Below, one piece after another: positions 1 to 64,000 of a DNA stretch of 64,000 nucleotides. Numbering within the stretch: the first letter of the stretch is position 1; every line of letters starts with the position of its first letter. The notes beneath the pieces were generated by a model. That model saw nothing but the letters and a program-made list of their open reading frames with translations. It was not told where the DNA came from and made no database searches. Origin of the DNA: Schmidtea polychroa. Taxonomy: Eukaryota. Made by a program: the position numbers and the translations under genes. The stretch is from the NCBI GenBank assembly GCA_044892525.1, contig CM097885.1, positions 72,416,001 through 72,480,000 of the forward strand, given 5' to 3'.

Positions 1-3000
1 TTATTACTATAGAGAATTGCTATATAGATCCTTTTGTTGGATCTCCGGGGCCGTTACACNNNNNNNNNNNNNNNNNNNNNNNNNNNNNNNNNNNNNNNNN
101 NNNNNNNNNNNNNNNNNNNNNNNNNNNNNNNNNNNNNNNNNNNNNNNNNNNNNNNNNNNNNNNNNNNNNNNNNNNNNNNNNNNNNNNNNNNATTATAAGT
201 ATTACTATTATAAGTATTTATGTTGATATGTTAATGAGTTAATGATATATACTATTTATGTAAAGGTATGCTGTTTAAAAGAAATTGATGAGCCTAGCTA
301 AGTCACCTATAACAGATGTTTCGGTACTTTTGTATGCAAAAAATATAAAGTTACTTAAAAAACGATTATATTAAACAAAATTTATCATACATCATAAATA
401 TAAAAACAAATATTATACATAAATATCGAAATCATTTTTCTATTTTTTTATCGTTTTAATTTTCAATTAATTGTAGATTTTTTTTGGATTTTTTATTTGT
501 ATACTGAAACATTTATAATAGTGATCTTGTTTTCTTATTTTTGTGCAAAAGGGGAGAGCGAAAATAAAATTTAACAATAGCATTACATATATTAAATAGT
601 ATTTGTATGATTGAAGTATGTTGACATTTTTCAGAATATGAAAATACATGAAATTCTCCAAGTTTTATTGGCAGTTTTGTTTTAATAGAACATATTCAAA
701 AGCGTGTGATTATTTTGAAAATTATTATTATGAATATAAGAAATTAAATAGTCTTAATATTTTTTAATATTTTTATCAATTATATTTTATAAACATTAAC
801 ATTCATGTATTAAATGATTAAATTCTCTTTAATTAGTACTACAATAATGATAAACATTTTAATTTTTATTATAAGTTGAATAAGTTTTTATGAAAACTTG
901 TCAATTTTCAATTTTATGTTGTCGCTGTACTAAACAAATTTTCTTGAGACATTTTTAAAAATAATTCAAATAGCATTTTCATACAAATTCAACATCAAAT
1001 TCAAATTTTATACTTGTTAATTTTTAATTTTTAATATTTCTTCAGAAATTTTAATTGATAAATGTTTTTCAAATTCTTAAATATCATCGTAAATCTTACA
1101 CAATAACATTTTAATAGTTTTCTTAAAATTATTGTTCACAAGTTGTATTAAAGTAAATATTCTACATGGCATAATTTCTCTAATAATAGATACGGTTTCG
1201 ACATTGACTTCACGTTTTTACAGAGCAAATTTTGAAACTTTATTTATAATACAGATTCAACAAAATTCCTGATCCAATAACTACACAAAGATTGAATTAC
1301 TCATGCCAGTTACTTTATTTATTATATCACATAATAGCAAAAAATATTCCGAAGGAAAATGATATTTTGGGTTTAGCTTTTAATTCTCTTTCATTTCATA
1401 TGGTAACTTCGTACGTAAGTTCTTTAACCAATGTTAGTCAATGTCGAAATGTAACAAAATGAAATTATCCTCTCTCAAAAATGGCAAATATTTGCTAGTT
1501 AAAATAGAAAATTTGTATTCTATTTCACGAGTTACCAAGTTTGTAATTATTTAAAAAACGATTTATTTTTATTTATTTTTCGTCTTTTTTTTGTTGTCAT
1601 TCAAAATTATATTTATTTTCATTTCGAAAATTAGATAAAACTTTTCTTTTATTTATCCATAATTTGTGATAAATGAGGAAAAATTGTCCATAAAATAATG
1701 AATGAAATTAAAAAAGTATATTAAATTAATTTATATTTACTATGCCAAAGGACTTGGTAAATTAAAATTATTTGATGCACGAGAGGGTTTTCAATTGGCA
1801 CTTGTTTCTAGTTTTCTCAACCGACATAATTTGATTTTAATTAAACTAATTAATTACTTATACATAATAATAATNNNNNNNNNNNNNNNNNNNNNNNNNN
1901 NNNNNNNNNNNNNNNNNNNNNNNNNNNNNNNNNNNNNNNNNNNNNNNNNNNNNNNNNNNNNNNNNNNNNNNNNNNNNNNNNNNNNNNNNNNNNNNNNNNN
2001 NNNNNNNNNNNNNNNNNNNNNNNNNNNNNNNNNNNNNNNNNNNNNNNNNNNNNNNNNNNNNNNNNTATTATTAGTCATTTTTTATCACATTTTGTTATAT
2101 TTTCATTTCGTTTTAATCGTTAATGACGAAATCTATTAAAAGTGAATCATACTTGGTAAATTACCCATGCTCCCATAAGGTTTATTGTTAATTTTTATGC
2201 CATTTTTCAGACAAATTTTCAAAAATAACAAAATTTTCTAAAATTACACTTTGAAGTTCTGTCGATATTTTCTCCTGTTGGAATTTGGCATGTACCCAGA
2301 ATCTATGTATGTCAAAGTACTGAATTGCTAGAAGTGTAACAGGCACTACACACTCAATTTGTCCATTAACAATGCTGAAATAGTTTGTTTTAATCATCGA
2401 AAAAAGATGTTCCACATTATTACGTCAATTACTTCGGCAGCATTTTCTAGAAATTCGAAACAGTTATTTGTCGAATGGGATTTCCACGTCTAAAATAGGA
2501 CTGTGAATCAGTTCTGTCAACAAATATTGTCAGGAGAAAAATCACGAGATTCGATTTTGTTATTTTCATAAATTTTGTTTTCGATGAAATTTTCCCTGAT
2601 TTTCTCTTTGGGAAATTGTAAAGAATATAAAACGGGTTTGAGGATGTTTACATTGAATATCAGTGATCTTTGGGATTTTATCATTTTATCATTACATTAA
2701 ATGAATTTTTTGTTTTATTCAATGCGATTTCTAATGGCGAGTTAGTTTTGAGTGTATTTGACTCACATTAGTATCATGTAAGAGTTGTTGTGCTGTATTC
2801 TATTGGGAATTAGAAAGGAGCAAATTAGTAAATATATAGTTTAATGAAAGGTATTGAATTTGTTGGTTACTTCTGTTGGTAATAGGTATAGATCAAATTT
2901 TTCTAGCCTTAAAAGAAAGACTTTTATATCTGAAGATTTTGAAACAACGCACTCCGTGCCTAAACATCGTGCACCAAAATTTATTCATGTTACTAATAAG

Positions 3001-6000
3001 CAGCACTTAAATATTATCCTACATTGGTTTCAATTTGCACTTATTAAAACAAAACAGTCTAGTTCAACTTGCCACTATATGGGACATTTCTTCGTACAAT
3101 TAACAAATTCTAACAAGGGTCTCCATCAGAATCTATGATAATTCATGACTAGATAAATTATTAAACATCGTCTTTAGTACACTGCATTGTTGTTAAACAA
3201 TAATTATCTGAATAATGCTGCCGTAAACGGTAATAGGACTTGACGCGTTGACCAACAAAATACCCTTCCCATTATGGTCCACACTCATCCCAAAATTTAG
3301 TGATTAACTTTTTTTCATGTTTTTATAAACTTAATTGTACAATTTTTAAAGAATGAGAAAACATTTCTTTTTTTTAAAAATGCAAATTGCAAATAGTATA
3401 AAAATGCATATAAAAAATAAAGGTAAATATAATTAAAAATAGATAAAAAGAGCTGAAATAAAAAGGAATTCACATAATTTTTCTGTTTTTTGTTGTTTTT
3501 TAGTTTTGGTAAAACATATTTTTATTAAGTTGTAAGAATTATAAATCCCAGTTTTCTACTATTTGGACGTTAAACTTAGTGTCGACAGAAAGAAGCCTTA
3601 TTTATTTTATAATTGAAACTGAAAATAAATAATTCCATAAATTTTATTTAATAAAAGATATCTCAAAAACTTGTCTGTTCTTATTTTTGTTATTTAAACA
3701 AATTTCAGATTTTCTTAAAATATTTCTTTGATAAAAATATTTTTTAAAATTGATAAATTTCTTCTTTTTAAAATACTTTTCAATAAAAATATTTTTAAAA
3801 TTTTTACCAAATTTCTAATTAATCTTTAAGAATCTTTTAACATCCTCATATTGAAAGTTATGATAAAGATGATAACTATTAAGTTAACTTGAAAAAGGCA
3901 GTTCCAAAAGTTCATGAGTATCAAAAACATCGATATATTACTGATTTATAGTTTTCAAGCTCTCTTTTTAATATATTCAATGGAAAAAATAGTTCTTATG
4001 ATAACTATTAAAATAATATTAAAAATTTGATTGACATTGCAAGAGTAACATTTATTAAAATTTTATGGATCTGTCTGACAGTNNNNNNNNNNNNNNNNNN
4101 NNNNNNNNNNNNNNNNNNNNNNNNNNNNNNNNNNNNNNNNNNNNNNNNNNNNNNNNNNNNNNNNNNNNNNNNNNNNNNNNNNNNNNNNNNNNNNNNNNNN
4201 NNNNNNNNNNNNNNNNNNNNNNNNNNNNNNNNNNNNNNNNNNNNNNNNNNNNNNNNNNNNTTGCACAGCCCGATTTCCATTTGTGGTAGTGATAACAGTG
4301 GGACTTAAAATTTAATTTAAACTTAGGTTTAGTTAATGACGGTTGCTGTCGTTCATTCATTTTATATATTTTTTATGTTTAAGGTAAAAAAACTTAGCAA
4401 ATTTGTTTATCTATATTAAAAAGATAAAATTTTTGTGTTAAAATATTCAAAAAAAATAAATTGAATTGAAATTTTGTCTTAGTTATTTGTATTAATCGTA
4501 ATGTTTTGCAAATTTGAATCTACTAATGAAAGTGACGAAAAGTCTGAAATGGAAACAGAATGTTTTGAAAAGATGGAATCAGAAATTCTATTTCAAAATG
4601 ATAATGCACAAAATATCGATGTTTAGAGCGTAATATTAATTTTCAAATTTCTGGAGGATTTCAAAAACATAAAATGCACAAGTGGTTCTCTCCATGTAAA
4701 AGTTATGAAAAACATTCAGAAAGTTCAAAATCTCAACTCCATAAATCGATATATATCTATACGGTGAATTTATATTTAAATTTTCAAAATGTGTAAATGT
4801 AGAACAGTCATCAACAACTGCAGGATATTTAATAACGGAAGCAGCCCAGAATTCGTGTCTAAAAACAATCGAACAAAGAATTCTGATGGTATTAAAAACA
4901 GTACAGATAATGTGATATTAATTAAACCTAAATTTATTCCTGAATTGAATTACACAAAAGTATCTATTGTATCTCTTAATGTTTCATGTTTGATTGAAAG
5001 GTTCTCAGAAGGTTTAACTAAATTACTGACGATTAATGATCCCGCTGGATATTTAAAATATTCACTGATTGGTTATTTCTTTACGTTTTCTTCATAGTCC
5101 TTTATGGATAAACATTGCTGAAACGTTGTATCTGCAAATTCTCTTGAAGTTGAATGGAAATATAATCTATTAACAATTGCCGATGATAATGACGATTCTT
5201 GACAAATTCCCAAGCTCGATTCTATTTGAAAGGAAGATCAGCATGTTACAGAAAAAGAGGATCTAATGAACGAATAGGACGATATAACCACCAATTATTA
5301 CATAATTAACATCTCGTGATTATTCGACATAGAAAGTTAAAATGTTTGTCATTCCATATATTCTTAATTGACATAATGACATTATTATTCTAGTGTTATT
5401 TGAAAATTGACTCTTCTCAATCGAATGATATATAATTTACCCAATTTTCACAAATATTTCTTTTAAAATTGTTGTACTATATATCAAAACTTATCAAAAT
5501 AAATTTTTATTTTTTGATTTAAAATTTTCTAAATATTCACGGTAACAGTAGGAAAAATTGGGAAATCATTTTGTACATTTACTTGACTTTTATCTTATGT
5601 ACATGAAATAATGAAAGGAATTTTTAAGTAGCACTTTATTTCATAAATTTTTATTTTTATTATTATTATTTTTGTATATCGCAAAACAATCGTCTTATAT
5701 TTTAGTTGCAAAACTTGTAAGAAACGTTTTAGTTTCATAAATTTAATTGATTTAGTAATAATTTTTAATAAGTTTATACATAAAATATTTTTTTTATGTT
5801 TATGTATTTTATGTATTTTTTTTTAAATAATTTTTAATAAGTTTTACATAAAATATTTTTTAGAATTTTAATAAATTTATTATTTTTAAAATCTTACATT
5901 ACTATTGTTGCGTAACAGTTAAATATATTTAAAATTTTAAATAAAAATAATCGATGTGAAGACTAATAATTATATAATTAATTAGAATCAATATACAAGT

Positions 6001-9000
6001 TTAATCGTTTTATACGAGCATTGAGTTTGATGGGGTTTGCATAATTTTGCAATTTTAGGTTTCAAATTTGTAAATTTATAAATTATAATTTTTTTTACAA
6101 ATAATAACTGAATATAGAATAAATGAAAACAATTTTAATATTTCAACAACAAAGATTCGACCATATATCACGGATCTCAGTATTCATCAACTTTACGCAC
6201 TTTGTCTTTTATTATATTTTAAATATATTTTTGAGGACCTTTAAGAGTCCGCGTACCAATGGATGAGAACCTCTGGAATAGACTATCTTACAAAAAGGTG
6301 AATTAATTTGGTACCTATCTTTTCACTTTTGATAGTGATGTTTCACCACAATGGTTGGTACGGTCCGGTTTCTGATATAACACTGTTTATTGTTGCATGC
6401 CAAAATATTATACTTTTACTGCAAATTCTAAATAATAAATACTAAAAAGTAATAAAAAATAAAAGAATTTAAAATTATAGAAGGGACTTGAGTTAATTGT
6501 AATTATCCACTTAACACGAAATGTTGATCGGTTTGGCATTTAAACATATTTTCTAATAGTTTTTTTTCACTTTAAATAACTGTTAATGTTTTGCTAATTT
6601 TTAAATATTTCTTTTTTATTTTAATGTAATAAATAACAGTTTTTGATACTACTGTCATAACAGTAATGCAATTAAAAATAATAGTTATATTAAAATGTAT
6701 TTTGAAATTATTTAATATATTTATTTTATCATCAAAACCTCATAAGTAATATATTTGTAAGTTTATATTTGCTCTTAGAATTTTAATAATTTTATTTGTT
6801 TATTTAATTATGATTTAGTTTAATTTTAAATTTTAATTATTAATAATTTGGTTCTGAAATAATCATAAATTTTATATTAAATAATTATATAATAATAATT
6901 ATCAAAATATAAAATTAATATAAACATATAAAACACTATTAAATTAGAAATGGATACAATTAAATAAATAATGAGATTATTAAATATTTTATATTTAATG
7001 CTAAAATTGAAAAAACAGATTTACAACAGGAGCATTTCTATTGGGTCTAATTGCTCATATATTGTCATTATTTGTTGTCCCATTGGTTCTCCAATGAGAT
7101 TGTATTATGTAAATTATATATATTTTTACAAGAAGGCAACACTTGTCAAACAGAGTCGTCTTTTAAAGTGGTGAATCATAGTTTTGAGCTTTGTTATTAT
7201 TTGCAAGTCTGAACTTATATATTTATATATTTATGTACTTTGATAATGTGAATCAGTTACAGTGTTTTATGTCAAATAGTTGTCTTATTTTACATTTGGC
7301 AAATGATAAAAAGCTAATATTTATTTATATCTTAATGTGAAAGTCATTGGTTCAACAGGTTGTTTGTTTTCCTTTACAACTAAACCGTTTTTTATTCTTG
7401 ATTACAAAACCATTTACAAAACCAAAATTAGTGAGTTATTTATGAATTATAAATGGCTGTAGGAACCCAAGAATGTTTAAAGAATTTTTGGAATAAATTA
7501 ATTATTTTTATTCATTTAGAATAATGTATTAGATAGAAAGAAAGCATAAATTAGAAAAGTAATTATTTATAGTCTGATAAATAACTGTAAAATTATTTCA
7601 TTTGTTATTAGGGAAGGCTCTGCTAAAATTTAATAGTGTATAAAAACAATTTTTACATTCTGTTAATATTTATTCAATTAGCATTGCATTCTGCTGCTAT
7701 AAATCAAAAATGTTTGTACGTATGTAACTCAAATTTTGGACACTGCCTTTATCAAGAGTTGTTTATTTCGGATTGATATAACAATTTTGAAAAAACTTTC
7801 ATGAGTCTCTTGTAAAGTTTTATGCGATTTACCGATAAAAACAAATCTTAGTATCTTAAAAAAAAAGAATTTAAATAGAAAAAAATTTTTGGAAACTCTC
7901 CAATTACATTTAAATTGGCTATTAAAACATTTAAAATTTTATTTGAATGTCAAATCTATTAAAGAAAAAAATTCAACTGAATCTATTTCGTATGATATTT
8001 ACAAGAAAAACAATGGGACTTATGGGATAGACAAAGGCAACACGGAGAGAGAAATTGTTATTTTTATCCATTGTTGATGCTTGTAAATTGTCAACTGTAT
8101 TGCAAATGTTGAATTATTTGTAGAATTTATTTTTAACTTTTCATTTATTTCCCCTTTCGCTATTCCTCGGTGTTGGGTAGATCAATTAGATTGACTTTTG
8201 TTGCTAGGGAAGTTTATGAATATTACGTTTTAGATGTGTATTCGTCGAGGTTTTATTATATTGTTTTTTTTGTTTGAACTTTGACTAAATATCATAAATA
8301 TAAATCTTATTCTCTCATTTTTGTCATACTACACTTTGAATATATAGGAATTTTATTATTTATTCAAATAAAAAAAATTAATTAAAACTAATAATATTGT
8401 GGGATAATAAGGTCATTTATATAGTTTACATTTATTGTAAGTTTTATATATTTTTAAAGGTGGCGCTAGATTATAGCATTAATTTTCAATGAATTTATTT
8501 ATTTTACAACCGTATTTTCTACACCGCTTTTTATATATTTTGACTTTTCTGGTTACTTAAATTATTTAGGACACTCGTTAATCTCTTTTGTCTTTCTCCT
8601 TATTTGTTTCAAGTTTCTACATATTGCAATTCCTAATATCTCGGAATCTTTTTCATTGGCACATTAAACCGATAAAAAAACTAATTATTTGAGAGAATTT
8701 CCCATGAGAAAATATTTCATTATCGTCTTTTCTTAGCTTAAAACTTGTTTCTGTTGACTTTACTCAAAGTTATTTTAATATCCGAAGTGCCAAAATTTAT
8801 TTATCTATATCGAAATATATATTGTAAAATGAGTATAAAAGTAAGAATAATGTGTGTTTATTTCAGGTATACGATCAACATCGAATGGCTCAACAACAAA
8901 AAATTCATTAAACAGTTAGAAAAGGACAATATAGACGTCGAATTGCTGCGTGAAGAACTTACACTACAGCATAGAATTAAGCGACACTATACGTAAGNNN

Positions 9001-9144
9001 NNNNNNNNNNNNNNNNNNNNNNNNNNNNNNNNNNNNNNNNNNNNNNNNNNNNNNNNNNNNNNNNNNNNNNNNNNNNNNNNNNNNNNNNNNNNNNNNNNNN
9101 NNNNNNNNNNNNNNNNNNNNNNNNNNNNNNATATTATAAAAAAT

Positions 9145-10340
9145 TGCTTCATATTTCGATCGTTTAACAGTCTTCTACAGGCTAGGAATCGTATTAATAG
9201 CCACTCAATAAAAACAAGAATATTCAAACAAATTAATCAATAATAATCGTAATCAAATTGTATTTTATTTTAATAAAATTTTTCTTTGTTTTGAAAATAA
9301 AAACATTTTTTAAATCGTATATAAATTATTAGTATTTTTAAAAAACACACAAAATTGTTATCATTCTCATACAATTTTTTTTTCAAATTAATAAAAAAAA
9401 TCAAGTTCACTTGAAATTTCAAATTTAAAAATTGTTTTCATACAAAAAATTTAACATCAAAACATTAACATCATTCCAAATAATAAATATACAACATTAA
9501 ATTTTTTGAATGCATTCAAAATTCTTATAGACTAGGCACTTTAAATATTAATTATAGGATTTAAAAATTTAATTAGCAACGCCTAAGACGTTACTCATTC
9601 CCAGTAATTATTCAAATTTTTTGCCAAAATCATAAAATCACAAATACTTATTATTTTAGTGGTACACTTCCTAAAATAATCACTAATGTGTGTCAGCTCA
9701 TTCCATCTGCAATGCTCAAGAACTCGAGTGCGGAGATGACATGCAGTTTCTTCAATGTATGTGGCATTAAACCAATTACATGAAAATTGATACACGAGTT
9801 CTGAACACAGACCAACTGGAGTTGAAGACTTATTATTGAACATGTCACCAACATCGCAAGACGTCGAAACAATCCTAAATATAGTCTTAACGACATGTTT
9901 AAGGATTTTATGCTTGAATTCTCTGAAACCTTCAGAATAAAGTAATATCTTAACGTATTTTTGATCAGTGGGCTTTGATCAAATATTTTCACCTTTCAAA
10001 TTTGAAAACTTATTAACTTTAACATCAATAGAATCTTTACCTCCGGATAAACCTGTACAAGAATTATGAGTATTTAACATTCATTTATCAACGGTTTCTG
10101 TTGTCATACGCTTAAAGAAAGATTTAGAATATCCATTTTCAAGAATGAACTCAATCAGAGAATCAACACTTTTCACTGAATTGATAAACAAGGTGATAAA
10201 GACCGGGCATGAAAAACTAATTCTCTCACCATATTTTGCTTGAATTTATATTCATAAAAGCTCTCAGGAGTAGTATAAAGACTAGTATTAGTTTTTTCTG
10301 TATATTTCAGTTTGAAAGTCTTTTTCCTTTCGTTGAATAA
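9145..10340 (-). mobile_element. Penelope-like element remnant (linker + GIY-YIG endonuclease, degraded)
   Basis: Broken minus-strand frames give MVRELVFHARSLSP...LENGYSKSFF (post-RT linker) and ELVYQFSCNWFNATYIEETACHLRTRVLEH (GIY-YIG motif VYxxxCxxCxxxYIGETxRxLxxRxxEH). A hammerhead-like motif lies downstream at 9145-9185. Confidence 0.7.
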
Positions 10341-10350
10341 GCAGATCCAA

Positions 10351-10366
10351 AATAACAATAATAATG

Positions 10367-10430
<64 letters not shown>
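10351..10430. repeat. (AAT)n microsatellite
   Basis: Near-perfect AAT run read directly. Confidence 0.97.
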
Positions 10431-10433
<3 letters not shown>

Positions 10434-11082
10434 GAAGAAGATGAAAAAGAAGAGGAGTAAGAGGAAGAAAGAGGAATATAAATCATTCTAAATTTCTAAA
10501 AGATTGATAATTGGAATAGAAATTTGTTTATTCCATCAGTTGACAAATTGAATAAAATTTCAACAATAATTTGATAACAATTCAATTTCTCCTCACTAGT
10601 AAGTCAGTGCAAAAGGGAAACTATCAATTGGTGAGAATGAAAAGTGAAATTCAACCCAAAATTTTTGTAAGAATTTCTTGTCAAGTTGCTCCGATGTTTC
10701 AAGCTGCCATTAGTTCTGCGTATCAAGTAATTCATTATTTCAGTCAGTCAGTTCATTTCTGTAGAATTTCCCTTTCGTTACATAACGCATAAATGTTCTC
10801 CGTAATTTCTCCTGAACTTTACTCATTAGATTTCTGCCTATATTAGAGTCGGGAAATCGTGTAGAACTATCAAATGGGTCAGTTGATAGAGAGATTTGAC
10901 TTTCTCATCTATTGTTATAGAAAACTTTCAACTCCTATTATCTAACTGAATTCAAACAGATTTCTTTCAACTTGGAGCGGCAAGTGATATTGCCAGGAGA
11001 GAATCGAAAGGCCCATTATCACAAAAAGAGATAAGTGTATCGCATAAGTTAACAGAATACAGGACGCGTTAACTTGGAAGTG

Positions 11083-11085
<3 letters not shown>

Positions 11086-11164
<79 letters not shown>
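11086..11164. repeat. (AT)n microsatellite
   Basis: Perfect AT dinucleotide run. Confidence 0.97.
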
Positions 11165-11171
<7 letters not shown>

Positions 11172-11411
11172 ACTTATATTTTCACTTATCTTTACATGTC
11201 TTTAGTTGATATCACTCTTTTGACAACAGAAACACCTAAATAAATATATACGTGATGTAGATAAATAGTTTTTAGACTCATGCATAAATATAAATGGTTC
11301 TCTATAGAATTTTGTATTTACAAGTGAACTATACCGAAGAAATTGGCACCCTTTTTATTGAGGAATACTGGTATTAGTCTCGTGAGACCTTATTTGGACT
11401 CAACTCGTTGG

Positions 11412-11530
11412 TTTCAAAGATAAAATTCCTCAGTAACCATTCTATACCACTATAGGAATACTTCACAAACCAAAAGAAAATCCCTCAGAAACCATTCTAT
11501 ACCACTATAAGGTTTTTTATTTTTTATAAA
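11412..11530 (+). repeat. ~120-bp dispersed repeat, copy 1 (internal ~35-bp tandem duplication)
   Basis: Near-identical to 19749-19870; contains cctcag(t/a)aaccattctataccactata twice. Confidence 0.9.
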
Positions 11531-12340
11531 TGTTTCTTCAAGTGATTGAACAAGACAAATTTACTGGCCGCCAAATCAGAACTACAAGGTGAGTATAAAA
11601 TTAGCATGTGACCTGTGTAAACGGTTTTGTTGTCATGCAAGAAATAGAGGTCTTGATTTCTAGTCTTCCATCGCAACTTTCTCATATCACCAATCAATGT
11701 ACAGTAGTATTGAGAGTTGATGATTCCCGAAGTAAATTCAGTGTTTTGCATCCAAAACACACTGAACATGAGATATTTTTTGCCAGATGTCCCTAAACGG
11801 AACATTTTGGTGGATTTTCCTCTGGATGCACACTTACTGTATGAAACATAAAGACTCGTCTTATACTCCGTTATAATATTATTCATAATATTTTGACCAC
11901 GAGCATGAAAGAGGACCAGATTTTCTTGACATACTTGCATTCGCATTTCCCGCATCTATACTATCAAGAGTTTTGAGACGAACCTAGTGCATCATTTTCT
12001 TATTTAAATTCCCTCCAGCATGTCTTTCACAGTCTTCTTGCTTACATTAAGTCTATTTGAAAGTTCTTTAAAAGTGATTCATTTTCCTTTACAATAATCT
12101 TTTATTTTACGAATTTTCCTTGCCAGTTTTCCTGGGTAGTTCACTTCTTTCTTCAACAAACACATTGTCCTTGTCAGGGGAAAACTCTCTTATCAAATTA
12201 TGAATAGTGGCTTTGGGTGGTGCTTCATTTTCATATACTTCGCGCAGTTGATAAATGATGTCTTCTTTTCTATCTTCCTCGAAAGAGAAAACGGATAACT
12301 CTGTGGAATTTGACTTTTTGCTACATTTTTTTAAAAACAT
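11524..12340 (-). mobile_element. mariner transposase remnant
   Basis: YQLREVYENEAPPKATIHNLIREF (Mos1-like HTH); LMFSVFW, FLHDN and PCSSDLAASKFVLFNHLK (degenerate HDNA..H and YSPDLAPSDF motifs); several stops and frameshifts. Confidence 0.8.
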
Positions 12341-12486
12341 GCCCTAAATAATGTCAATAGACGTTCACTAGATAAAATAAATGTAATTATATTTATCTAT
12401 TCATTGTTTTGTATTTAAAACTTTTTGGATTTATTTCTGTACGTGTCTAAGAACGTTTTATTCACACCATGCAAGATGTTCTAAAG

Positions 12487-12723
12487 CAGTTTTTCTCAAC
12501 CTAAAGCTGATCGCGAATCGGTGATAATATTATTTTTTATTTAAAAAAGCTCTTTGTGGTAAAAGAAACTACAAACTACATTGATAAATAAATATCTATT
12601 ATTTATTTATGTTCCGCTAATCACACACACACATGTACAGTTTCTTTTTCTCCCGACTTATATTTTTAAGGTCTTTGCAAACCGGTGAGATTTGAGCTGC
12701 AGACCGGCGGTTGAGAAACACTG
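12487..12723. mobile_element. hAT-type MITE (237 bp)
   Basis: Termini CAGTTTTTCTCAACC / GGTTGAGAAACACTG form an imperfect 15-bp TIR; 8-bp TSD is poorly conserved. Confidence 0.6.
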
Positions 12724-13659
12724 CTCCATAAATTACTTTTAATCTGTCTTATTATTACCCAAATTTTTTGTTTATGTTTAAATTATGTTAGACCTATAAA
12801 TACTGCGATTGACATTTATTTAAACATAAAGATAAGCACGTTACTGATTTAAATATAAGCAATATATTTCGATAGGTTCACTCTCATTATCAGATAGAAA
12901 CGAAACACTTTTATAGAATTTTAATTGCTTTTTCGAACAAAATTATAGCAATATCTTAAACATTATATACCAAATAATTAAATCATTTTAAAAACTTACT
13001 TTTTTAAAAAATAAATTTTACACTTATTAAAAATTGTCTAATTAAAAATTTAGGCAAAAATATTTTTAGTAAATTTAATAATTTTGACACTAATACATAA
13101 CATCACTTTACATCCACAATCATTTTGCAAATTAGTTTTCTATGTGCTACTTTAACTAAACTAATACAAACACAAACATGTCATTCTTTGCATACACACT
13201 ACTCGGTCATCTCTTATTGTGCTCATTAATATTAATACACCCCATTAGTTTACAGTGATTGAGAAATCGAATAAAGAAATTATTGGAAGTAAAAAAAAAA
13301 TCAAATTTTATTATAATTGACAATAAGGCCCGTCGGGCGTTAGGGAAGAGATTCTCGACCCTTCTGATGTTTAAAGCTTTGCATATGTATGTATATTTGA
13401 TAACAATATGATAATTACATTTTATTCCACGGTAGAAAATTAAATTTTAAAAATATTACCTTTCGAATATTTAACTTTGTAAGATTTTTAGTTTTCATAC
13501 ACCATTTTATTTTAATTTAAAGTAACATATACTGCACACTTCCAAATGATGAAAAAGAAAAAAATTTATCTAATGAAAATTTTATAAACAAACCTTTACT
13601 AGAATATGCTTAAAAGAAAATAATATAACCTTTTAGTCAATTAAGTTTATATCTCCAAG

Positions 13660-14175
13660 AGACTGCCCGTTACCTCTGCACTCGAGTTCTTGAGAATTGC
13701 TGACAGAATGGATTGACTCACATTTTAGGAAGTGTACGAGTAATATAATAAGTATTTGTGATTTCAAGGTCTTTTCGAGGAGTTTTGGTAATTACTTCGA
13801 ACGAGTAACGTGCGAGGTGTTGTTAATTAGATCTTTGAATCATATAGTTAATATTCAAAGTGCCCAAAGTCTAAGGGCATTTTGAAATTATTTAAATAAT
13901 TCAACTTTTATATTTAATATTTGGGATGATGTTGTTGTTTGTAAAGTTTTTGTATAAAAACAATTTTTAATTTTTAAATTTAATTTTTATATTAATTTAA
14001 AGAAAGATTTTTTTATGAGAATGTTAACAATTTTGTGTGTTTTTAAAATTAAAATAAGTTTTATATGATTAAAAAATGTTTTTCAAAAGTTTTTTTAAAT
14101 ATCTTTTTGATACAGTTTTATTACGATTCTCAGCCTGAAGAAGACTGTTAAACGATCGACATATATAGCAATGTT
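13660..14175 (+). mobile_element. Penelope-like GIY-YIG 3' remnant with hammerhead-like motif
   Basis: ETARYLCTRVLE followed by HFRKCTSNIISICDFKVF is homologous to the 9595-9800 copy; the CTGAAGA...TCGAC motif at 14135-14168 matches the motif at 9145-9185. Confidence 0.65.
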
Positions 14176-16669
14176 GTTATTTTAATATACTTAGTTGGTA
14201 ATTGTGTATTATAAAAACTTTGCCTTGGGTTTTTGATTAATTATTATTATTTTTTTTTATTTTATTGTGTTGATAATAATCACGACAACAATTTTTGAAT
14301 AAAATCAAATAAATTCAAAAAATAAAAATAAAAAAAATCGTTAAATAGAAGAATAAGAATTCAAATAAACCAATGCTTTCGAAAAATCATATATTTGATA
14401 GTTTATTGTCTGTAATTTTACCGCAGATTTTATCTGACAAAGGAAGATAATAAAGCAAGATATCCAAAGTGAAAATTACTAATATTAATTTTGGAAAAAC
14501 AATTTACAGAAGATAGGGCGTGAAAGATAATTATTAAGAAACAATAATTTTTTAAAAAACATTTTCTGAAAGTAAATTTTTGATTTGGTATAGTACAAAG
14601 AAACTTTTATTCTTATTGTTGGTTATAAAAATAAACCTTTTTTAACGAATATTGTAAATTATTTTTATATCGTTATCTACTTACAAAGCTTTCATCGACT
14701 AACTCTAACACACACAATCACTCCAGCTTTTCCAAGACAGATTTTACCCGAGGCTTTAGTTTTCGTGATACACAGCATAATAAATAAATTATATAATAAA
14801 TAAAGTATTACGATTCTAACCTAACAGTATACTCCATAAAGTAAATTTCAAAGGAAAGTGCTGAATTGTATGATTTTAATCGTATGTATTGGTGATGTTT
14901 AAGATGAAAAAATCGTATATTTATAAAAACCTATATTTAAATGCTCAAGTATTTTGTGTATCCCTTAAAATGCCCAAAGATTTCTCTCGGTTCACAAATT
15001 AAAGGAAGTCGTTTAAATAATATAATATAATTTGTACACTTTATCATTCCAAATTATTATTATTATTATTAATGCATATGTTTTAACCAAAAAGTAAATA
15101 AATATATTTTTTTTTGAGTCAGATAAATTTTTCATTATTAATAATATAAATAAAAAATATAACTTAATAACTGGAATTATAAATAAATTGAATTAAATTC
15201 ATAATTTTCATTCATACAACAATTATATGATTAAATAATATTTTGCCAGTTATTCAAACAAAAATTGTCCAATAAAAGTACTTTTTTCATTCTTTTCTCT
15301 AAAAATAAACAAGGTCATTCATTATTGATTAGTTCTAAGAAATAAAATGCAAATAAGCAAGTGATAATTGTCATTTAAATTATTATTTTAATTAATATAT
15401 ATTTATTGTTTTTTAAATTGTATTAATATATTTGATTTTGTAAATAAGTTTGTTTGAAATGATGAGAAAAATTATGTAGAATTTTGTTTTCTTTAATATT
15501 TTTATTTAAATTAGAGAAATATTTTCTTTTTCAATATTTTATTTTCAAAATCAAAAATATGAAAGAATAAACAAAAATATTTTACCACTATTTGATGCGC
15601 AGTTAAGAATAAATAGCAAAAATTAATCAAATATACTTTTTATGTTATCTTTGACAAATATTATCTTGAATGTTATATAAAAATTTATATGAAATAAAAC
15701 TTTTTCTTACAAAAAGAAATAAGTAAAGATGTGTGAAACATAAATCCTAAATATTTTGATCCTTGAACGGTTAATGAGTAACAATAGTAAGCACTTGCTA
15801 CAAATATTATTCAAAGTGAATTTTCGATTATAAATTAGACCTTTTCAATCTAAATCGAATCATAGTTGAAAAGAATTTTATTGGTCAGCAAAATCAAAAA
15901 GAAAAAGATTCAGTTGAAATAATTATTTTATATTTCAAAATTCTCTCTGAATATAATTGCATCAAAAGCTTACTACTGTTGCTCATTTAACTTATGCTAT
16001 GTTATTTTATTGTAATATTTATTTACAGCAATAAACAACACAACAATAAATAAAATAAACAATGTTTTATAATAATAAGAATAAAAAATTATAACAATAA
16101 TCTTGGCCTAAACTAGCCTAACCAATAATAAGTGTTGGTAGCTGTCATTAACAAATATGACAATAAATAAGAGCTTTTACGATGAGTAAGAGCTTGGATG
16201 GAATTAAAACATCTATAATATAAAAATGTCAATACTATTATATTAGATCTAATTCCGAAAGTTAACATTGTCTATAATATACGTTGGTGTGCACACCAGT
16301 TGAGGTGACTTACCATTTATGTGAAAATGAAGTTTATAACTTCATTAATTTAATTGTTAAAAATGGTTTCAGGTAAGTTTTTTAATTTTAAGTAACTCTT
16401 AAGACTTGATTTTTGATTGTATATAATTATGAGATCATTATTCAAGTTCTTAAATATTACTTTTAATTATTTTAAATTAATTATTTTAAATTAAATTTCA
16501 GGTGTTTTTAGGAATTTTATGAAGTTAATTGGAATTATTTCGATATAATGTAAGTCAAATATATTTTTAACTATAAACAAATAAACTATAATTACCGAAG
16601 ACATTAATTTTTTTAATACAATTAGGAAAGAAATGGATAAAATAATTTTTTAAATTTTTATAATCTTCT

Positions 16670-17160
16670 TTTTGCAGCTCATTTTCCTTTGCTAATTTAT
16701 TTTTGGGGATTCCAAGTATTCTTCCAAATTCTTTGTAATTTTCCCCATTCTCAAAGGCATTAATAAGCCGAATTTTGTCATTTTCTGTATATCTATGAAA
16801 ATATTAATTTGTTAAAATAATTTATTAAAATTTACGATTTGCGATTTTTTTCTGCAAATCCAAAGATGTCGAAGGCCATTCTTCAATATATGAAATTCTA
16901 CCTTTACATAAAGGCAGCGTTTGACAAGACATATATGTTATACTGTAAATTATTTTAATTTTTTGTAATTAAATGAATAAATCTTACATTGTAAGATCTT
17001 CAGCTTCACGGAAGGCAGTGTATCCTGATAAATATCTGAAAATCTATAGAAATGTTAAATTCAAAATAATTTTATAATTAAATCTAACGATGTTTTTTCG
17101 TCTTTTTCTCTGATGCTCAAGGTAAAGCTGTCCGATTCTGAATCACAAGTTTTTTCCTTG
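16670..17160 (-). CDS. spliced gene fragment ending in a helix-turn-helix exon (transposase-like HTH)
   Basis: Short exons bounded by GT/AG-like sites; last exon reads RYTENDKIRLINAFENGENYKEFGRILGIPKNKL. Exon structure only partly resolved. Confidence 0.35.
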
Positions 17161-17460
17161 ATAATTTTTTAATAATATGATAATAATATGTTAAGAATAT
17201 ACTAATTAATGATAAATTTCGGGGGAAAAGGATATAATAATGCAATATTGTGTTGATATGTTAAATTATTTTTCTGCCACTTTCTCAATTCTTATAATAA
17301 ATATGTTAAAGAATTTCAGATAGTTCTTTCAAAACGCTGCCTTTTTGTGAAGGTGAAATTTCAAATATTCAATCAGGTCCTTTTATTTCTTTTGATTTTG
17401 AGAACAAAAATCGTAAATTTTAACAACTTCATTTAAAAAAATAATATTTTTATGGAATTT

Positions 17461-17590
17461 CAGAACTAGGCAAAATTCAATAAATTGATGTCTTCGAAAA
17501 TAGAGAAGATTACTATGAATTTGGAAGATTACTGAGAATCACCAAAAAATCGATTGAAACAATAATTCAAAAAAAGAAGATTACAAAAAC
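17461..17590 (+). pseudogene. paralogous HTH exon with in-frame stop
   Basis: ELGKIQ*IDVFENREDYYEFGRLLRITKKSIETII aligns with the minus-strand HTH exon at 16670-16800. Confidence 0.35.
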
Positions 17591-18654
17591 TTAAAAAATT
17601 ATTTTATTCATGTACGACGCTTCTTCTCTAAATGTATTAGAAAATAATGTGTTTGGCGAATTCATTCTTTAATAAATTATAATTCAAAATTGATCTAACT
17701 TACATTATATTGAAATAATTCTAAAATAAATTTTATGCATAAATTCCTTTAAAAAAAGCTGGAAAGTAATTAAAAATAAATTATAATATAAATGTTGACT
17801 AAATGTAATATTTAAGAACTTGAATAATGATCTCATAATTATATAAAATTAAAATGCAAGCCTTATAATTTACTTAAAATTTAAAATCTTACTTGAACAT
17901 CATTTCTAAAAAGCCTGGTATTATAAATTAACTAAATTTTCACAATAATGGCGAGTCGTATATAATTGATGTACACACCAACCTGTATTTAGATGCTTTT
18001 ATTCCGTGGAAACTGGTGTACAATATAGAAGGTAGAAAATTTTAATACAAGAAAAAAAATATTCATATGCGTAGAGCACGGTGCACAAAATATCTATAAT
18101 AAAAATATAAGCAGTTGGGCAATAAATAAGGGACCTTGACAATAAGTAAGAGTCGCATCTTACATATTAAAAAGGGATTGCTAAAGAAAATTACTAGAAA
18201 TCTTTGAAGTTTACACATTACGAATTATTCCATACAAACAAATGTGTAAATCTTTAATTAATTTATGTTTTTTGGACAAGTTAATGCCAAAAATTACTGA
18301 CTTGCATATATACAGTTGCACCGTACAAGTATACTCATATTTTGTATAGAAACTATGTAGCCAAATTATTTAATTATGGTTTTGACAAGAAGACAGACAA
18401 CACAATTTTTTAATCATAATCAGAAACTGTTTCCTCGTGTTAGATAATTCTAGGCATTTTGATATTTATCATGAAGTACATCATTATTACTGGTCTCGGA
18501 ATACTGGATCCAAGAATATTAGCATCATTCGGTATTTGGCGAATATTTTTTCGATGTCAAGACATAAGCGAGCAGCTTTAATGTGCAAACACAGAGCAAA
18601 ATTACTACGCGAGACAACTTAAACTCAATTTTAAGATTACAGTTACTTCTTCAG

Positions 18655-18972
18655 ATGTTTAGAATTGCAAACTCTTTGAGATTATTACAACTTTCCAAAG
18701 TTAATACTTTGAGATCTTGTACATACGCAAAAGATGTCAAATTTGGAGCTGAGGCCCGGTCAGCCATGTTTGTTGGAGTTGATATATTAGCTGATGTAGT
18801 TGCAGTCACCATATGACCGAAGGGTCGCGACGTTATCTTAGAAAAGTCTTGGAGATCGCCAAAAATAACTAATGATGGCGTCATAGTAGCAAAAGATATA
18901 GAACTCAAGGATAAATTTCAGAATATTAGTGCGAGATTAGTTCAAGACGTGGCCAATAATACAAATAAGGAT
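18655..18972 (+). pseudogene. HSPD1: mitochondrial HSP60 (chaperonin 60) 5' fragment with premature stop
   Basis: MFRIANSLRLL... presequence, then [84 protein letters not shown] at 18814 replaces the Gly of GPKGR; homology ends before GDGTTT. Confidence 0.92.
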
Positions 18973-19748
18973 TACCGTATTCTAGGAATTTGAAGTAGTA
19001 GGATACTTCTTCATCTCCGCCAGTATTTTTGGACACTAAGTTCAAAATCTTCATTTAGCAGAGCCTTATCGTGATGATTTACGTTAAAATGATGTGTGAA
19101 TTATCTAAGCAGTGTCCCAAATGACGTCTCAATATAGACATAGACTTTTCGGTAATATACTTTGCCTTTCGTTGACTACTTTTCAATAAATTTGAAAAAA
19201 TTAATTTGTTAACACAATTAGCACAATTCTGGCATTCCAAGCTTAGGGTGTGACACATTCATGTTTATTGTTTATTTTATTGTTCATCACAGCTTTGAAA
19301 TTATATTGTCAATAAGTACCAAATTATAAGAGCTTTTTTTCCAAATTTCAGCACTGATTTTTTTTCCATTGTATTTATTAAAAAGAGCTTGAAGACTATA
19401 AATCAGTATTATATCGATTTTTTTGTCTACAAGCTCTTTTTAATAAATAAGTGTAGTAGAATGTTATATTTTTATTGTAATTACGAGTCAAAACAGAACC
19501 TCAATTAGGTTTTGTTTTTACTCCCGTTATGGTGCCCTTAACATCAAGAAATAACATTCTTTAAAAAACTATATTTTACTATAGTAAATTATCGCTATAG
19601 TAAAAATTAAAAATTAAAAAAAATCAATTATCTAAAGTTACAAATAATAATCTAACGGATTTCATCTGAAATTTCGACCCAGATCGGCAGTAATTAATTA
19701 AGAAATATCCAACTGCAGTTATCAAACAATAGAAGTATTTCGAAGACT

Positions 19749-19870
19749 TTTCAAAGATAAAATTCCTCAGTAACCATTCTATACCACTATAGGAATACTT
19801 CGCAAACCTCCAAAAGAAAATCCCTCAGAAACCATTCTATACCACTATAAGGTTTTTTATTTTTTATAAA
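19749..19870 (+). repeat. ~120-bp dispersed repeat, copy 2
   Basis: Matches 11412-11530 with a 4-bp insertion and one substitution. Confidence 0.9.
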
Positions 19871-22070
19871 TAAAGTTTGTAGTTTTATTTTATTGTTATT
19901 ATTATTTAGTTGAATTATAATAATTTTATTTAACTGTCATTTTTTATTCTTTTATACACAACACGCACCCCGATTTTCCCGCCACATTTTTTAACGATGA
20001 CTCTATCGGGCTTTTCAGATTTCTACAGCCAATCTCAAATCATATAAATACCCCTGTATAAATAAATAGGGATATACAAATACGACAATACGAACAAAAT
20101 ACCAAAAGCTAAAAATACGTCCTGAACGTTACAATAATAAGAATCAAAGTTTAATCAAATAAATTCCAAATAAAATCTCAAATAATATTTTACAATTTAT
20201 TAACATCGATATCAATCAAAATTCATATCTGTTATTTCACTTATTTTCAAATATTTTTTATCTTGAAATTCAACACAAATATTCGGCTTTGCCTTTATCA
20301 AGTACTAGTCCAAAAAATATGTCATTTCTTAATATTTTCATTTCAAAATTGTCTTAAATTAAAATTTTTAATATCCTTTTTTTATTTTTTTATTTTTTTT
20401 ATTTTAAATTTTACACTAAATAATTCTATTTTTGCTTTTTGGGAAGTTGGATATTTTATGCAAATTTTGTTTTAATAAATAAAGTTTTACAGTCGGAGTT
20501 TATTTTTGTTTATTTATATAAATGACAGAAGTTGAGAAACGGAAAAGTCAATTTATATAAATTATACATATTATCTATTGGAAATATTTCCACATTTGTA
20601 TTTTCTCAATTTAACATCTATCTTTGATTTTCTAGTTCAAATGCGTGAGTATTTTTGATTAAAATTTAATTTTTAAAATTTTCTGTGAAAATAAAGCATG
20701 AAAATTTAATAATTCAATTTGATGATATTTTATTTTTTTATTTCATTTATTCATATTCAGAGGAATTCAATTTAGAAATGCTTTGCTTCACTTGACCTAG
20801 TTAATCAGGAAGTGAGTCTGATAGAATAATTTACATTTTTATTCTGTAGTGAGGGAAAAATGACAGAAATTAGAAAATATGGCCGATTTTTGTTTTTTCT
20901 TCATATAGAAATTCGATTTGTTTTAATGAGACAATGAGAAAGAATATCAATGTTTGATATCATTCATAATTAAACTATAAATTATTATTTATTGCAAGCA
21001 ATAAAATAGTTGTAAAATTTATAAGTGTATTTTCACCAGGTAGGAAAATCAAAAGAATAATTCCGTTACAGTTATTGAGCACAAGTCTTTTATAATCACT
21101 GTATAAAATCTTTATTTATCTCTCAGATTTCCTTTTTCAAACTCTGATCTTACTTTTCGATCTTTTTATACAACCTCTGACAGTGTCATGAGACGACTCA
21201 AGCTTACGTAAATATAAAGATTGTCATATTATTTTCAGCTTTGATATTTTCTTATAGATAAGCCGCTCTATTGTTGTGTTATTTAAGTCTTTACTCAGAT
21301 AAATATATGGTCTTGTTTAAATGATAACAAAAGAAAAATTTCCGAATATAATAAAACAAAAAAATTAAATAAAAGAAATGAGGCTTATTATATCAAAATC
21401 GTATTATGGTGAAGTCGAAAATGTTATATAAATTGTCTATCTTTAGATACGGTTCGAAATGTAGAATCTAATAAAGGCAATCATTATTGGACTGGCCCAG
21501 AAATATAGTCAAGTTCTTTATTTTTTTAAAAGAAATGAAATTAAATTTTTACAATTCTTACTTCTTTCTATTTCTATTTAACTCAATGGTTGATTAACGA
21601 GACAACAAAATAAACATGCAGATGACATATGTAAAAGCGTTGAATAGTAAATGAGAAGTTCTGTTGTTTTTCAAGTTGGGATAGACCTTCTAAATGAATA
21701 GTTTAGTTATGTTTTATTTAATACATTCTGTAATAAATACTGTGATAAATTAATAATATAAATAACAGGGCTGGACTGGAAACACATTTAGGCTCAGGAA
21801 ATACCGGTGACGTAGGCTCACAATATTAAATTTAATAAAAAAGTATATTAGTAATTTATAAACATATTTATTAAAATAATAAAAAGGAGTTTTTATTAAT
21901 AATTGCAACCAAAATCAAAATTAAGTAATTAAAAATAATNNNNNNNNNNNNNNNNNNNNNNNNNNNNNNNNNNNNNNNNNNNNNNNNNNNNNNNNNNNNN
22001 NNNNNNNNNNNNNNNNNNNNNNNNNNNNNNNNNNNNNNNNNNNNNNNNNNNNNNNNNNNNNNNNNNNNNN

Positions 22071-23043
22071 CAATATATTTCGACAATCACTGTCATCCTC
22101 GGGTAGAATTGAAATCAAACTAAATCAATATAAATTGCTCTTTTTTTAAACAAACTAATTAACTAATTCATTAATTTTTTAAAATTAATTTCGCTACAAA
22201 AATTTTACAAAATTCGTTTTTTTGTTTATTCAAACTTTAAAAATTATAAAAGTCTTAAAATTTTTAAAACTTCTAAAACTCACAAAAGTTGAAATCAAAC
22301 AAGATTCTAATAAATTTTCCACAAAATTGTGTTTACTATTATTAATCAATTGCTTCAGTCGATAGTGATCAGGAACTTGAAAACGGAGATGACGGACAGT
22401 CATTCCAATGTATGTGGCATTGCACCCATGACATAAATATTCATAACCAAGATCTGAAGACCATCTAAATAACAACTGAAATCCACTAATAAACACGAAA
22501 TTCAAAAAACAGGAATTTGATACCACCTTCCAACGTTGAAATGTAAGCCTAAACAAAAGACTGCTTGCTGATATAAATCAATACCCTCAGTCGACAGTTA
22601 TCCAGAACTTGAGAACGGAGATGACGGGCAGTCATTCCAATGTATTTGGCATTGCACCCATGACATATATATTCAAAACCAAGATCTGAACACCATATAA
22701 TCAAGAACCGAAATAGACCAACTTCACAATTTGTATCATACATATCCAATCCAATCACTGATAGTTTTTCTTTCATTAATTTTCTACATCTCTTCATCAA
22801 TTCCAAAGTGCTTCTATTGAGTATCGGAAAAAACAAAGAGTAACTTTCAAATTTATTATAACTTTTATAATTTTTAAAGTTTGAATATGAAAAACAGAAT
22901 TTTGTAAAATTTGTAGCGAAATTGATTTTAAAAATTAATGAATTAGTCAATTAGTTTGCTTAAAAAAGAGCAATTTATATTGATTTAGTTTGATTTCAAT
23001 GCTACCCGAAGATGACAGTGATTCTGTCGAAATATATTGTAGT

Positions 23044-23044
<1 letters not shown>
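22071..23044. mobile_element. Penelope-like remnant: two tandem GIY-YIG fragments between ~180-bp inverted pseudo-LTR arms
   Basis: 22071-22252 is the reverse complement of 22862-23039. Between them the minus strand has YEYLCHGCNATYIGMTVRHLRFQVPDH and FEYICHGCNAKYIGMTARHLRSQVLDN. Confidence 0.8.
23000..23044 (+). ncRNA. minimal type I hammerhead ribozyme-like motif
   Basis: Stem I TGCTAC/GTAGTA, core CCGAAGA (consensus CTGAnGA), stem II GACAG-tgatt-CTGTC, GAAA, palindromic stem III ATATAT, then H. Confidence 0.6.
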
Positions 23045-23081
<37 letters not shown>

Positions 23082-24597
23082 TGTGCTTTTCGTTAGATTT
23101 AAATCGATGCCATTATTTAGCGATTGTTATAAAAAATAATTAAATAAATATTATTAATTAAACAAGTTTTTTTAATATTTCACTTTTTTCTCTCATTACA
23201 TCCATTACTCTATTATTCTCATTGTTATTTAGAATATCTTTTTCACACGCCATGAACACGAAAGCTTCCTAATTTTTTCGACTTAAACAATTTCTGAGTC
23301 GATTTAAAATATATTTAGACTTTGAAAAAGATCTCTCACAAGATACTTGTGTTGATGATAAAGTAATAACAAATTTGTACGCTAAAAATAAATTTGAGTA
23401 TGCTAGTGTTCCACTTTTTTTGAAAATCTATAAGTTCAGCTTTCAAAATTTCCTTCATAATATTTTTATTTAATTTTTGATTTATTAAATTGATTAAAGG
23501 TTAAAAATGTGACTAGGTATATTAATACTTAAAATTTGTGGGAAATTATTTGGATTTAAATAGAATATATCATAAACAGGATCATTTTTTTAAAAATCGT
23601 TCATTCTTGTTATTAGTAACTGCATCCATTTTAACATTATATACACTTATACGAAATCTATCGTTAGAATTATCCGTTCTATTACTTTTATTTGTTTGAC
23701 TTAATATTGTTTCAATTTGAATTTCGATTTCTCTCTTGTCTAGTTCTTCGTTTGCAGCCAATGCAAAATTTACTGCTGCTAATCTAAATACGTCATCTGC
23801 ATGTTTATTTTGTTGTCTCGTTAATCAACCATTGAGTTAAATAGAAATAGAAAAAAGTAAGAATTGTAAAAATTTAATTTTATTTCATCTAAAAAATAAA
23901 GAACTTGACTATATTTGTGGGCCNNNNNNNNNNNNNNNNNNNNNNNNNNNNNNNNNNNNNNNNNNNNNNNNNNNNNNNNNNNNNNNNNNNNNNNNNNNNN
24001 NNNNNNNNNNNNNNNNNNNNNNNNNNNNNNNNNNNNNNNNNNNNNNNNNNNNNNNNNNNNNNNNNAATAAATATTTTTCTCCAATAGAATTTATAACTGA
24101 CAAGAAAATTATTGATAATATTTTTTAGATGGCGGGAGAAAACTCTACAACTTATCAAAGGAAACTTTGTTCAAGTGCTTCTCAGTCTATTAATATTAAT
24201 AGATGCTGGTATTGTTATCACAGAAATTATACTTGAGATTCATTCTATGAAAAGTGAGTATTGGAAATTGTAAGTGTAAATTTCCGTGGTATGCCCGCAT
24301 TTCAGTAAAACAAAATTAATTTCACTTCCACCTTTCTCTGCTTGAATGAGACTTTTAAATGAGATTTCAAACTGTCTGTTTTCAATAAAAAAATACTGTC
24401 AAGAAATATTAATTAATATTAGAATTTTTATTTAGACAAAAAAGAACATTATGCAGATGAGAATGTGATTTTTAAAAACTTTATCTATACATCATTCAAT
24501 GTTCTTCGTAATTCGACAAGTGGAGTCACAGAGACTTACGATAAAAAGCCTAATCTGATTGAGATCATATCTAACATTAGTAAATATAATTCAAGTA

Positions 24598-24633
<36 letters not shown>
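24598..24633. repeat. (ATT)n microsatellite abutting the gypsy LTR
   Basis: Perfect run ending at the LTR terminus. Confidence 0.95.
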
Positions 24634-24634
<1 letters not shown>

Positions 24635-24724
24635 GTAAGACTAAACCTTTTTCAAATTCTATTTTTACCACATTTCCATAATATTAAGACAACATTAAGT
24701 GTTTAATATTACACTATTCCTACA
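24634..24724 (-). repeat. putative 91-bp 3' LTR of gypsy element 1
   Basis: Minus strand TGTAGGA...TCTTACA (TG..CA ends, 6/7 terminal inverted repeat), preceded by purine tract GGTGGGGG. The 5' LTR is not visible for confirmation. Confidence 0.6.
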
Positions 24725-26202
24725 CCCCCACCAGATTCATCTGAATCTTTAACAACTCTTTTTCTAATATCACCCACGTGTCGCGGCATATCATATCCAT
24801 GACATCTGACTAAAAATTTTGTATTTGATAATGGTTTATTGATATGCCCATCTTTCCATCTTTCTGTGCATTTTTTATTCAAATTCGGTTTTGTCCATAC
24901 TGGGTCACCAGCAGAATATTTTGCTTCGATTATTATCTCTTTTTTATTGTAGCTTGGCAGATTCAGCTTTGGATTATATCTAAATATGGCTCTAGATGGA
25001 CAAATATTATTGTTGTTTGGCGTTTTGTTGAACCAGTACACAGCTTCTGCGATTGTTCCTGAGGACCTAGCTGCTAGCGATTTGATTGTCCGATGGCTGC
25101 GTTCAATGATCCCGTTTCCCGCTCGGCGGTTCACAGTTCTAAATACCAACTCAACATTCAATTTATCTGCTAATCCTTGAAATATTCTAGATCTAAAAGA
25201 TAAGTAATTATCTAATAATATTTCACTTGGAGTTCCTCTTTCATATAGCACTTCATTTAAAGCAATACATATCTCTTCTACATTTTCATTCTTAATTTTC
25301 TTCCAAATTGCATATCTCGATGGTCCACAGACAATAATTGTCAAATATTTATCTTTAGCAAATTTAGCTACATCAATTGCTAAATGGCACCAATTTTCAT
25401 CACAGCTTAGTTCACCTTTTTCCCACGTTACTGGCGCTGGGTCAATTGATAGGCATTGATTACAACTAGCAATTATTTCTGAGATCTCATTATCCACATT
25501 TAGTAGCCCCGCTTCCGATGCTAAGAATCGCATACGATTTTTCCCTACATGGGAGTTCTTATGAATCTCTAATACCACATCTTTCGAGCTTTTTTGATTG
25601 CCTAGAGCTGCGACTTCTTTTTTATTAATCATCCAGTTGGCTGGTACTCTCGTTAAAACATTAGCCTTGTTATTTTTTGTAGATACAAACTCAATGTCCA
25701 TTTTAAGTTCATACTCAATCGCTAGATCTTTTAAAAGCTCCAGCCTTCGTCGTATTAACAACTCTGAATTTGCTTTTGTATGTATTTTTCTGTCGCTTGA
25801 TAATATGCTGTTAACCCAACACACAACTGATTTACTATCGGATTTAATTTTGATGTACTTTAGATTCCATTTAATACATAAATTAATACCCTTCACAATC
25901 GCTTCTAATTCCACCAAATTAATGTGTCCTGAATCATGAGGTTTTCGCAACCAACACGCATTTTCAACCACTGAACCTTCCATTTCTAATACAATTCCAA
26001 TAACGATCGAACTTGCATCGCACCAAATTATGCTTGTCTGATTGCTGGGAACACTCCAAATACCTGACAATGGATCTCTTTCATTTACTTTTTCTAATAA
26101 CCATTTTACTTTGTCAACGATATGATTTTCTATTGAATCATCCCAATTTCCACTGGATAGCCTCTTGATATATGAGCAAGCTGGCCGCAACCACCCAGAC
26201 AC
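24709..26202 (-). CDS. gypsy RNase H-integrase ORF (497 aa)
   Basis: ORF track; RNase H and DDE motifs as above; last RNase H Asp reads Asn (NKANVLTR). Confidence 0.85.
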   Translation of the reverse strand: MSGWLRPACSYIKRLSSGNWDDSIENHIVDKVKWLLEKVNERDPLSGIWSVPSNQTSIIWCDASSIVIGIVLEMEGSVVENACWLRKPHDSGHINLVELEAIVKGINLCIKWNLKYIKIKSDSKSVVCWVNSILSSDRKIHTKANSELLIRRRLELLKDLAIEYELKMDIEFVSTKNNKANVLTRVPANWMINKKEVAALGNQKSSKDVVLEIHKNSHVGKNRMRFLASEAGLLNVDNEISEIIASCNQCLSIDPAPVTWEKGELSCDENWCHLAIDVAKFAKDKYLTIIVCGPSRYAIWKKIKNENVEEICIALNEVLYERGTPSEILLDNYLSFRSRIFQGLADKLNVELVFRTVNRRAGNGIIERSHRTIKSLAARSSGTIAEAVYWFNKTPNNNNICPSRAIFRYNPKLNLPSYNKKEIIIEAKYSAGDPVWTKPNLNKKCTERWKDGHINKPLSNTKFLVRCHGYDMPRHVGDIRKRVVKDSDESGGGVGIV

Positions 26203-27420
26203 AGGATAAATTCCGACTAGCTGACCACATAACGAATACAGCTCTCTTCTTGAAAGCCCTTCATTTAATTCATTTATTCAAATATCGTTCGATCTTTTCC
26301 AATGTACTTCGTTATTCTTTCAAATTACATCAATACCTAATACTCTTACACTGAGAGTATTCTTGACCTTTTCTTCTTCTTTACATATCAAACCAAATTT
26401 ACGCATTTCTGCACTTACTTTACTTGCTTTAACTTTAGATTCATCTACGAATATATCGTCTATGTATGAACTTGTGCTATTCTTGATTGATTCATTGTTG
26501 TTCAATACTTTATTAACAATCTCTGTCATTATCGTTGGCGCGATATTCAATCCAAATCCCATTCTTGTAAGCCATATCTCTTCCCATTAACCATACAAGA
26601 TTGATATCGCCACATGCTTTTATCCACATGTATTTGCATATATGCATCAGATAAATCTAACATTGCAAATTCTTTACTTAAACATCTCCATGATCGTAAT
26701 TTTTCAGAACAAATATCTGCATTCCCACTATATACATCAATATATTTATTGATACTCCTAAGTCAAATACTGGACGCACTTTCGCTTTATTTAACTGAAT
26801 TATACCATAAATTGGTACTGATCCGATCGGTTTGCCCGTTGTTTTCTCGTCGTAATCAACAAGATAGCTGTTAGATATCCAAAAATTCAAGATACGCATC
26901 GTCTCCTGATCCTTACTACAATTATCATAAAAGTTTGAATTTCTATTAGGTAGAAATTTCGGCGGCTCTGACTTCCAATCCCATTTGACAATCCATTTCT
27001 CGTTTTCAAATCTCGCAGAGAAATTTTCCTTCAATATTTCTGACATACTACTACTAGAGCATGCTACGTGACAAGGTGCTTCTTCGCAACCGAATATGGC
27101 TTCTTTATTCAGTCGAACCCCACCAAACCTATTAATAGCATTCACTCCTAAAATTAAATCATAATTGGATACTAGTTTCGGGTATGTTAAACAATCAATA
27201 TTAAATAACTTATCTCCAACCGCTATATCAACTTTACTTCGCTCAGCATATATGATTGAACCATCAAGCATCGCTACCGCAGTCATAGATTTTCGTGGAT
27301 TTCCTTTTACTATAGTGGTAGTGCTGCCCGAATCAACTAAACATGCTTTTACATCACCATTTACTTTTAGAAGTCTCACATATTTACAATTCTTGGGGCC
27401 ACACCCGAGTCCACATGTGT

Positions 27421-27426
27421 GTAGCC
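27421..27426 (+). repeat. 6-bp target site duplication GTAGCC (left)
   Basis: Identical hexamer at 41601-41606. Confidence 0.97.
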
Positions 27427-28222
27427 AGTAGTGTGTATATAGCCCTAACCCAAACAACCCTCCCAACAAAAACATACCTCCATTACGCTTAAACTATTAG
27501 AAAACAACCCAAAACTTATACTTTTATAGTATTTTAACCCTATATTTTTGAAAACAACCACCCTTAATCTTTAAAGCCTCAAACTCAAAAGCTTCAAACT
27601 AAAAAGAGAATAGAAAAGAAAATGGCATTATGAAAAAGTTAGAGGGCTATTTGGGATAGGACTATATACACACTACTTTTGATCGCAATCAAACTCCGGA
27701 GTTGATCTTTATCAGATTATTGATTTTAAATTATATAAATTAAAAAATAAATGAAAAATAGTAAAACTGCTCTGAGGGGAGAGTGGTATTTTTTTTTTCA
27801 CTGTCCCCTCAACAGTTTTTTTGATCCGGATCATTTCAACCTCTTTCGTTTATCAAATCTCTTCTAATATACAAGCTGGCCAGACTCATACATCAGAATC
27901 AATCCGATAATAGCAGCACACCTTATTATTCGCTTCTCGCTCGAATACGATTTCATCGGCGTTTTAAGCGAACGATAATTACCGGTTCGCCACCATCACC
28001 CGTTTCAATAATTTTTTTTTCATATTTATGTTTAAAAAATAAAATAAATAAAATAAAATAAAAATAAATAAAATATACAACTACTTTATAAATCTAAGAT
28101 ACCCACACTATTATTTTCAAATTTTTAATATTATTTTATGTTGAAAAAAAACTAACCACAGTTAGGATTTGAACCACCATCCATTTGAACCACTGTGCCA
28201 GTCTAGCCCACTGCGCTATTAG
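27427..28222 (+). repeat. left terminal inverted repeat (~796 bp)
   Basis: Reverse complement of 40691-41600 apart from substitutions and one ~115-bp indel. Confidence 0.95.
28144..28222 (-). ncRNA. tRNA-like Pol III unit in left TIR
   Basis: Minus strand: A box TAGCGCAGTGG, B-box motifs GGTTCAAATGG and GGTTCAAATCC, then a run of Ts. Not a full cloverleaf. Confidence 0.55.
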
Positions 28223-28343
28223 ACTTTGGATTTTTATTTATAAAATTCTAAAAATTAGACTGTCACATTATGAAAATGAATAATATATAAATTTAAAAAA
28301 TAAAATGAAAACAGGGTATCCAATAAAAAATTTTTTTCTAAAA

Positions 28344-31300
28344 ATGAATTGTAATATTTGTAATAAAGTTTTTAAAAAAAAACTGGATTAATTTCTCACT
28401 TAAAATCGAAAGCTCATTTATTAAAAGAAAATATTCTTAATGATACAAATTCAAAACTTTGTCCTAAATGTAAAGGAAGATTTCTACATTCTGGATATAA
28501 TAAACATTTTGAAAATTGTATTGGGAAAAATAGAGAAATATTTACATGTCCTCATTGTAACTTTTCAACAAAACTAAATTTCTATTATTTAGAACATATA
28601 AAAGAATGTAAAAATAAAAAACAAAATTCTGACGATGAGGAATGTCATTCAGAAGGAGAACCTGATCATGTTGAAAGAGAAAAATATAACTGGGATAATT
28701 TTAATCATATAGATGAATTTCAATTAAAAATTAATGGACCTGCAACTCCTGGAGAATATATAAATAAAAATAAAAAAAATATTAAAATTTCTTTCACTGA
28801 AGCTTTAAAAAATTATAAACCGACAAGGTATAATGTTATAAAATATAAAATTATAATCAAAGCAAAATACTGGCGAGGAGCAGAAGAAAAGACAACACCC
28901 TTAGATGTTGAAATTGGAATACCTTTTAAATATTTATTTTCAACTAAAGGATTTGATAAAACCATCAAAGAAATAATTAAAGCAGCAGAAGCAAAACAAG
29001 AGGAAGTAGAAAATGAATTAGGAGATTCAAACTTAGTATTCAACTCTTTCCAAACTTTAGTGATTGATTATTGGAGAGGATTACCACCCAATCCTAAATC
29101 TTATATTCCTACACCCTTTAAATCTAAAAATGTTATAAACATACAGAATAATGATAACAAATGTTTCGTCTGGTCAATACTTGCACATTTACACCCTCAA
29201 GAATCAAACCCTCAAAGAGTTTCAAAATACAAACAATATGAAAATGAATTAATATTTCCCAAAGGATTCAAACATCCAATGAAACTAGAAGACATTCCAA
29301 AATTTGAAAGTTTAAATAATCTTAAAATTAATATTTATGAACGGGTTAAAGGGAAAAATATTAAAAGTAGAGAAATTATTCCAATTTACATTTCTGATAG
29401 TGGAACCGATAACCCTAGAGAAATATATCTTTTAATCTTGGAACAACAAAATAATCAACATTATGTTTTAATAAAAAACTTTCAAGCTTTTACATCACCA
29501 GAGAATCCAACTAGTGGAGGAGGAACATGTAAAAGATGTCTTCATTATTCAACAACTAAAAACTCTATGATTAAACATACAAGATTTTGTGAAAAAGATG
29601 AACCAGCTTTAATTAACATGCCTACAGATCCCAAGATGAATTTTAAAAACTTTTCAAATTTACTACAAACAGTAGGAGTGGTTTATGGAGACTTTGAATC
29701 TATAAATCGTAAACAAGATTTGGTTAACCAATATTTAAAAATAATAGAAAAAAATAAACTCATGGATTCCTGGAACTCCTCAGGAGAGAAGATGAAACCA
29801 GAGAGGATGAAAGCCTTTCTAAGAAAAAGGAATAAACCTAATAGTGTTAAAAAAACTAAACAATTACCATCTGCTTATAAATTATTATTTAAAAGTAATT
29901 ATCCTGAACTCATAGAATCTAGAGAATATACATTTCGAGGAATTTCAGAAACAGAAGTCTTGAATCATTTTACTAAAAGTATAAATGATCTAGAACATGA
30001 AATATTTAAAGTATTAAAAACAAACTATCCTCAAAATATTTCTAATCAACAACAACAAGAATATGAAAACACTTCCAACTGTTGGATGTGTAAACAACCA
30101 TTTGAAGAGTCTCCGAATATAAAAGTCCTCGATCATGATCATTTAAAAAAGGAAAATAATTATCGAGGAGCAGCTCATAAAAATTGCAATCTTAATTGTC
30201 ATACTCCTAAATTTGTACCTGTTATATTTCATAATCTTTTTGGTTATGACATACATCTATTTATTAAACATTTAGCAGAAAATGCTAAAAACTCTTTCAA
30301 AGTTATAGGACTTACAAAGGAAAAATATAAATCAATTGAATATGGAAAATTAAAATTTATAGACTCGTTAAACTTTCTCCAAATGTCTCTAGATACAGTA
30401 GCAAAAACAATGAAACCAGAAAATTTTAAAATCACTCGAGAATTCTTGGAAAAAAATAATATTCCTCCAGAAGAATATCCTACATGCTTAGCAAAAGGAA
30501 TATATCCTTATGACTATGTTGACTCGTTTGAAAAATATAATGAAACAAGTCTTCCTAGCCAAGAAGATTTCTCTTCACAACTTCAAAAATATCATATTAC
30601 AAATCAAGAATATTCTCGAGCAAATAAAATGTGGGAATTATTCAACTGTAAAACTTTAGGAGAATATACATGTATGTATTTATCCTTGGATGTTTATATT
30701 CTAGCAGATTGCTTTGAAGAATTTACAAAGTCTTCTGTTCTTAAACCTTACAATTATATAACAGCACCCTCTTTAGCTTGGGATACTTTATTATATACCA
30801 TTTGGACTTCAAATATAGAAGAAGGTGATAAAATTATAGATCTTTTAACTAACCTCGATATGTTTAACCAAATTAAAACAAACATTAGAGGAGGAGTCTC
30901 TTCAGTAATGGGGAATAGAGAAATAAAAGCTAGAAATGCAATAACTACTAGCAGAAGACTCTCTAAACACCCTAATGATCCATATATAAAAATTAACAAT
31001 GAGGAATTAAAAGAATTATTAGAAACAATGAAAAATCCTATATTTATACTTTATATAGATGCAACAGCTTTATATTCAGGAATTATGACTCAATATTTAC
31101 CAATGGGTAACTTTCATGAATTATATCCTTCAGAAGAATACCCTGAAGATTCCTCAGAAGAATCCTTAAAAGACCTTATAAAAGAAATACTTTCAACACC
31201 TAAAGATTCTCCAATAGGTTACTTTGTAGAATGTGACTTATTATATCCAGATGATATAAAATCAGGAACAAGATATTTCCCTTTAGCTCCTGTAAGAAGA

Positions 31301-32680
31301 AAGATTAATGTTAACGAACTTTCTGAATGGCAAATCTCACAAGATAAACCTCCAACAATGAAACTTCTTTGTGATCAAACAGATCGAAGGTTTTATCTTT
31401 GTCACTATAGACTCCTCCAATTTTATCTTTCACGAGGTATGATATTAAAAAAAGTTCATAGTGTCATAAGATTTAAACAAGCTCCATTCATGAAAGCTTT
31501 TATCGAGGAGAATATTAGGTGCCAAAACATTGCAAAAAGAGAAGGTAACCTTTTTAAAGATAATAATTATAAACTTTTAAACAATTCAGTCTTTGGGAAA
31601 ACAATGGAGAATGTTGATAAATATACTCATATTGAACTTTTAACTAATACTACCAAAGATATTAAGCGCTATAATCGTATGCTAGGAAAGCCTACATTTA
31701 AAAACGCACAAGTATTTTCTGAAAATCTTACTGCAATAGAACTAAAGAATTTTGAGAAAACATACAACAAACCAATATTTATAGGGTTTTCAATTTTAGA
31801 ACTTTCAAAATTACAAATGTATGAAACATATTATAACATCTTACAACCTATATATGGTTCTAATATATCAATGCATGCAATGGATACAGATTCAATGTTT
31901 TTAACAATAAGAACTCATGATTTACAAAGAGATATAGCCGAAAATCCTATACTTTCAAATTTAATAAATTCATCTGGAGAATTATTTTCGTTTAAAGATG
32001 AAAAACCTTTTACTCCTATAGAAAATGGAATATTTATTCGTTCTAAACAATATTCATACGAAACATTTAGAAACCCTGAATTTATAACTAGATCATTTAT
32101 ATTTAAAACTCCAGAAACAGAAGAAACCATTACACATAGATATCCTATATTTCCTAAAGAACCAGAGGGACAAGAAGAAAAACCTGTAAAGGATAACAGA
32201 TGTAAAGGAATACAGAAATCAGTTGCAAAGAATCTTTCTCATCAAGATTATATAGATACATTGAATCCAAATCATAAAGATAAAATTGATGAAATACATC
32301 AACTTAAAAGTGAAAACCATGATATTCACTTGATAGAATCTCAAAAAGTATCATTATCAAATTATGATGATAAAAGATTCATCCTAAGTGATTTAAAGAC
32401 AACTCTACCTATAGGAAATAATTTAATACCGATAATAAAAAATCTAGAAAAGTTGAATAAGTTATATGATACAAAAATTACTGATCTTGATATTTATAAT
32501 GTTGAAATCATTTATCCCGAGAGAGAAATCGAGAAGCCTTTATATTCTCAAGTTTTTAATCCTATATGTTTAGAACTTAAATATTTTAATACTGATCCTG
32601 AATATATAAAAGGTCTAAGTGATAAAGAATTTAAAGATCATAAATTAATGATTCAAAGGTTGGCTTTCAACGATATTTAA
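28344..32680 (+). CDS. polB: protein-primed family B DNA polymerase with N-terminal zinc fingers, OTU-like protease and endonuclease VII insertion (frameshift at 28374-28382)
   Basis: Exo motifs VYGDFES, FHNLFGYD, IDSLNF and LDVYILAD; Pol motifs YIDATALY, KLLNNSVFGK and MDTDS. The frame is open without a start codon from 28376 to the GTG at 29060; the ATG at 28344 is in another frame. Confidence 0.95.
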
Positions 32681-32758
32681 TTTTTTAATAATAAAATGTC
32701 GACAATTAATTTAAGCAACTATAGCAACCTGATCTACTTTTTTAAAAATACACCCATT

Positions 32759-33367
32759 TTATAAATAAGAATTCTTTAACCATTTCTCTCGTTTAATTTT
32801 TTTAGAATATTCATTAGTTATATCATTAGCGCTTTTTAATCTATTAATATTATTTTTAATATCTTGTATTATTTGATTTGATTTCATTATTTCATCATCA
32901 GTTAAGATTCCATCTTCCAAAGCTTTTAATTGAAATAAAAATAATTTAGAGATTCCAAATTCTATTGATAAACAAACTTCACGATATAAACATTTCTTTT
33001 TAGAAGTATAAGATAATGAAACTATTTCAGTTAGGAAACCATCAGCTACAGAAATACTTCCAAGTATTACTGGTGCAAGAGTAACAACTGGTAAAGTTAT
33101 AGGTAAAATAACTGTTAATATTGCAGATGCAAATCCTAAAGAATAACCTATAACTTTTAAAACTGTATTCCCTTTATTCCATCTATTTTTAATTTTTTTA
33201 TAATGCTTTAATAAATCTTGTAAATGTAAGGTTTCTGATTTAAATTCTTTTACTCTCATAATTTCAAGTTCTGTGGGAGCCGAGACCTTGGAACCTTTGT
33301 GACCTTCGGAATAATATCCTGATGATCTCACTTCTGGGTAAATTTTTTCTTCTCTTACTTCTTCCAT
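32759..33367 (-). CDS. Maverick protein with hydrophobic hairpin (putative membrane protein, 202 aa)
   Basis: VLKVIGYSLGFASAILTVILPITLPVVTLAPVILGSISVA hydrophobic stretch; KALEDGILTDDE tail. Confidence 0.75.
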   Translation of the reverse strand: MEEVREEKIYPEVRSSGYYSEGHKGSKVSAPTELEIMRVKEFKSETLHLQDLLKHYKKIKNRWNKGNTVLKVIGYSLGFASAILTVILPITLPVVTLAPVILGSISVADGFLTEIVSLSYTSKKKCLYREVCLSIEFGISKLFLFQLKALEDGILTDDEIMKSNQIIQDIKNNINRLKSANDITNEYSKKIKREKWLKNSYL

Positions 33368-33375
33368 TTTAATAA

Positions 33376-33687
33376 TTAAAAAAATAAGATTTTATTATCT
33401 GGTACCAATACTCGGATATCAAAAGAAACTCTTGTTGAGAGGATATCTTTATACAATTCTCTCAATGCTTTACGAACTTCATCAACATCAACCTTTTTTT
33501 CATAAAATATTAAATCTATATATTGTACAAGTGTGCTTTTAAAAATAATATTCTTACTTTTAACTTTATGTAGTCCATGTGAATGAGTATTAACATACCA
33601 ATCTCCGTGTGGTAAATCATAACTAGTCATTATAACATCACCCTTTTCAAGCTTACTATTATAATCACATTTCACAAACCATTTCAT
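33376..33687 (-). CDS. Maverick hypothetical protein (103 aa; may be the C-terminal head of the fibre gene)
   Basis: Intact ORF with ATGA overlap on the upstream stop; frame stays open 11 codons upstream of the ATG. Confidence 0.6.
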   Translation of the reverse strand: MKWFVKCDYNSKLEKGDVIMTSYDLPHGDWYVNTHSHGLHKVKSKNIIFKSTLVQYIDLIFYEKKVDVDEVRKALRELYKDILSTRVSFDIRVLVPDNKILFF

Positions 33688-34403
33688 TCTTTCATTATCA
33701 TCATCAAATAAAAATAAGGATCAATAATCTTTACAACCATAAAAACACCCCATTCTTTACTGTTTGTTGTTATTAAACTTGGTTCTATAAAATGTTTATA
33801 TGTATGGGGTAATAATGTTTTATTCTGTTCTAATTCAGCAGCTCTTTTTCTAATACTATGTGTGGTGTTAATGTGTGTTCCATGAGACTCTAAATTTGAA
33901 ATTCTTTTATTAAATGATGTAATCATCTCATTTATTATATTATATATTGTATTAAATTTAGTATTCATAATTTGTTTATCTTTAGAATTTAATATGCTAG
34001 TATTTAACTTTACAACTTGTTCAGTTAACAGACTTTGTAACTTGTCAAATTTATCATTAAATCGTTGTTCGATATTATTAAGCTTTGATTCCATCAAAGA
34101 ATTAACTTTGGATTCTATCAAGGTATCAATTTTTGTTGTTAATGAACTTTCAATTCTTGTTGTTGTTAAATCAGTATAATTTTTAACAACTACCTTTGCT
34201 TCCTCTACATATTTTTTATTAACTGCATCAAAATCATCAGTTGGTAAAGATAATTCTTTTATCTTGTGTCCATTTAAAATTAAATCTCCTTTCATTGAAT
34301 CACCTCTTTCATTAATATATCTCTTTTCTGTAAGAGATATAACATCTTCATCTTTTAATCCATCATTATATAATCCAAACTTATTATAATTAGCATAATT
34401 CAT
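33684..34403 (-). CDS. fibre/spike-like protein (239 aa)
   Basis: RGDSMKGDLILNGHKIKELSLPTDDFDAVNKKYVE resembles the GDxMxGxLxMxxxKIxxLxxPxxxxDAxxKxYV tail-fibre repeat, followed by a heptad-like helical segment. Confidence 0.6.
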   Translation of the reverse strand: MNYANYNKFGLYNDGLKDEDVISLTEKRYINERGDSMKGDLILNGHKIKELSLPTDDFDAVNKKYVEEAKVVVKNYTDLTTTRIESSLTTKIDTLIESKVNSLMESKLNNIEQRFNDKFDKLQSLLTEQVVKLNTSILNSKDKQIMNTKFNTIYNIINEMITSFNKRISNLESHGTHINTTHSIRKRAAELEQNKTLLPHTYKHFIEPSLITTNSKEWGVFMVVKIIDPYFYLMMIMKE

Positions 34404-34440
34404 TTTTATAGCAATAAAAATAAAATCCTTAGACGTCCCT

Positions 34441-35218
34441 CTAGACTTGTTTCAAATGTAAACACATTGAAATCTTTTCCCTATTAAAATTAATTAATTC
34501 CCCATTTTCATCAACAATTCTAAAACTAATATCCATTATATTTTTTCTACATAATGGTAAATAATTTGGGGGGTTCATTCTTTCAACCATTTTATATCCA
34601 ACTCGCACGGTATTAGAAGGAAAGGAATATAAAATATTTGCATGTTTACCATTATTGTATGATCCCATTATACAATCACACTCTATATTTATAGAATTTG
34701 TATTTGTTAATTGTATAATATATTTAGATTTAATAGGTGAAGGCGCTGTTGTTGATGGCATATATGTTTTAACTTCAAAACCTAAAATAGTATGAAAGAA
34801 ACTAGAAGTAGTAAAGTCCAACATTTTTTAAAGTTGCAATACATTTTGAAGTTTGTACATCTGCTTTTATTTCTACATTTCCATTTGTTTTTTTTAAAAT
34901 TGTTTTAGCTAAATCTGTTATTTCATATGATCCTGGTTCGATTGTTATAATGATGAATTCATTCATGGGTGGTGTGTCAGTCGCCTTAAGCATATTAAAT
35001 TTATTATTATTATTATTTATATTAAAAATAGTATTAAAACAGCTAAACCACAAGAGTCCTAATTCATAATTTAAATCTTGATCTAAATTTATTGAATCTT
35101 CAAAATTTATAGTAAAATCTGATTCTTTTGAATTTATTAATAAATTTCTTGAATATTTATGTGACATTATGTTTGCTATTTTTTTTAAATAATCTTCCGG
35201 AAGGTTGCGAAGCTCCAT
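34441..35218 (-). CDS. minor capsid protein (penton, single jelly roll), split by frameshift near 34824
   Basis: N-part: DFTINFEDSINLD, YELGL, ITIEPGSYEITDL. C-part: DFT..FHTILGF, INIECDCIMGSY, ILYSF, ISFRIVDENGELINFNRE. Positioned next to the protease. Confidence 0.85.
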
Positions 35219-35649
35219 TTTAATAGTAGAGATTTTAAATCATTATAAATTTCTTGGATTAAGGAAGTGAAACCTTCTCCTTTGGATTTATTCAATCTAT
35301 ACAAAACATATAAGCTTAAAATACCACATATTTTAGTATTATTAGGTTGAACTTGTAAAGAATTAAAAGTGTAGTCCTTCGAGAGATAGTCTTCAACTTC
35401 TTTAGTAGGTTTAATCCCAAAAGAATCAAAGTATATAGATTTATTATATATACAAACCCAATGAGATCCTTTTTCATTTGAATTTTGATAATTGATTATT
35501 ATATTATTCTCTTTCAGACTCGACAATTCATCATTCATTAATATTTTTATTTTTAAATTTAAATAATTTGCATAATCTTTTAAATCAAAATTTGTTTTTG
35601 CATTTATTCCAAATGTTTTTAAAAAATCTAATATTGAAGGACAAGTCAT
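35185..35649 (-). CDS. adenain-like cysteine maturation protease (154 aa)
   Basis: GSHWVC (His), YFDSFG (Asp), QVQ...ICG (oxyanion Gln and catalytic Cys). Confidence 0.92.
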   Translation of the reverse strand: MTCPSILDFLKTFGINAKTNFDLKDYANYLNLKIKILMNDELSSLKENNIIINYQNSNEKGSHWVCIYNKSIYFDSFGIKPTKEVEDYLSKDYTFNSLQVQPNNTKICGILSLYVLYRLNKSKGEGFTSLIQEIYNDLKSLLLKWSFATFRKII

Positions 35650-35657
35650 TTTGTATT

Positions 35658-36539
35658 TTATAACTTCGTATATTTATTAAATTTATCTTTTGAAATTATT
35701 CCTTGTTTTAACAAATCTTTAGAAATCTTTAAAATATCAGAATCTAAATTATTATGTCCTGCTTTCCTTGCAGATAATAGTTTTCTTAATTCAATAAAAA
35801 GATTGATTGGGTTTGGTTCAACCAATCCCTCACCCTCTGTAACAACATAACCCTTTTCATTTTTATTTAAATAATTCTTTAAATCTTGAATATATTTTGC
35901 TTTAGAACTAGCTCTTATTAATCTTATTAAATTTAAATATTTTTTAATTTCTTCAACATCATCTGAAGAATATCCACAAAGTAATCTATAAAAATCATCT
36001 GTAAATTCAAAGTCTAAATATTCATTATTATAAACATTTTGTGAATGAATACGTGATTTATTTTCTGAATTTGAATATAAAGTAAAGTTTTGTTTATTAA
36101 TTGTTATTATTTGATATCCTTCAGTATTAGTATTAAATGTGGGTCTAATTGAAGGAGGTAAATCATCTCTAATTTTAGGATCAACTTTAAGAGGTTTTGT
36201 TTTGAAAAACATTTCTTCTTCTTCCACATTAGAAATTCTTCTGCGTTTTCTTTGATTTCTTTCAGAATGACTTTCAGGATGGTTTTCACTGGATTCTTTT
36301 TCTTTATCCTGCCACTCTAGTTCTTTTATTTTTTGTTTTTTATCTTCTAACTCTTTAAATTTTGCTTGCTCATTGAAATCTTCCAACTCTTTTATAGCTT
36401 TAATTGTTGGCCCCTGTTGTTGTGTTATTACCTCATTTAATATTATAGATTCAGCATGTTGAGTTGTATTTTTTTTATTATATTTATCTTGTTCTGATTG
36501 TAATTTTTTTAAAAGTGCTAATCTTTCTTCATATACCAT
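35658..36539 (-). CDS. conserved Maverick protein of unknown function (293 aa)
   Basis: Intact ORF; C-terminal LRKLLSARKAGHNNL...LLKQGIIS resembles a recurrent Polinton helical motif; GEG|L candidate cleavage site. Confidence 0.7.
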   Translation of the reverse strand: MVYEERLALLKKLQSEQDKYNKKNTTQHAESIILNEVITQQQGPTIKAIKELEDFNEQAKFKELEDKKQKIKELEWQDKEKESSENHPESHSERNQRKRRRISNVEEEEMFFKTKPLKVDPKIRDDLPPSIRPTFNTNTEGYQIITINKQNFTLYSNSENKSRIHSQNVYNNEYLDFEFTDDFYRLLCGYSSDDVEEIKKYLNLIRLIRASSKAKYIQDLKNYLNKNEKGYVVTEGEGLVEPNPINLFIELRKLLSARKAGHNNLDSDILKISKDLLKQGIISKDKFNKYTKL

Positions 36540-36578
36540 TTTAATGGTATCAAAAATGGTATCATAGTTCGAAGGGCT

Positions 36579-37121
36579 TCAAGTATAATCCTTTACCATT
36601 TTTAGTTTTACAAAGCATCCATTCTTTAAAGATTTACATATTTTTTTTAAATCTTCTTTATCTTTTGAAGATAAAGATTCAGATGTAGAAATTTGATTTT
36701 TTAAAAATTCATTTAAACCTCTACCTTTATAAGGATCAAGATAGAGACCTTTGCCCTGAGACTTTTGCCGACTCCCCTCATATGGATTAAGATAGAGACC
36801 CTTTCCAACGGACACTCCCCCTTTAGCTTGCCCTACCTTCTTCATTGAATTGATTTCAGTTTGTAGTTTTTCTTTTTCTAGGTCTGTCTTTTGAGATTCT
36901 TTAGCTTTTTGAACTGTAGTTGCAATTCCTCCAGCTATTCCAGCAGCACCTGATAAACCAGCAATGATTGCAGGTATTAAAGCAGCTAATGGAAGAACGC
37001 CACCTTCTTTAGCTTCGTGGAGCTTCGCTCTAACTTGTTCTTTTACATGTTTTCCAATAAAATATTTTTTACCATCAATTACTACTGATTTATTTTTATT
37101 TGAATTTATTAATTCTTGCAA
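36579..37121 (-). CDS. putative virion core / membrane-lytic precursor (180 aa)
   Basis: EGG|VLPLAALIPAIIAGLSGAAGIAGGIATTVQKAK Gly/Ala-rich hydrophobic helix; repeated GKG|LYLxPY and GRG|L sites. Confidence 0.7.
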   Translation of the reverse strand: MQELINSNKNKSVVIDGKKYFIGKHVKEQVRAKLHEAKEGGVLPLAALIPAIIAGLSGAAGIAGGIATTVQKAKESQKTDLEKEKLQTEINSMKKVGQAKGGVSVGKGLYLNPYEGSRQKSQGKGLYLDPYKGRGLNEFLKNQISTSESLSSKDKEDLKKICKSLKNGCFVKLKMVKDYT

Positions 37122-37154
37122 AGATTCTTCAGTTGTTATTTTATAATAAATAAA

Positions 37155-37964
37155 ATGGATGTACGAAGTCCAATAATTTGGAAACCAATTTTAAATAGAC
37201 ATAAGAGTAAATTTAATAATAAAGTATTTCCTGATAATTTTAGATTATTAATTGTTGGTTCTTCTGGATGTGGAAAGAATGTACTTGTTTTGAAAATGTT
37301 GCTTGAAGATGATTTTTTAGATTATAATAATTTTATCTTTTACTCTACAACCATAAATCAACCAGAATTACAACTTTTGAAATGTGGATTTGAAAATAAA
37401 TTAACTAAAAAAGCTATAATTGATATTTTTAAAAATCAACATAGATGTCCTGAAGAAGTTTTTCAACCTTGTGATATGGTTGATTGGTATAAGGAAAAGA
37501 TTTTAGAATCAGATATTAGTAATAAAAATGATTATATTTGTGAAGATCAGGGGCAGGAGGCAATTCAAGTTTTATTCTCTAATAAACCTGAAGATGTTTT
37601 ACATTGTGATTTACTTCCTAAAGATAAAAAGAATCTAGTTATATTTGATGATGTTGTCAACATGAAAAATCAAGAGATTCAAAAGAGTTACTTTACACGA
37701 GGTCGACATAATAATTGTAATGTTATTTATATATCTCAAACTTATTATGCTTTAGATAAAAACTCTATAAGAAATAATTCTAATTGTTTTATATTTTTTA
37801 AATTAGATCGCCGTGATAAGAATATGATTTATAATGACTTATTTTCAAATGTTGAACCTGATAAGAATATGTTTGATATGTTTGTTGATAATCATTGGAA
37901 AGAAAAATATAATTATATTTATTTGGATAGAGAAGAAGCTGAAATATGGAAAAGTTTGTTTTAG
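37155..37964 (+). CDS. A32/FtsK-like genome packaging ATPase
   Basis: Walker A GSSGCGKN, Walker B LVIFDD, RGRHNN..YISQ motif; ATG at 37155 in AAAATG context. Confidence 0.95.
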   Translation: MDVRSPIIWKPILNRHKSKFNNKVFPDNFRLLIVGSSGCGKNVLVLKMLLEDDFLDYNNFIFYSTTINQPELQLLKCGFENKLTKKAIIDIFKNQHRCPEEVFQPCDMVDWYKEKILESDISNKNDYICEDQGQEAIQVLFSNKPEDVLHCDLLPKDKKNLVIFDDVVNMKNQEIQKSYFTRGRHNNCNVIYISQTYYALDKNSIRNNSNCFIFFKLDRRDKNMIYNDLFSNVEPDKNMFDMFVDNHWKEKYNYIYLDREEAEIWKSLF

Positions 37965-37975
37965 GGCTTGTCGAC

Positions 37976-39340
37976 TTAAAAATCTGTTTTCTGTAACTCA
38001 TTATTATAAAATCTACCTAATATTTTTTCATTATTTAAATCAATGATGCTATATGTTATTGGAGTTGTATAATTTATTTTATTTATAATAAAAATTTCAT
38101 TTGTCCATTTTGCTGTGCATCCTTTTTCAAATTTATTTTTGTATTTAAATATTCTTACTCGGTCACCAATTTTAAACTTTGGTTTTTCAATAACATCATT
38201 TTCAATATTTACCACTTTAATGGTTTCAGGATTTATGGAAGCATTTAAAGGTGTTGATTTTATAGAACTATGTACATCATTATTATATTCATTTACAATC
38301 TTTTGTAACAATTCATTGTTCCATTTTTGTTTTCCAATAGCAGTAAAATATTTCCACATTTTATTTTTTAATGTTCTATTTAATCTTTCAACTACGACTG
38401 CTTTTCCTTCGTTTTCTGTTGAATATAATTTAATATCATTTTCATTTAAAAACTTTGTAAAAACTTTGTTATAAAATTCTGTTCCTTTATCACACCATAA
38501 ATATTTTGGAATTCTTTGATGTTGTTCAAATATATTTTCAAATGCTTCTGTAATAGAAAATCCTGTTTTATTTTCTAAACATCTTGCAAAAGCAAATCTT
38601 GTATATAAATCTATTACTGTTAAAATTATTTTATATTTTTCAGGGTCTGATGATTTGGTTGGCATAAAGACTAAATCTGCAGACCATGTTTGATCTTTTT
38701 CATGTACTTGAACTTTTAAATATTTTTTATTTTTTCTAAATTCATGGTGTAATTCATTAGCATATTTTATTTCTGATTCTATTGGGGTTAATAAACTAGT
38801 CTTGGATATATTCTCGAGGGATCTTTCAGCATCTGCTTGTTCAATAATCTTTTTATTAGCAACATCTTTTGCCATCCTTGGTAAACTAGCACCTATGAAA
38901 ATCTTACCTTTCATGGCTAATTTAACTAGAGCTCTTTGAATCTTTTCTTGGGTTGATGGATTTTGGATACTATTTAAATCATGTATTAAATTCACATCTG
39001 CAACATGTCTATCTCTAAGATCTTCTGAGTTGTAAGCAATATCATGTTTTAAAGCTGCTTGATCAATTCTATTTATTGGTTCTTCTCCTTGTTTAGGATT
39101 ATTATTTTCATCTAATCTAATATCTAATCTTGTTCCTGGTCCAGTATAGTTGTGTTTAAATAAATGTCTTTCACCTGGATATTTTTCTGTAGTAAAAGGT
39201 TTTAATATTGAAGATATTGTTTTTGAAGATTGTAGATCACCTCCTGTATGTTTTTTAGTTTTTAAATGACTTGCTTTATGGTGTTTTGTAACTTGACAAT
39301 TACAAGTTTCGCATCTCCAATAGGGTTTATTTAAAGACAT
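37976..39340 (-). CDS. zinc finger - PLA2 - retroviral-like DDE integrase fusion (454 aa)
   Basis: CETC..H..H finger; YTGPGT, AALKHDIAY and HVAD (PLA2); WSAD (D222), WCD (D284), VVER (E318); SH3-like FKIGDRVRI tail; no chromodomain. Confidence 0.93.
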   Translation of the reverse strand: MSLNKPYWRCETCNCQVTKHHKASHLKTKKHTGGDLQSSKTISSILKPFTTEKYPGERHLFKHNYTGPGTRLDIRLDENNNPKQGEEPINRIDQAALKHDIAYNSEDLRDRHVADVNLIHDLNSIQNPSTQEKIQRALVKLAMKGKIFIGASLPRMAKDVANKKIIEQADAERSLENISKTSLLTPIESEIKYANELHHEFRKNKKYLKVQVHEKDQTWSADLVFMPTKSSDPEKYKIILTVIDLYTRFAFARCLENKTGFSITEAFENIFEQHQRIPKYLWCDKGTEFYNKVFTKFLNENDIKLYSTENEGKAVVVERLNRTLKNKMWKYFTAIGKQKWNNELLQKIVNEYNNDVHSSIKSTPLNASINPETIKVVNIENDVIEKPKFKIGDRVRIFKYKNKFEKGCTAKWTNEIFIINKINYTTPITYSIIDLNNEKILGRFYNNELQKTDF

Positions 39341-39357
39341 TTTAAAATGTTAAAATA

Positions 39358-40650
39358 TTAAGAATCTCCCCTAACATTTTCGATTATTGAAATCTTTCCA
39401 CCATATAATTTCATTTCTATTTTCTTTTCTTCTAATATTAATGTATATACTTTAGCTTTAAAATTAGAATCCTTTGTTATATGAAGTGTAACATCAACAT
39501 TATTTATGGCTAGGCGATCATCTTGGTCTGAAACATTTATACAAAATATAGAATATAAATTTTTGAAATCTTCTAAACTTAATTGCGGTTCAACTTTGAA
39601 ATCATAACATGTTTCAATATAATTTAGATATGGGAATATGTTTTCATTATTTTCAATATTAAATTCCATTCTATTTATTGGATAATAAGAACTATTTAAT
39701 TGAATTTGGATTGTTTTTAAATTATCAACTCCAATCTTTTGAATAAACAAGTTGTTATTTTTTTGGAAAGATGAATCTACTTCTTTGAATCCAATCAAGA
39801 TATATCTTGGTCGGTATGCTAAATTTGCTACCTTTATAGAATATGTTGAACCCTCTGTCATACTAAATTCACTACAGATTCTATTTAAATAATTTACATT
39901 TATAGACTTGTTGGAATTTAATCTTTCAAGGAGTTTGATTTCGGAATGTGGATTTAATGTCCATTCAGGTATATGCAATTCAAGTGTTGATATTTTTAAT
40001 TTAGCTGTTGTATCTGCAGCTCCATAGAACAATCTTTTATCACCTTCTACTCTATTACAAACTAATTCTATAAAAACATTATGAAGTATACGGTTATAGT
40101 TTTGAATGAATCCAAATAAGTGTTTTAATTTAAAATAACCTTCAAATTTTTTAGATTTATAAAGTTCAGCTCTTTTATAGTAACCATAATTTATATCTAA
40201 ACCATCTTTATCCAAATCTCCTTTATTAACATCAGGAATCCAGCCTGTTAATTCACCATATTCATTTTTATAATCACAACCAGTCAAAATAAAATTTAAC
40301 ATTGTAGAATATACTCCCGGATGCAAAACAGTTTCAATTTCTGATGATCCTAGTTTTAATCTCATGTTGGAGAATAAATTTGGAAAGAAATTCTTTTCTA
40401 GGGTTATATCTTTGTTTGCTTCAATTTCTAATTCGATTTTATAATATAATTTGGCATTACAAATATCTATTGGGTTTGATGTTTGAAGAGATTGAAAAAC
40501 TATATCACCCCTACGATTTAAGTTTGCAATAGATCCTGAAGTTGGGGATATTTTAAGTACATCATTTTTTTTGATTTCATGAGTAAATTCTTTATTATAA
40601 TCAAGATTTAATTTATTTTTTTCTTGAATTTTAAGATTTATATTATTCAT
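39358..40650 (-). CDS. major capsid protein (double jelly roll, 430 aa)
   Basis: Size and position, beta-rich composition, LFSNMRLKLGSSEIE, RPRYILIGF, QIQLNSSYYP and LYSIFCINVS segments typical of Polinton MCP. Confidence 0.88.
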   Translation of the reverse strand: MNNINLKIQEKNKLNLDYNKEFTHEIKKNDVLKISPTSGSIANLNRRGDIVFQSLQTSNPIDICNAKLYYKIELEIEANKDITLEKNFFPNLFSNMRLKLGSSEIETVLHPGVYSTMLNFILTGCDYKNEYGELTGWIPDVNKGDLDKDGLDINYGYYKRAELYKSKKFEGYFKLKHLFGFIQNYNRILHNVFIELVCNRVEGDKRLFYGAADTTAKLKISTLELHIPEWTLNPHSEIKLLERLNSNKSINVNYLNRICSEFSMTEGSTYSIKVANLAYRPRYILIGFKEVDSSFQKNNNLFIQKIGVDNLKTIQIQLNSSYYPINRMEFNIENNENIFPYLNYIETCYDFKVEPQLSLEDFKNLYSIFCINVSDQDDRLAINNVDVTLHITKDSNFKAKVYTLILEEKKIEMKLYGGKISIIENVRGDS

Positions 40651-40690
40651 TTTTATAATAAAAATTTAAAAAATGACAAAAATCTGAAAC

Positions 40691-40769
40691 CTGATAGCGC
40701 AGTGGGCTAGACTGGCACAGTGGTTCAAATGGATAGTGGTTCAAATCCTAACTGTGGTTAGTTTTTTTT
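40691..40769 (+). ncRNA. tRNA-like Pol III unit in right TIR
   Basis: TAGCGCAGTGG (40695), GGTTCAAATGG, GGTTCAAATCC, then T-run from 40762. Confidence 0.55.
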
Positions 40770-41600
40770 CAACATAAAATAATATTAAAAATTTGAAAAT
40801 AATAGTGTCAGTATCTTAGATTTATAAAGTAGTTGTATATTTTATTTATTTTATTTATTTTATTAATTAATTAATTTTTAAACATAAATATGAAAAAAAA
40901 AAATATTGAAACGGGTGTGGTGGCGAACCGGTAATTATCGCCACCAGTCTTTCGAACACCCCCGGATCGATTCTATAATGTGCACATTTATTTTTCAGTT
41001 GTTTTCGAACCTCTTTCGGATTCACTTTCGAATTCATTTGTACTTTCGAGCAGCACGCTTAAAACGCCGATGAAATCGTATTCGAGGGAGAAGCGAATAA
41101 TAAGGTGTGCTGCTATTATCGGATTGATTCTGATGTATGAGTCTGGCCAGCTTGTATATTAGAAGAGATTTGATAAACGAAAGAGGTTGAAATGATCCGG
41201 ATCAAAAAAACCGTTGAGGGGACAGTGAAAAAAAAAAATACCACTCTCTTCTCAGAGCAGTTTTACTATTTTTCATTTATTTTTTAATTTATATAATTTA
41301 AAATCAATAATCTGATAAAGATCAACTCCGGAGTTTGATTGCGATCAAAAGTAGTGTGTATATAGCCCTATCCCAAATAGCCCTCTAACTTTTTCATAAT
41401 GCCATTTTCTTTTCTATTCTCTTTTTAGTTTGAAGCTTTTGAGTTTGAGGCTTTAAAGATTAAGGGTGGTTGTTTTCAAAAATATAGGGTTAAAATACTA
41501 TAAATGTATAAGTTTTGGGTTGTTTTCTAATGGTTTAAGCGTAATGGAGGTATGTTTTTGTTGGGAGGGTTGTGTTGGTTGGGTATATATACACACTACT
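40691..41600 (-). repeat. right terminal inverted repeat (~910 bp)
   Basis: Reverse complement of the left TIR, with extra segment 40941-41055. Confidence 0.95.
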
Positions 41601-41633
41601 GTAGCCCCTTGATCTTTTTCCGACTTGTAAAAC
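41601..41633 (-). mobile_element. TSD plus upstream continuation of gypsy element 1 (runs into N gap)
   Basis: Removing the Maverick and one TSD restores an open frame FTSRKKIKGLHTCGLGCGPKNCKYVRLL. Confidence 0.7.
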
Positions 41634-42155
41634 NNNNNNNNNNNNNNNNNNNNNNNNNNNNNNNNNNNNNNNNNNNNNNNNNNNNNNNNNNNNNNNNNNN
41701 NNNNNNNNNNNNNNNNNNNNNNNNNNNNNNNNNNNNNNNNNNNNNNNNNNNNNNNNNNNNNNNNNNNNNNNNNNNNNNNNNNNNNNNNNNNNNNNNNNNN
41801 NNNNNNNNNNNNNNNNNNNNNNNNNNNNNNNNNNNNNNNNNNNNNTTAAAAATATAAATTTCAAATTTGAAAATTCAGTAAAATAGAGGACAAGTTGAAT
41901 TTTTTCAAGTAATTATTCGCATATTTTATGTAGGAATAATAAAGCAGAGTCAGGGAAAACAGTTAGATCATTCAGATTATGAAAATTGAAATCCCTTGAC
42001 AATTGTAGAAACGTCTAATTTATCTCAATTCATATTTTACAAATTTTTCAGTAATTTTTTTGGATATAAATTAAAAATTAAAATTAAAAATATATATTTT
42101 TAGTAATTGTTTAAAAAAGTGTTAATAATCGATTTTTTGGTGCAATCAACTTTTT

Positions 42156-42615
42156 GATTTGACAGTGATTTTCATAGAATTCTCACTGATGCCTTTGTGT
42201 AATCTGTCATTCCATCTTCCAAAAAAGTATAAAAGCCAACCAAGTGACAATCATGACGATACTCACAAAGATTCATATTCATCTGATCACAAAGTCAATT
42301 CAGAATACACTCTACATAGGTCGTCTCTTCTCCACGAAATTGGGATGTATTTGCATTATATCAGCATATGTATTCTTGTGGTTTTCATGGTAGAGTTGAT
42401 CTTGCGGATTTTGTGCATTGGGGAAAGATTTTTCAAGAAAAAAGTTGAAGTAAATGTTTACTTGTATTAATGATCACAGCTAACCATTTAGATGTTTGAT
42501 GGGACGATCATTGTTACATCGTTTATGGCCGATATCATATTTGTTCAATTGAAATCTGATCAAATCTCAGTAATGGTCGTATTCTTGCTATGGAGAATTG
42601 TCAGATTGATCAATG
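42156..42615 (+). CDS. HVCN1: voltage-gated proton channel Hv1-like, S1-S4 exons (42-nt intron 42450-42491)
   Basis: S1 D-x6-E (DLTVIFIE), S2 HYISICILVVFMVELILRI, FFKKKVE|MFDGTIIVTSFMADI (S3) and LWRIVRLING (S4). The GT-AG phase-0 intron joins the frames. First and last exons unresolved. Confidence 0.8.
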
Positions 42616-43308
42616 GTAATTATATATTCCCTTTTGCCAGTTGCGATAGTTATAAATGCGGTCAAATTATAACCTTTAGCGCGCTACCGGACATAATAGT
42701 TTTTTACAATTCATCTTTTTCAATAATAATATCTCATCTCAAATAATTTGGTTGCCAAATATAATGGCTTCAATCATGAAATAGTTCTTTTCAATTTAAT
42801 ACGAAATCTAACTGATGTTGTAATCTTTCCGTTGTATATCTTTCTCTCGCGGTTTATTTGCAGTAAAATCTTACAACCTTTATTTCTTTTTGGTAATAAT
42901 AGTCAAATATTTATTAAAGAAAAAGCTCAATACATACTGATGGGGTGTTATATCTTCATGTCTGCCCTTTTAACGATGCTGGCATCACTAAGAAACTATG
43001 AATATTTATTTTTAAAATGCTTAATTCATGCACATTCTTGAAAATTTGAAACATAGCTGAATAAATGTAAATTTGTTTTTGGATTTTTAATTTTAAATAT
43101 TAAAATTAAATTTTTAAAATATGATTTCTCTAGAATTTTTAATTTAAATTAATTCATCAAGAACAACAAAAAGGTAAAAAAAATTTAATTTGAAAAATAA
43201 TACTATCATCTGGGTTTTGACTAGATGGAAAAGGATGGTTTCATAATCGAAAATTCTCAATTGTAAAGATTTGCAGTGAATATTTACAATTCTTATTCAT
43301 TTACAATA

Positions 43309-43697
43309 CATCAATCTCTCGCTTAACGAATTAATTCGTTCCCAAAAAATTGAACGTAAATCGAAATTTCGTTAAGTTAATTTTTATTTTAATTATCGGT
43401 AATATAAACCAAGAATTCTGATTAAAAACGGTAATTTATAAATTAAAAAATCTAATGAATTCATATCATTGAAGGAAACATTCGTAATTCAAAAACAGAA
43501 ATAATATGTATGTATTTTATTCATTTATAAAAAAAATATATCTATTACATAAATAATTCAAGGAACATTAAACATGTAATTAACTTAGTAAATTTCGTAA
43601 ATCGAATTTTTTTTCGTAAGCAAAGACTGAATTTTTTTCTAAATTACGTTATAGCGAAACTTCGTAAAAAGAGACTTCGTAAAGCGAAGGATTGGTG
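43309..43697. mobile_element. Tc1/mariner (pogo-type) MITE, 389 bp
   Basis: TA|CATCAATCTCTCGCTTAACGAA ... TTCGTAAAGCGAAGGATTGGTG|TA; 18/22 TIR match; TA TSD. Confidence 0.7.
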
Positions 43698-44798
43698 TAT
43701 TATGCTACCAAAATACTATGAATATTTATAAAGATATCAGTATAATTGTAGTATGAATTTTAAATTCTTTAAATAAAATCAAATAAAATTCAATAAATTC
43801 CAAATAAAATAACCTATTTAGGAATTATTAAAAATTTATTTAATAAAATAATTATAAAAAAGCGCTACTCAACATTCGTTTAACGATATTTTTCGACAAT
43901 TTCCCTCGCATCATCAAGTAGAATAGAAAATTATTATTATTATTAGTGAGTGTAAATTGTGTTTGGAAAGAAATGTGTAGAGCCCAGCCGAGTCTCCTTT
44001 AAAAAATATACTGTCTCGGGACACCTGGGGTGATTGTGTGTTAGCTGAAATTGCTTTTACAATAAAAATAAATATTCAATTAACAAGTAAAATAACCACA
44101 ATAAAAATTAATTTAACTCTTGTAACGTTTATTCAATGATAAGAAAAAATTTACAAACCTCTACGAAACCTTGAGGGGATTGAATGTAGTAATAGTTTAT
44201 CTTGGAATTGAATTGACATTTGTTGTTGATAATTGTTGACAAGGTTAAAAATTAATTTTCAGCCTTTTATCCGCAAATAATTAACTGATTTGCTCTTATC
44301 CAAGGGATAGGCATTAGTAAAATAGAAATTGTGGAATTGAAAATGTAAAAGACAAAGTTTTCATATAACAACAATAGTTATTTAATATTAATTTTTTTTA
44401 ATTATTTTTTAAATTAACAATTCTCTATAGTAATAATTTACTATAGAGAATTACCCTATATAGTTTAATATATATTTTATACATAGTAAACACCAGTAAC
44501 AAAACAGTAATAAATCCTAATTAAAAATAAAAAGTTAACACCACACTATAAATTTTATTGACAAATTTTATTAAATTTTCTTTTTTAAAAAAAATATTTT
44601 TAACATTTTAATTTAAATAATAAATCAATTTTCAATTTAAAATATTTTGAAATATTTTAATCATAATTTTTTGATAAAAATTATATTAAAATTAAATTAA
44701 AATAAAACACTAAATTACGAAACCAAGCAATTTGACGGATTTCAAAATTTTCAAAAATCGAAATAAATTATGAAAAATGTTTATCTATGTTCGTAATA

Positions 44799-47129
44799 CA
44801 CCTATCCCCCGATTTACACGGTAGATACGTTCCTGAGAAAAACGTGTAAATCGAAAATATAAAATTTTCAAGTCAAAACCGTGTAAATCGAAAAGCTTGC
44901 AGAAAATGCATAATTTTGCTATTTAACAGTTGTGATTTTTTTCAATATTTTTAGGTGTACACAGAAATAAAAATAAAATGCATTGACAGATTAAAATATG
45001 TAATATATTACGGAAACACTGTTTTTTTATTTAATTACAATACATTAAACAGAAGAACAAAAAATAAAACCAATGGTATTTTATTATCCTTCATCACTAT
45101 CAGAAATTACTCTCATTCTTTTTTTTTGAATCGAAGGTTGGAATTCATTTTCATCACTCGAAGTTATTTGCGCCGATTCGATGTTTGAAGCAGAAATATT
45201 TACATTCTGAGAGGTGGTAATAAAATCGGTTATTAACAATTGCTTCGAATTTTTTGTAAGATCTTTGTAAACTTCTTCATATTGAGCCAAGCAGCGATTT
45301 ATGTCACGTTGAAATCGTAAAGCCCTTTCTACGTTTGTGTCATTTTGTATAAAATGATTACCCAGCTTTCTTCCCAATGCGAGTCCTTCGCGGATGACTT
45401 TAGCAGTGAATGTTACTGGTACTAATTCCTCTTCATCAGATTTTTCAGACTCACTTTCGCAAACTAAGTTAACTAAATCATCCTCACTTAGTTCTTTATC
45501 AACCATTAACTCTGCGATATCATCATCAGTAAAATCATCAAAACCTTCTACGCCCAATGAATGCGCCATCTGTACTATCTGCGAATATTCATCATTTAAC
45601 GTTGAAATGGAATGTTCATTTTTGACTACATTTGGCTACAATTTTTTCCAACAGCTATTGAGCGTTGTTTGCTTAATCGCAGTGTATGATAAGGCGATAT
45701 GCTTCACACAATCTAATATTGTAAAATTTTTCCAAGCACTAATAACTGTTAAAGATTCATTTTTCTCCATTTGTTCCAAAATATATGTAAAGGCTCGTTT
45801 TATGTACAAAGCTTTAAAAGTAGAAATTATGCCTTGGTCCAATGGTTGTAATAATGAAGTTGTATTTTTTGGTAAAAATTTTACTTCAACATTCTCATAT
45901 TCTAAATCTTGTGGGTGACCCGGCGCATTGTCAATTAACAAAAGCACTTTAAAAGGCAATCCCTTTGAACCTAAATATTTTTTGGCATCTGGGATAAAAC
46001 ATTCATGAAACCATTCAGTAAACATTGCAGCAGTAACCCACGCTTTCTTATTAGCCCTCCAATAAACGGGAAGATTTTTGATGTTTACTCCTTTAAAGGC
46101 ACGGGGCATTTTTGATTTGTTAATCACTAATGGTTTCATAATATAATCGCTAATATAATATCATAATATAATTGCTACAGAAAAGAATTGTTATGCGATC
46201 TTTTGCTGCTTTATGACCACTAGCCGATTTATAAAATTTTGAGACATAAGTCCTTTCAGGCATTTTTTTCCAGAATAACCCTGACTCATCAGCATTGAAA
46301 ACCTGATCAGGGGTGTATGAATTGTCGTTAATAATTTCTCCAAAATTTGCTGGATATTCTTGAGCTGCATCTACGTCGCCAGAAGCCAGTTCACCTTTTA
46401 ATTTTAAGCTGTGTAAAGAATGTCTTATTTTAAATCTTTCAAACCAGCCATGACTTGCCAAAAAATTTGGCTTCTTTTCAGTTGAAGAAGAAGATGGTAA
46501 TTGCTCTACAATCTTTTCGTAAATTCGTACTGCTTTATTTGTTATAGCGGCCGTATCAATGGGTACTCTTTTTTGTGTTTGATCTTCTATCCAAAGCATT
46601 AACGCTTTCTCCATTTTTTCCATTGCGATATTTCTGGTGTATGATGTTGTGCCCATACTCGTGGTATTGCCAGCTGCAACACTCTTTCTAATTGTGTTTT
46701 CATTTGTTCTAATGGTTCTTATTGTAGCTTCGTTCATGCTATATGATTTTGCAACATCTACTACTCTATCTCCCTTTCGTAAGCGATCCAAAATTTCGAT
46801 TTTAGTTTCTAAAGAAATAACTTTTCTTTTAACTTCTTTCGACATTATAAGCCTATAATTTTTTTTAATTTATGTTAATTTATAATATGTAATCTAAATT
46901 ATGCACTCACTTTAAACTTTAAAACTTTAATTTTATGCGAAGAAATACAGACACAGTGTGCATGTGCAGCAAGTCAGCACATAAGCTCAGGATTCCCTGT
47001 GAGATGTGTACACAGCGCACGTGTTCAAACACAGTAGCATTTAGTAGAGTGCGATAAATAAATTATTTGGAAAACCGTGTAAAAGCGAAAACGTGTAAAA
47101 CAAGTACCGTGTAAATCGGGGGATAGGTG
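44799..47129 (-). mobile_element. Tigger/pogo DNA transposon, full length, disrupted transposase
   Basis: 25-bp TIR CACCTATCCCCCGATTTACACGGTA, TA TSD, subterminal CGTGTAAATCGAAAA repeats. CENP-B HTH, VFNADESGLFWK, LLIDNAPGH and LQPLDQG are split over three ORFs (46150-46845, 45636-46139, 45084-45569). Confidence 0.95.
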
Positions 47130-48386
47130 TAATAACATTTTTCAATTAATTTTGCTTTAAAATTCGCATTTAATGTATTAGTCAATATAACGAGTTCAGT
47201 GAAAATAAGTATGCAGTTTTGTCCGTAAATCTACTGTTAAAAAGAAAATAATTATTCGAAAAAAGATAAAACGAACTAAATTCACGAAAAAACAATAATT
47301 TGAATAAAAGGAATAAGAATGTATCACTAAAATCGTTGATGCCGTATAACGGCGATGTACTAGACATTGATTTGTCCATGAATTCTGTGAAGAGTAAATG
47401 AACTCAAATCCCATTTATCAATTGTAAGCTCAAATAGTGATTTTTTTACTTAAATTTTAAAATAAAAAATTAAACCAGCAAAATTGTATGAAAAATAAAA
47501 TCCGTCAATAATGGAGACAGGAAATTTTTTATTATAAGATTTATATAAAAATCTCAACGGCGTTTTTATTTCCAATATATGTGATGATAAATTTGAATAA
47601 AAAAATATTTTTTAATTAAATTTAATTTCTTTTTTTTGTTTTGATTATTAATTTTACGACTGGGCGCTGATAAAGTAATCTAGAAAGAGTGGTAAAGTAG
47701 AAAATAAAATAATTTATTAATAAACATAGTTAATTACAAATACGAATATTAATTAAATTTTTTTATATTAAACATCGTAGAATAATCGTTAATTTTTTGG
47801 TTTTTTATTTCTTTTATATTATTTTATATTTCTCATAACATTTTCAAGTTTTTGAACAACTCAGTGTTGAAAATTCGTGAAATAAATAAAACAAAATATT
47901 TGTCGATAATTCGAAAAGGAATGAAGTTGAAGGAAATAGAAAATAGGTAATTGATGAAAAAAGATAAAAAATTAATTTACCGGTAATATTTAATTTTCAA
48001 ATTAAATTGTTAAATCTGGGAAATTAAAAATTTTTTTTTTCAAATTTCACCACTGATTTCTTTTCCATTGACATTGTATTTATAAAAAGCTTGACTATGA
48101 ATCAATAAATATAGATATCGATGATTTTGATATTCACGAATTTTCGGCACTGCCTTTTTCAAGCCACTTAAAAAAATTCACTGATTTACTGATTCAAGCT
48201 TTTTAATAAATATTTAAAAAAATTTTATTAAAGTTTACTATCCATATAAATTGAGAATGCACTCTTGTACATGTGATATATAATCAGTCGTCGATTATGA
48301 CTTATTATTTGGCATGTAAATAAATAAAGGCTTTTTTATAAAATCTATTGTCAAAAAAGGATATCAAACAAAAAATAACACTAGGT

Positions 48387-50561
48387 CAGTGATGGCGAAC
48401 CCATGACCCGTGGGTCAAGGAGTGACCCACGAAACTATTTTTAAATACCCAAGAGATAGTTTTAAATGTTAGATTTGAATTTTTTTTTCAAAACACTAAG
48501 AAATCCTATATATTTATTATAATTGGTTTACAAAAAAAACATTTTTTTCTTTTAAAAAATAGAATCTCAAAAACTATGTATAATAATAATAAATTACTAA
48601 AATATAGATGTCTCCACCGAACAAAAATAAATAATATAAGTTTTAAATATCTACTTATTACTAGAATCTATTGGTATTATAATTAAATATTATTTAGCAA
48701 GTTAAAGTTTTAATAATTGCTAAGTAATTTTAACAATATAAATTTTTTACAAGCCAATATTTTAGATTTTTTATTATTAGCAATTTTTTTAGATTTTTTA
48801 TTATTAGTTCAGGATGTCAATGAGCAAAAAACGTAAGGCGAATGAAGCAAGTACGGTAAGACTGTATCATGAAGAATGGTTTTTCAAATTTGGAGTAATT
48901 GAAAAAAATAAGAAAACGCTTTGCATTCTGTGCAAAGAGAACGTCACTACTCGTACTTATAATGTAAAAAGAAATTTTGAAACTATTCACAAAAATTTAG
49001 TTTCATTAACAGAGAAAGAGAAAAAAGAATACTTTTCGCAGGAGTTAAAAAAATATCAAGCTGAAACTTATACGTTGAAATCGTTTGTTGTGCCCAAAAA
49101 ACATATTACGTCAGCTAGTTTTCAGCTGGCACACTCAATTGCAAAATATGGGAAATCATTATCAGAAGGAGAGTTTTTTAAGGAGCTCTTTTAGATTGCA
49201 GCAATTTGTTGTTTTCCGATTTTAAAGAAAAAGATCTAATTATAAAACGAATAAAAGAATTGTGAATTAGTCGGAACACAGTAAAAGACAGAATTTTAAC
49301 TATAGACGGAAATACTTCTATGCAATTAATTGCCGACTTAAAAAATACTGAAATGTTTTCGGTTTCGTTGGATGAAAGTACCGACATAACTGGTCAGGCA
49401 CAGGTTGCAATAATTGCTAAATACAAATCTGCGAATATTATGAGAGAATAATTATTAAAATTAGTAAATTTAACAGGAAAAACAACAGGTGTGGATATTA
49501 TGCATGGATTTAAAGAAGAAATTGAAAAAATGAATATTGATATAAAGAAGATTGTTTCCGTAACTAAGATGGTGCTCCAAGCATGGTTGGAAAAAACGTT
49601 GGATTTATTACACAGCTCAAACAATACATTGGACGTCCATTATTTGAACAAATTTACAATGGTTAAATGATCTAATGGTTTTTTGTGATATAGCACAGCA
49701 CTTTAACGAGCTTAATAAGGAACTTCAAGGACGTGGACAAATTGCTTTAAATACGTATGAAAATATTAAATCGTTTGTGTTAAAATTGGACATTTTTATA
49801 AAAGATTTGAATATGACAACTTTTAAATATTTTCCACATTTACTTGAACACTTTAAAAGTTCAACGCATTTTGGGAATAATATTGAGGTTAACGAGAATA
49901 AAATCAATAACTATGTATTAATTATTGAAGAAATCAGAGAATCCATTGAAAACAGATTTATTCAATTTAAACAACAGGAAACTAGTTTACAATTTATCAT
50001 GTATCCTCATAAAATTGAATTTAAAAATTTGGAATTAGAGGTCTTTAGTTGGTTGAATATTAATAATTTAGAAATAGAATTGGTAGAATTTCAAAATAGT
50101 TTTTTATGGAGAAATAAATTTGAAGATTTAACTGCAAAAATAGAATTAAATAATTCCCAAATTTCTTTTAATGAATCAGCAGAAGAAAATATTGAAAATA
50201 TTATACTCCAAGCGTGGAATTCTATGCCAAGTACATTTATTTGCATGAAAACTTTAGCTAATGCTGTATTAACAATGTTCGGATCGTCTTATTACTGTCA
50301 GCAACTATTTTCTTCATTGAATTATATAAAGTCCTCGGAAAGAAATCGACTCGGAAAAGAAATGACTGCTGCATGTATGAGATTAAGGACAACAACTTAT
50401 AAACCAGATATACAAAAATTATCATCTGAAAAGCAGCAGAAAATTTTACATTAATTTTTTTGTATTATTTATTTAAATTATATTTATTTGTTTACTGAAT
50501 TATTTTTATAATTTTTTTAAATTAATTTTGACCCACCAGAAAGAAAGGTTGGCCATCACTG
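48387..50561 (+). mobile_element. hAT (Buster/GTF2IRD2-like) transposon, internally deleted
   Basis: TIR CAGTGATGGCGAACC / GGTTGGCCATCACTG; exact 8-bp TSD CACTAGGT; BED-like LCILCKE..KRNFETIH, SVSLDESTD and FGSSYYCQQLFSSL. Confidence 0.95.
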
Positions 50562-52566
50562 CACTAGGTTAATGAATATATTAATTAAGAATACAGTTTC
50601 AGAATAAATCATTGAAAAATCAAACAAAATTTACAATATCTTTTTTAAAATAAAAATTTGGAAATTTTATTTTTGAAATATATATAAAAATAAATATTAT
50701 AAATAAATATAAATAAATATATAAATATTAAATTATATATTGTGGATATCTGGGGAAAATATTAAATAAATAAAGGTCCAGTAACGGACAAACGTATTTT
50801 AATGGTTCTGCTTCATCGTCTTTCGACATCTATACAAATAATAATGTATAGACACATATTACTAGAATAAATGAAGGTAGGATTAAAAATTATTTTCATT
50901 ATTTTTATTTAATACTTATGTCAAAGGAATTGCAGTATACACTTTCAACATTTTTTTATAAGATTGACTATTTTCTCTTTAGATTTTATATCAAGTTTCA
51001 TAGATCCTTTCAAGAACTTATTTAAATTATTTGGCTGGACTTGAATTCTGGAAGTAATGCAACCTCAAACTTGTATATCCCCTTTACTAACTGGTAACTT
51101 TCTTATATTTATTTGTACCCTTCGGACTCTATGGAAGCTGATATTATTCTGAATTTTGATCTTTCATGGTTGTGCATTAATACCATGTAAAACAAAGTAA
51201 TTGAATATCCTGCCAAAGTATAAATGAAAACTAAAGACTTTTTTCAAGAAGACAATGCCATTCCGCTATTCCATAGATGACAGAAACCATATCTGTTGCT
51301 GATTCGTTAATTTTACCGATAATGCGCAAATCCGTCATAAACGTCACAAACGCTCAGCAGGTTTACGGTAATTACGAGTGAAAATAGATAAAGTTTTTCC
51401 CCTTCAACTTTACGTGTTTGTTGACTTTCTTTTCAAAATAACATGAGGAAACCAATACTGATTCAGCATGTCTTTATATATTTATACATTGCAGATGCAA
51501 CATAAGAACAGACAAATGATATCATTGAAATTGTTTACAAGCGACTGTATTAATTGTCCATATAATCTAGGTCTCATGATGCACGAAAAACAGAGAGATG
51601 AATTCCGAATCACTTTGCAAAAGAAGACCAGGCGCATGTGTCAAATGAAAGTAGATAGACTGTCTACAGAGAAAGAATTATTGACGGTAAATAATTATTT
51701 TTTGTTTATAAGCTGGAATGATATGTTTACGTAATTTAATCATTTTCGCTATAAGTGTGGTCCTTGAATTCACCTGCGACCGCAAATATTTGCCAAATTC
51801 TCGCGTTGATATGATTTTATCTGGAGATTTCTTTTCACTTTTATCTATATATTTTGAAGAGTTTTTTGTTGTCAGAGTTAGATTTCATTTTATTGAATAA
51901 TAATTAATGGAAATCTTTCTTATGGAACTTTTGGCAAATTCGGTCTAACACGTCAACTGAATTGGAAGGAATTCTTTTCATATATAATGATCCTTTTCTA
52001 CAACTATATCCAAGTTTTCTATTCCGAATTCCTCACACCCCTAACACTTTTATTTTGTGAAAACCAGGAAGTGATTACTTTTTCTAGTCATGTATATAAA
52101 CCGACAATGATAAAGATGAACTTAGAGATTTTCATAAACGTTTACTTTAGAAATTTTTACAATAAAAAATAAAAAAAAAGAATATTAGTTTGTATATGAA
52201 AGATACAATAAAATATGGTCGGAGAACAAGAAATAGACATTTTGTAAAAAATAATTATACGTAAATTATTTTTAGATTTTTTGAGTTCAAAATATGAATA
52301 TTTTGTTTTAAGCTCTTCGTTGAATATAATAATTAATAAAACAATTAATTGATATAATTTGCATTGGCTGCAAGTTGCAAGTTTAATTAAAACAAATATG
52401 TGAATTTTTTACTATGAATTGTCCTCTTCAATCTGCTTCAGAAAATAGTTTGCATGTAAATTTGAAGAGTTTGATTTTCGTTAATTGAATTATCTGCCTT
52501 TTGATTGGATCTTTATTTTCGATAATTCCCTTCTTTTAACATTTTATCATTTATTAATTATTTAAT

Positions 52567-55500
52567 AGTTAAATCCAACTCGGTTTTCAAATTCTTCAAA
52601 TCCGACATAAATTTATTATTATACCACAAGTTTTTAATTTTTCAAAACAACGTGACAAATCACTTATCTAAACAAATTTAGATATTTAACTCTACCATTC
52701 TTATGAATCTTTTCAATTCTTCAATTCTTTTTTTCGTTCCTTCTTGTGAATGTAGTTCGACTCGATGAGTGATAGAAATCTGACGATTTTAAATGAATAC
52801 CATCGTTGTGCCTGTTCTGCGATTCTTTACGTACAAGTACCTCTTCACCCACCTCGAAAACAGAAGTGCCCCTCTTTGTCTTATCCATAGTTCTCATAGT
52901 GTCTGTGGCTTTACTCGAGTTAAATCTCGTGTCTTCCATTCTTTCGCTTCTTGATATCTCGGCTTTTCAAAATTGTAGGTTAACACTCCTTCCATAAATT
53001 ATCTCAAATGGTGATAAAACTGTAGCACTTTGTAGACTGCTATTTAAAGTGAACTCTATTCCAGGTAGAAGTTCTTGCCAGTTTTTCTCTTCACATCTAC
53101 CTGCCAATGTTGCTGTAATAAGATCTCTTATCGTTCGTATGGCTCGTTCGGCTAAACCATTTGATTGGTGCTAGTAAGTTGAGTTGAATTCCTGTTTGAT
53201 TCCAAGTTTTTGTAGCTTCTGTCTTAGAAAATTCCTTCAAAATTGCGGCCTCTATCTGTTAAAATGCTCTTCGGTTTTCCGAATCGATAGATCAAACTAT
53301 TAAGTATTGTTTTGAAAATTTTCCCTTCGTCTTGCTTTGTGATTGCAGTTAAAGAAATCAGTTTGCTAAACCGGTCGACCATTACTACCATATATTTTTA
53401 TGGCGTTAATTTCCATTTAAGCCTCATCTATAACAATCTGTTCTAGGAATTCAGAGCTATTTCTAGGAATAAATGTTTCCTTGGTTCTTGTCTGATCGAT
53501 CTTTCTCTTAGTGCAGATCTCGCAACATCGTAAACAGAGTTGGATTGTTTCTTGCATTTTCGGCCAATAAAACATATTTTCCATATAATGAAATAATTTC
53601 TTTACTCCAATGTGACATAGTTATTCATGTAGGTTTGTTTATAACAGGGCTGCAAATGTTTCTGGGACTAACATTAAGATATTTTTGTTCTTTTCTACTG
53701 TTATTAATCCTCCAGTCAATTCGTGTATTTTTTACGTTAAAAGGAAAACAATTCTTTTTTTCGCGAGTACGAATGTTCTTTGGATAGTATATATATATGT
53801 ATATATACATATATGTGTGTGTGTTGAACACTGGGTCCAAATCATACTTTATAATCTTGATAGTCAGTCTGCATTCGAGTGTTCTTTGCCTTTCCGATAA
53901 TTTAGTTCAAAATCATATTCCATTACATAGTATCCATTTTCGTGTGATGGCATATGTCTCGAGCCATAAGCTATGATAGATTCTTCTCCATCTTCTGTAA
54001 TTTGACTCAAAAATGCACTGATGGCTCTGAAACTAGCGCCTGTGTCTAGGATAAAAGTCCTATCTTCTCTTGAAAAATCAAGGATAGGTGACTCGCACAA
54101 CCGTCTCTTCAGAGTTTGGAAGCTCTCATTGCATTCTTTAGTCCAATTTATATCTTTATCGCATCATGATGTTGCAGCGTATAATGGTTCGGCGATTTTG
54201 GCATAGTCTCTGATGATTCTTCTATAGTAGTTCGTTAATCCGAGAAACGATCTCAATTGTTTTGAACATTTTTGTACATCTGCTTTCTCGATCTCGTCAA
54301 CTTTCTTTCTGTTTGTCTGGATACCCTTCTCGTTAACTGTGTGACCAAGGAAACACAATTCTGTTCTATTGAATTTGCATTATTCTGGATTTATCTTCAG
54401 TCCAGTCATTTGAGTTTTTCTGAATATTTCCCTAAATAGCTCATCGTGGTCTTTTTGACTTTTACCATATATCAAGATTTGATCTAGATAAACTAATACT
54501 CCCTTGAATAGAATTCCTTCTAGCACTGTGTGCATCAGTCTCTGGAATGTCGCAGGGTCTTTTGCTAAGCCAAACAGTAGTCTATTGAAGCAAACTTTTC
54601 CTTCCCTTGTATTGAATGCAGTCATTTCTTGAATTTCTGGAGCCAACTCTACATGATAATACGCCTGACCTAAATCGATTGACGAAAATATTTTCGCATT
54701 CGCGAGACAGTCGAGTAAGAATTTGGTATTAGGCATCGGAAATGACTACTTTTCTGTTATGGAATTCAATCCGCGATAATCTACACACATCCTGATGGAT
54801 TCAATTTTCTTCCATACTATCACTAACCAGGTATTCCAAGGACTATTGCAACACCAAATAACATTTGCTTTCATTAACTCTTTTATCAGCTCTTCAATCC
54901 TTTTTTCATGTGCATTGGTTGACATCGAGGATGTTACATTATTGGGCATCCTGTTATCCGCATCTCATGTCGAACTAAGTTTGTAAATCCCAGATCAAAT
55001 TTCGATGCCATAAAATTTCCGCCGTATTCCCTGATCATTTTTTCAATATCTTTACTATTCTCATCTGCCATTCTTTCTTCATCAGTGTAGATTTTATTTA
55101 TCAATGACGTTTCTATATTATTGAATTTTACTAACTTTACTCTAAACTCTTTCATTGTATCATAGCTCCTAAGAATTTGGGCTTGATCTCTTTTACCACT
55201 ACTACTGTGATTATTTTGGTCTTCTGATTCCATGTGGCCGGAAAGGTCATGTATGCCATTGCTTCTTCACCTCCAGTTGGAAAAAACTCCGCATAATAAT
55301 ATCATACTACTTGAAGTTCTGGTTTGTCTATTTTCTCCCACAATTTCGTGCTCATGACTGTTACTGATGCTCCAGTGTCCCATAACATTTCTGCTTCTGC
55401 ATTATTCAACATTATTTTACTCCAATTTCTTCCATCTTCCATCTGGTACATATTTTCTTCTGCCACATCTCTTGGTCGTTCATTTCTTTTTTCAAAATTT

Positions 55501-56835
55501 ACTGTCTTGACTCCACCGTTGAAATGAAACCCATGGACTCGTTGATGTTTTTTCCGTCTTCTATCAATATAGTATATATCTCAGGGACATTGTATCTATC
55601 TTCCATATTCTGAAATTCTGGCTATTCTCGGTGTAATCTTTCTTTCAGATTTTGAATCTTCTTCTTCTATGCACACTATTCCTTGATATCGACGTGGAAC
55701 CTTTTTCCGTAACGAAAAACAATTTCGGAGCCCGTGTCCTTCTTTGCCACATATCAGACATTTTTCCCAGTGGACACTCATATATTCTGTGTCCCCTTTC
55801 GCAACAGCAAAAACAATCACCTACCGTTAATTTTGGGACCGATGCTTGTGGTAGTCAACTACTTTCGTTGTACAGCCTCCTTGCTATATTCTTCATGGAT
55901 ATTATTGGTAGCTTCCTTTCTGAGTCATTCAGGATTCTCGCATTTTTCAAGAATTGTTCTCTTAGAGATTGTTCTCGACGACAATGGTTATTTCCTTCGT
56001 ATTGTATTGGTCCGCGTATAGGATCTGTGGTGATTAAATGACTCTTCTGATACTCTTTTTTGTGGTGATGTAGGCATGGAATCTTGAGTATTCTTTTGAA
56101 TTCTCCTCAGTCATGCTAGCATATGTTCTTTGACGGATTGTTTTAATAAATTCCGTTTTATTGTTTCCATTATTGTTACTTTCAAAACTTTTCGCCAATG
56201 ATCTCGTTTCTTCAATTTTTGTTTCTTGTTTCGTCAATAGTATCTCCCGCAGTTTCGCATCACGTGCTTTATTTGCGATGAGGTCTTGAACAATATCTTT
56301 TTCTGATAGTCCTGCATTTACAACTTCAGCTAAACCTTTCCTAAGACGTATCTCAAAACTTCAAAGCGTTCATCATCTTCCTGTTCCATAGCTGCAAATT
56401 CTCTGATTTTGTAATTGTGAACGTATGTAAGAACCACGCTTTGAGTTTCACATCTGTTGTTTCTGTTTATCTGACGTTTCTCCACAATGTCTTTGCTTCT
56501 GCCACCAATAACACATCTAAAGTGCTTGTCGATCGTTGTCCATTTGTCAGCATCCATTCTTCTATATCCCTGATCCATTTCTGGCTTCTTTTAAACCTCG
56601 TCCATCATATCGTCTGATGTTCAGCGTTAGCATGATTTCGGGCGGCATTCCATTAGCGATTTTGTAGATTTCGAAATTGCAATGACGTTCTGATTTTCGG
56701 CGTGGTCGCCAGTTAAATCCAACTCGGTTTTCAAATTCTTCAAATCCCACATAAATTTATTATTATACCACAAGTTTTCAATTTTCTAAAATAACGTGAC
56801 AAATCACTTATTTAAACAAATTCAGAATTATAACT
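52567..56835 (-). mobile_element. Ty3/gypsy LTR retrotransposon 2, full length, degraded
   Basis: 125-bp LTRs (52567-52691, 56711-56835) with AGTT..AACT ends, 5-bp TSD TTAAT and PBS TGGCGACCACG. Gag knuckle CLICGKEGHGLRNC, protease DTGAS, RT FSSIDLGQAY / YLDQ, RH and integrase fragments; many frameshifts. Confidence 0.93.
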
Positions 56836-57559
56836 TTAATATTAATAATAACTTAATAATTTCATTAACTTAATCATAATATTTAATTTTAATCGTAGCA
56901 TATGAGGCTTTTAATCAATTAGTGTGACCTTGATATTTAATAATGTTGATTTTTGATTTAAATTTTATTGTGCCAATTTTATCATCTAACTATTCATAAT
57001 TTGGTCTAAAAAACCATGTATATTTAATATTCATATAATTAAGCTTTAATAAAAAATTTTAAATATTAAAAATAATTAAAATTAAAATATCTGCTCAGCC
57101 GAGTTTTAAACATACATATGCAAATATTACGTTTTAACAATTTAATCTTTATTCAAATCTGAGCGCTGTGGTCTTCTCTTATCCTTCAGTAAACTTCAAT
57201 ATATGGAAGTCTTTCAAAATAAATGGTGTGAATTAATTTTTTTTGAAAATAATACTTTTCTTACATGTGGAAAGTAAATATCATGGTGACTTANNNNNNN
57301 NNNNNNNNNNNNNNNNNNNNNNNNNNNNNNNNNNNNNNNNNNNNNNNNNNNNNNNNNNNNNNNNNNNNNNNNNNNNNNNNNNNNNNNNNNNNNNNNNNNN
57401 NNNNNNNNNNNNNNNNNNNNNNNNNNNNNNNNNNNNNNNNNNNNNNNNNACACAGAAGAAATAAAAATTAAATTTATTTGGCAACATTTATTCTGACTAA
57501 AAGGGTTATACACTGAAAATGCTGAAATTTCAACTGACTTCGAAAGTTTGGATGAAGAA

Positions 57560-57870
57560 AACAATGAGAGGATTGAAAACTCAGCTACGCTCTCATTAAA
57601 AGGTGAGTTAAACTTAGTAATTCAGAAAGCCTAGTTGGAATCAGAACCAAAATGTGATTTTGATTTATTGAAGCAATAGTTCGCTTTGTTTAAAAGAACA
57701 AATAATAAAACTAAAAACATAACTTTGTTGTACAATGCAATAAAAACCATTAAACCTACAGCAAGTGAGAGAGCTTTCTTTGCACAAACTTTGCAAACTT
57801 TGCACAAAAATAAGATCCAGAATTGTCCGATTCTTTGAATGCTTTAACCTTTTTAAAATTTCATTACTTA
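57560..57870 (+). mobile_element. hAT transposase C-terminal (dimerisation domain) remnant
   Basis: LLYNAIKTIKPTASERAF followed by KIRSRI; stops and frameshifts. Confidence 0.55.
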
Positions 57871-60449
57871 AATAATAAAATTGATTAAAGTATTTTGATT
57901 CAATAAAAGAAATTTAAATTGAATTTGTATCTGTTTTCATTTATTTTTTAACTATATTTTTTAGGAAACAATAAAATATATATAATAACTTTATTATTTA
58001 AAATGGACTTTCCTTGCTTTCATTTTTGCAAAATCTTTTACAATTTCATTAGAGCCTGAATGCTTTGCAATATCCCTTTCTATTGAAATAGGAATCTGTT
58101 GATGAGAACAAGATTAACATTTCTTATATCTTTATTGTTAATATTCTAAAAAATATCATTGAAAAATGATTCTAACCCGGAGAGGCATTACCTTTATTAA
58201 TAAAGGTAAATTCCGAGTCAATTCAACGAAGAGAGATCTACATAAAATAAAATACATTTTGGTTCCCACATTTTTTCCCAAGAAATTTGACGGTGATCAG
58301 TCTGGACCTATTTAGCTACTGCCTTGGACCGTCTTTGGCTCTTTAATATTTTAATTAAACAAATTATTTTCACTGATAGGGTGTCCCTTTTTTTCAATCT
58401 GGAAACTTTGCATAATCTAATAATAGATTGAAACTTAAATGAATCAAACTTTTCGACAAATTAAGAGAAAATCTGTCATAAATTTAATTAAAATTTTGGT
58501 TTCTACCAGCCAAATTAATCTTGGTTCGGCGTCAAGTGATTTAAAATCTTCCTTTTTGAGCCACAATAATTAATTACAATTCTCTTGTCAAAATTAATTT
58601 TAATTCAATTTTAATACGCTCATTCTTCCGCCACGGAACGAAATATTCTTGGATAAAAAAATCATAGAATCTCACTTATCCTTACCAAACCGACGGCAGG
58701 ATTTCTCCTAATCATATGAAAAGTTTTTCAATCTGTCAATTTTCATTAAGAATCAGCTGATAAAATTTTACAATTGAATTTTGTGAAATTTGTCAAAATT
58801 TGTCTCGATGTGACAAATGATGCGAATCATTTTCCCTTGATCGCTTTCCATCATAATTTAATTTTTCATCAGTTTCTTTCCCTCAATTTCAATACCACTT
58901 GTCAGAAAGAAAGGAAATGAGCATTTATTATATTTAAATTAATTTTTGCATTTATTGTCAATTTTTTTTTAATATTTTTTTTGCATTTAGAAACATGTTT
59001 TAACTCTGGAGGAGCTTTGTAAGGAATTGGGAGGAAATGAGGAGCAGCTGAAAAATTGCAAACCAAGATGTAAGTTGTTTTTTTTTCATTATTAATGCAA
59101 AGAAATGAGATGAGAGAAATATGATGATTTGAACAGGGAAAAGATTGGATTTATCGACAAATATTTTCTGGGAAATCTTGGTGAAATATTTTGACATTTA
59201 TCGAATTCCCCTTAATTATCTCTCGCATTATTTTACATAACAAAATTGTAGTTTAAAAGTGCACAAATTAATTTGATGTTTTTACGATTGTTATTTTGGA
59301 GTTTTTGTTTTTCCAATTTCTACAAGACTTAAAAATTTGGAATTAAAATAAAGAAAATTTAATAAAATTCTGACCAAGTGGGAAAATGGGAATTTATTTT
59401 TTCATTAGATACGACTGCAAATGAAAAAAAATTGAAAACAAAATATCAAAAAAATATATTCATTTTGTCTTAATGGAGAAAAACTATTTACTTTTAGTGA
59501 TTAAATCATTTTTGTTTTTATTCATGGCGATTTTGTTTTAATTTTTGAAAATTATTATTAATATTAACCAGGCGGAAATGAAATATTTTTATTAAATAAA
59601 CTAATTAGCTAAACTTAAGGCGTAGAATTAGATTCATTGCATATTTTGGTTTCTCTGGAGTTATAAATAACGGGTCAATTAAAATATTAATCCAAAAGTT
59701 ACTAATAATTAAATTTTGAAAAAATAAATATAAAATTAATTAATTAATTAATTAAATTTGATATACGAAAATAATTATAACAAATAATAAATAATTAAGA
59801 TTATAAAAGGAAGATAAGCAAGCAGTTGGGCAATTGTCATTATCAGATAGTTGGAAAAAAAAGGTTATGGCAGATGTTTCATTGTGTAAAATTTACTAAA
59901 AACTTTTCATTTCTAAATTAAATTAAAAGAAATTTATATATGAATTAAAAAAAACATTTGTTTGAATATTGTAAAATAATAAAATTTCGATTTTAAATAA
60001 TTTAATTATTAATTGTCATTTCAGCGTAAAGTATTTTTTATAAATAACTACAATTAATTTTAAATTATGCTTTCTAAAGAAGAAATTATTTCTACCAAAT
60101 CTTTGGAACAATACTGTCATAATTCACTACCAACTTGAATTTGTTAACAAAACATGGATCTTTCAAGAATTTTGTTTAAACTTCTGTGTGCGTGTTAGTT
60201 TTGAAAGTGTGCTTATTTTATGTGTGCGCACACAGAGGCGAACAATGTATTTTGGATTTTAAGTCGAGTTTTTGGAGTTGATTTTGAGTTTTTTCGATTT
60301 CAATTTTTGAACATTATAATGTTTGATTTTGAGTTGTTTTAAAAAGGGTATTTTTTGAATTGTATTTTATTTGCAAATAAAAGTTTTTTTGAACGTTTGA
60401 AAGTTTCTAATATTAAAGTTTATTGAAAGCGACTTGCAATTTATGAAAA

Positions 60450-60925
60450 ATGTCTAAACAAAATTTGGAATATGAAGATTTTAACATTTGGAAAAGATCA
60501 AAGATTATTGAACATAGCGATTTCATTATTTACTCACCTGTGTTTTTTGAAGAGAATTATTTGACAACCGAAACTAATGATACTTCCAAAATGTTTTATG
60601 ATATTTCTTGTAAGAATGTATCTAATGGAACTGAATTTTATGATGTATTACCTGATAACAAAATCGAATTTATAATTCAAAATGGCATTGATTTGGCAGA
60701 ACCTACGATGACAAATACCAACTCATACGACTACTATTTTCCACTTGAAATAATCAATTCTATCAAGATTTCAGATGCTTCCAACTGTGCTTATCATTGC
60801 ACTCCTTTTTACATTAACCAGGATATCTACGACGAAACTGTTGTTAAAAAATTTAAAACAATGGTGTCAGAAGTGGCCATAGAATGTGAAGATACAAACA
60901 ACTGCGCTATACTTCTTTTTCTTAG
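60450..60925 (+). CDS. possible host exon, unknown product
   Basis: ATG-initiated ORF with about 158 codons before a candidate donor AG|GTCAGT; no recognisable domain. Confidence 0.35.
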
Positions 60926-60999
60926 GTCAGTTCATTTTCAATTTAAAAAATTCAACAAATCTGCATTCATCTCTAATTACACAATATTTTTATTAATAA

Positions 61000-61200
61000 G
61001 TATAAAAACTCCAGTTGGATTGTGTTCGAATCTTGATTATCAATTTACATGCAATGGGATGTACTACCAAATACATGAGTGAAACTTCCCGTTATCTCAA
61101 AACTTTAGTTCTTGAACATTGTAGACCAAAGGGATTGATCAATATTAGTGAACACATTAGGGGACCTATGAGTGAAAAAGACATGTCTAATTTAAAAAAA
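61000..61200 (+). mobile_element. Penelope GIY-YIG fragment
   Basis: TPVGLCSNLDYQFTCNG then YMSETSRYLKTLVLEHC, homologous to the 9595-9843 copy. Confidence 0.65.
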
Positions 61201-61777
61201 AATTTATTTTAAATAATTGATAGGATCCGAAAATGAATGTGCAGAATGCTGTGAACGCGTATAATTCAAGCAATCTTAGTTTTCTTGTAAATGTTAATTA
61301 ATATTGAGGAAGACAAACGGTTTGAATGATATTGTAAAAATGTAATTTTTATATTTGGAAAAGCTAAAAACTTCAAAGACTGATTCAATTTCTTTCATCA
61401 GTGAACTGTTTTTGTGTTGAAAGTTGTTTTAATTAATAACTGATTCCAGTAGAAATATTTCAATTAGAGATTTTTCAAAGAATATCAAGGAAAAACTATT
61501 TTTTTGCGTTTTATTACATTATTTATAATATATTCTCATGTTTGTAAATTATTCAAAAATGCTAAAAAAATATATGTCCAAATCACGAAACATTTACAAT
61601 TGCTCGATTATCACTAGAGTTGATTTATAGCTATATTATGAAATATTTTATTAGTTTTTTGTTTGAATTAGTCGTAGGAAATCAAAATATATATATATAT
61701 ATATATATTTAATAAATTCAATGTCATTTGAAAATAAATCAGTGGTGAAATTTGATAAAAGTTCTTATAATATATAT

Positions 61778-63890
61778 CAGTGTCGGGCAACCCGTGTGCC
61801 GAGAGAAGTTTCGAAAAATATTTAGAATTGCTAGGGTTTTTCAAAAATTTCAAAATGATTTAAAACTGCTAAACTTTTTTCAAAAATCTTATTATTGATA
61901 AACGGTTTAAATTTAAATATTACTTATATGGACAGATTTGTTATTCGGAAAGACGCAAGTGAGACGAAGGATACGTCAGATGAGAAAAACGATGATAAGG
62001 CGATTGTATCATCAAAAGTAAAAAAGCGAAAGTTTCAGGAGGAATATCTGCAATATGGAAAACGATCGCTCGCTGCCGTTTTGTCTCATTTGTGCAAAAC
62101 GTTTCAGCAATGAATCGATGAATCCAAGCAACTAATTCGACATCTCCAAGCAAAACATTGAGAATAAAAGAACAATCCAATCAGTTATTTCGAGAACTTA
62201 AGATTGAATCTTTAAAGGCAAGCAAATAAATTCAAAAAATATGTAATTACATCCGATCCAGCACAAATCGCAAGCTATCCTATTGCTCAACTCCTTGCAA
62301 AGAAAAAAACCCACGCCGAAGCAGAGAAAATAGTTTTGCTAGCTTTAAAAATTGCTGCTGAATGCATGTTAATGAATGATGCTGTTGAAAAATTTAAGAA
62401 TATTCCACTGTCGTCAAAAGCGATTGCGAGACGAATTGAAGATTTGTTGGATGACATTGAGTTACAGTTGAATGAATGTTTCAATGATCCATCAAGAAAA
62501 TGGGCGATCCAGCTTGACGAAAGCACTGATATCAGAAATAAAGCTCAGTTACTGTCATTTTTGAGATTTGATCGAGGAGGAATAATTGTGAGTGATTATT
62601 TCTTTTATCAAGAATTGAAACAAACAAAATCTGGCGAGGAAATTTTTGAAATAGTCGATGTAAATGTGAAAAAAACCATTTGAAATGAGAAAATTGTGTG
62701 AGTGTATGCACAGATGGAACTCCTGCCATGCAAGGCAGCAAAAACGAATTCGTTTCTCACGTTGTCAAGAAAAATAAAAGTGTCACAATTGTTCATTACA
62801 TGATCCACAGAGAAGTTCTGGTTTCCAAAGCTCTTCCGTCAATTCTCAAAGATACTCTAAATGAAGTCGTCAGCGTGGTCAATTGTATAAAAGCGAATGC
62901 TCTTTGATCAAGAATTTTTGCAGCTTTATGCGAAGCAATGGATTCGGATTAAAAAACTTTGCTATATCACACCGAAGTTTGATAGCTGTCAAAAGGAAAG
63001 GTTTTGAATCGATTTATATTTATGAAAGTTGATATTGTTTCATTTATCTATAACGAAGAAGTTGATTTTTCATTCCTGAAAGAAGATATTTGGTGGTTGC
63101 GAGTTTCTTTTTTGAGCGATATTTTCGACAAACCTAATAATTTAAATTTGAAATTGCAAGGAGCTCAAGAAAACTTCATCACTATCTCCCGAAAGTTATA
63201 ATGATTTGAGGAAAAACTGAGAATGTTGAGTCAAAAAAGTCAGCAAATCAATCTTTGGATCCTTTCCGACTGTTGACTCGATGCCTTCAAAGATTCAGAT
63301 CAAGCAAGAAATTGGAGATACTTTGAAATCTTTGTCAGAATCATTTCTTAAGTACTTTCCCTATCTCAACGTTACTGAAATGGAATGGATTGTCAACCCA
63401 TTTGCGGAGTGTGAAGCCATCAATCTTGAAGAAGAGTTTGAGGAAAACCTGATTGATTTGAGAAATGATTTGGTTTTCAAAAGAATCTTTGCAGAAAAAG
63501 AGCTGTCTGAGTTCTAGATATCTTTAAACAACAAATTTCCACGATTGAGCAGCAAAGCAATATAATTATTTTTGCTATTTGGAAGCCCATATCTTTGCGA
63601 GCAGGGCTTTTTGGCACTCACAGAAATTAAGTCAAAAAAGCTTGAGAGACTACAAATGATCGATAAAGATATGCGTGTTTGTCTTTCGAAAATTGAGACT
63701 CGCATCAACTATATTTGCGCGAAAAAGCAATCTCAAATTTCGCATTGAACAAAAATAAAACTTAATTGCATTCGATTCATTACTTGTAATTAAAAATTTA
63801 TTCCAAGATTTCCAACTGTCATATAGGAGTGCCTCAAGAAAATAAAATTTGCTTAGGGTGTCGCGATGCGAAAAATGTTGCCCGAAACTG
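61778..63890 (+). mobile_element. hAT (Buster/ZBED5-like) transposon, degraded
   Basis: TIR CAGTGTCGGGCAAC / GTTGCCCGAAACTG; exact 8-bp TSD ATATATAT; WAIQLDESTD, VCTDGTPAMQG, HYMIHRE and FGSPYLCEQGF; many stops. Confidence 0.95.
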
Positions 63891-64000
63891 ATATATATGA
63901 TAGAAAACTATTTCGAGTTCATTTAAACAAGAAAATAAAAGAAGTGGATAAAGATGCTTAAGATTTCTATAAGATTTCTATAAGATTAAGATATAATATT

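Follow-up and report, generated by a model that had tools for sequence, protein, structure and literature searches.

Putative tRNA-derived, Pol III-type units as an optional module in the terminal inverted repeats of one Polinton group in Schmidtea polychroa

Why would a virus-like mobile element carry a tRNA-like Pol III gene at the inner edge of each of its terminal inverted repeats (TIRs)? The question is raised by a 64,000-nt stretch of the Schmidtea polychroa genome (contig CM097885.1, positions 72,416,001 to 72,480,000; the window), in which a first-pass annotation had proposed such genes, encoding a VA-RNA-like small RNA or acting as insulators. The element in question occupies positions 27427-41600 (14.2 kb) and has AGTAGT termini and a 6-bp target duplication, with the hexamer at 27421-27426 repeated at 41601-41606. 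The left TIR (27427-28235, + strand, approximately 810 bp) begins with the AGTAGT terminus and is followed by fainter homology up to about 28310, while the right TIR (40678-41600, - strand, approximately 920 bp) includes 113 bp without a counterpart on the left; the arms match over 27973-28235 and 40678-40940. Between them, Pfam matches identified a family B DNA polymerase (29279-32680 from the first ATG, +; PF03175, E 5.7e-15), an A32-like packaging ATPase (37155-37964, +; PF04665, E 2e-08), an rve integrase (37976-39340, -; PF00665) with a fused PLA2-like domain as its N-terminal part (PF08398), and a double-jelly-roll major capsid protein (39358-40650, -; PF21738, E 9.6e-26). A further ORF without a Pfam match (35185-35649, -) is, as we presume from His/Asp/Cys motifs recognized by eye, probably an adenain-type cysteine protease. 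Both the gene content (polymerase, integrase, ATPase, and capsid) and the structure (TIRs, AGTAGT-type termini, and 6-bp target duplication) identify the element as a Polinton/Maverick.

Several additional features of this Polinton should be noted. It sits within or next to what remains of an LTR retrotransposon, in which protease-like, RNase H, and integrase pieces are recognizable (24709-27475, -). Most of the Polinton ORFs in the window have an A run before their start codon, often as TAAAATG or TAAAAATG, and these contexts recall poxvirus-type late promoters. Furthermore, the terminus (27427-27446) has an inner inverted copy at 27659-27677, and end modules of the window and of seven other loci (L061, L062, L074, L081, L082, L085, and L086) carry an inverted terminus copy about 230-270 bp inward; the start of the TIR is a self-contained mini inverted repeat that could fold back or move alone. 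A GC-richer, well-conserved part of the TIR (40910-41260) contains several TTCGA words, 1 B-box-like motif on the minus strand (41011), and local folds at z about -3.

At the inner edge of each TIR lies a Pol III-type unit, here termed unit 1, which extends over 28144-28218 on the minus strand (A box 28207-28218, T8 28144-28151) and over 40695-40769 on the plus strand (A box 40695-40706, T8 40762-40769). The two copies are both directed outward and differ by a single base from A box to terminator. The A box, B-box motifs, oligo-T, orientation, and location described by the first-pass annotation were thus all found in both TIRs. The two tandem B boxes of that description require a distinction: while GGTTCAAAT indeed occurs twice per unit (40722-40730 and 40738-40746 on the right, +; 28183-28191 and 28167-28175 on the left, -), only the second occurrence has the full GGTTCRANNC form (40738-40747 and 28166-28175) and lies at tRNA distance from the A box, whereas the first is an extra B-like box without the conserved last C (40722-40730 and 28183-28191). 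In the right unit, the T8 follows 14 nt past the B box and no T run interrupts the unit, from which an RNA of approximately 80 nt is predicted. Single B boxes were not above chance in the window (2 observed vs 1.52 expected), and the composite of A box, B box, and T run matched only the 2 unit copies, vs 0.15 matches per shuffled window. On the right, the A box and the capsid start codon are arranged head to head, 45 bp apart; on the left, an ATG lies 52 bp away.

Internal A and B boxes at tRNA spacing, with an oligo-T terminator past the B box and none inside, constitute the layout of a type 2 Pol III gene, and to this extent the description as a tRNA-like Pol III gene stands. However, no tRNA is detectable in unit 1, neither by ARAGORN nor by Rfam tRNA searches at E values up to 10, in agreement with the earlier remark that no cloverleaf can be formed. 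Evidence for the origin of the unit came from paralogs: in many Polinton copies, a block of 500-750 bp, absent from the window copy, separates the capsid start from the TIR and comprises 2 further units (units 2 and 3) with the same layout and direction as unit 1; in the single block that was read through completely, there was no fourth unit. Unit 2 has 1,362 exact genome sites, with all 30 examined in Polinton context, and its Rfam tRNA score of 32.4 bits exceeds the cut-off of 29, which supports a tRNA origin of the whole set. When the units were aligned on their boxes, the A boxes shared 9-12 of 12 positions and the B boxes 8-10 of 10, compared to only 4-12 of 24 for the interior, although the agreement of the boxes is to some extent a product of the method, as a box scan had served to find units 2 and 3. 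A comparison restricted to 4 potential parent isotypes (Lys, Tyr, Cys, and Arg), with the boxes kept fixed, placed unit 1 weakly nearest to Lys (p 0.026) and unit 2 near both Lys (0/500) and Cys (0.03), which does not single out a parent isotype. Units 2 and 3 were seen at the capsid end only, and the spacing between units is 231-244 bp. At one locus (L261), the interval between units 2 and 1 contains an outward-directed short ORF of about 70 codons that is rich in Lys, Glu, and Arg.

Host tRNA genes are arranged in long tandem arrays, each made up of a single isotype, whose periods are 253-424 bp (in assembly G000 at C1:269.25 Mb, C4:76.66 Mb, C140, C333, C356, and C474), and the Cys pattern alone has about 1,000 matches. 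The resemblance between these periods and the unit spacing suits a reading in which a tRNA gene was captured once, was tandemly amplified, and now decays as a functionless passenger on a successful end module; the weakened B box and internal T4 runs of unit 3 point in the same direction. However, the flanks of the units share nothing with the tested host arrays beyond short AT-rich matches, and for this and further reasons given below we consider such a neutral relic rather unlikely.

Two mutually exclusive exact patterns of unit 1 matched 561 and 1,163 genome sites, giving a copy number of at least 1,724 as their sum. Such abundance, together with a degenerate tRNA bearing A and B boxes as is usual for SINE heads, might suggest that the unit is the head of a host SINE inserted into the TIR, and a high-copy SINE head found mostly outside Mavericks had been named as an argument against the first-pass proposal. 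This alternative is largely refuted by the context of the copies. The first 30 listed sites of a 21-mer pattern, 20 variant-pattern sites hand-picked from the first 100, and the best 30 of 40 scored BLAST matches were all located within Polinton sequence. As all 50 of the pattern sites checked for unit 1 (as well as the 30 for unit 2) were in Polinton context, a free SINE is very unlikely. Furthermore, among the first 100 sites of the 561-site pattern, neighbor pairs 8-20 kb apart were outward-facing in 18 cases vs 1 inward-facing case. Around unit 1, we found no SINE body, tail, or target duplication of its own, and unlike tRNA-derived SINE heads the unit does not disperse independently. We consequently regard a SINE origin as scarcely credible. 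In some TIRs, a module of about 231 bp that contains unit 1 (equivalent to 40609-40840 of the window) is tandemly duplicated or triplicated (L012, L016, L017, L018, L023, and L030).

The comparison of copies allowed us to distinguish what is kept from what varies. From a sample of 90 of 126 scored capsid matches, unit 1 was retrieved by its downstream flank rather than by its boxes, resulting in 77 copies from 62 loci, 67 of them distinct. Polymorphisms affect 3 of 31 box positions compared to 27 of 47 positions in the rest of the unit (Fisher p 1.6e-5, an overstated value, as the polymorphisms stem from few lineages), and the difference holds for G/C positions (1/15 vs 14/22); one of the 3 box changes is an A/G exchange where the A box calls for a purine. 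The boxes hence resemble second codon positions of the capsid gene (6/80 polymorphic), while the interior resembles third positions (30/80). A decaying relic should lose boxes and interior alike, so that the sparing of the boxes argues against it. In its favor, however, the adjacent TIR DNA is as constant: with 34 of 390 positions polymorphic at 40900-41290, the boxes are no more conserved than the outer TIR, and their constancy may partly reflect TIR-wide homogenization.

Spacing is maintained as well. The distance between A box and last B box amounts to 43-45 for 79 of the 85 distinct unit-1 bodies, 45 for 14 of the 16 unit-2 bodies, and 44-45 for 15 of the 18 unit-3 bodies, with 45 also found in 2 intronless host tRNAs; the distance from B box to T run is 22-24 in 79 of 85 unit-1 bodies. 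Moreover, 3 divergent alleles have a new interior and lack the first B box, yet keep the second B box, the spacing, and the T run. The persistence of spacing and terminator through a complete turnover of the interior again speaks against a mere relic. It also follows from these alleles, which carry one box at the normal distance, that the double B box is not a required feature, even though the B-like box is doubled or tripled in 76 of 85 distinct unit-1 bodies.

Conservation does not extend to RNA structure. The stems proposed by the first-pass annotation (TAGC/GCTA, CACAGT/ACTGTG, and GGAT/ATCC) can be drawn, but just 36, 6, and 22, respectively, of the 67 distinct copies preserve them unbroken; the boxes that it described, in contrast, vary less than the interior. 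An AACC/GGTT terminal stem is present in 16 of 67 copies, a count that is distorted by an indel and was set aside. The window copies fold like shuffled sequences (z 0.23, -0.04, and -0.87), z values of 47 haplotypes scatter about 0 (from -2.5 to +1.1), and plus-strand windows starting at 40640-40800 range from -0.2 to +1.4. The 5′ leader and 3′ tail pair at -4.8 kcal/mol compared to -2.9 kcal/mol with shuffled tails, none of 200 shuffles being as good; leader-tail covariation was absent (permutation p 0.145), and the weak complementarity of the ends is probably a remnant of the acceptor stem.

These results bear directly on the possibility that the RNA itself is active, with units serving as small-RNA genes whose abundant 5′-triphosphate, oligo-U RNAs titrate La, Dicer/Argonaute, or PIWI factors. 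The presence of A box, B box, and terminator in unit 1 with no T run inside, the clusters of up to 3 paralogs, the more than 1,700 unit-1 templates, and the leader-tail pairing are all consistent with such decoys. Against them stand the lack of a fold above shuffles, the breakage of the proposed stems in half or most of the copies, the absent covariation, and the free replacement of the interior in divergent alleles. The adenovirus lineage is related to Polintons, and its genome-internal VA RNAs of about 160 nt are strongly folded, with terminal, central, and apical stems and a conserved GGGU/ACCC pair. The predicted unit-1 RNA has about half this length, folds like its shuffles, had no Rfam match, and is duplicated in TIRs, and neither motif of the GGGU/ACCC pair occurs in 40681-40770. 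What the two share is the type 2 internal promoter, which according to the available part of PMC8223928 is a property of VA genes; a structured VA-like RNA is not supported. A closer parallel is offered by the TMERs of MHV68, which the accessible sections of PMC8223928 and PMC4337559 describe as tRNA-like type 2 Pol III units that a virus carries in a cluster and whose boxes are altered, the alteration being a triplicated A box (PMC8223928, in part), and of which a single tRNA-like copy restores a viral phenotype (PMC4337559, in part). However, TMERs have retained a fold like that of a tRNA, with miRNA hairpins behind it (PMC8223928, same sections), whereas unit 1 has no tRNA fold, ends at the T8 14 nt past the B box, is followed by no hairpin signal in the folding windows mentioned above, and is located in the TIRs of an integrating element. 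Taken together, we consider an RNA decoy unlikely.

Contigs of 4 sequencing runs, guessed to be RNA, were also compared with 39900-40825. Those of one run (X1, organism A; may be DNA) cover 40508-40791, including the unit and approximately 190 bases upstream, and almost nothing of the capsid body, a coverage that gives no ends, strand, or level and on which we base no conclusion. Three runs from organisms B and C (X6, X10, and X14) yielded short AT-rich matches only, leaving 40706-40736 uncovered, and say nothing about conservation. In viral contigs, the capsid search gave no relative and the double-B pattern 0 matches; 11 metagenome loci of 1-9 kb, in which no TIR was identified, contained no unit; and 36 homologous capsid proteins were found as proteins without DNA context.

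How essential is the unit to its host element? Unit 1 was present at 67 of the 90 capsid-anchored loci and absent at 23 (one partly masked and two truncated), the latter carrying mostly other end modules of 230-370 bp behind capsids that are 86-96% identical. Neither 4 complete short-TIR sisters nor 4 incomplete or chimeric elements contained a unit when one mismatch was allowed. The existence of close sisters without it indicates that the unit is dispensable; it is an optional end module and not a core part of Polintons. The first-pass annotation had cited boxes that are not conserved in related elements as an argument against its proposal, and these sisters bear this out by half. On a tree of 28 capsid genes (31 rows minus 3 that were masked or truncated), 4-6 changes are required to explain where the unit is present, and a grouping of the unit-less elements into one clade is rejected (p-AU 2e-11), implying that end modules were repeatedly swapped or lost. 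Both the continued spread of unit-less sisters and the 4 or more changes on the tree suit a relic. Of the 66 capsid-anchored loci that gave a scan match, 52 have their first unit at a distance of 44-67 bp from the capsid ATG.

More than 10 different sequences follow AGTAGT at loci with capsids that are 84-99% alike (L061-L090 and L222-L281), which suggests that end modules are often exchanged. In one Polinton, probably of recombinant origin, the left and right ends belong to different terminus types (L131-L132, G000:C1:226892700-226909699), and about 460 bp beyond the left end there is a host gene of tRNA-Tyr type. A tRNA-like match next to one sister element was rejected as a unit candidate, being an intron-bearing host gene of tRNA-Tyr type that lies beyond the terminus. 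Four regions of a TBP-bearing Maverick lineage (one complete, two partial, and one without a detected Polinton gene) and 2 gene-less foldback elements contained no unit in a scan that allowed one mismatch, misses unit 3, and could overlook weaker units.

Fixed boxes, spacing, and terminator around a free interior would be the pattern of a promoter kept for occupancy. Our leading, albeit tentative, explanation is therefore that a degenerate tRNA gene in both Polinton ends has been retained as a Pol III promoter that acts via DNA-bound proteins. TFIIIC would bind the boxes and load TFIIIB onto AT-rich DNA upstream, where the capsid gene begins on the right and the polymerase-side ORFs begin on the left, and Pol III would produce a transcript of about 80 nt that has no structure and terminates in U. 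The resulting open-chromatin or barrier site would shield or tune the Pol II genes on the inward side in integrated copies. We rank this DNA-level role first because of the constraint on boxes, spacing, and terminator, the unit's position at 44-67 bp from the capsid ATG, and the literature on TFIIIB and barriers: in the consulted portion of PMC3395662, the DNA to which TFIIIC brings TFIIIB is an AT-rich stretch of about 50 bp upstream of the start site, and yeast tDNAs and TFIIIC sites serve as barriers and insulators. The insulator idea of the first-pass annotation fits this pattern, as judged from sequence. The retention of both A box and terminator points to real transcription and leaves room for a role of the RNA; the neutral relic and the RNA decoy follow in this order, ahead of mere TFIIIC binding and the SINE.

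Binding alone was considered because S. pombe IR-L/IR-R, like the Polinton ends, consist of inverted-repeat B boxes that bracket a domain of comparable size (14-20 kb in the two systems; 20 kb for S. pombe in the excerpt of PMC7474672). A further point of comparison with tDNA and TFIIIC barriers is an activity independent of RNA structure (PMC3395662 and PMC7474672, in part). The units could then represent extra-TFIIIC-type sites, at which TFIIIC on the B boxes pairs or anchors the ends without Pol III transcription, in line with the doubled or tripled B-like box and the tandem duplication of entire modules in some copies. However, A box, spacing, and terminator, which should be unneeded for mere binding, are also kept, the last C that is otherwise conserved is absent from the extra box, which is itself missing from divergent alleles, and units 2 and 3 were observed at the capsid end only. 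While IR-L/IR-R recruit TFIIIC without Pol III and favor silencing inside the domain, at least in the part of PMC7474672 available, the Polinton units are full A-B-terminator units on a mobile virus-like element. We therefore hold binding without transcription to be quite improbable, and, in view of the same S. pombe result, any chromatin effect of the units could go in either direction, which weakens the promoter-occupancy explanation that we prefer.

It is already known that intact tRNAs occur in polinton-like viruses and that viruses can have tRNA-like Pol III genes. Polinton-like viruses, virophages, and MELD viruses share with the present element the presence of tRNA-derived DNA in Polinton relatives, including 558 Rfam tRNA matches in a set of polinton-like viruses and virophages, 10 ARAGORN tRNAs in cryptophyte polinton-like viruses (PMC12220804, in part), and tRNA genes flagged in MELD viruses (PMC8502044, in part). 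In contrast to unit 1, which is invisible to both programs, these tRNAs are detectable by Rfam or ARAGORN and were proposed to aid translation (same excerpts). The accessible text of PMC8097293 mentions neither tRNA nor Pol III, and full-text literature, exclusive of subscription papers and repeat libraries, yielded no paper on such units, nor any regulatory RNA gene, in Polinton TIRs, nor did full-text literature on Pol III promoters in DNA-transposon TIRs.

The module is thus real and optional, appears to be selectively shaped, tRNA-derived, and of Pol III type, and resides in the ends of one Polinton group. A broader proposal, possible but doubtful, is that in an animal Polinton lineage domesticated host tRNA genes serve as an exchangeable Pol III module at either end, which is transcribed from thousands of copies and counters silencing by way of insulators or decoy RNAs. 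If true, this would be an independent, tRNA-born parallel to the adenovirus VA genes and may help to explain why approximately three quarters of the capsid-anchored sample bear a unit. Given that ARAGORN fails to detect the units and Rfam mostly does as well, other Polintons could contain similar modules that went unnoticed. The units bear on the question of what keeps the genes of integrated Polintons expressible despite host silencing, for which near-identical capsid genes with and without the module, in hundreds of copies, provide a natural comparison of chromatin and expression.

Follow-up and report, generated by a model that had tools for sequence, protein, structure and literature searches.

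We describe a family of Polintons whose hallmark is a single ORF in which a zinc finger and a parvovirus-type PLA2 are joined to an integrase that lacks a chromodomain. The copy studied here is a Polinton/Maverick inserted in the pol gene of a Gypsy element, within a 64-kb window (the whole stretch of DNA that was analysed). Our main reading, to which we give a probability of roughly 0.6, is that this is a now-defective, moderately young copy whose family would package the PLA2-integrase fusion and cut it at maturation.

The element has exact boundaries at 27427-41600 (14,174 bp), which bears out the single 14.2-kb unit recognised in an earlier, sequence-only reading. It begins with AGTAGT and ends with ACTACT, the (AGT)2/(ACT)2 termini of Polintons, and both flanks carry the perfect 6-bp target-site duplication (TSD) GTAGCC, likewise a Polinton trait. 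The terminal inverted repeats (TIRs) measure about 0.8-0.9 kb, with 24 substitutions across 806 aligned columns, and a block of ~113 nt is present in the right TIR and missing from the left. The insertion interrupts Gypsy pol immediately upstream of the Gypsy protease motif, and no second copy of the element was found elsewhere in the window. The ends and their surroundings are as follows:

24712..27426, minus strand: Gypsy-type LTR retrotransposon pol (protease-RT-RNaseH-integrase), target of the insertion (Pfam, ORFs)
27421..27426, no strand: left TSD GTAGCC (flank sequence)
27427..28235, plus strand: left TIR core, starting with AGTAGT, without the ~113-nt block (inverted-repeat search, arm alignment)
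27427..27677, no strand: left copy of a 251-bp terminal cassette with its own inverted 36-nt termini (inverted repeats)
28144..28218, minus strand: outward Pol III-like unit with A box, B box and T8
40678..41600, minus strand: right TIR, terminating in ACTACT (inverted-repeat search, arm alignment)
40695..40769, plus strand: outward Pol III-like unit with A box at 40695, B box at 40738 and T8 at 40762-40769
41350..41600, no strand: right copy of the 251-bp cassette with its own inverted termini; ssDNA panhandle z -2.7
41601..41606, no strand: right TSD GTAGCC (flank sequence)

Each TIR thus holds one outward-facing Pol III-like unit. Its identity as a tRNA was rejected, there being no ARAGORN or Rfam match, and its fold is no better than that of shuffled sequences (z 0.09). 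These units may be VA-RNA-like helpers; among the papers listed by a literature search on Pol III units in Polinton TIRs, supplements aside, none was relevant.

The Polinton gene set is present, comprising pPolB, an rve integrase, an A32 ATPase, a double jelly-roll (DJR) major capsid protein (MCP), a penton, a candidate protease and a fibre-like ORF. Except for the protease, treated below, these genes had been named from the sequence and are confirmed by Pfam, fold matches and PHROG:

28344..32680, plus strand: pPolB, a frameshifted C2H2 finger followed by a 1434-codon open frame (PF03175, motifs)
32759..33367, minus strand: 202-aa ORF with a hydrophobic stretch at about residues 69-118, a membrane-protein candidate
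33376..33687, minus strand: 103-aa ORF of no known family (ORF list)
33684..34403, minus strand: fibre-like or coiled-coil ORF, 239 aa (PHROG match)
34441..35218, minus strand: penton (single jelly roll), broken into two ORFs of 138 aa and 127 aa (relative P0050)
35185..35649, minus strand: candidate adenain/Ulp1-like maturation protease, 154 aa, H63/D75/Q101/C108 (motifs, L002 homologue)
35658..36539, minus strand: 293-aa ORF without a family match, with one GxG near its C-terminus
36579..37139, minus strand: pX-like core or membrane-active ORF, start codon missing (Adeno_PX E 0.026)
37155..37964, plus strand: A32/FtsK packaging ATPase with the Walker A variant GCGKN (Pfam)
37976..39340, minus strand: zinc-finger-PLA2-integrase fusion, 454 aa, DDE residues D222/D284/E318, without a chromodomain
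38921..39166, minus strand: parvovirus-type PLA2 domain of the fusion, with YxGPG loop, H99-D100-x-x-Y103 and D115 (PF08398 E 2.5e-9)
39358..40650, minus strand: MCP (double jelly roll; Pfam, structure model, fold matches)

The polymerase matches PF03175 in Pfam (E 5.7e-15), as a protein-primed PolB does, and contains six exonuclease/polymerase motifs, which we take to be Exo I-III and Pol A-C. Its open frame also carries an EndoVII/HNH-like insert, as well as Cys and His motifs in common with the relative L002; C263 and H362 are presumably vOTU residues, a putative assignment for which Pfam gave no OTU match. The packaging ATPase is of A32/FtsK type (PF04665, E 2e-8, Pfam). The MCP matches the DJR family PF21738, and its model (pLDDT 88) matches the folds of the PBCV-1 and mavirus MCPs; in BFVD the matches are at fold level only, with 6-15% identity. 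The penton was assigned through P0050 (65% identity), which was modelled in place of the split gene and aligns with the pentons of mavirus (Z 12.1, rmsd 5.4, 222 aligned) and Sputnik (Z 11.5, rmsd 4.7, 228 aligned). Structure prediction, proposed earlier as a check on MCP and penton, gave fold matches to virophage proteins for both, the penton by way of its relative.

Evidence for the protease is of another kind. The candidate has the H/D/Q/C motif order, its H63, D75, Q101 and C108 being presumably catalytic, and shares 48% identity with an L002 protein; that L002 protein, and it alone, has a weak Peptidase_C5 match (PF00770, E 0.046), and no PDB sequence match to the candidate was found. The 239-aa ORF has a short match (residues 33-91) to tail fibre phrog_2710 (E 3.4e-5) and a heptad period of ~3.8, not clearly that of a coiled coil. 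In the ESM Atlas it and the 202-aa ORF match unnamed clusters only, and the 239-aa ORF has no match at 0.9; the 202-aa ORF otherwise gave a SLATT/DUF4231-like lead only. Since the start of the 103-aa ORF is the sole one of 11 listed starts without AAA directly upstream, this ORF may be the end of the fibre-like gene, displaced by a frameshift. The pX-like ORF shows GG followed by a hydrophobic helix, and six GG/GxG motifs; an 86-aa ORF of L002 considered as its counterpart was rejected as not homologous.

The central observation is the fusion. A single ORF contains both rve (PF00665) and PLA2 (PF08398) by Pfam, with the DDE triad in place and the PLA2, at the integrase N-terminus, catalytically complete by residues; we take the calcium-loop and HDxxY/D residues to play their usual PLA2 roles in the fusion. 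Both Pfam domains occur in 43 of 50 fusion homologues, and the fusion persists in homologues as distant as 37% identity, which keep the two catalytic centres. The PLA2 residues are conserved in 49/50 (H), 49/50 (D) and 50/50 (second D) homologues, and the DDE residues in 50/50, 48/50 and 46/50. Pfam found no Chromo match, and the fusion stops just past the C-terminal motif of its integrase; of 37 homologues complete at this end, 35 stop at the same point, and the chromodomain is therefore absent lineage-wide.

Glycine motifs flank the PLA2. GG lies directly N-terminal of it in 35/50 homologues, and an invariant Gly C-terminal of it (50/50) makes GG or GxG in 43/50, a count anchored on the alignment, with no hydrophobic P4 residue demanded. 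An alignment-free regex finds the strict second site in only 13/50 homologues; the integrase parts, 11,078 residues in all, hold the strict [LIMFV]xGG / [LIMFV]xGxG motif just 5 times. This copy's fusion lacks the second motif, which its two full-length sisters retain. The motif is not confined to the fusion: MCP has GG/GxG at its C-terminus, the pX-like ORF and the 293-aa ORF have it too, and so do pPolB, ATPase and even the protease; there is none in the 202-, 103- and 239-aa ORFs or either penton half. From these motifs, the element protease probably frees PLA2 from the integrase, although the Gly motif may be a helix cap inherited from stand-alone PLA2X genes.

We suggest tentatively, at somewhat below even odds, that these proteins mark a widespread, apparently undescribed Polinton lineage with a zinc finger / PLA2 / chromodomain-less integrase polyprotein cut by the protease at conserved sites. 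Our literature searches, supplements aside, turned up only stand-alone PLA2 genes. It is unlikely that the element is instead an adintovirus-type Polinton of the ordinary kind, in which PLA2X and integrase happen to be neighbours that fused, with the sites inherited from PLA2X and the fusion tolerated without any functional coupling. That account has in its favour that PLA2X is a stand-alone Alpha-class gene with a pX-like C-terminal part (PMC8502044), that PLA2 is a gene of its own, 'CAP', in Spodoptera Mavericks (PMC5803895), and that published supplements may already contain the fusion; yet retention of the fusion over such divergence with both active centres, alongside the lineage-wide loss of the chromodomain, speaks against it.

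As for the copy itself, the statement that nearly all ORFs are intact was too generous. The penton is split at ~34817-34821, while its longer homologues are single ORFs in 18/18 cases (243-325 aa; only proteins >223 aa entered that search). The N-terminal C2H2 finger of pPolB is broken by a frame change at an A-run (~28374-28382), and the pX-like frame (36579-37190) has no ATG before 36845. Because these three genes are broken, two of them (penton and pPolB) being essential, this copy alone is probably unable to form particles, and by the published definition of an 'intact' Maverick, with core ORFs all uninterrupted (PMC8097293), it is, as assembled, not intact. The view of a virion-forming Polinton consequently holds for the morphogenetic gene set, which is full, and for the young sisters, but probably not for this copy. 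Its neighbours had been described as riddled with stops; the direction is right for Gypsy pol, with three breaks in ~2.7 kb, though one 522-codon stretch is open.

The breaks could be assembly errors, given that the pPolB break sits in an A-run and the window has 8 N-gaps; moreover, the frames of MCP, ATPase, integrase and protease are all uninterrupted and retain their catalytic residues. That the copy is intact and autonomous, its frame changes being such errors or bypassed by A-run slippage or a spliced pPolB leader, is nevertheless improbable. The breaks are three, independent and of two kinds (frame changes and a lost start), the second protease-type motif is gone, and private substitutions are in excess, highest in this copy for MCP (6 vs 0-5) and ATPase (6 vs 0-2). 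The TIR arms also differ by 7 substitutions within ~516 central columns besides the 113-nt block, and L002 has the pPolB N-terminal region within one ORF, without a leader. Still less probable is a family that is now an intracellular transposon only, with a decaying capsid module and a PLA2 that helps in crossing the nuclear envelope or vesicles, or does nothing. In its favour, no full-length penton near 95% was seen, though MCP, ATPase and integrase sisters stand at 94-97%, and the Walker A of the ATPase has the non-canonical GKN in each of the 10 sisters, where 77/80 scored homologues have T/S. GKN is old and conserved, however, recurring in P0285 (which clusters with a relative at 64% identity) and P0267, and a lesion private to this copy is rejected, the variant being lineage-wide. 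Seven MCP sisters are also full length and 96.5-99.5% alike, and no full-length penton above 65-67% identity was found by word-based searches, which miss proteins. Since none closer was found, a penton break common to close sisters could be conceived.

Sister proteins were found for MCP, ATPase and integrase, but no close full-length penton. The seven MCP sisters share 95.8-97.2% identity with this copy, and the 94-97% range together with the lineage-wide GKN points to a young family. Fifteen runs from 5 studies share 0.28-0.85 of the sampled element words (runs with a share under 0.2 left out); none is on record as an RNA run, which does not bear on expression. A JGI scan gave 9 loci, from which the relatives L001 and L002 were used. 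IMG/VR scans found no true relative: L010-L012 match the rve core only (E 3e-8 to 6e-4), and L013 was rejected as a chance match of a Mu-like phage. Exact look-up of window ORFs found 0/8.

Under our preferred reading of a defective copy from a fusion-packaging family, the element would have entered Gypsy through its rve integrase, leaving the observed AGT2 ends and 6-bp TSD. By its gene content, the family combines protein-primed replication with an adenovirus/virophage-like capsid module, and would form particles. The fusion would be packaged in the virion, as the mavirus integrase is, and the element cysteine protease would cleave it at the Gly-Gly / Gly-x-Gly flanking PLA2 during maturation, so that freed PLA2 could aid endosome breach while the integrase remained with the genome. 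This copy, without penton and pPolB continuity or a pX-like start, would need sisters in trans.

A near-complete copy by itself adds little, many with this gene set being already known (PMC8502044; PMC8097293, with 134 intact elements from 17 vertebrate species), and PMC8532177 reports Polintons in planarian genomes. The distinctive part, overlooked by the sequence-only reading, is PLA2 fused to a chromodomain-less integrase and flanked by protease-type sites. PMC8097293 (abstract) reports that particles have not been observed, and infectious particles of animal Polintons are still in question. If our reading is true, the retention on the integrase of an endosome-lysing enzyme together with its processing sites would signal, at the sequence level, that these animal Polintons move from cell to cell as particles, and a biochemical assay of the conserved fusion with its predicted maturation sites could cheaply test a step specific to virions.

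Vertebrate Mavericks (PMC8097293) share the AGT2/ACT2 ends, 6-bp TSD, pPolB, rve integrase, ATPase, MCP, mCP and, as a candidate here, the protease, and their ranges of TIR length (46-1,447 bp) and size (12.7-24.6 kb) include this element. Unlike them, it has PLA2 fused to integrase, a GKN Walker A, a copy that is not 'intact', and TIRs bearing Pol III-like units and a nested 251-bp cassette. With Alpha-class adintoviruses (PMC8502044; bioRxiv 10.1101/2024.03.25.586562) it shares hexon, penton, FtsK ATPase, integrase and, as a candidate, adenain, together with the parvovirus-type PLA2, pX-like ORF, fibre-like ORF and SLATT-like lead. Adintovirus PLA2X is a separate gene, whereas here PLA2 precedes the integrase in one protein. 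By definition the adintovirus integrase carries a chromodomain at its C-terminus (bioRxiv 10.1101/2024.03.25.586562), which is absent here; by its sequence, the lineage is outside the current adintovirus definition. Mavirus has matching DJR MCP and penton folds (penton via P0050). According to PMC6048507, its protease cleaves GG|X and GX|G, and its virions contain integrase and a cleaved predicted hydrolase. Two distinct proteins serve as its integrase (MV02) and hydrolase (MV13), and the virophage needs a giant virus in a protist. Polinton PLA2s have been proposed as entry factors (PMC4642659; PMC8502044), and the parvovirus VP1u PLA2 shows the same PF08398 domain, calcium loop and HDxxY/D, tethered there to a capsid protein and here to an integrase.

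The element occupies window positions 27427-41600 exactly (14,174 bp), opening with AGTAGT, closing with ACTACT and flanked on both sides by a perfect GTAGCC target-site duplication (TSD); the same end motif and TSD length are stated for Mavericks (PMC8097293). These ends bear out the 14.2-kb unit proposed by the sequence-only reading. The insertion lies in a Gypsy-type pol, immediately upstream of its protease motif. The terminal inverted repeats (TIRs) measure ~810 nt on the left and ~925 nt on the right, with a ~113-nt block of the right arm missing from the left and 24 mismatches in 806 aligned columns, 7 of them within ~516 central columns. Between the TIRs, ~12.1 of 12.3 kb is coding.

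Features of the element's ends and of the surrounding window
27427-27677 and 41350-41600: 251-bp terminal cassettes, each bounded on its inner side by the 36-nt terminus repeated in inverted orientation
28144-28218 (-) and 40695-40769 (+): Pol III-like unit (A-box/B-box/T8) facing outward, one per TIR
11527-11955 (-): mariner-like fragment
42177-42617: Hv1-like voltage-gated proton channel, two exons (weak PDB matches, E 0.02-0.08)
45087-46869 (-): broken Tigger/pogo-like transposase
49648-50451 (+): hAT-like fragment

The left outer terminus looks intermediate, resembling partly the right outer terminus and partly the inner copies, which suggests conversion among termini. Judged from its sequence, the 251-bp cassette could be a non-autonomous mini-element or a second replication origin. 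Short palindromes (TTGATCGCAATCAA, AACTCCGGAGTT) lie immediately inside the inner terminus, at 27678-27712. In length the Pol III-like unit resembles a tRNA, and it contains a second A-box as well as a further B-box-like word in tandem; no tRNA was recognised in it and its folding is not unusual. Its pattern, drawn up after the sequence was seen, matches twice in the whole window, both times in the TIRs, and in 0 of 20,000 composition-matched simulations. Outside the element, an N-gap separates the right end from the Hv1-like exons, which lie ~0.6 kb away and have an intron of just ~41 nt between them. A ~130-nt imperfect direct duplication was noticed by eye upstream of the Gypsy (22335-22460 and 22571-22700).

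Pfam matches identify pPolB (PF03175), an A32 ATPase (PF04665) and a double jelly-roll (DJR) capsid (PF21738). The predicted model of the major capsid protein (MCP; pLDDT 88) matches the MCPs of PBCV-1, mavirus, iridovirus and Sputnik, and many viral MCPs in BFVD at 6-15% identity. The penton was recognised through a 65%-identical relative, P0050, whose model aligns with chains of PBCV-1 (Z 13.7, rmsd 2.6, 129 aligned), mavirus (Z 12.1, rmsd 5.4, 222 aligned) and Sputnik (Z 11.5, rmsd 4.7, 228 aligned). Of the gene set first claimed, pPolB, integrase, ATPase, MCP and penton stand; the putative protease is recognised by motif order and by a homologue in the related locus L002 with a weak Peptidase_C5 match, and the fibre-like protein by a 59-residue tail-fibre match. 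Membrane-entry candidates are indeed present: a phospholipase A2 (PLA2), a hydrophobic 202-aa ORF, and a pX-like ORF (Adeno_PX, E 0.026) in which one helix is hydrophobic. The pPolB carries an EndoVII/HNH-like insert (PF02945 E 0.036; motif), as reported for nematode and oomycete pPolB2 and, weakly, for Spodoptera Mavericks (PMC5803895). The ATPase and pX-like ORFs lie head-to-head ~15 nt apart (36579-37164), sharing an AT-rich stretch, TTTTATAATAAATAAAA, that is a candidate bidirectional promoter. AAA directly precedes 10 of the 11 listed gene starts.

A search for sisters returned close MCP (95.8-97.2% identity to this copy, 96.5-99.5% among themselves), integrase (93-97%) and ATPase proteins (n=10). 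Fifteen sequencing runs from 5 studies share 0.28-0.85 of sampled words, and the top run may be the source sample. In one planarian, Polintons are known to be targeted by piRNAs (PMC8532177). The packaging ATPase (37155-37964) has Asn at the Walker A Thr/Ser position and a short insertion relative to its sister P0126. Damage to this copy was rejected as the explanation, since GKN recurs in 10/10 sisters and in more distant relatives and is therefore a lineage trait; T/S occurs in 77 of 80 scorable homologues (70 of 150 unscored). The related Polinton L002 (1-9190; 45-50% identity) has an unbroken penton and a different gene order, with MCP, penton and protease placed beside pPolB. Two of its ORFs, one of 205 aa and a zinc-finger one of 134 aa, have no noted counterpart in the present element.

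A single 454-aa ORF (37976-39340, -) matches both rve (PF00665) and parvovirus-type PLA2 (PF08398). Of 50 homologues, 37-90% identical across the first 260 residues, 43 carry both domains, and PLA2 catalytic and integrase DDE residues are conserved. In a further related locus, L001, the two domains, as read by eye, follow each other in this order too, downstream of the MCP. GG precedes PLA2 in 35/50 homologues; the Gly following it is invariant and part of GG or GxG in 43/50. A stricter alignment-free regex matched 13/50, against a background of 5 matches in 11,078 integrase-part residues. Mavirus protease cleaves at GG|X and GX|G (PMC6048507). In the established picture (PMC11161782), replication is primed by a protein, an ATPase drives packaging and a protease carries out maturation; Polinton lipases have been proposed as entry factors (PMC4642659). 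Observed directly are the gene content, the element's ends and its TSD, the fusion, and the conservation of the motifs; beyond these we propose, at a probability of roughly 60%, that the fusion would be packaged and then cut during maturation, that PLA2 would help endosomal escape while integrase remains on the genome, and that this copy would depend on help in trans. That the fusion is simply tolerated, its sites inherited, is a much less probable account. This copy has the first GG site and lacks the second GG/GxG site.

For this copy, the claim that nearly all ORFs are intact proved overstated. The assembly has three clear breaks: the penton is split at ~34817-34821, the pPolB N-terminal zinc finger (within one ORF in L002) is interrupted where the frame shifts inside an A-run around 28374-28382, and the pX-like frame lacks a start codon. 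Start context leads us to suspect a fourth between the 239-aa and 103-aa ORFs. Assembly error is possible, yet an intact copy, its breaks erroneous or bypassed, seems improbable; private substitutions are more numerous in this copy than in any sister, for MCP (6 versus 0-5 in 7 sisters) as for ATPase (6 versus 0-2 in 10). Family-wide decay into a pure transposon is the least probable reading. All 18 penton homologues returned by a search admitting only proteins >223 aa are single ORFs. None of the pentons found was closer than 67% identity at full length, so the penton break may be common to sisters. Neighbours do carry more damage per kb: the Tigger-like transposase has come apart into three pieces, and ~2.7 kb of the host Gypsy pol holds three breaks, though a stretch of 522 codons in it is still open.

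This is a Polinton with virion genes, but "near-complete polintovirus" somewhat overstates an ordinary finding, given the 134 intact vertebrate Mavericks listed in PMC8097293. The apparently new aspect is the PLA2-integrase fusion without chromodomain, the integrase ending without one here and in 35/37 complete homologues. No description of it was found in the literature searched, a coverage outside which lay most subscription papers, Repbase, the PMC8502044 slides and FASTA, and bioRxiv supplements; term look-ups covered parts of PMC3671162, PMC5803895, PMC11161782, PMC4642659, PMC11131425 and bioRxiv 10.1101/2023.08.22.554363, 10.1101/2024.03.25.586562 and 10.64898/2026.10.13.758929. Mavirus virions contain both integrase and a predicted hydrolase that has been cleaved (PMC6048507). 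Adintoviruses are defined with a chromodomain integrase (bioRxiv 10.1101/2024.03.25.586562) and encode PLA2X as a separate gene (PMC8502044), whereas here the chromodomain is absent and PLA2 is joined to the integrase.

Follow-up and report, generated by a model that had tools for sequence, protein, structure and literature searches.

A single uninterrupted frame within a Maverick/Polinton element of Schmidtea polychroa joins a parvovirus-type phospholipase A2 (PLA2) module to a DDE integrase. The fusion is real and is read in one frame, and it represents a selected, widespread, and apparently undescribed architecture in a known element class. The window referred to below is the whole stretch of 64,000 nucleotides that was analysed. 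With a probability of roughly 60%, reasoning from sequence and analogy, we consider the lipase to be a virion entry protein on which the integrase would enter the particle, with the protease of the element freeing both.

A Pfam scan of the ORF placed both domains above their cut-offs, PF08398 at aa 59–140 (E 2.5e-9) and rve (PF00665) at aa 213–306 (E 1.3e-11), which bore out the original prediction that one ORF unites a C2H2 finger, a PLA2, and a DDE integrase. The finger is seen as the pattern C-x2-C-x11-H-x5-H near the N-terminus; Pfam gave no match for it in the window protein, and sub-threshold zf-U1 matches appeared in 3 of 19 relatives scanned. The Ca-loop, the His-Asp dyad, and the second Asp of a parvovirus-type PLA2 are all present, and the DDE triad is intact, as had been claimed. 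The chromodomain had also been called missing, and Pfam indeed returned none in the fusion protein at E ≤ 1; its absence is nevertheless separate from the fusion, as four fused homologues keep one.

An AlphaFold model of the fusion protein, based on 91 sequences, reached a pLDDT of 85.3 and a pTM of 0.57. The finger was modelled as beta-beta-alpha at aa 7–27 and disorder at aa 31–41 and 176–183, while the PLA2 and integrase domains were confident. Comparison with Foldseek gave foamy-virus integrase as the top solved structural match of this model (E 3.7e-15). Folded alone, the PLA2 module was nearest to models of densovirus VP1 and entomopoxvirus PLA2-like proteins (best E 3e-4). Its top match among solved structures was the rice PLA2 2wg7 (Z 7.2, rmsd 5.3, 97 aligned residues), a middling score under the Z 8 caution level, and a PDB sequence search with the PLA2 yielded just capsid matches at E 0.2.

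Table 1. Window positions of the fusion gene, its parts, and the enclosing Maverick element.
Feature	Position	Strand	Basis
Finger-PLA2-integrase ORF, 454 aa, single uninterrupted frame	37976..39340	-	ORF call, Pfam
C2H2 (U1/matrin-like) finger, aa 7-31	39248..39322	-	Sequence pattern, structure model
G33-G34-D35, candidate protease site; segment predicted to be disordered	39236..39244	-	Conservation; pLDDT<50 at aa 31-41; cleavage inferred
Parvovirus-type phospholipase A2 module, aa 35-152	38885..39238	-	Pfam, structure comparison, conservation
PLA2 Ca loop YTGPGT, aa 65-70	39131..39148	-	
PLA2 H99-D100	39041..39046	-	
PLA2 D115	38996..38998	-	
G150-A151-S152, end motif of PLA2 module; candidate second protease site or helix cap	38885..38893	-	
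Linker, aa 153-192; neither length nor sequence is constant; -1 junction of relatives sits here	38765..38884	-	
rve integrase, aa 193-454; D222, D284, E318; beta-rich C-terminal domain; without chromodomain	37979..38764	-	
Complete Maverick/Polinton copy, 14,174 bp, ends AGTAGT...ACTACT	27427..41600	.	
Long terminal inverted repeats of the Maverick	about 27427-28235 and 40678-41600		
6-bp target-site duplication GTAGCC	left copy 27421..27426, right copy 41601-41606	+ (left copy)	
Major capsid, double jelly-roll	39358..40650	-	PF21738, E 9.6e-26
Protein-primed polymerase pPolB	29279..32680	+	PF03175, E 5.7e-15
A32-type packaging ATPase	37155..37964	+	PF04665, E 2e-8
Maturation cysteine protease (H63, D75, Q101, C108), ASFV pS273R/adenain family	35185..35649	-	
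Putative minor capsid gene, split into two ORFs by a frameshift in the window copy	34441..35218	-	
Open frame like the core-protein ('X') half of PLA2X genes, as excerpted from the published set	36579..37130	-	

The element that encloses the fusion gene has the features of a Maverick: matches to PF03175 and PF00665, terminal inverted repeats ending in (AGT)2, and a 6-bp target-site duplication. The end motif at its termini is also the one given in passages of PMC8097293. Genes for the capsid, the packaging ATPase, and the cysteine protease were all found, and the major capsid gene immediately precedes the fusion gene, both being on the same strand. The family profile of the protease had pS273R (E 5.8e-11) and adenain (E 1.2e-9) as its best solved relatives. 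No second PLA2 was detected by Pfam among 12 ORFs of the element. The X-like frame carries xGG and GxG motifs together with GKGLYL repeats, and in the window copy there is no ATG before its hydrophobic part.

The stretch that we take to be the minor capsid gene owes this label to its likeness to typical Maverick minor capsids rather than to a library match. Its two halves match the N- and C-terminal parts of one 278-aa ORF in locus L052, and most scored sister copies have frame-keeping lengths here. Sister identity in the region is 87–98%, which makes it far more variable than the PLA2-integrase junction. The broken gene marks the window copy as slightly decayed, and it is still a member of the Mavericks.

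A search of the same genome with the fusion protein returned 94 scored matches at 93 places; 92 were full-length and 95–100% identical, and 80 of these 92 lacked an internal stop. This match list favours intact copies, so a foreign PLA2-only query was used too, for which 104 of 150 matches fell within open frames of at least 428 aa. At the DNA level, every one of the 40 scored junction matches measured 240–241 nt, and contigs of four public runs listed no frame-changing indel in the junction, although no single listed piece spanned the whole ORF. Checked in this way against sister copies and contigs of public runs, the junction held, and an assembly artefact is ruled out. A rare or copy-specific fusion was likewise rejected on the own-genome copies, the database matches, and the junction lengths.

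To describe selection, pN/pS was calculated from 27 intact sisters (of 29 fetched, picked by similarity). Shared variants, meaning those in at least two copies and including changes private to the window copy, gave 0.09 for the PLA2, 0.13 for the finger, 0.23 for the integrase, and 0.30 for the linker. Singletons in the same 27 copies gave 0.57 for the PLA2 and 0.93 for the integrase. The PLA2 and integrase domains are both under purifying selection. No subfamily with a hidden frameshift turned up in this genome: 20 short-frame copies, chosen among the short-frame matches of the PLA2-only search, displayed scattered stops and shifts in both directions. As a side observation, first-look candidates numbered 9817 for the fusion protein and 2396 for the PLA2 alone, figures that are not copy numbers but point to a large young expansion.

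The fusion architecture is widespread and common in databases. Both Pfam domains occurred in 102 of the 120 best database matches, at 38–92% identity, and our own profiles found both in 24 of 148 further 50%-cluster representatives; the notion of a one-off architecture was thereby overturned. Of the 132 chains that cover both domains, 129–132 keep H99, D100, Y103, D115, and the triad D222/D284/E318. The N-terminal zinc module is more changeable, being a C2H2 finger in 14/132, a C4 ribbon (DUF5679) in 13/132, or absent, and linker length has a median of 14 aa and reaches 73 aa. The coral Oculina patagonica provided the only named fused match, and the PLA2 module was found in two short proteins of Lottia gigantea. 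On a viral contig (L051:9926-10498), a zinc ribbon-PLA2 protein ends at the Gly motif, with no integrase match in the 13-kb locus. Another contig, binned in a Bacteroidota genome (L152) and probably a mis-binned viral piece, has a PLA2-like ORF near an ATPase-like ORF.

Relatives likely join the PLA2 and the integrase via -1 ribosomal frameshifting, judging from the arrangement of their genes. Foreign loci that contain an integrase N-terminus were sorted by the position of their PLA2: of 97 such loci, 16 are in-frame fusions, 27 carry the PLA2 immediately upstream but in another frame, 14 carry it elsewhere, and 40 showed none, many of these being short. Since the two genes are unlinked in 14 of the 97, the link is not essential to Mavericks. 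Of the 27 upstream loci, 17 have an offset of -1 and 6 an offset of +1, while the other 4 have an in-frame stop; where both domains were intact (17 abutting loci), the offset was -1 in 15, +1 in one, and an in-frame stop in one. Pairwise identity among the 17 -1 loci whose integrase is intact is 44–79%. This probable second route lends independent support to the idea that the integrase travels with a virion entry lipase, because it couples the same two genes by other means.

The overlap contains an in-register slippery heptamer in 14 of the 17 -1 loci compared with 0.5 expected (0 of 200,000 simulations), an expectation that is too low because the background came from domain cores, where A is scarcer than in the Lys-rich linker. 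The heptamer A AAA AAC accounts for 8 of these 14 sites. A strong hairpin (z below -2.7) follows a few bases 3' of the heptamer in 6 of the 14 and none does so in the other 8. Four related loci have a common stem of 12 pairs, in which 47 of the 48 cells pair and the loops differ in length; covariation in these four sequences was not above shuffles. The linker of the window copy holds no stable RNA structure (z 0.07). Loci L114, L098, and L169 all showed the -1 layout with an A-rich heptamer; the first two are contig-end loci picked by tree position, and the third was picked by an integrase-start pattern, a scan for which returned 17 viral loci, two of which matched an integrase. Separately, among the close stand-alone PLA2s (P0317 and several among P0320-P0337), seven end in G-A-G-N, where a G GGA AAC slippery site before the stop is possible. 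A search of viral contigs for the DNA of close stand-alone PLA2s ending G-A-G-N or G-A-S-V found none, and genome contigs gave one distant unlinked PLA2.

A FastTree phylogeny of the integrase core placed the window integrase in a well-supported clade (0.999) of 91 fused and 8 integrase-only chains, without -1 members. The same clade received an SH-aLRT of 100 in a quick IQ-TREE of 80 rows, for which about a quarter of the fused proteins were kept. Outside it, fused and -1 states interleave, with 10 changes in all, at least three of them forced by strong branches, and the unlinked PLA2/integrase forms make up one group.

We propose that the integrase is translated in one frame behind the PLA2 module as a Gag-Pol-like precursor, which would be packaged with the genome, riding on the lipase. 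The N-terminal zinc module may hold this precursor on the genome, and the element's own glycine-directed protease would cut after GG and possibly at G-x-G/S. The membrane-breaching lipase and the integrase would then be delivered together into the next cell. The -1 forms would produce mostly lipase and a small share of lipase-integrase, and in-frame lineages such as the window copy would produce the two at 1:1. The observed basis for the proposal is the single frame, the intact active sites, the selection, the virion gene set, and the second joining route in relatives. The lipase is presumed active and virion-borne because of parvovirus VP1 and of a putative lipase from a different family in Polinton-like virus particles, described in passages of 10.1101/2022.07.28.501842. 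Passages of PMC4642659 already propose that the PLA2 of Polintons is likely packed in virions for endosome escape, so this part of the original prediction was not new; its suggested coupling of membrane escape and integration makes better sense as joint delivery of the two activities than as a mechanistic connection between them. On a larger scale, a broad Maverick branch may have converged on a Gag-Pol strategy in which the integrase is made only as an extension of the entry lipase, by frameshift or fusion with repeated switches, and is released by the protease in the particle. We lean towards this wider view only narrowly.

Alternatively, the fusion or frameshift could be an expression device only: the integrase, needing neither a promoter nor a start codon of its own, would be translated from a capsid-side message and act, unpackaged, in the producing cell. 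The place of the fusion gene right behind the major capsid gene would fit this, as would the -1 integrases, which mostly lack an ATG (in 14 of 17 loci the first catalytic Asp is not preceded by a Met), and the massive expansion in one genome, at 93 places at least, needs no particle. However, in the expanding lineages purifying selection is stronger on the PLA2 than on the integrase, a pattern that indicates a functional route through particles, and any upstream gene would do for such a device, yet the PLA2 is the partner in several clades. We regard a pure expression device as unlikely.

If the precursor is packaged and processed as we favour, the Gly-rich segments on either side of the PLA2 would be the candidate cleavage sites. 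The enzyme pS273R cleaves behind Gly-Gly pairs, and xGG and xGxG are the sites of adenain. Ahead of the PLA2, the G-G-D motif is conserved as G33 in 109/132, G34 in 85/132, and D35 in 107/132 fused homologues; behind it, the K-x3-G-x-G motif has K146 in 130/132, G150 in 130/132, and G152 in 104/132, with S152 in 12/132. The proposed TGG/D and IGA/S sites are both there as letters, the latter being a degenerate K-x3-G-x-G that is perhaps structural. Cleavage at the C-side motif appears less certain than at GG-D because this motif ends stand-alone PLA2 proteins, which stop 1–3 residues after it, caps a helix in the AlphaFold model, and is mostly G-A-S, with some G-x-G, in copies of the window genome. 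At position 148 most family members have Lys, whereas adenain prefers a hydrophobic residue at P4. Both kinds of Gly motif occur in the X-like core frame of the window element and in the published PLA2X sequences in the excerpted supplement of PMC11071296. In one subfamily (L006, L007, L177, L184), a short in-frame insertion after G-x-G adds a second Gly motif.

The same C-side motif, G-A-S instead of G-x-G in most window-genome copies and a helix cap in the model, would also suit a protein that is never cut, with PLA2 and finger staying attached to the integrase as its lasting N-terminal domain, for instance to contact membranes or the nuclear envelope or to substitute for the chromodomain that the window fusion lacks. 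Such a permanent domain sits poorly with the chromodomain retained in four fused homologues, with the poor conservation of linker length, and with a whole-model pTM of only 0.57 against a pLDDT of 85, and the frameshift forms imply free PLA2 as the main product. We consider an uncut protein very unlikely.

It could also be argued that the -1 forms are unprogrammed, arising from base loss in A-runs of decayed or mis-assembled fusions or from short introns, and that the in-frame fusion alone is real. An A7 run minus one A is exactly the in-register A AAA AAC, and Illumina assembly of multi-copy elements can yield false frameshifts according to passages of PMC10120064. The loci L077, L078, and L103 are close but differ in state (fused, stopped, and -1), and therefore some -1 calls are probably decay. 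As a general cause, random A-run loss is nevertheless unlikely, because 29 homopolymer runs of at least 6 in the same genes are unshifted; in addition, 10 of the 15 fused junctions shown have no A-run of at least 5. The predominance of -1 among the intact loci and the recurrence of the same junction among such divergent elements also speak against this, as do the stops directly 3' of the heptamer in L095, L129, and L098, whereas broken copies in the window genome shift at scattered places and in both directions. Phase-compatible GT..AG pairs of at least 30 nt are found in 14 of the 17 loci, but they are absent in three, their donors are mostly Gly codons, their acceptors are purine-rich, and they share no common length. 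As an account of the -1 forms, artefact or splicing is very unlikely.

In the Gag-Pol precursor of retroviruses and LTR retrotransposons, the integrase is C-terminal and is joined in frame or via a -1 slippery site. Our preferred reading of a lipase-borne integrase resembles this arrangement in that a DDE integrase of the same fold is C-terminal to a particle protein, both joining routes are seen, and a viral protease is on hand. In contrast, the element is a DNA virus with a protein-primed polymerase and no reverse transcriptase, its carrier is a lipase and not Gag, its protease is a separate cysteine-protease gene, and no HHCC domain was seen. The PLA2 unique to parvovirus VP1 is alike in its PF08398 match, Ca-loop, and HD motifs, and densovirus VP1 is a structural neighbour; the parvovirus domain is joined to the capsid protein, whereas the window PLA2, with predicted lipase activity, is joined to the integrase.

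Maverick/Polinton elements (Polintoviricetes), among them the Alpha adintoviruses with PLA2X (Starrett et al. 2021, PMC8502044), share with the window element pPolB, rve, the A32 ATPase, and the double jelly-roll capsid, as well as the cysteine protease, AGT-repeat termini, the 6-bp target-site duplication, and a parvovirus-type PLA2. Their PLA2 is joined to a pX-like domain (PLA2X) and their integrase is separate and carries a chromodomain (passages of PMC8502044 and PMC11071296). In the window element, unlike Alpha adintoviruses or group 2, the PLA2 is separate from the X-like frame and continues into the integrase, and the chromodomain is absent. Phospholipase is described as common in group 2 Mavericks in passages of 10.64898/2026.06.19.733378, and packaging of the integrase in mavirus particles is cited in part of a review (PMC6723459). 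Passages of Buck et al. 2024 (PMC11071296) predict -1 slippery sites in adintovirus Penton and Hexon-Adenain, genes other than the two joined here, with no mention there of slippage between PLA2 and integrase. No description of a PLA2-integrase fusion or frameshift was found in the freely available passages searched; it is absent from passages of PMC3671162, PMC5803895, PMC12567637, PMC10748475, PMC11131425, PMC11161782, and 10.64898/2026.10.13.758929.

If true, the proposed packaging would provide genetic evidence that the virions of animal Mavericks contain the integrase and that integration takes place on entry. The maintenance of a lipase-integrase precursor through two genetic routes, over lineages 40–60% apart, bears on whether Mavericks integrate from the particle in a retrovirus-like manner. 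It would also imply that many Maverick integrases have been mis-started by gene callers, and that a frameshift at the PLA2-integrase junction is not decay by default.

Several other features were observed in the window. The Maverick sits in the pol region of an LTR retrotransposon (24709-27426, - strand) with RVT_1, RVT_3, and rve matches, and an ORF at 26678-27475 begins within the Maverick inverted repeat and is a chimeric reading. A non-autonomous fold-back element of about 2.4 kb with nested inverted repeats lies at 21494-23923. At 44794-47134 and 48814-50454 are a DNA transposon of the pogo/Tigger type (DDE_1, HTH_Tnp_Tc5), which has inverted repeats of 30 bp, and a hAT-type element that has decayed. 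Two short, exon-like ORFs at 42189-42746 (+ strand) gave no Pfam match, and we presume from their appearance that they resemble exons of a voltage-gated proton-channel gene.
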